Positions 1 to 32,000 of a stretch of 32,000 bases of DNA are shown here, piece after piece (position 1 is the stretch's first letter; every line of letters begins with the position of its first letter). This DNA comes from Candidatus Peribacter riflensis (GTDB taxonomy: Bacteria > Patescibacteriota > Gracilibacteria > Peribacterales > Peribacteraceae): contig CP013062.1 of assembly GCA_001430755.1 (NCBI GenBank), forward strand, positions 510,001 to 542,000. Direction: 5' to 3'. The notes beneath the pieces are model-generated. The model did not search any database. It was not told the origin of the DNA and saw only the letters and a program-made list of their open reading frames with translations. The position numbers and the translations under genes are program-made.

Positions 1-1
1 C

Positions 2-3000
2 GACAACGATCAGGACGGCAAGACCGATTACCCGAATGACCCGGACTGCGTGAGCCCGAGTGATAATGACGAAACCGGCTCGATCGGCAGCTGCAACGGG
101 CAACCGATCAGCCTGACAAGCCTGCCGAATTTGCAATCAATTATCCTACACGAGGATACGACAAACATAGCAACGTATACCTTTGCAAAGAACGATCCCA
201 AGTTGTTCCAGGACCTCAACCAGAGTCCTACATCCTACGACTTCTCTACGAATGCCGACGAGTACTACGATCTCTACATCAGTAACGCCGATGGTTCGGT
301 GAATCCAAACGGCAGTTACCTGACAATCGATGATTTCCGCAACAATACGCTTTTGAATGCCCAGGTTGGCCACAACATAGACGCAGTGGAACTCAAGCTC
401 TCAAGCGGCCCGAGTTTCTACGCAGACAAGGTGGTGAAGGTTGCCATCGGCACAGGCCTCTCCGGCGACTACCTGAACCAGAACGGCTACGCAACAAGGG
501 CGCTCGGCACACCAAATGCACAGAGTACTCGCCTGGGCGATCAGCATGCGCGCCTGGTGCTCGGGTTCTGCGATGCGCTCCAGAATCTGCCGGCATGTTC
601 CGATGGCATTGATAATGATGGGGACGGCGCAACCGACTATCCAGGTGACTTCAGTTGCGACTCTCCGACAGACAACGATGAAACGAATCCCAAGGCCCAG
701 TGCCAGGATGGCATCGACAACGATCAGGATGGACTCATCGACTATCCCAATGATCTTGGATGTTCCAGTGCGCAGGATCAGACCGAGGCCAACACCGATA
801 TCTGCAGCGCAGACGGCGACATCAGCATGAAAATTTACCTCACACATGTCAGTAATGAAGGGGCTGGGAATACGCAGCCTAAAATCTATCTGACGAACGA
901 ATCGCTTCCCGTGAATCCAGGACAGACCATTGACCTTGTGCAAAACGGAGTGCCTGTGATCGATGCAATAGAACAATTGAATATCCCGGGGCTCTCGGTA
1001 CAGCGAGGAAATGGATGGGTGCGAATCGGACTGTACGGCAGCCATCCGACACACGAATCCATCGAACGTATGATTGGAGAAATGGTCCTGCTGGGCGCGC
1101 AGGTCACGGCATTTGAAAATGATACGCGAGCCAGCAACCCAGTGGAGCGGCCGCGCAACAACATCCACCGTGGCATTCCAACGGAAGACGAAGTGTATCC
1201 GAATGTCGGAACCAATAATACTGCGTTCTTCCTGACCGTCGACACGGCGAACGACGTCTTCACGATCCGCTACGCACCTGTACTCTGTCCCGCACCGCAG
1301 GCGGATCTCTCGGTGACGAAGAGCGGGCCTTCCTCTGTCGTGGCAGGCAATACGGTCTCGTACACCGTGACCGCGGCAAATGCCGGACCGCATACCGCAA
1401 CGAACGTGGTCATCGCGGATGTGATTCCAGCAGGGCTGACCTTCGATGCAGGGGCCTCGACCCCGGGTTGTATCCTCAACGGAGCAGGCACCAGCGTGCT
1501 GTGCAATAACTTCTCGCTCACGGCCGGGCAGACGCGCACCTTCACCATCGCCTTCACGGTGCCTTCCACGCACCCGTGCGACGGAACGAATATGATCACG
1601 AATCAGGCGACGGTCTCCTCCTCGCAGGGGGATCCGAATGCCGGCAATAACACGAGCACAACGGTGACGACGCCGGTGCAATGTCCCGCCGCACCGAAAG
1701 CGGATCTCTCGATCGTGAAGACGGGACCGAGTTCCGTGCTGCGCGGCGAGGCGATCGCGTACACCGTGACCGTGACGAATGCCGGCCCCACAGACGCCCA
1801 GAACGTGGTGATCACGGATCTGATTCCCACAGGGCTGACCTTCGATGCAGGGGCCTCGACCCCGGGTTGTGTCCTCAACGGAGGCGGAACCAGCGTGCTG
1901 TGCAATAACTTCACCTTGCAGCCCGCGCAGAGCCGCACCTTCACCATCGCCTTCACAACGGCTTCTTCGCTCTCCTGCGGATCGACGATCCGCAACACGG
2001 CGGATGTCGCCAGCTCTCAGGGCGATCCCAACAGTGTCAATAACCACAGTGAGACCGTCAGCACCGTCACCTGCCCCACGGCGGATGTGACCATTACGAA
2101 GAGCGGACCTGTCTCCGTACACCGCGGCGGCAACATCCTCTACACCATCACCGTCACCAACCTGGGTCCGAACCGCTCCGACAACGTCGTGGTGGTCGAT
2201 CGGCCCGAGTCGATGGCCGGCCTCACCTTCAACGCCGCACAGACCGATCCGGATTGCGTGCTCAACGGCGTAGAGGTGCTCTGCAACAACATCTCGCTGT
2301 TGCCGGGCCAGTCGCGCACCTACAACATCGTCTTCACCGTTTCTCAGACCTTCGCCTGTGGCGGAACGATCGCCAATCGCGCGAACGTCAATGTCTCGAC
2401 GCCCGATCCCCACGGCGACAACAACTGGAGCGAACGGATCGTGACCAGTGTCACCTGTGCGCAGTGTAACGACGGAATCGACAACGATCAGGACGGCGCC
2501 ACCGATTACCCCGCCGACTTCAGCTGCACGGACCCCAACGACAACGACGAAACGAATCCGAAGGCCCAGTGCCAGGATGGCATCGACAATGACCAGGATG
2601 GAACCGTCGACTTTCCGACGGACGTGGGATGCACCTCCGCACAGGACAATGACGAATCGAATCCCCTGCTGACCCCCGATCTCTCGATCACGAAGAGCGG
2701 ACCGACCATTGCCGATCGCGGCAATGCCGTGAGCTACACCGTGACCGTGACGAATATCGGAGCGGCAACCGCCCTCAACGTCGTCGTGGCCGATGTGGTC
2801 CCGACGGGCCTGACCTTCCACGGCGGGCTCTCATCCACCGATTGTCTGCTCAACGGAGCAGGCACCAGCGTGCTGTGCAACAACTTCAGTCTCGCGCCGG
2901 GCCAGACGAAGACCTTCACCATCACCTTCAATATTCCGACGAGTGTGAGCTGCGGGTCGACCATCCAGAATACCGCCACCGTGTCGACGAGCAATGACCC

Positions 3001-6000
3001 GAACGGCGTCAACAATACGAGCCAGACCGTGCAGACGACCGTGCAATGCCCGGTGTCGAACGCCGATCTTGGCATCAGCAAATCAGCGAATCTGACCTCT
3101 GTGATGACTGGCGATCCGGTGACCTACACGCTCACCGTGACGAACAGCGGCCCGGGAACCGCCTCGAATGTCGTCATCGGCGATGCCCTGCCTGCCGGAG
3201 TGGCCTTCGATGTCCTCTTCACGCAGACGAGCGGCTTTTCCTGCTACCGCCAGCCGAGTGATGCAAACCACCTCGTGTGCGTGCGCTCCTCAATGGCCGC
3301 CGGTGAAACCGTGACCATCCGCTACCAGGCGCGCGTGCTCCAGCAGGGAACCTGCTCGCCACGCTCACTCACCAATACGTCGAATGTGACCGCGCTCTCG
3401 AGCACAGATCAAAACAGCGGAAACAACTACGCCACAGCGACGGTGCAGCTGACCTGCCCGGCCCTCACTGCGGATCTCTCGGTGCAGAAATCAGTGAGCC
3501 CGGCCTCGGTGCTCCAGGGCCAACCCCTGACATACACACTGTTCGTCCAGAACTTTGGCCCGGGAACCGCCCAGAATGTTCTCATCAGCGATGCGCTGCC
3601 CGTGGGGTTACCCTTCAATGTCCAATTCCTGCAGTCAGACGGCTTCAGCTGCTGGCGGCAGGGCAGTGACCCCAACCACCTCGTCTGCTCGCGCCCGTCC
3701 ATGGCCCCCGGTGAAACGGCCACCATCCGCTTCACGGCGACCGTATCCGGCGGCTCCTGCATGCCGCAGACTCTGCTGAACACGGCTTCTGTGACGGCAA
3801 CGAGCACCTCTGATCCGAACAGCGGCAATAACTATTCCCAGGCCTCGGCGCAGCTGACCTGTGAGTATCCGACCTTCTCAATCGCGAAGACGGACAACCA
3901 CACCACGGCGATGCCGGGCGACGTGCTCACCTACATCCTGACGGTCTCGAACACGTCTTCGGTGAACGCCACCGATGTCACCGTCACTGATGCCCTTCCC
4001 TCCTCCGTGACCTTCCTCTCCGCTTCAGATAGCGGCCAGCTTTCAGGCGGAACCGTCACCTGGTCTCACCTCTCCATTCCCGCACACACGACCAAGACCC
4101 TGAGCGTCTCCGTCCAGGTGCAGTACGGCACTTCCAATGGCACGATCCTGACGAATACCGCAAACGTTGCGGGCGTCTCGGCGCAGGATCAGACGACAGT
4201 GCAGGTCCAGGACACGGCCGACCTCTCGACCACGAAGACCGGTCCGCAGCTCGCTCAGCGCGGCTCGACGATCTTCTACACCGTCACGGTCTTCAATGCC
4301 GGTCCGGGAGCTTCACAGAACGCCACCGTGACTGACGTTGTCCCCACCGGGCTCGTCTTCCTGCCACAGCAATCTTCGCTGCAGTGCGTGCTCGCCGGTA
4401 ACGTTGTGACGTGCAGCGGCATCTCACTCGCGGCAGGCCAGAGCCAGAGCCTGACACTCGCCTTCGAAATCCCCTCCTCCGTTCCCTGCGGCCAGATATT
4501 GCTCAACGCGGCGGAAGTGCACGGGACCAATGATCCCAACTGTGTGAATGACCTGAGCCAGACCGTCACGACCGCGGTACAGTGCATCAACCCCACGTAC
4601 ACCATCACCAAGACGGACGGGCACACCACCGCAGAGCCGGGCGAAGCCCTCACCTACACGATCTCCGTGACGAACACCTCGACGGTGAATGCCACGAGCG
4701 TGACTGTTACCGATACGCTGCCGGCCCTCGTCACCTTCGTCTCTGCCTCTGACGGCGGAACGCAGGCAGGCGGAACGGTGACCTGGAGCGGTCTCACCAT
4801 CGCGGCAGGCGCGACGAAGCAGCTCACCGTGCAGGTGCAAGTGAATCTGACGGCCCCCGATGACGCGGTCCTGACGAACTATGCCGCCGTTGCCGGCATG
4901 TCGGCGCAGGATTCCACGACCGTTCAGGTACCGCCGACCAACGCGGATCTCATCATCATGAAGACCGGATCGATGACGGCCATGCAGGGCAACATCGCCT
5001 TCTACGCCATCACGGTCTTCAATGCCGGTCCGAGTGCGTCGCAGAACGTTGTGATCGGTGACGTCATCCCCGCAGGATTCACCTTTAACCAGATGTATTC
5101 CTCACCGGAGTGTGTCTTGAACGGCGCCGGCACCAGCGTGCTGTGCAATAACTTCACGCTCGCAACCGGCCAGAGTCGCAGCTTCACCGTCGCCTTCAAT
5201 GTGACGGCCAGTACGGTCTGCAACGCCGCCGTTCAGAATACGGCCACGGTCTCGACGAGCAATGACACGAATGACTCCAACAACACGAGCCAGACGGTCT
5301 CGACCACCATTCAGTGCCCGAACCCCACCTTCACCATCACCAAGACGGATAATCAGACGACCGTCCAGCCCGGCGGAACGCTGACGTACGTGATCGCAGT
5401 GACCAATACCTCGCAAACCGCGGCAACGAACGTGACGGTGACCGATACACTCCCCTCCTCCGTGACCTTCCAGAACGCTTCCGATAGCGGAACGCACACG
5501 GCGGGAACGGTGACGTGGACGGGCCTCAGCATCGGTGCAGGGGTGACGAAGATACTCACCGTGCAGGTGCAAGTGAGTGCTCAGGCGACGAATGGAACTG
5601 TCCTGACGAACGCCGCAACGGTTGCAGGTACCTCGGCACTGGATACGACGACCGTGCAGTCACAGATTTCCAGCTTCACCATCACCAAGACGGATAATCA
5701 GACCGTCGTGCAGCCCGGAGCACTGCTGACCTACGTCGTCTCCGTGACGAATACTTCGCAGGTGAACGCCTCGAATGTGACCGTCACCGATACGCTGCCG
5801 GTCCTCGCCACCTTCGTCTCTGCCTCTGACAGCGGAACGCAGACAGGCGGAACGGTGACCTGGAGCGGTCTCACCATCGCGGCAGGCGCAACGAAGCAGC
5901 TCACCGTGCAGGTGCTCGTCAGCCAGACGGCTCCGCATGGAACCGTGCTGATCAATACCGCAACCATTGCAGGTCTCTCTGCCATCGATACGACGACCGT

Positions 6001-8053
6001 GCAGACGCAGACTTCCACCTTCACCATCACCAAGACGGATAATCAGACGACCGTCCAGCCCGGCGGAACGCTGACGTACGTGATCGCAGTGACCAATACC
6101 TCGCAAACCGCGGCAACGAACGTGACGGTGACCGATACACTCCCCTCCTCCGTGACCTTCCAGAACGCTTCCGATAGCGGAACGCACACGGCGGGAACGG
6201 TGACGTGGACGGGCCTCAGCATCGGTGCAGGGGTGACGAAGACATTGACCGTCACCGTGCAAGTCGGATCTTCTGCCACGAACGGATCCGTTCTCACCAA
6301 TACCGCAAGCGTCTCGGGTGTCTCTGCCCAGGATACGACAACCGTGCAGACCACGACCCAGGGAGCGGATCTCTCGATCATCAAGACAGGACCGAGTACG
6401 GTCCAGCAGGGCGGGATGATCAGCTACACCGTGACCGTCACCAATCACGGCCCCGCAGCCGCAACGAATGCCACCGTGACCGATGTCATCCCCACCGGAC
6501 TGACCTTCAATGCCGCGTCTTCCTCGGGCTGTACCTTGAACGGCGGAGGAACCTCGGTCCTCTGCGGCATCCCCAGTCTTGCCGCCGGACTGTCAAAATC
6601 CTTCACGCTCGCCTTCACTGTACCCTCGTCCAGCGTGTGTAACACCACAGTGCAGAACACCGCCACGATCTCGAACGCGAACGATACGAACAGTGCCAAT
6701 AATACGAGCCAGACCATCGGGACACTCGTCCAGTGCGCCGAACCGACCTTCACTGTCAGCAAGACCGACGGCCGCACCACCGTGCTCCCCGGAGAATCGC
6801 TGACCTACCAGATCACCGTGACGAACACGTCTGCCTTCGCCACCACAAATGTGCAGGTGACGGATGCGCTGCCGTCGGGAGTCACCTACGTCACCTCTTC
6901 GGACAGCGGAACGCTCTACGGCTCGACCGTGAAGTGGACGCTCGCAAACCTCGCGGCTGGCGCCAGCAAGTCGCTCATCGTCATCGTCACCGTGCCCTCC
7001 TCGGCATCGAACGGAACCGTGCTCACGAACATCGTGATCGCCGGTACCGCCACGGCAGTGGATACGACCACGGTGAACACCAGCAGTTCGAGCTCAAGCT
7101 CCAGTTCCAGCTCCTCGAGCAGCGCGTGTAATCTGACCGTCACACTCAGAGATTCTCAGGATCCCGTCGATCCCGATGAAACCTTCACGTACACCGTGGA
7201 AGTGCGCAACAACGACTCGACGACGCTGAACAACGTCACGCTCACGCAAACCCTGGATAGCAACGTGAACTTTGTCTCAGTGACCGGCAATGGCAACAAC
7301 GATTCCGGCAACACCATCCGCTGGACGGGCCTCTCGATCGGCGGCTACGCCACCTCCACCTTTGAAACGACCGTGCGTGTGAAGGGTGACCGCGACGGCG
7401 CGACCATCCGCTCCAATGCCTTCGCCTGCTCGACGCAGGACAGTGAGAACACGCAGGTGACGGGCAATGACATTCCGCCTCCGCCGCCTCCTCCGCCTCC
7501 CTCCGGCGGGTACCTGACGATCGATAAGCAGGCGGATCGCAGCGAAGCGCAGGCCGGCAGCATCATCGCCTACACCATCACCGTCCGGAACCAGAGCAAT
7601 ACGGCCATCGGACCCGTGATGATCGAAGACACCTTCTCTGCAAGCGACATGACCGTGGAGTACGCCGATGGAGGCTCCATAGGCGGCGGATCGATCAGCT
7701 GGGATCTGGGCACGCTGGGCTCCAATGCCACGCGCCTGATCCACTACCGCGTGCGTCTGAGCCAGAGCCTGCAACACGGCCAAACCGTCCAAAACTCCGT
7801 GCGCGTCGTCAATGGCAACGCCACCGCCAGCGAGCAGGTGAATATCATCCGCTACTTCCCGCAGACCGGTCTGCTCGAGCGCTTCATCAAGTCGCCGGCA
7901 GACAAGGCCGCCTTCCTCCAGCCGGTGACCGCCAAGAAACGCCCGGCCGAAGGCGATGCCAGCATCCCCATGCTCACGTGGCTCATCCTCGCCTCTATGG
8001 GGCTGACCACAGGCGGATTCCTGGGGAAGAAACTCATCTTCATGGGAATGTAA
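2..8053 (+). CDS. giant secreted/surface repeat protein (DUF11-type 'conserved repeat domain' array with D-rich metal-binding-like motifs); 5' end lies outside the window
   Basis: The frame is open from nt 2. The track 'M' at nt 50 is an internal GTG, and nt 2-76 already encode a repeat unit (DNDQDGKTDYPNDPDCVSPSDNDET). About 20 units of ~110-115 aa follow, of two alternating flavours: ADLS[VI]TK[ST]GP...NxGP..A.NV.[IV].D..P.GLTF...VLCNNF.L and PTFTITKTD..TT..PG..LTY...V.NTS...ATNVTVTD.LP. The motif C.DGIDND.DG..DYP.D..C....DNDE occurs at nt 2-76, ~596-790 and ~2455-2665. Other landmarks: S14 at 7082-7123, P9 at 7475-7501, FPQTG at 7856-7870, C-terminal TM helix, TAA stop at 8051-8053. Confidence 0.85.
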   Translation, partial: DNDQDGKTDYPNDPDCVSPSDNDETGSIGSCNGQPISLTSLPNLQSIILHEDTTNIATYTFAKNDPKLFQDLNQSPTSYDFSTNADEYYDLYISNADGSVNPNGSYLTIDDFRNNTLLNAQVGHNIDAVELKLSSGPSFYADKVVKVAIGTGLSGDYLNQNGYATRALGTPNAQSTRLGDQHARLVLGFCDALQNLPACSDGIDNDGDGATDYPGDFSCDSPTDNDETNPKAQCQDGIDNDQDGLIDYPNDLGCSSAQDQTEANTDICSADGDISMKIYLTHVSNEGAGNTQPKIYLTNESLPVNPGQTIDLVQNGVPVIDAIEQLNIPGLSVQRGNGWVRIGLYGSHPTHESIERMIGEMVLLGAQVTAFENDTRASNPVERPRNNIHRGIPTEDEVYPNVGTNNTAFFLTVDTANDVFTIRYAPVLCPAPQADLSVTKSGPSSVVAGNTVSYTVTAANAGPHTATNVVIADVIPAGLTFDAGASTPGCILNGAGTSVLCNNFSLTAGQTRTFTIAFTVPSTHPCDGTNMITNQATVSSSQGDPNAGNNTSTTVTTPVQCPAAPKADLSIVKTGPSSVLRGEAIAYTVTVTNAGPTDAQNVVITDLIPTGLTFDAGASTPGCVLNGGGTSVLCNNFTLQPAQSRTFTIAFTTASSLSCGSTIRNTADVASSQGDPNSVNNHSETVSTVTCPTADVTITKSGPVSVHRGGNILYTITVTNLGPNRSDNVVVVDRPESMAGLTFNAAQTDPDCVLNGVEVLCNNISLLPGQSRTYNIVFTVSQTFACGGTIANRANVNVSTPDPHGDNNWSERIVTSVTCAQCNDGIDNDQDGATDYPADFSCTDPNDNDETNPKAQCQDGIDNDQDGTVDFPTDVGCTSAQDNDESNPLLTPDLSITKSGPTIADRGNAVSYTVTVTNIGAATALNVVVADVVPTGLTFHGGLSSTDCLLNGAGTSVLCNNFSLAPGQTKTFTITFNIPTSVSCGSTIQNTATVSTSNDPNGVNNTSQTVQTTVQCPVSNADLGISKSANLTSVMTGDPVTYTLTVTNSGPGTASNVVIGDALPAGVAFDVLFTQTSGFSCYRQPSDANHLVCVRSSMAAGETVTIRYQARVLQQGTCSPRSLTNTSNVTALSSTDQNSGNNYATATVQLTCPALTADLSVQKSVSPASVLQGQPLTYTLFVQNFGPGTAQNVLISDALPVGLPFNVQFLQSDGFSCWRQGSDPNHLVCSRPSMAPGETATIRFTATVSGGSCMPQTLLNTASVTATSTSDPNSGNNYSQASAQLTCEYPTFSIAKTDNHTTAMPGDVLTYILTVSNTSSVNATDVTVTDALPSSVTFLSASDSGQLSGGTVTWSHLSIPAHTTKTLSVSVQVQYGTSNGTILTNTANVAGVSAQDQTTVQVQDTADLSTTKTGPQLAQRGSTIFYTVTVFNAGPGASQNATVTDVVPTGLVFLPQQSSLQCVLAGNVVTCSGISLAAGQSQSLTLAFEIPSSVPCGQILLNAAEVHGTNDPNCVNDLSQTVTTAVQCINPTYTITKTDGHTTAEPGEALTYTISVTNTSTVNATSVTVTDTLPALVTFVSASDGGTQAGGTVTWSGLTIAAGATKQLTVQVQVNLTAPDDAVLTNYAAVAGMSAQDSTTVQVPPTNADLIIMKTGSMTAMQGNIAFYAITVFNAGPSASQNVVIGDVIPAGFTFNQMYSSPECVLNGAGTSVLCNNFTLATGQSRSFTVAFNVTASTVCNAAVQNTATVSTSNDTNDSNNTSQTVSTTIQCPNPTFTITKTDNQTTVQPGGTLTYVIAVTNTSQTAATNVTVTDTLPSSVTFQNASDSGTHTAGTVTWTGLSIGAGVTKILTVQVQVSAQATNGTVLTNAATVAGTSALDTTTVQSQISSFTITKTDNQTVVQPGALLTYVVSVTNTSQVNASNVTVTDTLPVLATFVSASDSGTQTGGTVTWSGLTIAAGATKQLTVQVLVSQTAPHGTVLINTATIAGLSAIDTTTVQTQTSTFTITKTDNQTTVQPGGTLTYVIAVTNTSQTAATNVTVTDTLPSSVTFQNASDSGTHTAGTVTWTGLSIGAGVTKTLTVTVQVGSSATNGSVLTNTASVSGVSAQDTTTVQTTTQGADLSIIKTGPSTVQQGGMISYTVTVTNHGPAAATNATVTDVIPTGLTFNAASSSGCTLNGGGTSVLCGIPSLAAGLSKSFTLAFTVPSSSVCNTTVQNTATISNANDTNSANNTSQTIGTLVQCAEPTFTVSKTDGRTTVLPGESLTYQITVTNTSAFATTNVQVTDALPSGVTYVTSSDSGTLYGSTVKWTLANLAAGASKSLIVIVTVPSSASNGTVLTNIVIAGTATAVDTTTVNTSSSSSSSSSSSSSSACNLTVTLRDSQDPVDPDETFTYTVEVRNNDSTTLNNVTLTQTLDSNVNFVSVTGNGNNDSGNTIRWTGLSIGGYATSTFETTVRVKGDRDGATIRSNAFACSTQDSENTQVTGNDIPPPPPPPPPSGGYLTIDKQADRSEAQAGSIIAYTITVRNQSNTAIGPVMIEDTFSASDMTVEYADGGSIGGGSISWDLGTLGSNATRLIHYRVRLSQSLQHGQTVQNSVRVVNGNATASEQVNIIRYFPQTGLLERFIKSPADKAAFLQPVTAKKRPAEGDASIPMLTWLILASMGLTTGGFLGKKLIFMGM
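5325..5552 (+). repeat. 228-bp perfect intragenic direct repeat, copy 1
   Basis: Compared base by base with 6015-6242 (offset 690 nt = 230 codons). The copies are identical, with mismatches immediately outside both ends. Confidence 0.9.
6015..6242 (+). repeat. 228-bp perfect intragenic direct repeat, copy 2
   Basis: Identical to 5325-5552. Both encode ...TFTITKTDNQTTVQPGGTLTYVIAVTNTSQTAATNVTVTDTLPSSVTFQNASDSGTHTAGTVTWTGLSIGAGVTK. Confidence 0.9.
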
Positions 8054-8081
8054 GCATCGTCCATTCCACACAGGAACAAGG

Positions 8082-8105
8082 CCCCGCCGATCCCGGCGGG
8101 GTTTT
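8082..8105. terminator. rho-independent-type terminator between convergent genes
   Basis: CCCCGCCG (8082-8089), ATCC loop, CGGCGGGG (8094-8101), then TTTT (8102-8105). It lies between the giant protein stop (8053) and the pth stop (8117). Confidence 0.7.
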
Positions 8106-8116
8106 GATATGCAGGC

Positions 8117-8674
8117 TCACTGCTGCGATGAGCCGAGCACGAACTCCTCCACCTTGCGCGGCAGCTCCGTGCGCAACGCCGCATCCAGAAGCGTGCGTTC
8201 CTCAGCCGAAGGCACGCTCAGCACCCACTCGGCGAGGTCCGCCCCCGCAGGGGCCTGCCCCAGCCCGATGCGCAGCCGCGGGAATCCCTCACCGGCGTTC
8301 TCGACCACCGATTTGAGTCCGTTGTGCGTGCCCGGTCCTCCCTGACTGCGAAAGCGCACTTCGCCGAGCGGCAGATCGCAATCATCGCTGAGCACCAAAA
8401 GCTGGAACGTCGGATCGGCTTTGTAGTAGTCGACCAGCTTGTGCACCGCCTCGCCCGAACGGTTCATGTACGTCTTTGGTTTCACCAGCAGCACCGGCAC
8501 AGTGCCGATCATCATTTCTGCAATGGATGCCTGGAACTTCGGGCGATCGCGCCACTCTCCTCCTCCGAATACACTGTGCAGGGCATCGAGAGCCCGAAAA
8601 CCCGCATTGTGCCGTGTAGATTCATACGAGGAGCCGGGATTGCCGAGGCCGACGATGAGCAGGGCAGGTTTCAC
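8117..8674 (-). CDS. pth: peptidyl-tRNA hydrolase
   Basis: LLIVGLGNPGSSYESTRHNAGF...KPKTYMNRSG...RIGLG matches the Pth family. The track ORF starts at GTG 8716. The GTG at 8674 gives the canonical N-terminus MKPALLIVGLGNPG. Confidence 0.9.
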   Translation of the reverse strand: MKPALLIVGLGNPGSSYESTRHNAGFRALDALHSVFGGGEWRDRPKFQASIAEMMIGTVPVLLVKPKTYMNRSGEAVHKLVDYYKADPTFQLLVLSDDCDLPLGEVRFRSQGGPGTHNGLKSVVENAGEGFPRLRIGLGQAPAGADLAEWVLSVPSAEERTLLDAALRTELPRKVEEFVLGSSQQ

Positions 8675-8731
8675 AAAAGAGAGTGTAGCAGACGATACTC
8701 CCCGGCGAAGCTCCACAGGAGCGAAGACGGG

Positions 8732-9124
8732 TCAGGACAGGAACTGGTGCACGATCTGCGCGAAGGCCTGCAGCGCCCGCAGGCTCTGTGCCTCGGTCAC
8801 ACGAATGCCCACATCATGGGCGATACTGTTCCGCAGCCGGTGAGCGATCCAGAGTTCCTCCGCATGGTGAAGCCGTGGAGCGGCCTGTTTCAGTTTTTCG
8901 GCGAAGGTACCCTGATAGTCGAGTGCCTTGAGCACGGCATCGCAGACCTTCTCGGCATCCAGCACGCGCTGTGCGGGGCTCTTCAGTTCCAGAGCAGCAT
9001 CCCACGCAGACCGCAGGCGCTCTTTCTGCAGGGCGGGAATTTTTGTCCGTCGCCGCTTCGTCGCCCAGATCACGAAGGTGAGGCTGGCGATCGCGAACCC
9101 GGCGAGGAGGAGCATCCAGTGCAT
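8732..9124 (-). CDS. small membrane-anchored protein with HEPN/DUF4145-like R-x4-H motif
   Basis: N-terminal TM helix (WMLLLAGFAIASLTFVIW) followed by KRRR, then a helical domain ending in AHRLRNSIAHD (RNxxxH). ATG at 9124. The start is 4 nt downstream of the upstream gene's stop. Confidence 0.6.
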   Translation of the reverse strand: MHWMLLLAGFAIASLTFVIWATKRRRTKIPALQKERLRSAWDAALELKSPAQRVLDAEKVCDAVLKALDYQGTFAEKLKQAAPRLHHAEELWIAHRLRNSIAHDVGIRVTEAQSLRALQAFAQIVHQFLS

Positions 9125-9128
9125 ACGG

Positions 9129-9851
9129 TCACGATTTCACGGTGATCTTTCTCTTCGTCAGCTCCCCCAACGAGAGCTCGCGGCTCACCACGCCCGAGAG
9201 CAGCTCCTGAATGCGCTTGGCATCTTTGAGGTTCTTGCCGTGCAGGTAGGCCTCCATATTTGCGAGGATCGCCGCAGCGACGAGGCGCGGCTGCGAAACA
9301 TTGTCGAGCGACACCGTGCCTCCCGTCGAGACCTTTTCCACCGTGATGGTGCCGTAGCGGAACAGCGTGCCTGAGATGCCCTTGATCTCGTACGTCACTC
9401 CCTGGATATCTGAAAAGAGAATCTTCGTCGCCGAACGGTGGAACCACCCGTGCCACTGCACGTCGATGATGGCCCGGTCCGTGATGAGCCAGACATCGAG
9501 AAAGTAATCGAGAAAGTTCCGCATCCACCATACCAGAGAGAGCACGCTCCACACGGCCACGACGTAGAAGATCATCAGAAACGGCGCGATGGCGAGGAAC
9601 GTCCAGGACGCGACGAAAGAGACCGATGGCCAGAAGAGATGCTGCAACCCCAGACGCCAGTGCGTGTGGACGTACAGACGGACCTCCTCATCGTCCTCCA
9701 GATGTTTCTGGAAACACCAGTGATTGAGCTTGGCGAGGAGCGAATGCACGGCCGCAGTGTAGCAGATGAGGAGAGGGGAAATAGAGGAGGCAAAGGAAGC
9801 AGAGGAAACAAAGGAAAGAGAGGAAAGAGATGATTGGCCAGCAGAAGGCAT
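9129..9851 (-). CDS. membrane protein with bacterial PH-like (YdbT/bPH-type) domain
   Basis: Two TM helices, then LDVWLITDRAIIDVQWHGWFHRSATKILFSDIQGVTYEIKGISGTLFRYGTITVEKV, which resembles bPH domains. The true start may be GTG 9749 (MHSLLAKLNHW...), because the first 34 codons translate a polypyrimidine tract. Confidence 0.65.
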   Translation of the reverse strand: MPSAGQSSLSSLSFVSSASFASSISPLLICYTAAVHSLLAKLNHWCFQKHLEDDEEVRLYVHTHWRLGLQHLFWPSVSFVASWTFLAIAPFLMIFYVVAVWSVLSLVWWMRNFLDYFLDVWLITDRAIIDVQWHGWFHRSATKILFSDIQGVTYEIKGISGTLFRYGTITVEKVSTGGTVSLDNVSQPRLVAAAILANMEAYLHGKNLKDAKRIQELLSGVVSRELSLGELTKRKITVKS

Positions 9852-9939
9852 ACGAAGAAATTCCTTTATTTCTTCTCATTCTTTTGTTTCCTTAACCTGT
9901 CCCTACACAACTTCTTCTCCATCCCCTATACTGGATCAG

Positions 9940-10560
9940 ATGATCCGGAAGCCCTTCACCCTCTGGTTCCACTTCTTCGATGTTCTGCTGAACATCGTCA
10001 TCATCGTGGCGGTGGTGGCGGGCATCCGGACGTTCCTCGTTTCACCGTTTCAGGTGGAGGGCAACTCCATGATCGACACACTCGAGAACCGCCAGTACAT
10101 CATCATCAACAAGCTCGTATACTTTCTGAACAAGCCGGGGCGCGGCGACGTCGTCGTCTTCCGTCCACCGAACACCGACCACAGCAAACACTACGTGAAG
10201 CGCATCATCGGCGAGCCGGGCGACGAGATCATCATCCGCAACGGATCAGTCTTCGTGCGCGTCGGCGGCAAAGACAAAGAACGCCAGGTCGCCGAGCCCT
10301 ACCTGAATGACCGTAACCAGGATCACACCTACGTCGGCGCGGCGGGCAGTGGAGAAGAGAAGCGCTATCCCGTCCCCGCGGGCCACTACTTCCTGCTCGG
10401 CGACAACCGCTTGGGGAGCCTGGATTCCCGGTCCTTCCGCAATGCGCAGAACGAGCCCACTCCTTTCGTGCCCGAAGATGACATCAAGGGACGCGTCTGG
10501 TTCGTGGCCCTGCCCTTAAGCAAAGCCCACGCCATGGAGGCACCGGAGTACGGTTTTTAG
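9940..10560 (+). CDS. lepB: signal peptidase I
   Basis: N-terminal TM helix, then VEGNSM, GDVVVF, YVKRIIGEPGD and LLGDNRLGSLDSR motifs. ATG 9940 is preferred over the track start 9766, whose extension (EEAKEAEETKEREER) merely translates a polypurine tract. Confidence 0.9.
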   Translation: MIRKPFTLWFHFFDVLLNIVIIVAVVAGIRTFLVSPFQVEGNSMIDTLENRQYIIINKLVYFLNKPGRGDVVVFRPPNTDHSKHYVKRIIGEPGDEIIIRNGSVFVRVGGKDKERQVAEPYLNDRNQDHTYVGAAGSGEEKRYPVPAGHYFLLGDNRLGSLDSRSFRNAQNEPTPFVPEDDIKGRVWFVALPLSKAHAMEAPEYGF

Positions 10561-10660
10561 GGATAGGGTTAGGGCTAGGATTGAGGTGTTTTTTAGGGAA
10601 CTTTTTTCCCGATACCCTAGTCACTTTCTCTCCCGACCCTCACCCTAATCCTATCCCTAT
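10561..10660. repeat. TAGGG-core G-rich arm (10561-10587) and CCCTA-core C-rich arm (10636-10660), imperfect inverted pair
   Basis: GGATAGGGTTAGGGCTAGGATTGAGG ... CCCTCACCCTAATCCTATCCCTAT. The arms share ATAGGG and TAGGATT blocks when one is reverse-complemented. Confidence 0.7.
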
Positions 10661-10675
10661 TTCCTCATCATTCCC

Positions 10676-10703
10676 TTGCACCCGCCCAAAACCCCTGTAC
10701 AAT
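10676..10703 (+). promoter_or_regulatory. candidate sigma70-like promoter for secE-nusG
   Basis: TTGCAC (10676-10681), 16-nt spacer, TACAAT (10698-10703). A small CCCC-TTCC-GGGG hairpin plus T6 follows at ~10714-10730, before the secE ATG at 10745. Confidence 0.3.
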
Positions 10704-10744
10704 CGCTGTATTCCCCTTCCGGGGTTTTTTCTTCTAAGCAAGCA

Positions 10745-10936
10745 ATGTTCAAGAAGACTTCTGACTACCTCCGTGGCGCCGTCGAAGAGCTCCACCACGT
10801 CCGCTGGCCCACCCGCCAGCAGGCCGTGCGGCTGTCACTCATCGTGATCGCGTTCGTCTTCGGCACGGCAGTGCTCTTCGGCGTCGTGGATTTCCTCCTC
10901 GCACGCGTCGTCTCTCTCCTCCTCTCCTTCACCTAA
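10745..10936 (+). CDS. secE: preprotein translocase subunit SecE
   Basis: 63 aa: MFKKTSDYLRGAVEELHHVRWPTRQQAV followed by a single TM helix. It lies immediately upstream of nusG, the conserved secE-nusG arrangement. Confidence 0.8.
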   Translation: MFKKTSDYLRGAVEELHHVRWPTRQQAVRLSLIVIAFVFGTAVLFGVVDFLLARVVSLLLSFT

Positions 10937-10967
10937 CCCTAACCCTAACCCTAACCTTCACCCTATT
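10932..10967. repeat. (CCCTAA)n telomere-like tandem repeat in the secE-nusG spacer
   Basis: CCTAACCCTAACCCTAACCCTAACC, then TTCACCCTATT. The repeat includes the secE stop codon and ends 3 nt before the nusG ATG. Confidence 0.9.
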
Positions 10968-10970
10968 CGT

Positions 10971-11516
10971 ATGGGCAAGCAGGATCCGAATGCCGGACGC
11001 AACTGGTACGTCGTCCACACCTACGCAGGCTATGAAGATGCCGTGCGCCAGGCCATTCTGCAGCGCGTGGAATCCTTCGGCATGCAGGATTACGTCCTGG
11101 ATGTGCGCGTACCCAAAGAGAAGCAGCTCACCTTCAAGAAGGGCGAGCCAGTGGAGGAAGAGCGCAAGCTCTTTCCGGGCTACGTGCTGGTAGACATGAT
11201 CGTGACCGACGAGAGCTGGTACCTGGTGCGCAATACGCCGAACGTCACGGGCTTTGTGGGTTCGGGCAATATTCCGGTCCCCGTCACGCCCGAAGAATTC
11301 GGCGTGATCGAGCGCAGAGTGGGCGAACAGGAGGCCAAGTACAAATCAGATTTCCAGATCGGCGACCTCGTGGTGATCATCGACGGTCCCTTCAAGAACT
11401 ACGAGGCGACGGTGAGCGCGGTGGATGTGAACAAGGGCAAGCTGACCGTGATGGTGCTGATCTTCGACCGCGAAACTCCCGTCGAACTGGATTTCACGCA
11501 GGTGAAGAAGAAGTAA
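10971..11516 (+). CDS. nusG: transcription termination/antitermination factor NusG
   Basis: NWYVVHTYAGYE, FPGYVLV, VRNTPNVTGFVG, and a KOW-like FQIGDLVVIIDGPFKNYEATV. Confidence 0.95.
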   Translation: MGKQDPNAGRNWYVVHTYAGYEDAVRQAILQRVESFGMQDYVLDVRVPKEKQLTFKKGEPVEEERKLFPGYVLVDMIVTDESWYLVRNTPNVTGFVGSGNIPVPVTPEEFGVIERRVGEQEAKYKSDFQIGDLVVIIDGPFKNYEATVSAVDVNKGKLTVMVLIFDRETPVELDFTQVKKK

Positions 11517-11526
11517 AGCCGTCTGC

Positions 11527-11916
11527 TCAACGGGCATCGCCGAAATCCTTCGGGAGGAGGATCAGAACGCCGTTCACCGATTCTGGATCAATGGCCTGCT
11601 CATCACCGTTCGCATCGATATAACTGATCTCATGGAATTGTTCGGCATCCGTTGCCATGAGAACGAGTGCCCGATTGCCGACGTCCTTGCGTGCGATGGA
11701 ACGTGACTCCTCGAAAACCTCACGAACCTGTTCGTACCCGAAATCTTCACGGGCGACTTCTCCCGCCTCCCTGAGAGCTGTCAGTTTCTGCCAGAGAGGA
11801 TGTGCTGTGCATGTCTGAAGAATTTCTGCACGGATGGCCGCCCCGATCTCTCCTACTGCCGGATGGGGGGCATCGGCCTGAGGTTCGGAATTCACTGCTT
11901 TCGGCTCTTCAACCAT
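11527..11916 (-). CDS. hypothetical protein
   Basis: 129-aa ORF with an ATG start and coding-like composition. I recognise no family. Confidence 0.45.
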   Translation of the reverse strand: MVEEPKAVNSEPQADAPHPAVGEIGAAIRAEILQTCTAHPLWQKLTALREAGEVAREDFGYEQVREVFEESRSIARKDVGNRALVLMATDAEQFHEISYIDANGDEQAIDPESVNGVLILLPKDFGDAR

Positions 11917-11960
11917 ATTTGCTATTATACATTAAATATTATTTTCATCAACTTCACTCT

Positions 11961-12020
11961 CTGCATGCTGCATACTGCATGCTGCATACTGCATGCTGCA
12001 TACTGCATGCTGCATACTGC
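11961..12020. repeat. 14-bp tandem repeat x4.3 (CTGCATGCTGCATA; alternating CTGCATG/CTGCATA heptamers)
   Basis: Read directly from the sequence. It ends 6 nt before the acyP ATG and lies in the divergent spacer next to an AT-rich block (11917-11960). Confidence 0.95.
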
Positions 12021-12026
12021 CCCGCG

Positions 12027-12296
12027 ATGCCCGCCCGCCAACTCCTCATCACCGGTCTGGTCCAGGGCGTCTTCTTCCGCGCGGAAGCAAAGAAGAAAGC
12101 GGACGCCCTCAAGCTCACCGGCTGGGTGCGCAATAACGATGACGGATCCCTCGAGATGCACATCGAGGGTATGCCAGCGGCATTGCAGCAATTCGAACAG
12201 TGGTGCCAGCGCGGAACGCAGGCGGCACGCGTCGAAGAGGTGCAGGCGAAAGACGTGCCGGAGGATTACGGCAAGACCTTCGTCATACAGATGTGA
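12027..12296 (+). CDS. acyP: acylphosphatase
   Basis: 89 aa with ITGLVQGVFFR and GWVRNNDDGSLE, the acylphosphatase signatures. The track start 11802 reads through the tandem repeat and is unlikely. Confidence 0.85.
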   Translation: MPARQLLITGLVQGVFFRAEAKKKADALKLTGWVRNNDDGSLEMHIEGMPAALQQFEQWCQRGTQAARVEEVQAKDVPEDYGKTFVIQM

Positions 12297-12310
12297 ACAG
12301 GCACCGCGCA

Positions 12311-13627
12311 CTATAATGCCCCTCTCGCGCTCTGCACTTCTCGTGGGAAGAGCAGCAGGAGCCCCGTCATTTCGACAATGTGACCGACGCAGTACCCCAG
12401 TGCCAGACTGAAGACACCCAACTTCGGAGCGAGCGACCACGAGAGCGCGATGGCAATCACGCCATTGAATACGGTGAGAATCGCCGGGATCGTCGTATGT
12501 TTGGTGGCGAAGTATGCCCGCGTGAAGAGGTGGTTCAGGCTCTCGAAGGGAATGCTCAGAGCGTAGAGCGCGAGACAGGTGAAGAAGACCGGCACGAAGA
12601 GCGTCTTCAAATGAATGAGCCATGCCGCAACGGGCGTGAGGAGCACGAGCAGAATCGCCCCCGGAATCGTGAGCAGGAGCATCCACACGACTCCCCTCTT
12701 CAGGTACTGGCGGTACCGCCCCCACTCGCCGCGCGCCGCAGACTGACTCAGGGGCGAAAAGAGCGAGAGGGCCAGCGCCATGCCGGTGACGCCCACCACC
12801 ACCGACTGAAAGTTGCGCGCGTAGGCATTGACCGCGATGGAACCGACCGAGAGCCCCGAAGCGATGCGATCGAACACGAGCAGTTCCACCTGCAGCGCCC
12901 CGAGTGCAAGCATGCGCGGCAACATGAGCAGCCCCATCTCAGTCAGATCCGGATGCCACCACGTGAGTGCGAAACGGTATCCGGCGCGGACGATGGCGAG
13001 CAGGCGGATGAGCGTATAGAGCAGTGCACCAGCGAGCGTGCCGAGAATGGGACCGTAAGGACCGACGAACGGCGTGAGCCAGAGCGTGCCTGCGATCGTG
13101 CCGAGGGTGAAGACCACCGGGGTCAACCCGTAGATCCAGAAACGCTGGATGGTATTGAGGTACTGGCCGAATGCGTTGCCGAAGACGAAGAGAAAATTCG
13201 TGAGGAGCGCGATGCGCGCGAAGGTGGTGTAGAGCGCAAGACTCTCGCCTTCGAATTGCGTAAAGGCCGGAGCCACCCACGGAAAGACCGCCGCCAGCAG
13301 CAGAGCCAGAACGCCGAAGAGGATGGCTGCCACCGTGATGACTCCGTTAAGGAGTGCCGACATGGCACTCCGGTTTTGTGCCGCCTCGTACCGCGCGAGC
13401 AGGGGCACGAGCGCCACCGAGAACCCCGCCATGATCGTCACCTGAAAGAGGAGGTCTGAGGGACGGAAGGCCGCCACGTACACATCCACCACCGCAAGGC
13501 CGGGGAACGTGCGGTTGAGCAGGTTGTCGCGGATGAGTCCGGCGAACGACGCCGTGAATTGCGTGACCGCGAGCACGGCCGCGCCCCCGAGGATGCGATG
13601 CTGGGAACGAAGAGCGCTGAAGCGCAT
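12311..13627 (-). CDS. murJ: lipid II flippase MurJ/MviN family
   Basis: About 14 predicted TM helices. N-terminal ...FAGLIRDNLLNRTF...DVYVAAFRPSDLLFQV..AGFSVALVPLL is typical of MurJ. ATG 13627 (MRFSAL...) is preferred over 13678. Confidence 0.8.
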   Translation of the reverse strand: MRFSALRSQHRILGGAAVLAVTQFTASFAGLIRDNLLNRTFPGLAVVDVYVAAFRPSDLLFQVTIMAGFSVALVPLLARYEAAQNRSAMSALLNGVITVAAILFGVLALLLAAVFPWVAPAFTQFEGESLALYTTFARIALLTNFLFVFGNAFGQYLNTIQRFWIYGLTPVVFTLGTIAGTLWLTPFVGPYGPILGTLAGALLYTLIRLLAIVRAGYRFALTWWHPDLTEMGLLMLPRMLALGALQVELLVFDRIASGLSVGSIAVNAYARNFQSVVVGVTGMALALSLFSPLSQSAARGEWGRYRQYLKRGVVWMLLLTIPGAILLVLLTPVAAWLIHLKTLFVPVFFTCLALYALSIPFESLNHLFTRAYFATKHTTIPAILTVFNGVIAIALSWSLAPKLGVFSLALGYCVGHIVEMTGLLLLFPREVQSARGAL

Positions 13628-13695
13628 ACACGGAGTGTAGCGAGAGCACACGCAAAATGCAGCGGGACTTGCACGCATTCCTCAGGACTGCACGG

Positions 13696-14487
13696 CTACC
13701 GTGAGACGTCGTCTAAGACGGCCTGCATGTACTCGAGCGTATTGATGCCCTCCACGATGCGCATGGACTGGGTCTCGTTGTTGAGGAAGACAAAGGAAGG
13801 CGACACGTAAATTTCGGTGTCGGTCTCGGCCATCGCCTTGTCTTCGAGCACGTAGTCGTACAGCTCTTCACCCTCGATACAGGTCTGCAGACCCACGGCA
13901 TCGGCACCCACCTGTGTTCCGAACGAGAGCAGCAGATCAAGCGGCAGAAGGCTCCCGCGCTCGTTCATGAGCAGATCCAGGTACGCCCAGAAACCGTCGT
14001 TCCCCAGCTGCTGGGCAACGCACTCTGTCGCAATGCCGGACCGGTAGTCGTTCTGATTATCCGTGCCCGGGTAGTGGCGGAAGACCCAGTGCATGCGGTC
14101 ACTGTTCTGCTCGAAGAACTCGCCCATCTTCATGTGGATCAACTGCGTGTAGAGGCTGGTGAGCGCTCCGTACTCCACGAGCGTCACCTTGGTCTGCGGG
14201 TTGCCGCGGATGTGCTCATCGGGTTCGATGTCTGTAAGAAAGAGGTACGGGCTGGGCTCCTGCGGCAGGGGCTTGTCGCCGGTGTACTGCGCGATGTCTT
14301 CGTACTTTTTTAAGTCAGGCTGCGCCACCGGAGCGATGAGAGGCACGGCAGGCTGCTCCGGAGCGGCCCCGCGAAACGGCTCGGGACGGCCGATCATCCA
14401 CTCGGCAAAGAAGTACCCGCCGATGAGGATCAGCAGGCACAGAGCCACGAAGAGCCATACCTTTGTCCGGTCCTGCGATTGCATCAT
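13696..14487 (-). CDS. membrane-anchored DsbA-like thioredoxin-fold protein lacking the CXXC active site
   Basis: N-terminal TM helix. KVTLVEYGALTSLYTQL stands where the family has ..EF.DFQCP[FY]C. Downstream family features are kept (ATECVAQQLGNDGFWAYLDLL, LQTCIEGEE, VSPSFVFLNN in place of the GTP cis-Pro loop). Confidence 0.7.
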   Translation of the reverse strand: MMQSQDRTKVWLFVALCLLILIGGYFFAEWMIGRPEPFRGAAPEQPAVPLIAPVAQPDLKKYEDIAQYTGDKPLPQEPSPYLFLTDIEPDEHIRGNPQTKVTLVEYGALTSLYTQLIHMKMGEFFEQNSDRMHWVFRHYPGTDNQNDYRSGIATECVAQQLGNDGFWAYLDLLMNERGSLLPLDLLLSFGTQVGADAVGLQTCIEGEELYDYVLEDKAMAETDTEIYVSPSFVFLNNETQSMRIVEGINTLEYMQAVLDDVSR

Positions 14488-14676
14488 ACTACGCAGAGAG
14501 TACGAGAAGTGTGCGCACGCGCCTAGACCCCACAGCTTGACTAGTCTCTTTCATATGCATGAGTGCTATTTGGAAGTGATGAGGACATAACAAAACTAAT
14601 ACGCAATCGAATGGCTCTGATGCAAGGAGAGTCAGATGCGTGAGTACATATCGCACTGGTACGCTTACGGGCAACT

Positions 14677-17600
14677 ATGCGACATCTGTTGGGAAGAATC
14701 ACAGTGGGAATCGCGCTCGGCATCGTGCTGATTCTCGTCCTTCAGCAGAATGTCTCGCGCAAACCGGAGGGAGGCTGGAATTTCTTCGCAGCCTTGGTTG
14801 ATGTCACGGACTGCCCGGTGGGCACGCACGTCTTCCACTGCAAGTGCAATCCCAAGACCATCGCAGCAGCTGAAGACATATCCGAGGAAGAGGCAGGGGG
14901 AAAGGATGTGTACTGCTGCGCCGTCACAGAAAAAGGCTATCTCGATGAGATGAAGAATCCCAATGGGGCAGTGGCGGAGGAGGGGTACAACAAAATGGTG
15001 GCCTTCCTCAAGCTTTGGGGGGAGCATTCCGGCTCCGACGAAGAAAAAGAAAAATTCTTCAATGGGGAGTTCGCGATGACGTACGAGAAGAGTGATGGAA
15101 CCCAGGCACAGGAAAACCCCTCCTGCCCCACAGTCAGCTGCAACGACTGTAATGAATACATCAACATCATCACCGGTCAGGGGGGAAGCAGTTATCCCTC
15201 CTCATCCGGAACCTCCTCCGACGGCGGAGGAAGCTCTGCCAGCGGCGGAGGCAGTTCAGCCAGTGGAGGAGGTTCGAGTCGTGGGGGTGGCGGCAGTTCC
15301 CGGGCAGGTGGGCGTTCAAGCGCGGGCGGAAGCTCCAGTGAAGGAGGCAGCAGTTCAAGCGAAGAAGGATCCAGTTCCTCTGAAGAGTCCAGTTCCTCTG
15401 AAGGAGGATCAAGCTCGAAAGGGGGAGGAGGCTCCCGTTCCTCTGGCGGAGGATCGAGTGCCAGCGATGAGAGCTCATCTGAAGAAAGCTCCAGCTCAGA
15501 AGAGAGCTCGAGCAGCGAGGAGAGTTCCAGCTCGGAAGAGAGTTCGAGCAGCGAAGAAAGCTCCAGCTCAGAAGAGAGCTCGAGCGAAGATTCTTCGTCT
15601 TCTTCCAGTAACGCCTACTACGTCATCTGCGACAAAGTTGATCCTAAAGGATACTGCTGTCTCGTCACTGATGCGTCCCAAGGAAAGAAATGCGACAAGC
15701 TGGGCAGCCCCGATACCTGCCAGAGCCCCGGAACCGATCCTGCAAAAAAAGATAACGTGCGTGGCAACTGGTACCTCGCGCAGGCACAGCAAGGAGTGCC
15801 GAGCAATCTGCAGGGCGCCCAGAACCGCTGCATGAGCGAAGGAGGCGGATCGGATGCGGGCGGCCCCAAGGAGTGCAAGGGCGGATGCGGGAACGGCGAG
15901 GTGGAAGAGGGCGAGGCGTGCGATGAGGGGAGGGCGGACAATACCGACCCCATGGCCGGCTCCGTCGCCGAGGCCCCTGGCTGCACCGGGGAAAAATGTG
16001 GCAATGGCACCGTGAACATCATGCGCTCTCTTTCGTACGCACGTGAACCCGTGCGCGGAAAAATGCTGTGGAGCGATGCGTGGGGTGAACAACTCAAGAA
16101 GAGCAACTGTACGGATGAATGCAAAATTGCAGACTGTTCCGAGGCAGGCAAGGCAGGCAACGCCGAGGATCAGATGAAGGCCATCAACGGCTGCCTCGGC
16201 CTCCACACCGATGACGCCGCTGAGTTGGTCTGCACTCCCATCAAGAAACAGTTCATCGACGATAAGGAGTTTGTCATTCCGAAAGGGAATGTGGGCGTGG
16301 GAGATTCCCCGTCACTCGACAATGTCGAGACGGATTTCGCCTCCTGCACTCTCCTCCCCGGAAGGAGCACCGACTACTCCCAATTCATCATGGGTGGCGG
16401 ACAAGAATTGGGCTCCCCACTTATGGTGGAGGAAGACGAGGGAGGGATCGCCTATTCGCCAGCTTCTCCCTTCCTCGCCCAGGCAGCTCCCCCTCCCGGT
16501 GCCGATGCTGGTCCCTGTGCTGCGAACAAAGGTCAATGTGCCGGAAACGCAGCACCAGACCAGAAAAAAACTGGGGTGGTGGGGGATCTGTGCGGGTGCT
16601 ACTGCTGGACTGAAAAAGCAGGACGCGTTGATGACGCAAACAAACCCTGCAGTTCCGGCGGTGACTGCAAGAGCGGCACGTGTTACATCGTTGATACCAA
16701 CGATCCGAATAAAAAAATCCAATGTAAGGGGAACTCAGATCCTGCATGCACCGACGCTCAAGCGCATGCCATTGGCAAATGCGCCAGAACGGTCTACTAC
16801 TGGAATCATCCGCAGTGCGGCCCACGCGCCGATAAGCTAGGCATGCTCTGGTGCGTCAATCACGGCTGTGTGGAGCACCCCATCCGCGAGCGCAAGAGTG
16901 TCAATCGCAAAGATGAAACTCCCTTCCCGCCCATGGGTCAAGGCGGCATGCCCGGCAAACCGGGCGGTGCACCCGGAGGTGGAGGTCCGGGAACCGGAGG
17001 GGGAACCGGAGGCGGAGGAGATACAGGTGGCGGTGGCGGTGGGGGCGGAGGAGGAGGAAGTGGAGGCTCTGGCGGCAGCGGCGGGAGCTCACGCGCCAGT
17101 GTGATCTCTTCCGCCAGATCGAGCGTGGTGAGCAGCACAACCTCCAAGAGCAGTTCCAAGAGCAGTTCCAAGAGCAGCAGCAAGAGTGGCTCGAGTGGGG
17201 GTGGGCCTCCCGGCGGGGGCAGCAAATCCAGTGCGAGCAAGTCGGCTTCAAGCAAATCTTCGAGTAAATCTTCCAGCAAGTCCTCTTCCTCCTCTGCTTC
17301 AAGCAAGTCTACAGGCCCGTCTTCTGCCTCCTCTTCCTCCAGCAAATCTTCCTCATCCTCCTCTGCTTCAAGTAAATCTACAGGCCCGTCTTCTTCCAGT
17401 AAGTCTTCGAGCAGCAGTAAGAGTAGCAGTGGAAGCAGCCAGAGTTCCTGCAGCTCGCCCTGCTCCCGCAGTTCGTCTTCGTCACGATCTGCCAAGTGCG
17501 GGAACGGGCGTATCGATCTGGGCGAAGACTGTGACAATGGAGGAATGTGCAAGGCTGGTCCACGGCAGTTCGCAGAGTGCAATGCAGATGCTGACTGCTT

Positions 17601-19932
17601 CGAGGCACAAGGGCAGTGCATGGCGGGCTGGTGCAGCGACGGACTCCCCTGCTTCGGCGACTGGGATTGTGTCGATCTGTACCAGTGCATCTACAACTCC
17701 CTGAAGGATCCCTCCTGCACCGCGCAGTGCAAATGGACCAGCTCCCGCTCGTCGTCGAGCAGCCGGACCTCGGGCCTCAGCAGCGGATCAAGCCAGAGCA
17801 GTCAGTCTAGTAGTGGAAGTAGTGGAAGTAGTGGAAGTAGTGGAAGTAGTGGGAGCAGCAGAAGCAGCACCTCGAGCATCGTTATTCAGAGTTCCCCATC
17901 ATCACGCTCGTCCAGTTCATCCACCCTCTCCAGTCGTTCTTCTTCCAGTTCCTCCAGCAGGTCCCGACTGTGCGGCAACGCCCTCATCGAGATCGGCGAA
18001 GACTGCGATAACGGAAGCATCTGTGCAGCAGGAGACTTCGCCGGACGGCGGTGCGCACGGAACAGTGATTGCTCCTCCTATCGGGGTCCGTGTTCCGCAG
18101 GCACGTGCTCCGGCAAGCCCTCTGTCTTCTGCGGAAGCGACTTCGACTGCATAGAGGAATTTGCCTGCACCTATGATACGGCCTCAGATCTCACCTGCTC
18201 CACTCAGTGCAAATGGACAAGCTCCCGCTCCTCGTCGAGCAGCCGGACCTCGGGCCTCAGCAGCGGATCAAGCCAGAGCAGTCAGTCTAGTAGTGGGAGT
18301 AGTGGGAGCAGCAGTAGCAGGAGCTCCGGTTCGTCACGCACGTCCACTCCGCCCTTCTGCGGCAATGGTGTTCTCAACAGCGGCGAAGATTGTGATGACG
18401 GCAACCTGACGAACGGAGATGGCTGCGACAGCTTCTGCCAGCGCGAGAATATCATCGTCCAGCAGTGTGGCAACGGACGCGTGGAAGTTCCGGAGGAATG
18501 CGATGACGGCAACCGCATTGCCGGCGATGGCTGCGCTCCCACCTGCATGCGTGAGAATCCTCTGGCAAGCTGCGGCAACGGCAGTATCGAGGCTCCGGAA
18601 CAGTGCGACGATCGTAATACCACGGACGGCGACGGCTGTGATCGTTTCTGTCGCATCGAGTATCCCTGGGGTTCCAGCTCCAGCTACACTCCCGGCCAAT
18701 TCGTCTGCGGCAACAATATCCTCGAACCGGGAGAGGAATGCGATGACGGCAACCGCATGATCGGAGACGGATGCAATTCCCTGTGTCGCAGGGAACAGAC
18801 GTCCGGACAGCCCGTTTGCGGCAATAGTCTCAAGGAAGCATTTGAACAGTGCGATGACGGCAACCGGCAGGCGGGTGATGGATGTGATGCCTCGTGCCGT
18901 CTGGAGTCGACCATCATCACAGGTACACCCAATTGCGGCAATAACCTCCTGGAGTCGGGTGAAGAGTGCGACGATGGCAACCGGCGGGATTTTGACGGCT
19001 GCTCCGCCACCTGTTTCCATGAGCAAGGATCCTGCGGCGACGGCATCATCCAGCAGGCTCTCGGCGAACAGTGCGAACCGTCGATTCCGCGCGATCCCGA
19101 TAACCCTCTCCCCTACGGCTGCGGCCCGAACTGCCGGTTCACCTTAAACTTCTGTGGGAACGGGCTCCTCGATGCGGGTGAACAGTGCGATGCAGGTTCA
19201 CGCCTCAACAGTAATCAGCCCGATTCCCTCTGCCGACTCGATTGTTCCCTGCCACGTTGCGGAGATCGCATCGCGGACAGTGGGGAACAGTGTGACGACG
19301 GCAATGCCAAGAGCGGCGATGGCTGCGACCGCTTCTGCTTGCGCGAGGGCGGCGCCCCTGGTTCCTCCGCAGGATTTGCTGGCCAGTGCGGCAACGGGCG
19401 TATGGAAAATGGGGAACAGTGTGACGACGGCAACCTCAAGGTGGGTGACGGATGCAACGCATCGTGCCGTGTCGAAGCTGGCTGGCGCTGTGATGCCTCT
19501 GGGTGCTGCTTCACAGCAACCATCTGTGGCGATGGTATCCGTGGATGTAATGAGCAGTGTGACGACGGCAATCTCAAGGTGGGTGACGGATGCAATGCCT
19601 CGTGCAACCTCGAGTCCGGCTGGCGGGACGATGGCACAGGCAGACTCTGCTTCACGGGAGCAACGACCTGTGGCGATGGTATCCGTGGATGCAATGAGCA
19701 GTGTGACGACGGCAATCGCCTGAACGGCGATGGCTGCTCTGCAGACTGCCGTATAGATTCCGGCTTTGCCACTTCTGCACAACCAACGGGTCCGTTCCTC
19801 GCCACGCTCCGCGCCTATTCTCTCACCACCTCCCAGGCCATCCCGGGCCAGACTGGCCCTGCTGCCGTTGCCGTCATGGCCGCCGGTGCTGCCGCAGGAT
19901 TCTCCTGGATGCGACGCAGGAGGAAGCGATGA
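14677..19932 (+). CDS. giant secreted cysteine-rich-repeat protein (Myxococcus-type CGNG..CDDGN..GDGC repeats, DUF4215-like) with Ser-rich linkers and a C-terminal sorting signal
   Basis: N-terminal TM/signal anchor (ITVGIALGIVLILVL). S/G/E low-complexity region at ~15181-15610, G-run and S/K-rich region at ~16930-17495. Two ~80-aa Cys modules are followed by 12 tandem CG[ND]....E.CDDGN...GDGC...C units (18358-19750). The C-terminus is [30 protein letters not shown]. Confidence 0.85.
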   Translation: MRHLLGRITVGIALGIVLILVLQQNVSRKPEGGWNFFAALVDVTDCPVGTHVFHCKCNPKTIAAAEDISEEEAGGKDVYCCAVTEKGYLDEMKNPNGAVAEEGYNKMVAFLKLWGEHSGSDEEKEKFFNGEFAMTYEKSDGTQAQENPSCPTVSCNDCNEYINIITGQGGSSYPSSSGTSSDGGGSSASGGGSSASGGGSSRGGGGSSRAGGRSSAGGSSSEGGSSSSEEGSSSSEESSSSEGGSSSKGGGGSRSSGGGSSASDESSSEESSSSEESSSSEESSSSEESSSSEESSSSEESSSEDSSSSSSNAYYVICDKVDPKGYCCLVTDASQGKKCDKLGSPDTCQSPGTDPAKKDNVRGNWYLAQAQQGVPSNLQGAQNRCMSEGGGSDAGGPKECKGGCGNGEVEEGEACDEGRADNTDPMAGSVAEAPGCTGEKCGNGTVNIMRSLSYAREPVRGKMLWSDAWGEQLKKSNCTDECKIADCSEAGKAGNAEDQMKAINGCLGLHTDDAAELVCTPIKKQFIDDKEFVIPKGNVGVGDSPSLDNVETDFASCTLLPGRSTDYSQFIMGGGQELGSPLMVEEDEGGIAYSPASPFLAQAAPPPGADAGPCAANKGQCAGNAAPDQKKTGVVGDLCGCYCWTEKAGRVDDANKPCSSGGDCKSGTCYIVDTNDPNKKIQCKGNSDPACTDAQAHAIGKCARTVYYWNHPQCGPRADKLGMLWCVNHGCVEHPIRERKSVNRKDETPFPPMGQGGMPGKPGGAPGGGGPGTGGGTGGGGDTGGGGGGGGGGGSGGSGGSGGSSRASVISSARSSVVSSTTSKSSSKSSSKSSSKSGSSGGGPPGGGSKSSASKSASSKSSSKSSSKSSSSSASSKSTGPSSASSSSSKSSSSSSASSKSTGPSSSSKSSSSSKSSSGSSQSSCSSPCSRSSSSSRSAKCGNGRIDLGEDCDNGGMCKAGPRQFAECNADADCFEAQGQCMAGWCSDGLPCFGDWDCVDLYQCIYNSLKDPSCTAQCKWTSSRSSSSSRTSGLSSGSSQSSQSSSGSSGSSGSSGSSGSSRSSTSSIVIQSSPSSRSSSSSTLSSRSSSSSSSRSRLCGNALIEIGEDCDNGSICAAGDFAGRRCARNSDCSSYRGPCSAGTCSGKPSVFCGSDFDCIEEFACTYDTASDLTCSTQCKWTSSRSSSSSRTSGLSSGSSQSSQSSSGSSGSSSSRSSGSSRTSTPPFCGNGVLNSGEDCDDGNLTNGDGCDSFCQRENIIVQQCGNGRVEVPEECDDGNRIAGDGCAPTCMRENPLASCGNGSIEAPEQCDDRNTTDGDGCDRFCRIEYPWGSSSSYTPGQFVCGNNILEPGEECDDGNRMIGDGCNSLCRREQTSGQPVCGNSLKEAFEQCDDGNRQAGDGCDASCRLESTIITGTPNCGNNLLESGEECDDGNRRDFDGCSATCFHEQGSCGDGIIQQALGEQCEPSIPRDPDNPLPYGCGPNCRFTLNFCGNGLLDAGEQCDAGSRLNSNQPDSLCRLDCSLPRCGDRIADSGEQCDDGNAKSGDGCDRFCLREGGAPGSSAGFAGQCGNGRMENGEQCDDGNLKVGDGCNASCRVEAGWRCDASGCCFTATICGDGIRGCNEQCDDGNLKVGDGCNASCNLESGWRDDGTGRLCFTGATTCGDGIRGCNEQCDDGNRLNGDGCSADCRIDSGFATSAQPTGPFLATLRAYSLTTSQAIPGQTGPAAVAVMAAGAAAGFSWMRRRRKR

Positions 19933-22013
19933 AAGAGTCGGCCCTCTCTGACCTCTCGTATCCGATGACGCTGCCCTCTCTCCTCCGGCGCTTCCTGCTC
20001 CCCGCCACCCTTCTGGTGGCTCTCGTAACTGTCCTGACCTGGGAACCAGCTTCCTCCCCTCCAAACTTCAGGGCGCAGGTGACATCATCGACAACCTCCT
20101 CTGCGCTCTCTGGTACAGGATCGACAACATCTTCTTCGTCCCTCTCTGGTACAGGATCGACAACATCTTCTTCGTCTTCGTCTCTCTCGGACCCCGGCCT
20201 CTCCTCTTTGTCTTCCGCCCTGAGCTCCTCACAGCCAGCCGCATCTTCTTCAGTGGCCTCATCTGCATCCCCGACAAGTTCCGTTGGCATCCAATCTTCC
20301 GCCCCTGTCTCCTCCGCAGGAGCTCAGGCGAGCGATACGCCGGTGATCGGCTTGGAGGCGGGCCTGTGCGCCCAGGTGAAGCCGGACCCCGACACGGGGC
20401 AGAAACTGGTGTACTGCTGCATGGACGAAGGATACGTCTACCAACGTGAGGCCTCTCAGGAGGAGTACCAGGCATTCCTAGAGAGACTCGGAGAACTCGA
20501 AAACATGAATGCACGCGATGCCAAAGCAGCCTTCGAGGCCCCCTACAGCGGCAGCATCCACCAGAAGTACGGCTGGACGACGCTCTGTGGACGCCAGATT
20601 CCCTGTGATGTCTGCTCGCAGGATCACATCTGCGGCAACGGCATCGTGGAAGCGGCAGAGAAATGCGACGACGGCCCCCGCAACTCGGACGAAACCCCGG
20701 ATACCTGCCGACTGGATTGCACGCTGCCCTCCTGCGGCGACCGCGTCATCGACCGCCAGAAGGGCGAGGAGTGTGACGATGGAAATTTTAACGGAGACCT
20801 GCCCAACCGGTGCCGATCGACTTGTACGCTGCCTCTCTGCGGCGACAGGATCATCGATTCCTTCTACGGCGAAACCTGCGACTCGGGCAATGAGAATTCC
20901 GATTCAGCGCCGAACCGGTGCCGGTCGGCGTGTAAGTCGCCCAGTTGCGGCGACGGCGTCAAAGACAACAATGAGGAGTGTGATGACGGCAACCGCGGAG
21001 ATGGAGACGGATGTTCATTCCTCTGTTACATCGAACAGAGGCGGGAACCTCTGGATCTCACTCCACTCCGTTGCGGCAACGGCGTGCTGGAGCCGGGCGA
21101 GGAGTGTGACACGGGGGCGGAGAACGCCAATGTCCCCAATCGCTGCCGGCAGAACTGCTACCTGCCTCGGTGCGGTGACCGTATTCAGGATGAGGGGGAG
21201 GAGTGTGACGACGGCAATAGTGCGCGGGGCGATGGCTGCTCCCCCGAGTGCTCGCGCGAACTCACGCTCTCGCTCACGAATGTCTGCGGAAACCAGATCA
21301 TCGACCCCGGAGAGGAGTGCGATGCCGGACGCGCTAATACGAACATTCCCGACCACTGCCGATTCGACTGCCGTTTCCCCACGTGCGGGGATTACATCAA
21401 AGACACCAGCGAACAGTGTGATGACGGCAACCACTCCAACGGCGACGGCTGCACCGACTCCTGCTTCAGTGAATTCTGCGGCAACGGCACGCAAGAAATG
21501 GGCGAGGCGTGCGACGACGGCAATCTGGTGGGCGGCGACGGCTGCAGCCGCACATGCCAGAAGGAAATCGGTCAGGCTGTCGAGGCTCTCACCATGTCCA
21601 CTCAGAGTGCTGGTACACTGCGTCCGGCAGCATCCAGCCGTGGTCCACTCCCCGTCTCCTCCCGATCTGCGAGCGCCCCGCTCCAGCAGCAAACAACCTC
21701 TGCGCCCCCCTCTTCTTCCCTGCCTGCGGATGTCGCCGTGAACGTGGGGCAGCCCGAGCCGCTCTTCGTTGTTTCTTCCAGCTCCGCCGCTTCGCAGTGG
21801 TCCTCCACCCCGTTCGGCGCGCAGGTAATCACCTTCCCCACAGCTTCAGTCACCTCTCCGTCTCCCGTTTCTCCCTCCTCCTACTATTACACGCCGCAGC
21901 CCTCCTTCGCGGGCTCCGATGCCCTGAACGACACCGGCCCGGCAGCGCTCAGTATTGTCGCCATGGGGGCAGCGGCAGGCTTCGCCTGGGCGAGACGCAA
22001 GCGAAGGGATTAG
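19929..22013 (+). CDS. secreted cysteine-rich-repeat protein, paralogous architecture to the upstream gene
   Basis: Its ATG overlaps the upstream TGA (ATGA at 19929-19932). Hydrophobic N-terminus, Ser/Thr-rich region with a 36-bp tandem duplication (~20106-20176), VYCC module, 9 CG[ND]...CDDGN units. The C-terminus is [29 protein letters not shown]. Confidence 0.85.
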
Positions 22014-22014
22014 A

Positions 22015-22102
22015 GAATAGGGAATAGGGAATCGGGATTCGGACGCAGGAAAACAGAAATCGACACTCTCTTTCCTAAGTCCTATTCCCTATTCCCGATT
22101 CC
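22015..22102. repeat. heptamer repeats (AATAGGG)2-AATCGGG on the left and (CCCTATT)2-CCCGATT on the right of a convergent spacer
   Basis: GAATAGGGAATAGGGAATCGGGATTCGG (22015-22042) and CCTATTCCCTATTCCCGATTCC (22081-22102). At least 13 bp can pair. Both arms abut stop codons (22011-13 on + and 22103-05 on -). Confidence 0.85.
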
Positions 22103-22984
22103 TTACCACTTCCCGCCCGCTCCGCCTCCACCGAAGGAGCCGCCTCCGAACCCGCCAAATCCCCCGCCGCCGCCGGATCCGAAGCCGCCACCCGTGCCCC
22201 ATCCGCCAAAGCGCCCCCGACGTCCCGGCTTTGCTGCACGGTAGGTCTTGGAGGCTATAAAATCGATGAGCAGACCGATGATGAAGAGAAGCGGAATGAA
22301 GAGCCACCACCCATAGACGAGCACGATAGCAATCCCGCAGACCGCCCCCAGCACGCCGCCCAGCCACCAGCTCTTCGAACGGCCGAGGAACGCCAGAAGC
22401 CACTGAAACAGAATGACGCCCGCGAAGAACAGAAAGGCAACGAACCCGGAGCCGTCGCCGGATTGCGATGCGTAGCGGTCAGCCGTGTACTCGCCGCCAA
22501 TGTGCTTCTTCAGCGCCTCGATGCCCGCCGTGAGACCGCCGGCGTAGTCCCCGTCGCGGAAAAGGGGCGTGATCTCCTGCTCGATGATTCCCTTGGCCAC
22601 GATGTCCGGCACAGCCCCCTCCAGCCCGTACCCCGTAGCGAGAAAGATCTCGCGGTCCTCATACGCCACGAGAATCAGAATGCCGTTATTGTTCTCTTTC
22701 GTCCCCACGCCCCACTTGCGGCCGACCTGCACGGCAACATCGGCAATCGGTTCCCCGCTCAGGGTATCGACAATCAGCACGGCGATCTGGTTGCTCGTTT
22801 CTTTCTGGTAGGCGCCGAGCGTCTCTTCAATCTGTGCCTGATACTCAGCGGAAAGTACATTCGTCGCGGTCGTATCCGTCACGTACCCGTCATTCGGCGG
22901 GACATCGAAGGCCCCTGCCCCAGCTGCGAACCCGAAGACCGCGACGAGGCCGGCAAGGCCGACGATGAAGGGACGTGCGCGCAT
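22103..22984 (-). CDS. TPM-domain (YgcG-like) membrane protein with Gly-rich tail
   Basis: Signal peptide, then QIAVLIVDTL...ILILVAYEDREIFLATGYGLEG (TPM domain), TM helices, and the C-terminal tail GGFGSGGGGGFGGFGGGSFGGGG. Confidence 0.85.
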   Translation of the reverse strand: MRARPFIVGLAGLVAVFGFAAGAGAFDVPPNDGYVTDTTATNVLSAEYQAQIEETLGAYQKETSNQIAVLIVDTLSGEPIADVAVQVGRKWGVGTKENNNGILILVAYEDREIFLATGYGLEGAVPDIVAKGIIEQEITPLFRDGDYAGGLTAGIEALKKHIGGEYTADRYASQSGDGSGFVAFLFFAGVILFQWLLAFLGRSKSWWLGGVLGAVCGIAIVLVYGWWLFIPLLFIIGLLIDFIASKTYRAAKPGRRGRFGGWGTGGGFGSGGGGGFGGFGGGSFGGGGAGGKW

Positions 22985-23550
22985 TACTGGACGAAATCCA
23001 CCGAGGGAGCCACTTCGGCACCTTCGACCGCTTCAAAGGGATTCTCCCGGCTAAATCCGAAAATGCCTGCGAGCAGGTTCGAGGGGAAACGGCGGATCGC
23101 CACGTTGTAGACCTGCACGGCGTCGTTGTAGTCCTTGCGGGCGATGGAAATACGGTTCTCGGTGCCCTCCAGCTGCGTCATGAGGTCACGGAAGGCTTCC
23201 GTGGCCTTGAGCTGCGGATAGGCCTCGACGGTGACGAGCAGACGACCCAGTGCGCCCTCCATGTTCTGGGCGGCGGCCAGCTTATCCTGACGCGATGTGG
23301 CACCCATCCACTGCGTGCGCGCCTCTGTCACTGCCGTGAGCGTGGACTGCTCGAAGTTTGCCGCTCCCTTCACGGTATTCACGAGGTTCGGCACCAGATC
23401 GATGCGACGCTGGTAATTCGTCTCGACCTGCGCCCATGCGTTCTTCACGTTCTCTTCTTGTGAGACGAAACCGTTGTATCCGGTCCAGACCCATCCGGCA
23501 ACGACAACGAGGACAACAATCAGGGCAATAATCCAGGGTTTCTTGATCAT
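22984..23550 (-). CDS. lemA: LemA family protein
   Basis: N-terminal TM helix, YNGFVSQEENVKNAWAQVETNYQRRIDLVPNLV, ENRISIARKDYNDAVQVYN. Its stop overlaps the TPM start by 1 nt (TAATG). Confidence 0.9.
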   Translation of the reverse strand: MIKKPWIIALIVVLVVVAGWVWTGYNGFVSQEENVKNAWAQVETNYQRRIDLVPNLVNTVKGAANFEQSTLTAVTEARTQWMGATSRQDKLAAAQNMEGALGRLLVTVEAYPQLKATEAFRDLMTQLEGTENRISIARKDYNDAVQVYNVAIRRFPSNLLAGIFGFSRENPFEAVEGAEVAPSVDFVQ

Positions 23551-23592
23551 GGAAAAAAGGGGGAAATCGGACGCAGTATAGCAGACCTGCGT

Positions 23593-24138
23593 TCAGGAAG
23601 TATGGAGTACGAACCGGTAGGGCCTTTTGGCCCACTCTTTGGCATACGCTACCCCGATCCGCGGCATCCGGCGGATCGAGCTTGCCCGTACCTCAATGCC
23701 CCGGTCCTCGATCCAGAGCCCGCTCGTCTTGTCAGCCTGTCTCCCGTTGAGCAGACCGTTGATCCCGAGTGCCTTCGTGAGCTTGCCGGGCCCGTTCCAT
23801 GTGCCCTGAGTCGCATCGAAGGACTCCCCCACCCCGCGAATCAATACGGCAGCAGGATAGTCCACTGGCCCCGTCACAACATTGAGCATCCAATGCATGC
23901 CGTACACGAAGTACACGTACCAGTGCCCTGCCGGGCCGAACATCACGGCGTTGCGCCTGGTTTGGCCCCGGTGCGCGTGGCAGGCCTTGTCTAAGGGCCC
24001 GTCGTACGCCTCCACCTCGGTGATCATCGCCGCAACCGTCTTGCGGCCCCTGCGCCGTACGAGGAATTTGCCGAGGAGAGAGCGGGCAACAGTGAGCGCC
24101 GGACGATCGAAGAAGGAGAATGGAAGCGCACGAGCCAT
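23593..24138 (-). CDS. mpg: DNA-3-methyladenine glycosylase (Mpg/AAG family)
   Basis: FFDRPALTVARSLLGKFLV, ITEVEAYDGPLDKACHAHRGQTRRN, GHWYVYFVYGMHWMLNVV, AVLIRG. Confidence 0.9.
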   Translation of the reverse strand: MARALPFSFFDRPALTVARSLLGKFLVRRRGRKTVAAMITEVEAYDGPLDKACHAHRGQTRRNAVMFGPAGHWYVYFVYGMHWMLNVVTGPVDYPAAVLIRGVGESFDATQGTWNGPGKLTKALGINGLLNGRQADKTSGLWIEDRGIEVRASSIRRMPRIGVAYAKEWAKRPYRFVLHTS

Positions 24139-24180
24139 GGCGGAATTCTAGTGGGAAGTCTGCTATGCTGAAACACAGTC

Positions 24181-24201
24181 CGGGGTGTAGCTCAGTTGGC
24201 T
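24181..24201 (+). pseudogene. orphan 5' fragment of tRNA-Pro (21 nt identical to 24286-24306)
   Basis: CGGGGTGTAGCTCAGTTGGCT is duplicated; with 2 upstream nt the identity is 23 nt. It is followed by a GC hairpin (GCGTCG-CTTG-CGACGC, 24207-24222) and by AGCGCTCTAGCC, which is a D-arm sequence in inverted orientation. No matching 3' acceptor strand is present. Confidence 0.6.
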
Positions 24202-24285
24202 GCTGAGCGTCGCTTGCGACGCGAGCAATAAACGATACAGCGCTCTAGCCCATGACCGATTGTTTTGATGTATCCTACGTGCATC

Positions 24286-24362
24286 CGGGGTGTAGCTCAG
24301 TTGGCTAGAGCGCCTGCTTTGGGAGCAGGAGGCCGTGCGTTCAAGTCGCACCACCCCGACCA
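24286..24362 (+). tRNA. tRNA-Pro (anticodon TGG), CCA encoded
   Basis: Manual cloverleaf: acceptor CGGGGTG/CACCCCG, D arm GCTC-AGTTGGCTA-GAGC, anticodon arm CCTGC-TTTGGGA-GCAGG, T arm GTGCG-TTCAAGT-CGCAC, discriminator A, then CCA. Confidence 0.9.
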
Positions 24363-24460
24363 GCCTTCGCTCCTCTGCGGAGGAGCTACGGCTGGCAAGC
24401 CAAGGTGCCTTCGAGCCGAAGACGAGTCCCGCACATGCGGGGCCACCTCCTCTCAAAAAT

Positions 24461-25015
24461 ATGCCCACAGTGTTCGTCTTTCACGGCGTTGGCGGCCATT
24501 CGAAAGAAAACTGGTTCCCCTGGCTAAAGGATGCATTGGGGCAGGAAGGCTATGACGTCGTGGTCCCGGACTTTCCGAACCCGAACCATCCTGTACTGTC
24601 GGAATGGTCCGATTGCTTCCGCCAATACGACACACTGATTGACGAACACACTGTTTTCGTCGGGCACAGCCTTGGAGGCGCATTTGCCCTGCGGCTGCTC
24701 GAACGGATGCCGAGACCCATTCACGCATGCTTCCTCGTCGCATCCGTCTGTGGTGTGATGGGAAATCAGTTCGATCCGGAGATGAAGACATTCACGGAAC
24801 ATCCGTTCGATTGGGAGACGATACGAAAGAAGGTAAAACACATTTCGGTCGTTCATTCCGACAACGATCCCTACATCAAACTCTCGCAGGCCGAGGCACT
24901 TGCAAAAAATCTCGGCACGACGGTGACGCTTGTCCGCGGCGGAGGCCACCTCAGTGCGAGTGCCGGGTATACAGAATTCCCGCTCTTACTGGAACAGATC
25001 ACCGCTACCGCGTAA
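24461..25015 (+). CDS. alpha/beta hydrolase (YdeN/RBBP9-like serine hydrolase)
   Basis: VFVFHGVGGHSKENWFPWL, nucleophile elbow GHSLGG, VVHSDNDPYI, GGGHL. ATG 24461 is used because the track start 24335 overlaps the tRNA. Confidence 0.75.
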   Translation: MPTVFVFHGVGGHSKENWFPWLKDALGQEGYDVVVPDFPNPNHPVLSEWSDCFRQYDTLIDEHTVFVGHSLGGAFALRLLERMPRPIHACFLVASVCGVMGNQFDPEMKTFTEHPFDWETIRKKVKHISVVHSDNDPYIKLSQAEALAKNLGTTVTLVRGGGHLSASAGYTEFPLLLEQITATA

Positions 25016-25505
25016 ACCGCCGCTCGTAGTCGGCCTTCTGATACTCCGTGCCAGATGCAAGCTTCTCCTTCTCCGCTTTCTGAATCTGTCCTTCTTTGTC
25101 CCACTGCACCTTCTTTTGGCACCAGTTGCCGAACCGCTGCGCGTTGAAAACGACCTTGCCCTTGCTCAGGCACCAGTCGATGCAGCGGTCCACCTCGGCA
25201 GTCATGCCCTGCACGCGGCCATAATAGCGGTGCACCGTCAGATAGAAATGTTTCGGCTCACACTTGAGACACTTGAGCCCCACAAGCGCACACGCATCTT
25301 TGGCATGCTCCGAGAGCTTCTCGGCAAGGCTGATTTCTGCACTCGTGAGTTCAATGGGCATCGTCCGGTCAATAGTATGCAAAGCACTCTCGCTAAACAA
25401 GATTTGCAGCGCGATCTTGCCGGATTCCAGAGTGATGCCAATGTCCAGTACTCCACTTTGTTTCCCCGCTGCGAACAAGTGACAATACACATTTCGGAGG
25501 TACAA
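25005..25505 (-). CDS. hypothetical protein (possible Cys-cluster/zinc-binding)
   Basis: The ORF starts with TTG at 25505. ATG 25361 (MPIELTSAE...) is a plausible shorter start because 25362-25505 looks less GC-rich. It contains CLKC...CIDWC. I recognise no family. Confidence 0.45.
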   Translation of the reverse strand: MYLRNVYCHLFAAGKQSGVLDIGITLESGKIALQILFSESALHTIDRTMPIELTSAEISLAEKLSEHAKDACALVGLKCLKCEPKHFYLTVHRYYGRVQGMTAEVDRCIDWCLSKGKVVFNAQRFGNWCQKKVQWDKEGQIQKAEKEKLASGTEYQKADYERRFTR

Positions 25506-25537
25506 TTCGCAGTTGAACTGCCTTTCCCCCTCCTCCT

Positions 25538-26755
25538 ATGAAGCGCCTGCTCTCCTCGTTCTTCCTCACCGCTCTCTTGTCAACCCTCACCCTGCCCGCC
25601 CTCGCGGCGACCTTTAAGGCAGGAGAAACAGTGAAGGTGACGACTCCCATCAATGACAACGCGTACGTCGTGGGCGGACAGGTGACTGTGGATCAGCCGG
25701 TGCTGAAGGACCTGGTCGTCGCAGGCGGGAACGTGCTCGTCAAAGCGAACGTGCGGGAAGATGTGCTCGCGGCGGGAGGCACGGTGTTCGTGCAGGGCGC
25801 CGTCGGAGGCGATGTACGGATTGCGGGAGGGAATCTGGTGATTGGGGGAACCATCGGAGGGGATCTCGTCGCGGGAGGAGGGACGGTCACGCTGCTGGAC
25901 GGTTCTTCCGTGAAAGGTGATGTGGTGATCGGCGGAGGAGACATCAATCTGGGCGGAACGGTGGGAGGCGACGTGCTGGTGCGGGGCGGGAGAGTACGGC
26001 TCGGGAGCATCGTGAAGGGAGACATCGACCTCCAGGCGGAGGACATCAGCATCTCCGGCTCCGTGGACGGCTCTGCAGTCCTGGCAGGCAAGACCATCTC
26101 GCTCACTCCGGATGCCAAGCTCATGCGCGACGTGCGCTACTGGAGCACGCTTGGAGAGGAACAGTTCGCAACATCGCAACCTCAAATCCGCGGCACGGTC
26201 ACGTTCGACCCCACCCTGCAGCCGCTGCAGGGAAAGAAGTTTGAGAGAGCGGGCAAATGGACGGCAGCCGCCATCATCACCGCCATCATCGGTGTGGGAG
26301 GATTCCTGCTGCTGTCGGCAACGCTCGTGATCCTGCTCCTCGTGCTCCTCACGAAGACGTTCTTTGCCGATAGCGCCAAGTTCCTCTCGAAGAAGACGTG
26401 GACGAGCTTCCTCTACGGGTTCCTGTTCTTCGCGGCGACCCCCGTGGCAGCCCTGCTCTTCCTGATCTCCATCATCGGGATTCCCATCGCGCTCTTCATC
26501 GGCTTTCTGTACGCCTTCGCCATCGTGTTCGCCAATCCCATTACCGCGATCGTGCTGGCACACACCCTGCAGCTCCGGCGCGGCGCGAAGTGGGGCAAGC
26601 CCATGATCATCCTCATGAGCGTGCTCTTCTACCTCGCTTTAAAGATCGTGCATCTGATCCCCATCGTCGGCTGGATGATCTGCGTCGTAACGGTGCTCTT
26701 CGCCTTCGGAGCGGTGCTGGCCACCAAGTGGGCCAAGTGGACGAAGGTGCGCTGA
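25538..26755 (+). CDS. exported beta-helix (bactofilin-like GG.V.V repeat) protein with C-terminal multi-TM anchor
   Basis: Signal peptide MKRLLSSFFLTALLSTLTLPALA. About 10 repeats of the type AGGNVLV..NV..DVLAAGG.V.V.G.VGGDV follow, then about 5 TM helices. Confidence 0.7.
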   Translation: MKRLLSSFFLTALLSTLTLPALAATFKAGETVKVTTPINDNAYVVGGQVTVDQPVLKDLVVAGGNVLVKANVREDVLAAGGTVFVQGAVGGDVRIAGGNLVIGGTIGGDLVAGGGTVTLLDGSSVKGDVVIGGGDINLGGTVGGDVLVRGGRVRLGSIVKGDIDLQAEDISISGSVDGSAVLAGKTISLTPDAKLMRDVRYWSTLGEEQFATSQPQIRGTVTFDPTLQPLQGKKFERAGKWTAAAIITAIIGVGGFLLLSATLVILLLVLLTKTFFADSAKFLSKKTWTSFLYGFLFFAATPVAALLFLISIIGIPIALFIGFLYAFAIVFANPITAIVLAHTLQLRRGAKWGKPMIILMSVLFYLALKIVHLIPIVGWMICVVTVLFAFGAVLATKWAKWTKVR

Positions 26756-26763
26756 GGCAGCAA

Positions 26764-27243
26764 TCAGTGGGTGGCACACAGGTGATGCAGGGCAATACCT
26801 GCAGCCACCGCCACGTTGAGCGATTCTTTCTTGCCGTGCATCGGAATGTGCACGATGTCATCACACAGCTTCAGGAGCTCCTTCGGTACGCCCAACACTT
26901 CGTGACCGACGATGAGGCACACTTTTGCAGGCGGTTCGTACTCTACGAGATCGATGGCTCCCCTCGCCTGCTCCAATGCGACTACGGTGCATCCACGTTT
27001 CTTCAGCTTCGCGACGACCTTCGCAGGATCTTCCGCCTTCTCCCACGCGACGGTTTCTTCCGCCCCCAGCGCCGTCTTGCTGATCTCCCGTCGCGGAGGC
27101 GTAGCCGTGTAGCCGGTGAGATAGATCTTTGCGACTGCGAAGGAATCAGCCGTCCGAAAGAGCGACCCCACGTTCCAGAGGGAACGGATATTGTGAGCGA
27201 GGAGGAGGATCTTTCGGGCCATCAAAGATGAGGAACATGTCAT
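26764..27243 (-). CDS. SpoU/TrmH-family RNA 2'-O-methyltransferase
   Basis: NIRSLWNVGSLFRTADSF, LIVGHEVLGV, IPMHGKKESLNVAVAAGIALH. The start may be ATG 27222 (MARKILLL), since 27239-27243 belongs to a hairpin repeat. Confidence 0.85.
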   Translation of the reverse strand: MTCSSSLMARKILLLAHNIRSLWNVGSLFRTADSFAVAKIYLTGYTATPPRREISKTALGAEETVAWEKAEDPAKVVAKLKKRGCTVVALEQARGAIDLVEYEPPAKVCLIVGHEVLGVPKELLKLCDDIVHIPMHGKKESLNVAVAAGIALHHLCATH

Positions 27244-27312
27244 CCTGAGCTCTGTCGAAGGATGGCATCCTACAATGAATCCCTGTCATGGTTCGACAGA
27301 GCTCACCATGAC
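27239..27312. repeat. REPIN-like hairpin doublet 1
   Basis: First hairpin: GTCATCC-TGAGCTCTGTCGAA-GGATGGC (27239-27266). An 18-nt spacer follows. Second hairpin: GTCATGG-TTCGACAGAGCTCA-CCATGAC (27285-27312). Confidence 0.85.
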
Positions 27313-27324
27313 AGTGGCAGTCTA

Positions 27325-28554
27325 TCATGCAAGTCGCTCCAGCGTACTCGCATGCGGATTCGCAAAGACTTCCAGCACCTCGCGTTTGAGGAGCTCCTGC
27401 TCTTTGACTCCGCGGCAGATGTAGCAAATGCCCGTCTGGCTCCCCTGCCCGATCGCACTGGCCCCCGTGTCGGGCTCGTCTCTGCGGAGGAGCGTCACAG
27501 CCCCTTCTATCGGCGATTTCTGCGCAGGCTCAAGCTTCTTTGTATCACTCTCCCACCGGTAGAATGTGTCGCCCTGCCGCACCATCGCCGTCTCTTTGTT
27601 GGGATTGAAGAACGAAAGACGCGACAGGAGTTCCTCCGGCTTTGCCCGGCCCGGCGCAATGTACTTAAGCTGCGTGAGTGTGAGCCCCGGGACGAGGCGG
27701 TGCGCCGCCTGCTCCACCGTCCGCTCCTCGTTATTGGTAATAATGGTCCCGACAAAAATTTCCGTTGGCTGAGGCGGGCGCAGCGAGACCTTCCACACTG
27801 CACTTCCCTCTCCCTGTGGGAGAGGGGCAGGGTGAGGGGCACGACGCTCGATCCACCGCTTCATCGATTCAAAATACGGCTTTCCATTCTCTGTACGTTC
27901 CGGGTGCGGCATGAGGGCAACGACAGTGCCAGCCGGATTACAGATGCCCGCAATGGAAAATTCTGAACCGTTGGGCGTTACCACTGGGTCATCCGAAACC
28001 TTGCCCGAGGCGTCGCAGTACGAAAACGCCATCTGGTCGTTCTTCTTGATTTCCTTCCAGACATCCTTGTCCTTCGTCGTAAAACGTCCCTCACCATGCG
28101 CAATGGGCAGATGCATCACGCCTTCCCAGTCCGCAGTGGCGCAGCGATCCCTCTTACAGGTAGGCGTGATCCACACCCACTCGCTGATGAAGCCCACGGA
28201 CTGATCGCTGAGTGCATTACGCGCCAAACTCATCTTGAGGCCTTTATCCAAAGGGATGAGCCCGCTCTCGACCAGGATCTGCGCGCCGTTGCAGTTGCCG
28301 ATGATCACCTTGCCCCGCTCGTTCTCTTCATGGAGAAACTGGAGAAGCGGATCGCGCGCGGCCACCATGCCCGACCGGCCACGGTCCTCGTAGCTGAACC
28401 CCCCCGGGATGAAGTACCCGTCGATCCCCTCAAGGTTCTCCTTCGAATCATTCCACTTGAAGAACACGGCCTCCATGCCCGCCTGCTTCACCGCCTTGAG
28501 CGATTCCACTTCACAGTTGTTGCCGGGGAAGCTGAGGACGGCGATGCGCGTCAT
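27325..28554 (-). CDS. purQ: phosphoribosylformylglycinamidine synthase glutaminase subunit (PurQ-like) with ~170-aa C-terminal extension (possibly PurS-like)
   Basis: IAVLSFPGNNCE, IPGGFSYEDR, GNCNGAQIL (catalytic Cys retained), PIAHGEGRF, MPHPERT. The extension ends in ...EVFANPHASTLERL, reminiscent of PurS. The linker APHPAPLPQGEGS is encoded by a palindromic element. Confidence 0.75.
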   Translation of the reverse strand: MTRIAVLSFPGNNCEVESLKAVKQAGMEAVFFKWNDSKENLEGIDGYFIPGGFSYEDRGRSGMVAARDPLLQFLHEENERGKVIIGNCNGAQILVESGLIPLDKGLKMSLARNALSDQSVGFISEWVWITPTCKRDRCATADWEGVMHLPIAHGEGRFTTKDKDVWKEIKKNDQMAFSYCDASGKVSDDPVVTPNGSEFSIAGICNPAGTVVALMPHPERTENGKPYFESMKRWIERRAPHPAPLPQGEGSAVWKVSLRPPQPTEIFVGTIITNNEERTVEQAAHRLVPGLTLTQLKYIAPGRAKPEELLSRLSFFNPNKETAMVRQGDTFYRWESDTKKLEPAQKSPIEGAVTLLRRDEPDTGASAIGQGSQTGICYICRGVKEQELLKREVLEVFANPHASTLERLA

Positions 28555-28581
28555 GGTGCATGCGAAGTGTAACAGAAAAAG

Positions 28582-28657
28582 TGGTACCCCCGGTAGGAAT
28601 TGAACCTACGGCCAACAGGTTAGAAACCTGCTGCTCTATCCACTGAGCTACGGGGGC
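28582..28657 (-). tRNA. tRNA-Arg (anticodon TCT), CCA encoded
   Basis: The reverse complement folds as GCCCCCG-TA-GCTC-AGTGGATA-GAGC-A-GCAGG-TTTCTAA-CCTGT-TGGCC-GTAGG-TTCAATT-CCTAC-CGGGGGT-A-CCA. Confidence 0.9.
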
Positions 28658-28678
28658 ACAAGAGAGAAAAGACCGGAC

Positions 28679-28753
28679 GTCATGGTTCGACAGGGCTCAC
28701 CATGACAGCTATTTGCATTGTATGTGTCATCCTGAGCTCTGTCGAAGGGTGAC
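28679..28753. repeat. REPIN-like hairpin doublet 2
   Basis: First hairpin: GTCATGG-TTCGACAGGGCTCA-CCATGAC (28679-28706). A 19-nt spacer follows. Second hairpin: GTCATCC-TGAGCTCTGTCGAA-GGGTGAC (28726-28753). Unit order is inverted relative to doublet 1. Confidence 0.85.
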
Positions 28754-28834
28754 ACGTGATCAACTGTTATCTCAAATTATAGCAGAGAATTGCCCTTCAC
28801 GGATCCCCTCCTCCACCGCTATACTTTCGTACCG

Positions 28835-29542
28835 ATGAAGTACAAAAGAATCATGCTCAAGATCTCAGGCGAATCGCTCGCCTCCGGTCGCGGTTTTGGC
28901 ATAGAGCACAAGACCCTGCAGAAGATCGCCAAGCGCATCTGTGAGGTCGCCAAGAAGGATATCGAGATCGCCATCGTCATCGGCGGCGGCAACATCTGGC
29001 GCTACCGCGACACCAAAGAGAGCGGCATCGAGCGCACCTCGAGCGATGCCATGGGCATGCTGGCGACCGTCATGAACGCCGTTGCCCTGCAGTCGGCCCT
29101 CGAAACGCAGGGCTGCTACACCCGCGTGCTCTCGGCCGTGGATATCCCGCAGCTCGCGGAGCCCTACATCCGCCGCCGTGCCGTGCGCCACCTCGAGAAA
29201 GGCCGCATCGTCATCTGCGCGGGCGGCACGGGCAACCCCTACTTCACGACGGACAGCGCGGCGGCCCTGCGCGCACTGGAACTGGGCTGCGACATTCTGC
29301 TCAAGGCCACCAACGTTGCCGGCGTGTACGACAAAGATCCGAAGAAGAGCAGGAACGCCAAGCTCTACAGCGAGCTCACCTACCAGCAGGCCATCGAGCA
29401 GCACCTGAACGTTATGGATCAGGCCGCCTTCTCGCTCTGCGCCGATGCTTCGCTCCCGATCCGCGTCTTCGATTTCAACAAGGAAGGGAACTTGCTCAGG
29501 GCAGCGACGGGTGAGAAGATCGGCACCCTCGTGCACCACTGA
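28835..29542 (+). CDS. pyrH: UMP kinase
   Basis: MKYKRIMLKISGESL, VIGGGNIWR, MLATVMNAVALQ, GGTGNPYFTTDSAAALRA. ATG 28835 is preferred over the track TTG at 28790. Confidence 0.95.
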   Translation: MKYKRIMLKISGESLASGRGFGIEHKTLQKIAKRICEVAKKDIEIAIVIGGGNIWRYRDTKESGIERTSSDAMGMLATVMNAVALQSALETQGCYTRVLSAVDIPQLAEPYIRRRAVRHLEKGRIVICAGGTGNPYFTTDSAAALRALELGCDILLKATNVAGVYDKDPKKSRNAKLYSELTYQQAIEQHLNVMDQAAFSLCADASLPIRVFDFNKEGNLLRAATGEKIGTLVHH

Positions 29543-29554
29543 ACCACCGATTTT

Positions 29555-29609
29555 CCTATCCCTAACCCTATCCCTAACCCTATCCCTAACCCTACCCCTA
29601 CCCCCTATC
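29555..29609. repeat. (CCCTAACCCTAT)x3 plus CCCTAC variants, telomere-like C-rich tandem repeat in the pyrH-frr spacer
   Basis: CCTATCCCTAACCCTATCCCTAACCCTATCCCTAACCCTACCCCTACCCCCTATC. The complementary strand carries more than 8 G3+ runs. Confidence 0.9.
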
Positions 29610-29613
29610 TCAC

Positions 29614-30159
29614 ATGCCAAGCCCCCGCGTTGCCGCCTTCAGTATCGAATCAGATAAGGTCCTGAAGTTTCTGCAGAATGAATTCAGCAAGCTGCAGACC
29701 GGTCGCGCTTCGTCCTCGCTCGTGGATCATATTGAAGTGGAGGCCTACGGTCACCGCCAGCAATTGAAGACGCTCGCGGGTGTCACGGTGCAGGATGCGC
29801 GCTCCCTCGTCATCCAGCCGTGGGATCACTCCATCCTCGCGAATGTGGAGAAGGCACTGCAGACCGCAAACCTGGGCACCTCACCGGTGAATGACGGGCA
29901 CGTGCTCCGCGTCAATCTGCCTCCGATGACCGAGGAGCGCCGCAAGGAGCTCACCAAGGTCGTGCAGAAGCTCTCGGAGGAAGCCAAGATTTCGCTCCGC
30001 CAGCATCGCCAGACTGTCCTGGACAAGATCAAGACGGAGGAGAAAGACGAAGACGCCCGGTTCACCCAGCAGGATGACTTGCAGAAGCTCGTAGACAAGG
30101 CGAACGTGCAGATCGAGGAGCTCCGCAAGAAGAAGGAGCAGGAAGTGATGACGGTCTAG
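29614..30159 (+). CDS. frr: ribosome recycling factor
   Basis: LQTGRASSSLVDHIEVEAYG, VQDARSLVIQPWD, NLGTSPVNDGHVLRVNLPPMTEERRKEL. It follows pyrH, the conserved arrangement. Confidence 0.95.
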   Translation: MPSPRVAAFSIESDKVLKFLQNEFSKLQTGRASSSLVDHIEVEAYGHRQQLKTLAGVTVQDARSLVIQPWDHSILANVEKALQTANLGTSPVNDGHVLRVNLPPMTEERRKELTKVVQKLSEEAKISLRQHRQTVLDKIKTEEKDEDARFTQQDDLQKLVDKANVQIEELRKKKEQEVMTV

Positions 30160-30188
30160 GCCTCGCCACCGGGGGAACCACAGGCGAA

Positions 30189-30458
30189 ATGCCTCTGGCG
30201 CACGGCAGGTGTGCTAGAATGATCGTTCGCATGGGTATCCTCACTCCCCTGCTCAGCTGGTGCCTCTTGATCCTCGTCATCGAGATCGCGTTCTGGGGAC
30301 TCTTCAGGCGAAAAATCATGCAGATCTGCCTGCCGATCCACGGGGACGCCATCTTCTTTCACTTCTTCACCGTGTGGCGCCTGCGGCTCTTCGCCATCGT
30401 GCACACCGTCGCACTCATCCTCTGTGTCATCATCGGTCACCTCCTCCTCTGGCCATGA
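30189..30458 (+). CDS. small hydrophobic membrane protein (hypothetical)
   Basis: 89 aa with 3 predicted TM helices. Its stop overlaps the next gene's ATG (ATGA at 30455-30458). The start could also be ATG 30219. Confidence 0.45.
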   Translation: MPLAHGRCARMIVRMGILTPLLSWCLLILVIEIAFWGLFRRKIMQICLPIHGDAIFFHFFTVWRLRLFAIVHTVALILCVIIGHLLLWP

Positions 30459-31030
30459 GCGATCCCGTCGTCTCCGCCGGCTTCAGCTTTCAGGCAAAGG
30501 ATCGTTCCGAGGCCTTTCAGTTCTACTTCCACCAGCACTGGGTCCGCCTCGTCTGGCCCTTCCTGCGCCTGATCCTCTGGAACGTGCTCATCGCCGGAAC
30601 CGGACTCACCATGGTCTTCGGCGGCACCTTTGACGAGCCGCGCACCCGCCACACCATCCTCATCATTCTCACCACGTTCTTCCTGCTCGCGCACTTCGAA
30701 TTCCTGGCACGCTTCTACCACTACCTGCTGTACGTGATCGTGGTGACGGACAAGCGCATCCACCGCATCAAGAAAACACTCCTCACGATGGATGATCAGG
30801 AATCGACGGATCTGTGGGTGCTGCAGGACATCCACAAGCGTCAGCACGGCATCATTCAAAATATCCTCGGCTACGGCAGTCTCATTCTGCAGGCGCAGGA
30901 TACGGAAGTGCGCATCCACTTCACTCCGGCAATCAACAAGCGCTATGCGGCCCTCACGCGTCTGCGGGAGCAGGCACGTGTCTTCGTGAGCCGCTTAGAA
31001 GAGTCTTTTCGCAAATCGCGGACCCCCTAA
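30455..31030 (+). CDS. membrane protein with bPH-like domain (paralog of 9129-9851)
   Basis: Two TM helices, then YVIVVTDKRIHRIKKTLLTMDDQESTDLWVLQDIHKRQHGIIQNILGYGSLILQAQDTEVRIHF. The architecture matches the 9129-9851 product. ATG 30455 is preferred over the track start 30260 (R/H/P-rich extension). Confidence 0.65.
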   Translation: MSDPVVSAGFSFQAKDRSEAFQFYFHQHWVRLVWPFLRLILWNVLIAGTGLTMVFGGTFDEPRTRHTILIILTTFFLLAHFEFLARFYHYLLYVIVVTDKRIHRIKKTLLTMDDQESTDLWVLQDIHKRQHGIIQNILGYGSLILQAQDTEVRIHFTPAINKRYAALTRLREQARVFVSRLEESFRKSRTP

Positions 31031-31114
31031 AGATACTCAAGAACACAACCGCCTGCGCTCGTCAGTGCACGTTCCTTCACAGAGAAGGAACTGCAGTGGT
31101 ACAAATCCGCTCCT

Positions 31115-31663
31115 TTGCGAAGGACACTCATCCTCATCGGCGTGCTGTCTCTGTGTGTGGTCAGCCCCGTGCTCGCGGCGACAAAAGACTGTGCGAGCGT
31201 GCAGCAGAAGAGCGGCGGTGCCACGGCGGTCGCGACCGCCGGTGGCGGTGCCGCGTACCAGAAATGCCTCTTCGACGAGCAGGAAGCAACCATCAAACAG
31301 CAGCTCGCTTCGTACAAGAATCTGATCGACCGGAGCAAGGAATCGGTGAAGACCGCATACGATGCGAAGATCAATGAAGAGAATTTCACATGGAAAGACG
31401 TGGACCTGCACATGCAGTCGGAGGAAGCCGAGCGAAAACTCCGCGTGGCCCAATTGGGCAAAGACAAAGAGCATGCGGAACAGGTTCAGATCGAGAAGAA
31501 TCTCCTCTCCCGCCTGCAGAAGATCCGCTCCCTCACCTCTTCGGTGCACAGCAAGAAAGTGGGCCGCCTCCAGAAGCGCAGGGAAGCCGAATTATCGGAT
31601 TACGACAGTTCCCTGGCGGAATACGAGCTGAAATTGAGACAGCAGAAAATGGCAGCATTCTAG
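31115..31663 (+). CDS. secreted coiled-coil protein (hypothetical)
   Basis: TTG start. Signal peptide MRRTLILIGVLSLCVVSPVLA, then a K/E/Q-rich helical sequence. Confidence 0.5.
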   Translation: MRRTLILIGVLSLCVVSPVLAATKDCASVQQKSGGATAVATAGGGAAYQKCLFDEQEATIKQQLASYKNLIDRSKESVKTAYDAKINEENFTWKDVDLHMQSEEAERKLRVAQLGKDKEHAEQVQIEKNLLSRLQKIRSLTSSVHSKKVGRLQKRREAELSDYDSSLAEYELKLRQQKMAAF

Positions 31664-31766
31664 AGAGGAATGATTAGGACACACCATTTTTCTAAGTCCA
31701 CCAGTCCATCTTGACGCAGATTCTCTCTACGAGGATCCTAACCCTCCTTCCTTCATCTCAAACCCT

Positions 31767-32000
31767 ATGAAGAAGCTCCTCCTTATCTCGGCAACGCTCC
31801 TCCCGCTCCTGTTCCTGGCTTCGAAAGCCCATGCACAGGACTACTCCTACGATTGTCTGTGTTTATTCTCAGACCCAAACGGGACCTGCCGCGAATATAC
31901 GTGCGACGCCTACGAGCGCCGCTCGTACTACAACAACGACTATGACCGCAATGATTATCGTCCCTGCGGAAGTTCCCGCTACTGTGCGTCCTCCACCACC
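31767..32000 (+). CDS. secreted Cys/Tyr-rich protein, 3' end outside the window
   Basis: My own translation: MKKLLLISATLLPLLFLASKAHAQDYSYDCLCLFSDPNGTCREYTCDAYERRSYYNNDYDRNDYRPCGSSRYCASSTT. There is no stop before the window end. It is absent from the track because it runs off the edge. Confidence 0.5.
   Translation, partial: MKKLLLISATLLPLLFLASKAHAQDYSYDCLCLFSDPNGTCREYTCDAYERRSYYNNDYDRNDYRPCGSSRYCASSTT

Follow-up and report, generated by a model that had tools for sequence, protein, structure and literature searches.

Two adjacent genes of Candidatus Peribacter riflensis rather probably encode disulfide-rich surface proteins that are exported separately and anchored at their C-termini; the most likely role of these proteins is attachment, and they would belong to a large lineage-specific family in which a common anchoring stalk, made of a membrane-proximal array of DUF4215 repeats and a tail, carries variable N-termini. 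The functions suggested here for both proteins are read from their architecture. The window, i.e., the whole 32,000-nucleotide stretch of DNA analyzed, matches CP013064.1 with one mismatch in the nucleotide comparison. Ca. P. riflensis is a CPR bacterium from groundwater with a genome of 1.25 Mb, and the small-genome host proposed in an earlier, sequence-only reading of this DNA was therefore correct.

The organism and the large gene are those of a set described by Anantharaman et al. (2016, PeerJ, PMC4736985). In Table S4 of that paper, the large protein is ORF 482 (RIFOXYC2_FULL_PER-ii_58_32_482; 1751 aa, 119 Cys); it was classed as Cys-rich and predicted to be extracellular, and an attachment role was already proposed. 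ORF 483, the small protein, is missing from the Cys-rich set of Table S4 and is a 'putative lipoprotein' in Table S2, despite the absence of any Cys near the N-terminus of its translation. The class of Cys-rich surface proteins has thus been known since 2016, and the novelty is less than the sequence-only reading assumed. The pairing of the genes, the modules around a VYCC string, the shared C-terminal tail and the inactive DsbA-like neighbor (labeled 'hypothetical protein' there) are not described in the part of that paper drawn on here. Relative to that part, the shared anchoring tail and the conserved inactive neighbor are new. The features of the locus are collected in Table 1.

Table 1. 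Features of the locus, with positions in the window
Feature	Position	Strand	Basis
Membrane-anchored thioredoxin/DsbA-fold protein, 263 aa, without CxxC	13696..14487	-	PF13462, PDB profile match
Divergent intergenic region, 189 nt	14488..14676	.	Alignment of 7 loci
Large Cys-rich putative surface protein, 1751 aa	14677..19932	+	ORF list, DUF4215/TIGR02232 matches, Table S4 entry
N-terminal hydrophobic segment, large protein (MRHLLGRITVGIALGIVLILVLQQN)	14677..14760	+	Sequence reading; strongly conserved in orthologues
VYCC module, large protein, 8 Cys	14797..15171	+	Orthologue alignment
Linker 1, Ser/Gly/Glu-rich low-complexity, 48% Ser, short tandem repeats	15172..15561	+	Composition
Central Cys-rich region, 29 Cys, family-less	15562..16842	+	Profile and homology searches
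Linker 2, Gly-rich then Ser/Lys-rich	16843..17496	+	Segmentation, strain comparison
Pair of variant repeats with 12 Cys each (17497-17730, 17971-18210); nearly identical Ser-rich linkers follow them	17497..18357	+	
Array of 12 DUF4215/TIGR02232 repeats, 54 Cys	18358..19767	+	Profiles, segmentation
C-terminal tail, large protein	19837..19929	+	Pattern; conserved in orthologues
Small ORF as listed, 694 aa	19929..22013	+	ORF list
Extension of the small ORF by 12 upstream codons, creating the ATGA overlap	19929..19964	+	Orthologue junctions
Small Cys-rich putative surface protein, 682 aa if counted from the conserved start	19965..22013	+	Orthologue starts, DUF4215/TIGR02232 matches
VYCC module, small protein, 6 Cys, mainly helical by prediction	20349..20630	+	Orthologue alignment, AF2
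Array of 9 DUF4215 repeats, 36 Cys	20631..21575	+	Profiles, segmentation, AF2
Ser/Thr/Pro-rich stalk, disordered by prediction	21576..21917	+	AF2, composition
C-terminal tail, small protein	21918..22010	+	Pattern, orthologue alignment

The assignment of the repeats to TIGR02232/DUF4215, proposed earlier, is borne out by the profile searches, in which both proteins far exceed the curated cut-offs. The scores against Pfam DUF4215 (PF13948; cut-off 27) were 148.5 bits (E 6e-44) for the large protein and 108.2 bits (E 2e-31) for the small one, and those against NCBIfam TIGR02232 (cut-off 20.8) were 379.5 bits (E 2e-116) and 157.7 bits (E 4e-47), respectively. The repeats follow one another in tandem; each is about 35-45 aa long and contains four Cys and an acidic core, E.CD.GN...GDGC. 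The repeat numbers given earlier were also reproduced: 9 in the small protein and, in the large one, 12 (aa 1228-1697) plus variants, namely two 12-Cys repeats starting at aa 941 and aa 1099 and, at aa 404, an additional unit. The richness in cysteine is confirmed by the counts, 119 Cys in the large protein (18% Ser) and 42 in the small one (14% Ser).

The two proteins do share the build ascribed to them, i.e., a hydrophobic N-terminus, a Ser-rich linker, a VYCC string (KDVYCCAVTEKGY in one), repeats and similar tails. The hydrophobic N-terminus MRHLLGRITVGIALGIVLILVLQQN of the large protein is a putative signal peptide or signal anchor. No clear signal-peptidase site was found in the N-terminal segment of either protein, and these segments may thus stay as anchors. 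As for the VYCC modules, each protein carries one, as claimed; homology between the two is weakly supported (BLASTP E 0.11; hhalign probability 57%, E 1e-4 over 44 columns). In the orthologue alignment of the large protein, C4, C15, VYCCA, C108, C113 and C116 are invariant, and this module is specific to its lineage. That of the small protein shows a mean column identity of 82% in 5 orthologues, is kept even in orthologues of 40% overall identity, and is modeled by AF2 as four helices with pLDDT 65-82; a word-index search yielded no relatives of it. Pfam searches matched neither module, nor the central region of the large protein. This region, which contains a second YCC motif and the unit at aa 404, is conserved in two large-protein orthologues (L004 and L005); a search of 1.84 billion representative proteins gave a single relative of it below 1e-10. 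Linker 2 is variable in length between strains: another strain has 69 nt more within 17281-17394, giving a 1774-aa allele against the 1751-aa allele here.

The C-terminal tails are indeed alike: of 25 residues, 16 are identical and 23 similar, while as DNA they are 58% identical; the tail is thus conserved as protein, not as DNA. In the window, two matches to the tail pattern were found where 0 would be expected. The pattern runs from TGP through an Ala/Gly-rich helix containing GAAAG and a W to RRKR, so that in both proteins a hydrophobic helix and then a basic end stand at the extreme C-terminus. The motif reads IPGQTGP in the large protein and ALNDTGP in the small one, the paralogue consensus being PxGDTGP; among 21 orthologues of the small protein, G658 and P659 never vary, and the T before them is almost invariant. 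These features support the view that both proteins are built as exported surface proteins anchored C-terminally in the membrane or wall.

No NCBIfam sorting model fits this lineage's tail. Against the LPXTG model TIGR01167 (cut-off 15.9), the tails scored 14.9 and 13.2 bits, one paralogue type reaching 16.4 bits, and the LPXTG pentapeptide is absent before the hydrophobic segment of both tails. The MYXO-CTERM model TIGR03901 (cut-off 20) gave 17.0 and 8.4 bits. The older model TIGR03382 (GC_trans_RRR; cut-off 15.85) matched the large protein at 18.5 bits, covering the helix and Arg run only, and did not match the small one. In the genome annotation, Ca. P. riflensis has DsbB and two sortase homologues; one of the latter adjoins a 628-aa protein annotated as pappalysin-1-like, a KEGG label that both proteins here also bear. 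A sortase-domain gene adjoins a tail-bearing gene at one further locus (L043), but no sortase or other processing enzyme recurs in the neighborhoods of the tail-bearing genes.

The same tail ends at least 55 proteins of Peribacteria-type genomes, up to five per genome. DUF4215 was found on 47 of the 50 tail-bearing proteins scanned, and an array directly before the tail, as the alignment consensus indicates, is the arrangement of most of these paralogues. All share the GAAAG helix, and their N-terminal parts vary (FG-GAP, Kelch, laminin-G-like or family-less). The earlier description of the pair as a 'dedicated' display module is not supported: the tail belongs to many other DUF4215 proteins scattered through these genomes.

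This family could instead form a protective or structural coat, S-layer-like or a glycocalyx scaffold, rather than adhesins. The many paralogues per genome with the same stalk and tail would fit such a coat, as would the Ser-rich, possibly glycosylated linkers and, as far as the part of PMC4736985 used here goes, the genome's heavy outlay on surface sugars and S-layer genes. The varied N-termini, however, fit diverse binding better than a uniform coat, and no self-assembly domain was recognized in the proteins. We therefore regard a coat as the less probable role, though the strongest competitor to attachment.

The gene divergent from the pair encodes a catalytically dead DsbA-fold protein, as had been suspected. 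It scored 26.5 bits against PF13462 (Thioredoxin_4; cut-off 23.2), and its family profile matched the DsbA-like PDB entry 4n30 at 6.8e-19, with the CPFC of 4n30 aligned to non-Cys residues. The CxxC position is occupied by TSLY in the window and by non-Cys residues in all Peribacteraceae orthologues, while a distant homologue (P0028), like 4n30, keeps CPFC. Two other cysteines, C156 and C203, are invariant in the Peribacteraceae orthologues. In all 9 distinct contexts read, the DsbA-like gene adjoins the large gene. The unit of three genes is kept in Peribacteraceae, in line with the conservation that the earlier reading proposed to look for, and persists though the outer flanks differ; at one locus (L010), NYN replaces MurJ. 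Another (L006) lacks the small gene at the corresponding position, where only the large one is present. The conservation of the unit could partly reflect shared ancestry among relatives, not functional linkage. In the divergent intergenic region, three blocks are conserved among the 7 loci (14520-14542, with TTGACT; 14598-14610; 14619-14640), and an Rfam search gave no family match. This region is probably a shared control region, to judge from the alignment.

The mutual position of the two genes of the pair bears on a further explanation, that of the sequence-only reading, in which the two proteins are co-translated 1:1 by virtue of the ATGA overlap and together form a dedicated two-part display module. 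Both ORFs exist and overlap by ATGA at 19929-19932, with an AGGAGG 5 nt upstream; the gene pair is conserved, and the small-residue motif GAAAG in both transmembrane helices could favor helix pairing. Comparison with the orthologues, however, speaks against translational coupling. In the orthologue junctions read, the small gene starts at a conserved ATGACG located 17-35 nt past the stop codon of the large gene, with a protein start reading MT..(F/L)LRR.LLP. The corresponding ATG in the window is at 19965, 36 nt downstream of the overlap ATG. Among the sequences read, the extension that creates the overlap occurs only in this species (the window and P0029) and is missing from the orthologues of other species; in L004, a stop codon closes the frame upstream of the small-gene start. 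Two more distant relatives have gene-call gaps of 95 and 397 nt, and in the latter the true start looks to be about 190 nt past the stop. From these comparisons, the extension is probably not translated, and the small gene probably does not truly begin at the ATG inside the overlap. The AGGAGG is made of Arg codons and is absent from the orthologues read at the junction, and no Shine-Dalgarno sequence precedes the well-supported genes of the window. Since, in addition, the GAAAG helix is found in all tail-bearing paralogues, beyond this pair, and L006 lacks the small gene at this position, we consider a coupled complex unlikely. No terminator-like site was found between the large and small genes.

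Two other possibilities have less in their favor. The acidic, Cys-rich arrays might serve chiefly to bind metals, Ca2+ among them, or to take up oxidants at the cell surface, as the strong acidity (E.CDDGN...GDGC) and cysteine density of the repeats would allow. However, apart from the large protein's central region with its 29 Cys, all segments that contain Cys have an even number of them, a pattern that suggests structural disulfides, not free thiols. The repeat model is also compact and of high confidence (AF2 pLDDT 84-92 in the first four repeats of the small protein) and superposes on a disulfide-bonded PAPP-A module, and such a buffer would leave the long linkers and anchoring tails unexplained; we judge it slightly less probable still than the coupled complex. 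Finally, that a frameshift or assembly error split one gene, as the 4-nt overlap, the proneness of low-complexity repeats to assembly errors and the fragmented large gene of one deposited assembly (L003) might suggest, is scarcely credible and was rejected, since independent assemblies and other species have the same two-gene structure, with a complete tail and a stop codon upstream of the junction and a further signal sequence downstream, and every orthologue read has its own hydrophobic N-terminus and its own tail.

If the two proteins are anchored attachment proteins, the following course of events may be envisaged. The pair would most likely be transcribed together from the conserved divergent control region shared with the inactive DsbA-like gene, and the two proteins would be translated independently, the small one from the ATG at 19965. 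Each would enter Sec via its own N-terminal hydrophobic segment and be exported, and the cysteines of both would form disulfides outside the membrane. The DsbA-fold neighbor cannot oxidize them because it has no CxxC; it is more likely a holdase or escort of these Cys-rich clients. The tail would hold each protein in the membrane and may, speculatively, serve in addition as the signal by which a sortase-like enzyme recognizes the protein, cleaves it and fixes it to the wall. The disulfide-stapled acidic arrays would form a stiff stalk and the strain-variable Ser-rich linkers flexible spacers, such that the family-less central region of the large protein and both VYCC modules would be presented distally as the parts that interact, most likely to attach to a partner cell or a surface.

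Several known systems resemble parts of this locus. The Myxococcota TIGR02232/MYXO-CTERM proteins likewise combine acidic four-Cys repeats in tandem with a three-part sorting domain at the C-terminus, consisting of a motif, a hydrophobic helix and an Arg-rich end. The MYXO-CTERM motif contains a conserved Cys, whereas both tails here lack Cys and have TGP as their motif, and they belong to a CPR bacterium. The LPXTG sortase substrates of Gram-positive bacteria, including the serine-rich repeat adhesins, have the same layout of N-terminal signal, binding region, Ser-rich spacer, TG motif, helix and basic tail. They differ in that the residues before TG are PGQ or LND here and PxGD in most paralogues, and the tail helix sequence here is unusually conserved; moreover, the pair is flanked by neither accessory Sec genes nor glycosyltransferase genes. 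For the neighbor, a functional analogy is offered by ERp29, a thioredoxin-fold protein without CxxC that acts as an escort of secretory clients: both keep the thioredoxin/DsbA fold and lose the redox motif, the client role here being putative. Human PAPP-A and PAPP-A2 (PDB 7ufg, 8a7e, 8sl1, 8d8o) match one DUF4215 repeat of the AF2 model over 36 columns, with rmsd 1.2-1.8 A and 47-53% identity. The match is confined to the single repeat, with a whole-chain E >1, and the proteins here have no metalloprotease domain; this single-repeat similarity accounts for the KEGG 'pappalysin' labels. Lastly, the diatom adhesive-trail protein Ca5255 is a eukaryotic secreted protein without a C-terminal anchor of the kind found here, but it carries twelve DUF4215 repeats and is placed among adhesive proteins (bioRxiv 10.1101/2023.03.06.531300); an adhesive role for such repeats thus has a precedent.

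The window differs from CP013064.1, the 1.25-Mb complete genome of Ca. Peribacter riflensis, by one mismatch over 22 kb, and the host is a CPR bacterium (Peregrinibacteria) of Rifle groundwater. The genes around the large and small genes form an ordinary chromosomal set: a 2667-aa DUF11 surface protein, signal peptidase, SecE, NusG and MurJ are located on the upstream side, and TPM/LemA, DNA glycosylase, SpoU, an amino-acid kinase family gene (PF00696) and RRF on the downstream side. The Rfam scan of the window detected two tRNAs and nothing else.

The DsbA-like gene was found divergently beside the large gene in all of the nine distinct contexts read, and the small gene comes after the large gene in seven of them (one of the nine, locus L008, is a contig that stops inside the large gene). 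In locus L006, the N-terminus and the tail are the same but belong to a single large protein with 320 Cys; the small gene is missing from that position, and the next ORF is convergent and unrelated. The three-gene arrangement persists where the outer flank changes, with NYN in place of MurJ in L010 and another upstream gene in the contig of orthologue P0055. This conservation is evidence for a functional link between the three genes, although shared ancestry of these related genomes may still be its cause. The sequence-only reading had described the two ORFs, their repeats and tails and the DsbA-fold neighbour accurately, and the pair with this neighbour is indeed conserved in relatives. A profile of the family of the DsbA-like protein hit DsbA-like structures at 6.8e-19; where these have CPFC, the protein of the window has residues other than Cys (TSLY). 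The CxxC is missing in every Peribacteraceae orthologue, while a second Cys pair is invariant, and orthologues occur only in Peribacteraceae-type sequences (28 matches). Conserved blocks between the DsbA-like and large genes are common to five Peribacteraceae loci and gave no match in Rfam. In most relatives, the gene immediately downstream of the DsbA-like gene is MurJ, in the same orientation; L010 and the P0055 contig are exceptions. The longest MurJ ORF in the window is 455 aa, versus gene calls of 438 aa in L001 and L002 and of 455 aa in L003.

Coordinates of the features in the window and in two loci from related genomes
Sequence	Feature	Position	Strand	Remark
Window	Giant DUF11/CLIPPER protein gene	50-8053	+	2667 aa, 1.9% Cys
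Window	Ending of giant DUF11 protein	about 7960-8053	+	
Window	CCCTAA-like hexamer array	10560-10574		
Window	CCCTAA-like hexamer array	10637-10651		
Window	CCCTAA-like hexamer array	10931-10957		
Window	NusG start	10971		
Window	MurJ gene	12311-13678	-	
Window	DsbA-like gene	13696-14487	-	263 aa
Window	Conserved intergenic block	14520-14542		
Window	Conserved intergenic block	14598-14640		
Window	Large gene	14677-19932	+	1751 aa
Window	Ser-rich repeat, break in one assembly	about 15585-15692		within large gene
Window	Ser-rich linker, length change	17281-17394		within large gene
Window	Small gene, longest ORF	19929-22013	+	694 aa
Window	Counterpart of conserved small-gene start	19965	+	ATG, 32 nt past stop
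Window	CCCTAA-like hexamer array	29560-29604		
Window	RRF start	29614		
L006	Single large protein gene	230-9880	-	3216 aa
L043	Tail-bearing gene	159-4703	+	1514 aa
L043	Sortase-domain gene	4776-6373	-	PF04203, 1.8e-17

The ATG of the second ORF overlaps the TGA of the first, and translational coupling through this ATGA had been proposed; the junctions in relatives argue otherwise. In the other Peribacteraceae junctions read, the small gene starts at a conserved ATGACG, 17-35 nt past the large-gene stop, and the protein begins with MT..(F/L)LRR.LLP. This start has its counterpart at the ATG at 19965 in the window, and the 12-codon extension that creates the ATGA was found, among the junctions read, only in Ca. 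P. riflensis. Two more distant relatives have gene-call gaps of 95 and 397 nt, and in the latter the true small-gene start looks to be about 190 nt past the stop. The AGGAGG before the overlap consists of the Arg-Arg-Lys codons of the large-protein tail, for which orthologues have other codons. The Shine-Dalgarno sequence is absent from the well-supported genes of the window (NusG, RRF, LemA and others); their leaders are pyrimidine-rich, as is the stretch before the conserved start. The overlap is most likely a product of longest-ORF annotation, and coupling through it is not conserved. The two genes are probably co-transcribed, because no terminator-like site was detected between them by a scan, which is a weak test; the result of the promoter and terminator scan was within chance. 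CCCTAA-like hexamers gave 20 matches (≤1 mismatch) against 4.1 expected, and arrays of them lie just 5′ of start codons, preceding NusG and RRF and also near a SecE-like ORF.

Each of the two is a secretory-type protein in its own right, closing with a helix and a basic C-terminus, and the surface-protein architecture and small-genome CPR host that had been proposed are borne out. The large protein contains 119 Cys and 18% Ser, and the small protein 42 Cys and 14% Ser. The DUF4215/TIGR02232 repeats recognized from the sequence were confirmed by a profile search, with scores well beyond the curated cut-offs in both proteins. The large protein has 12 units in its C-terminal array, plus three variants, and the small protein has 9. 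These arrays are the sole part of the proteins with relatives elsewhere (1842 matches below 1e-10, Myxococcota and eukaryotes among them). In the structure model, the first repeats have pLDDT values of 84-92, and a single repeat superposes on a PAPP-A module at 1.2-1.8 Å, with a Foldseek E-value that is not significant. When the small-protein model was compared with the PDB by Foldseek, no whole chain matched significantly and the matches to PAPP-A were confined to single repeats; a sequence search of the large protein against the PDB returned low-complexity noise only. From the sequence features, the Cys-rich, family-less modules are distal, the disulfide-rich repeat arrays stand beside the anchor, and the spacers are Ser-rich and of low complexity.

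The VYCC module of the small protein shows 82% column identity in close orthologues, is still recognizable in orthologues 40% identical overall, and is predicted to be helical with moderate confidence; that of the large protein is more divergent, with eight Cys positions kept. When the two modules were compared by hhalign, the probability was 57% (E 1e-4). Since the profile of each type matches its own orthologue group only, without cross-matches, we claim no firm homology, which is plausible but weak. Pfam has no family for either module or for the 427-aa central region of the large protein. A word-index homology search found no relatives of the small-protein module, and an exhaustive search of 1.84 billion representative proteins found a single relative of the central region below 1e-10. 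Some small-protein orthologues (P0030-P0033 and P0046, at about columns 100-170 of the orthologue alignment A4, and the L005 small gene) have an additional Cys-rich insert or DUF4215 unit, placed after the signal segment and before the VYCC module; therefore, the N-terminal part is modular. Same-species strains (window, L001 and L003) differ by a 69-nt length change in a Ser-rich linker of the large gene, and one deposited assembly (L003) breaks this gene at another Ser-rich repeat. The designation of the small protein as a 'putative lipoprotein' was rejected, as no Cys occurs within about 150 residues of the N-terminus.

As protein, the tails of the pair share 64% identity and 92% similarity, whereas at the DNA level their identity is just 58%, which points to selection on the protein and not to recent copying. 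We searched for DNA encoding TGP-x8-G-x-A-A-G-x2-W-x-R, taking one genome for each species (at least 120 loci), and accepted as true tails those that are in frame and hydrophobic, with a stop codon 22-34 codons past the T of TGP. At least 55 of the 122 matches listed are true C-terminal tails; the rest (Streptomyces and others) were rejected as chance matches in other reading contexts. Forty-nine of the 55 are in MAGs labelled Peribacteria or Peregrinibacteria, and the other six in MAGs labelled Gracilibacteria, Absconditabacterales, Dehalococcoidia or 'bacterium', the Dehalococcoidia tail being on a 6-kb contig that is possibly misbinned. Among the matches listed, one genome has up to five tails on different contigs (SI048_bin16: L020, L027, L054, L066 and L110). 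Positions free of the search pattern are also conserved among the 55 tails: P at -4 (39), G at -2 (38), D at -1 (28), A at +3, +10 and +12, and R at +21. The consensus is (P-x-G-D)-TGP-AAVAV(M/I)(A/G)AGAAAG(F/W/L/Y)xW(M/I)RR(K/R)(K/R). Nearly all of the listed tail-bearing proteins are Cys-rich (4-18%), DUF4215 was found in 47 of the 50 scanned, and the conserved repeat arrangement before the tail is the same in the large protein. Judging from this recurrence in many DUF4215 proteins, the members of a large paralogue family share the repeat array and tail as an anchoring cassette. The tail is thus not dedicated to the pair, and the earlier idea of a dedicated module is unsupported, if not wrong. 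None of the NCBIfam sorting models accepts the tail: generic matches to LPXTG, MYXO-CTERM, PEP-CTERM, IPTL-CTERM and GVDTG are sub-threshold, and borderline passes were obtained only with TIGR03382 (unspecific) and, in one paralogue type, TIGR01167. As all matches are weak and unspecific, the tail was assigned to no model. We found no description of it in the literature on CPR sortase signals and GVDTG, and a tail marking the DUF4215 surface proteins of Peribacteria is apparently undescribed.

According to Anantharaman et al. (2016; PMC4736985), the cysteine content of the Ca. P. riflensis genome is unusually high, and twenty large, mostly extracellular proteins hold 19% of its cysteines. The large protein is ORF 482 of Table S4 there, with the same length and Cys count as here; ORF 483 (the small protein) and ORF 481 (the DsbA-like gene, labelled 'hypothetical') are found in the general gene table only. 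This table also holds DsbB and two sortase A homologues of ~400 aa each, one adjoining a 628-aa protein annotated pappalysin-1-like, a KEGG label borne also by the large and small proteins (PMC4736985).

No recurrent enzyme was found beside the tail-bearing genes: a Pfam census of 147 flanking ORFs, made in search of the processing enzyme, turned up only scattered housekeeping families. In L043, from a Peribacteraceae MAG, a sortase-domain gene and then an Lgt-like ORF (by motifs) are convergent to a tail-bearing gene; this sortase adjacency, the single one found, is anecdotal. When metagenomes were scanned for the L043 sortase, a lone 1.7-kb contig came up, which was uninformative. The giant DUF11 protein ends with [FM]PQTG, about 35 residues, a hydrophobic helix and GKK, kept in six orthologues. 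Since this ending differs from the TGP tail, C-terminal signals of two kinds seem to be in use in these genomes, and one hypothesis is that these correspond to the two annotated sortase homologues.

The reading that we tentatively put forward, at rather low confidence, is that the tail is a lineage-specific sorting signal coupled almost exclusively to DUF4215 cargo in Peregrinibacteria, perhaps also in neighbouring CPR groups, and handled by some enzyme, perhaps either of the two sortase homologues, which are unusually long, and that the three-gene unit is devoted to folding and assembling an adhesin of two components. In the mechanism judged most likely, both proteins would be exported by Sec and folded oxidatively via DsbB and a further oxidase, with the inactive DsbA-like protein acting as a holdase or escort. 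The tail would retain them, with or without sortase-like processing, and the N-terminal modules would be presented for attachment to a partner cell or surface. Rival explanations are that the proteins build a structural coat in place of an adhesin, that they form a coupled heterocomplex, and that, being Cys-rich, they buffer metal or redox state. A split-gene artefact is refuted: every orthologue read has a complete large-protein tail and stop, followed by the small protein's own hydrophobic segment.

An attached life on other cells is generally assumed for CPR bacteria, but to our knowledge few of the molecules mediating this contact have been identified. For Peribacteria, concrete candidates are few, and the large and small proteins belong to them. 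With a recognizable tail, the whole surface-protein set of such genomes can be listed from sequence alone (at least 55 proteins so far), and the conserved inactive DsbA-like partner suggests, in a form that can be tested, a way in which a minimal cell might fold proteins of over 100 cysteines. The core idea of Cys-rich extracellular Peribacter proteins with a possible attachment role already appears in the 2016 paper (PMC4736985); therefore, the gain here is incremental, and three things are added: the conserved unit of three genes that includes an inactive DsbA-like protein, a corrected start for the small gene, and the shared tail. As for known systems, a diatom adhesive-trail protein carries twelve DUF4215 repeats (bioRxiv 10.1101/2023.03.06.531300), which is an independent precedent for an adhesive role.

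Follow-up and report, generated by a model that had tools for sequence, protein, structure and literature searches.

What is the C-terminal tail shared by two neighboring giant proteins of Candidatus Peribacter riflensis, and what, if anything, processes it? The question is raised by a window of 32,000 nucleotides (GenBank CP013062.1, positions 510,001 to 542,000), in which two consecutive genes encode protein 2 and protein 3 (Table 1). The source organism is an ultra-small groundwater bacterium, and both proteins are giant, cysteine-rich surface proteins. CPR bacteria, Peribacteria among them, are believed to live attached to other cells, with giant cysteine-rich proteins as the main attachment candidates (PMC4736985). 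Protein 2 consists of an N-terminal signal or anchor, Ser-rich linkers of low complexity, no fewer than 14 cysteine-rich acidic repeats (TIGR02232/DUF4215; TIGR02232 379.5 bits in 14 stretches, PF13948 148.5 bits) and the TGP tail. Protein 3 scores 157.7 bits with TIGR02232 and 108.2 bits with PF13948, and the NCBI name of its ortholog is only 'DUF4215 domain-containing protein [Candidatus Peribacteraceae bacterium]'. The ATG of protein 3 and the TGA of protein 2 share nucleotides (ATGA), an overlap suggesting that the two are co-translated as an operon. The thioredoxin/DsbA-like protein encoded alongside them likely serves disulfide formation in the cysteine-rich repeats, and would then stand outside the tail system.

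Table 1. Positions of the two tails, their genes and the candidate enzymes; window positions count from the first nucleotide of the 32,000-nucleotide stretch
Feature	Coordinates	Strand	Description
Thioredoxin/DsbA-like protein	window 13696..14487	-	PF13462 26.5 bits, over cut-off; immediately upstream of the genes for the cysteine-rich proteins
Protein 2 gene	window 14677..19932	+	1751 aa ORF
Protein 2 tail	window 19840..19929	+	IPGQ-TGP; TGP at 19852-19860
Protein 2 tail helix	window 19861-19911		17 aa, Ala/Gly: AAVAVMAAGAAAGFSWM; GxxxG is GAAAG
Protein 2 basic end	window 19912-19929		RRRRKR; stop codon 19930-19932
Protein 3 gene	window 19929..22013	+	694 aa ORF; 9 cysteine-rich repeats and TGP tail
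Protein 3 tail	window 21924..22010	+	LND-TGP; TGP at 21933-21941
Protein 3 tail helix	window 21942-21992		
Protein 3 basic end	window 21993-22010		RRKRRD
Sortase X1	genome 388487-389740		class-wide housekeeping sortase
Sortase X2	genome 567601-568392		found in genera g1, g15 and g17 only
Sortase X3	genome 281105-282307		family-wide, SLH-domain
PrsW-family protease	genome 291462-293129		PF13367 49.4 bits

Both C termini read x-x-x-TGP, followed by a 17-residue Ala/Gly helix (AxGAAAGFxW) and then RR[RK]. The original prediction was of a shared tripartite signal (polar motif, Ala/Gly helix, Arg/Lys end) on otherwise diverged C termini. Indeed, the translations agree with it in text and coordinates at both sites, and when the final 150 residues of the two proteins are compared by BLASTP, the 25-residue tail alone aligns (16/25 identical, E 1e-9). 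The similarity is far above chance and, since only the tail aligns, it is local and no by-product of overall homology. The tripartite layout is borne out with a fixed geometry in 79 distinct tails. GP is invariant (79/79) and the residue before it is T in 61 and S in 12, or T/S in 92%, with E, V or N in the other 6. In 74 of the 79 tails (94%) the first basic residue follows P at a distance of 18 aa, and the GxxxG offset is fixed in all except one (78/79). Residues vary at positions −4 (A/V/L/R/T) and −3 (G/T/A), and a conserved Cys is absent, with Cys occurring anywhere in the tail in 2/79. The helix is marginally hydrophobic (Kyte-Doolittle mean ∼1.6, by hand sum), and the predicted cytoplasmic part comprises 4–13 residues, mostly basic.

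The 1.25-Mb genome encodes nine tail-bearing proteins. A profile with these nine tails as its only input, searched in six frames against whole genomes, finds the tails of relatives at E values of 3e-22 to 1e-10; the tail is present in 38 of 40 sampled Candidatus Peribacteraceae genomes, with 1–14 copies each, so it is not confined to two paralogs. Outside Peribacteraceae, 260 genomes gave four weak tail matches (other families, same class). The tail thus has the generic features of a tripartite sorting domain, namely a motif, a helix and a basic C-terminal cluster, in multiple copies and conserved across a lineage. The DUF4215/TIGR02232 repeat is present in all 13 tail proteins checked, whose N-terminal bodies vary (FG-GAP, YVTN propellers or repeats only), and ∼12 of the ∼21 ORFs with the repeat pattern in the genome lack the tail (regular-expression count). 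As all tail proteins checked belong to one repeat superfamily, the tail could be an anchor specific to that family.

The tail might simply belong to a named family (MYXO-CTERM/GC_trans_RRR, PEP-CTERM or IPTL-CTERM), which we consider very improbable. On full-length proteins, every NCBIfam and Pfam C-terminal sorting model stays below cut-off, the best CTERM scores being 8.9–11.5 bits against cut-offs of 16–20.5, and the earlier statement that the motif is not LPXTG, PEP, GlyGly, MYXO or PGF holds. GlyGly-CTERM (TIGR03501) has no match among the tails. GVDTG-CTERM (NF058571) was rejected as a near match, at 15.6–16.9 bits against 29 and over profile positions 24–44 only; a literature search by that name returned nothing relevant. 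The case for an existing family lies in the body repeats, which are the Myxococcus cysteine-rich repeat, and in partial matches: isolated 45–50 aa fragments of the protein 2 tail score 17.1–18.3 bits with TIGR03382, over its low cut-off of 15.85, and the PEP-CTERM models (TIGR02595/PF07589) match 9/9 tails weakly (best E 0.0006). However, the TIGR03382 fragment matches cover the helix and Arg only (profile 7–26 of 27) and miss the GC/Cys signature motif, and this model is not reported for the full-length proteins; the PEP-CTERM matches begin at profile position 4–6, past PEP (profile 4–24 of 24). TIGR03901 gives 16.5–16.7 bits against a cut-off of 20.

The tail resembles MYXO-CTERM (TIGR03901/TIGR03382) in its TIGR02232-repeat carriers, tripartite shape, Arg-rich end and conserved helix, but it lacks the invariant Cys, and a CPBP protease was not detected in the genome. 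The processing enzyme of MYXO-CTERM is myxosortase MrtX, a CPBP protease that requires the invariant Cys for cleavage (PMC11980579). Furthermore, MYXO-CTERM hosts are diderm with T2SS-mediated surface delivery, whereas the tail occurs in a monoderm-like CPR bacterium that has sortases. With PGF-CTERM and PEP-CTERM the tail shares a three-residue motif at the helix start, a near-constant helix length, basic residues after the helix and a lineage-wide, multi-copy occurrence; its motif is [T/S]GP, not PGF or PEP, and no exosortase or archaeosortase homolog was found in the genome. With both the signature residues and the enzymes missing, membership in an existing family is effectively refuted.

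Sortases are the sole known sorting-enzyme family detected in the genome, which is a single contig, 98% complete. There are three PF04203 matches (71–86 bits, cut-off 26.6), all outside the window; the nearest lies ∼25.6 kb past its end, in agreement with the prediction that the window encodes no processing enzyme. Two of the three also exceed the TIGR01076 cut-off. Unlike the sortases of LPXTG/LAXTG systems, all three fall outside classes A–F (best 58 bits against cut-offs of 140–166); the genome paper names only "a sortase A". Genome-wide searches gave no match to exosortase/archaeosortase (PF09721, TIGR04178) or rhombosortase (TIGR03902) models, at most 16.6 bits for rhomboid PF01694 (cut-off 22.6), and at best 11.6 bits for CPBP PF02517 (cut-off 22.4), in an ORF that is the PrsW-family protein. 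The ORFs with weak rhomboid or CPBP scores were set aside as a TPR membrane protein (the best rhomboid match), a polysaccharide-synthesis protein and the PrsW protease.

Profiled for co-occurrence with the tail, as originally proposed, none of the candidate enzymes (sortases X1–X3, PrsW) has the same distribution as the tail. X1 is present in 41/41 genomes of the class and X3 in 24/24 Peribacteraceae genomes, as well as in family f10 and probably f3; both accompany the tail in all the tail-bearing genomes examined. X2 is restricted to genera g1, g15 and g17, and tail genes adjoin the lgt-sortase X2 pair in three genomes (G005, G008 and G022), in two arrangements. As a dedicated enzyme, X2 was rejected for its conserved rnhB-lgt-srt-tsaD context and its absence from most tail-bearing genera, and X3 was rejected since its YTCWPPD clade also occurs in f10, a family without tails; the sortase-domain tree, which contains no X1 sequences, was used solely to tell the X2 and X3 clades apart. 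PrsW homologs occur in 40/41 genomes of the class, tail-less families among them. When ORFs near tail genes were clustered across 18 genomes, no protease, transpeptidase or uncharacterised conserved membrane protein recurred, and the only recurrent neighbors were PMT and GT2 glycosyltransferases, in 3–4 genomes each. Of the claim of recognition by a dedicated enzyme, the conservation of the tail on many otherwise different proteins stands family-wide, whereas "dedicated" is unsupported, X1 being class-wide, X3 present in at least one tail-less family, X2 missing from most tail genera and no enzyme recurring as a neighbor.

Class E sortases use LAXTG. Tails of the form ...LAETGPAETL...RRK occur in the sister family f16 and are caught by the tail profile, and the DUF4215 proteins of more diverged Peribacteraceae, which lack the strict tail, end in ...TPETGPGG..RKR and ...KTPTGPE..GGLAG..RRR. 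On the strength of these relatives, we interpret the tail as a sortase signal that has diverged, that is, a lineage-specific, unnamed C-terminal sorting/anchoring domain of cysteine-rich (DUF4215/TIGR02232) Peribacteraceae surface proteins, a reading to which we give about an even chance. Other protein ends in the source genome read QPSTGP, LPSSGP, LSQTG, LAPTG, MPETG or PGETG, followed by a helix, often with G..GW at its end, and by basic residues. The LAETGP and TPETGP tails of relatives grade into the TGP tail, and together with the ends from the source genome they form a continuum with canonical sortase motifs.

In the proposed mechanism, the tail protein would be exported by Sec, and the 17-residue Ala/Gly helix and Arg/Lys cluster would hold it in the membrane with [T/S]-G-P at the outer face. 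A sortase whose gene lies elsewhere, most likely X1 or X3, would cut between T/S and G and pass the protein on to the cell wall (lipid II). The tail may have descended from the LAxTG/PxTG-type signals of relatives through loss of the Leu/Pro positions and gain of a rigid helix (GxxxG, aromatic, fixed length), which would probably aid recognition within the membrane.

The sortase reading is consistent with the tripartite layout, with [T/S]G directly ahead of the helix and with the invariant GP, as well as with X1 and X3 accompanying the tail and X2 lying beside tail genes in three genomes. Like LPXTG/LAXTG signals (TIGR01167, PF00746), the tail has a T-G-ending motif, a hydrophobic segment and a basic end, in a genome with sortase genes; a short, marginally hydrophobic helix would also be typical of cleaved retention signals. 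However, the Leu and Pro (or Ala) positions that define LPXTG/LAXTG are unconserved and the Pro after Gly is invariant instead. The L-P-x-T-G pentapeptide (or LAxTG) is missing, the window tails reading PGQTG and LNDTG, and the scores are below cut-off (TIGR01167 12.7–14.5 bits against 15.9; PF00746 matches 1/9 tails, at E 0.1). The E, V or N before GP in 6/79 tails is unusual for sortase substrates, no sortase shares the distribution of the tail, and the tail is so far on one repeat superfamily. Furthermore, the strict helix length, the conserved sequence AxGAAxG-x-x-W and the fixed GxxxG offset are foreign to classical sortase signals, and would better fit a membrane-embedded partner.

The rigid helix leads to the strongest rival, in which the tail is never cleaved and serves as a permanent single-pass anchor, with the GP cap, GxxxG, aromatic and Arg cluster supporting helix-helix association with other tail copies or a partner membrane protein. 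There is a parallel in integrin transmembrane segments, which combine GxxxG with a membrane-proximal basic motif and hold FG-GAP/Cys-rich ectodomains. In favor of such an anchor, the GxxxG offset (78/79 tails) and helix length (74/79) hardly vary, yet E, V and N are tolerated before GP. Likewise, all tails found sit on DUF4215-repeat proteins, several of which also contain FG-GAP or YVTN propellers; the neighborhoods of tail genes show no recurrent gene for a dedicated enzyme, and no sortase distribution fits. We nevertheless regard a permanent anchor as unlikely, although a serious contender: a weakly hydrophobic Ala/Gly helix of 17 residues is a poor anchor for ectodomains of 700–2100 aa, and the cytoplasmic part is as short and basic as in cleaved signals. 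In addition, the T/S-G dipeptide is retained in 92% of tails despite lying outside the helix, and the kinship to LAETGP/TPETGP sortase-type tails is clear.

A membrane-embedded partner could also be the processing enzyme itself. The [T/S]GP tail would then be the signal of a new CPR sorting system: an enzyme within the membrane would recognize the GxxxG helix of fixed length and either free the giant cysteine-rich adhesins or anchor them anew. The enzyme would be an intramembrane protease, such as a family-modified PrsW-type protein, or an undescribed, uncharacterised membrane protein. PrsW and the CPBP myxosortase belong to the same superfamily, and in Myxococcus the same repeat type is paired with MYXO-CTERM (TIGR02232/TIGR03901 families). 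In its rigid helix and its conserved residues within the membrane, the tail is similar to PEP-CTERM, PGF-CTERM and MYXO-CTERM, signals that are read by polytopic membrane enzymes (PMC11980579). Peribacteraceae PrsW carries an extra N-terminal region of ∼120–230 aa, unmatched outside the family, and its gene lies ∼4 kb from tail genes in genomes G009 and G013. However, the source genome does not have PrsW beside its tail genes, PrsW extends to tail-less families, and it has no known precedent in protein sorting. The neighborhood clustering offers no recurrent uncharacterised membrane protein in its place, and the T/S-G dipeptide and LAETGP kinship point to a sortase. We therefore judge processing by a non-sortase enzyme, and with it the new system, to be improbable; if true, the system would work like the exosortase/archaeosortase/myxosortase type.

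Tripartite C-terminal signals are well known, and the tail is therefore not a new principle. Our literature search returned no paper tying Peribacteria, or Peregrinibacteria/CPR, to a sorting signal. Of the outcomes that would have refuted the original prediction, neither applies: the tail extends beyond two paralogs, the genome encodes sortases, and the full-length scores stay below cut-off, with the caveat that some bare fragments cross the low TIGR03382 cut-off over helix and Arg. The tail is a model missing from current annotation, in which the NCBI ortholog name is DUF4215-based only, and a simple one-HMM marker for the Peribacteraceae surface proteome. As a sortase-type signal minus the Leu-Pro positions and plus a conserved helix, it would offer a testable case that bears on how signals and enzymes diversify.

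The tail sequences and positions originally predicted for proteins 2 and 3 were recovered in the translations of the two ORFs, the second of which begins on the stop codon of the first (ATGA overlap). Both proteins contain Ser-rich linkers and many cysteine-rich acidic repeats (TIGR02232/DUF4215). When their last 150 residues are compared by BLASTP, only a 25-residue tail aligns (64% identity, E 1e-9), so conservation is local to this tail, here called the TGP tail ([T/S]-G-P, a 17-residue Ala/Gly helix and an Arg/Lys end). Genes for a thioredoxin/DsbA-like protein and MurJ lie directly upstream of both genes, and the DsbA-like protein may form disulfides in the cysteine-rich repeats. The ~3,900-aa protein at the start of the window has another kind of hydrophobic C-terminus, ...IPMLTWLILASMGLTTGGFLGKKLIFMGM, which lacks a TG motif.

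A six-frame scan of the Peribacter riflensis genome (single contig, 1,248,026 bp, 58.5% GC, 98% complete) found nine TGP-tail proteins of 694-2108 aa: the two in the window (genome 510001-542000), one elsewhere and six in tandem. Alignment of these nine tails gives T, G, P, G-A-A-x-G, W and R-R as invariant columns. Among 79 distinct tails gathered from fetched loci for geometry statistics, GP is invariant and is preceded by T (61), S (12), E (3), V (2) or N (1); positions −3 and −4 hold mixed residues, so the motif has no conserved Leu or Pro. The first basic residue lies 18 aa from P in 74/79 tails, and a GxxxG starts at offset 10 past P in 78/79, followed by an aromatic residue, mostly W (55/78 in one count), and by an end of 4-13 mostly basic residues. 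The helix itself is short and Ala/Gly-rich, with a mean Kyte-Doolittle value of ~1.6 in protein 2 (hand sum). Just past the second tandem-cluster gene, a 28-codon frame aligns to the half of the tail profile that holds the helix and Arg residues, and is probably what recombination between paralogs left of a tail. Another tail is common to three further giant cysteine-rich proteins: G-[VI]-P-[VIL]-P-[DN]-A-P-x-T and then 12-13 hydrophobic residues to the protein end, without a basic cluster. It appears to be a separate signal class that has no name.

Features in the window, the Peribacter riflensis genome and fetched loci (L003, L012, L071)
Feature	Location	Strand	Remarks
Protein 2 gene	window 14677-19932	+	ORF, 1751 aa, TGP tail at C-terminus
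Protein 3 gene	window 19929-22013	+	ORF, 694 aa, TGP tail at C-terminus
~3,900-aa protein	window 2-8053	+	DUF11/CARDB-type repeats; extends upstream to genome 506375
murJ	window 12311-13678	-	
Thioredoxin/DsbA-like gene	window 13696-14487	-	
tRNA-Pro(TGG)	window 24286-24362	+	tRNA gene
tRNA-Arg(TCT)	window 28582-28657	-	tRNA gene
Third TGP-tail protein	genome 1199235-1205144		
Six tandem TGP-tail proteins	genome 1221733-1248017		
28-codon frame	genome 1232926-1232976	+	
Second-tail proteins	genome 573586-580356; 1205192-1211512; 1211542-1215675	+; -; -	
Sortase X1	genome 388487-389740		418 aa, membrane-anchored; sortase domain
DUF4215 protein	genome 386335-388269	-	644 aa
Sortase X2	genome 567601-568392 = L012 7598-8392	- (L012)	264 aa, small; lgt immediately downstream
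Sortase X3	genome 281105-282307 = L003 727-1932	+ (L003)	401 aa; N-terminal hydrophobic segment, SLH domains, sortase domain
PrsW-family intramembrane protease	genome 291462-293129	+	
GT2 glycosyltransferase; PMT-family protein O-mannosyltransferase	L071 10455-11210; 11219-12727	+; -	relative G009; similar genes in G075, G155, G290, G251

The TGP tail is unnamed in the Pfam and NCBIfam copies searched. With full-length proteins no C-terminal sorting model came near its cut-off, the best being IPTL (10.5-11.5 vs 20.5) and PEP-CTERM (8.9 vs 16). Isolated tail fragments match many models weakly (IPTL, MYXO/GC_trans_RRR, PEP, NPXTG, LPXTG and GVDTG), each match being confined to the helix and Arg positions of the profile; TIGR03382 alone is formally over its low cut-off on fragments (17.1-18.3 vs 15.85), with its Cys-containing signature missed. 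The defining residue of MYXO-CTERM is an invariant Cys, which MrtX, a CPBP protease, needs in order to cleave (PMC11980579), whereas TGP tails have no conserved Cys, and it is very improbable that the tail belongs to an existing named family. The NCBI record of a tail-protein ortholog supplies its lineage and a label without a sorting-domain name, so current annotation gives the tail none; the Peribacter riflensis genome paper covers the large, exported cysteine-rich proteins and mentions "a sortase A", without describing a C-terminal signal (PMC4736985).

A profile from this genome's tails alone matches 22/24 other genomes of Candidatus Peribacteraceae and 1/16 genomes from other families of the class Gracilibacteria. 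The broader 23-tail profile, applied to 301 sampled genomes of the class, matches 38/40 family genomes at 1-14 copies each, with four weak matches in 260 genomes of other families. In the sister family f16, the weak matches are to small proteins whose C-termini read ...LAETGPAETL...RRK, with Pro directly after a class-E-like LAxTG motif, and in the two Peribacteraceae genomes without a profile match the DUF4215 proteins end ...TPETGPGGIIIVIALSGMAASAFRKR and ...KTPTGPELFLVILVTGGLAGASIFRRR. Seven other proteins of the Peribacter riflensis genome end QPSTGP, LPSSGP, LSQTG, LAPTG, LPSSG, MPETG or PGETG, directly followed by a helix and basic residues. These C-termini, including the LAETGP/TPETGP kinship, place the TGP tail in a continuum of PxTG/LAxTG-type signals, as one of its extremes.

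Three sortase-domain genes (X1, X2 and X3) are present in the genome, all outside the window, in agreement with the original prediction that no processing enzyme is encoded there, and none reaches any cut-off of the class A-F sortase models. None is tail-specific: X1 has orthologs in 41/41 genomes tested; clear orthologs of X2 occur in three genera only, most tail-bearing genera lacking it; and X3, found in 24/24 family genomes, belongs to a clade with a distinctive active-site motif, YTCWPPD, that also occurs in the tail-less family f10. The N-terminal hydrophobic segment of X3 is read as a cleavable signal peptide, which along with the SLH domains would take the place of a membrane anchor, and X3 would be a wall-bound, not membrane-bound, sortase. 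The gene lgt (prolipoprotein diacylglyceryl transferase) adjoins X2 in most X2-bearing genomes, between rnhB and tsaD (it was not picked out beside X2 in the ORF lists of G006, G003 and G024), a sortase-lgt pair that is, to our knowledge, unusual; tail genes adjoin this pair in G005/G008 and, differently arranged, in G022. The next gene downstream of X1, the housekeeping sortase, encodes a DUF4215 protein that lacks a C-terminal helix altogether.

The best-supported reading, in which we have moderate confidence, is that the TGP tail is a diverged sortase signal. X1 or X3 would cleave it between T/S and G, leading to wall attachment, and the conserved helix would help in recognising or positioning the tail within the membrane. 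A search of the genome for exosortase/archaeosortase, rhombosortase/rhomboid and CPBP families detected none. Three features count against a sortase: Leu/Pro are lost, 8% of tails lack T/S, and the helix is rigid. They agree with a reader embedded in the membrane, or with a tail that is not processed at all. Such features would suit a permanent GxxxG transmembrane anchor, which we consider unlikely beside the graded series of sortase-type C-termini. Recognition by a non-sortase enzyme, for instance a PrsW-type protease or an uncharacterised protein, appears more doubtful still. The PrsW gene lies ~10 kb from X3 in many family genomes, and the Peribacteraceae copies carry an extra N-terminal region of ~120-230 aa without a match outside the family; PrsW occurs class-wide, and when all ORFs that surround tail genes in 18 genomes were clustered, no protease or transpeptidase recurred. 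The original prediction stands as to the tail, which is real and lineage-wide; its "dedicated" enzyme stays a conjecture, to which neither the sortase distributions nor the neighbouring genes lend support.

The recurrent neighbours in those 18 genomes were a protein O-mannosyltransferase and a GT2 glycosyltransferase only, found beside tail-protein genes in several genera, which suggests O-glycosylation of the Ser/Thr-rich linkers. The TGP tail is probably a C-terminal sorting signal of the established tripartite type, and a variant new to that type.
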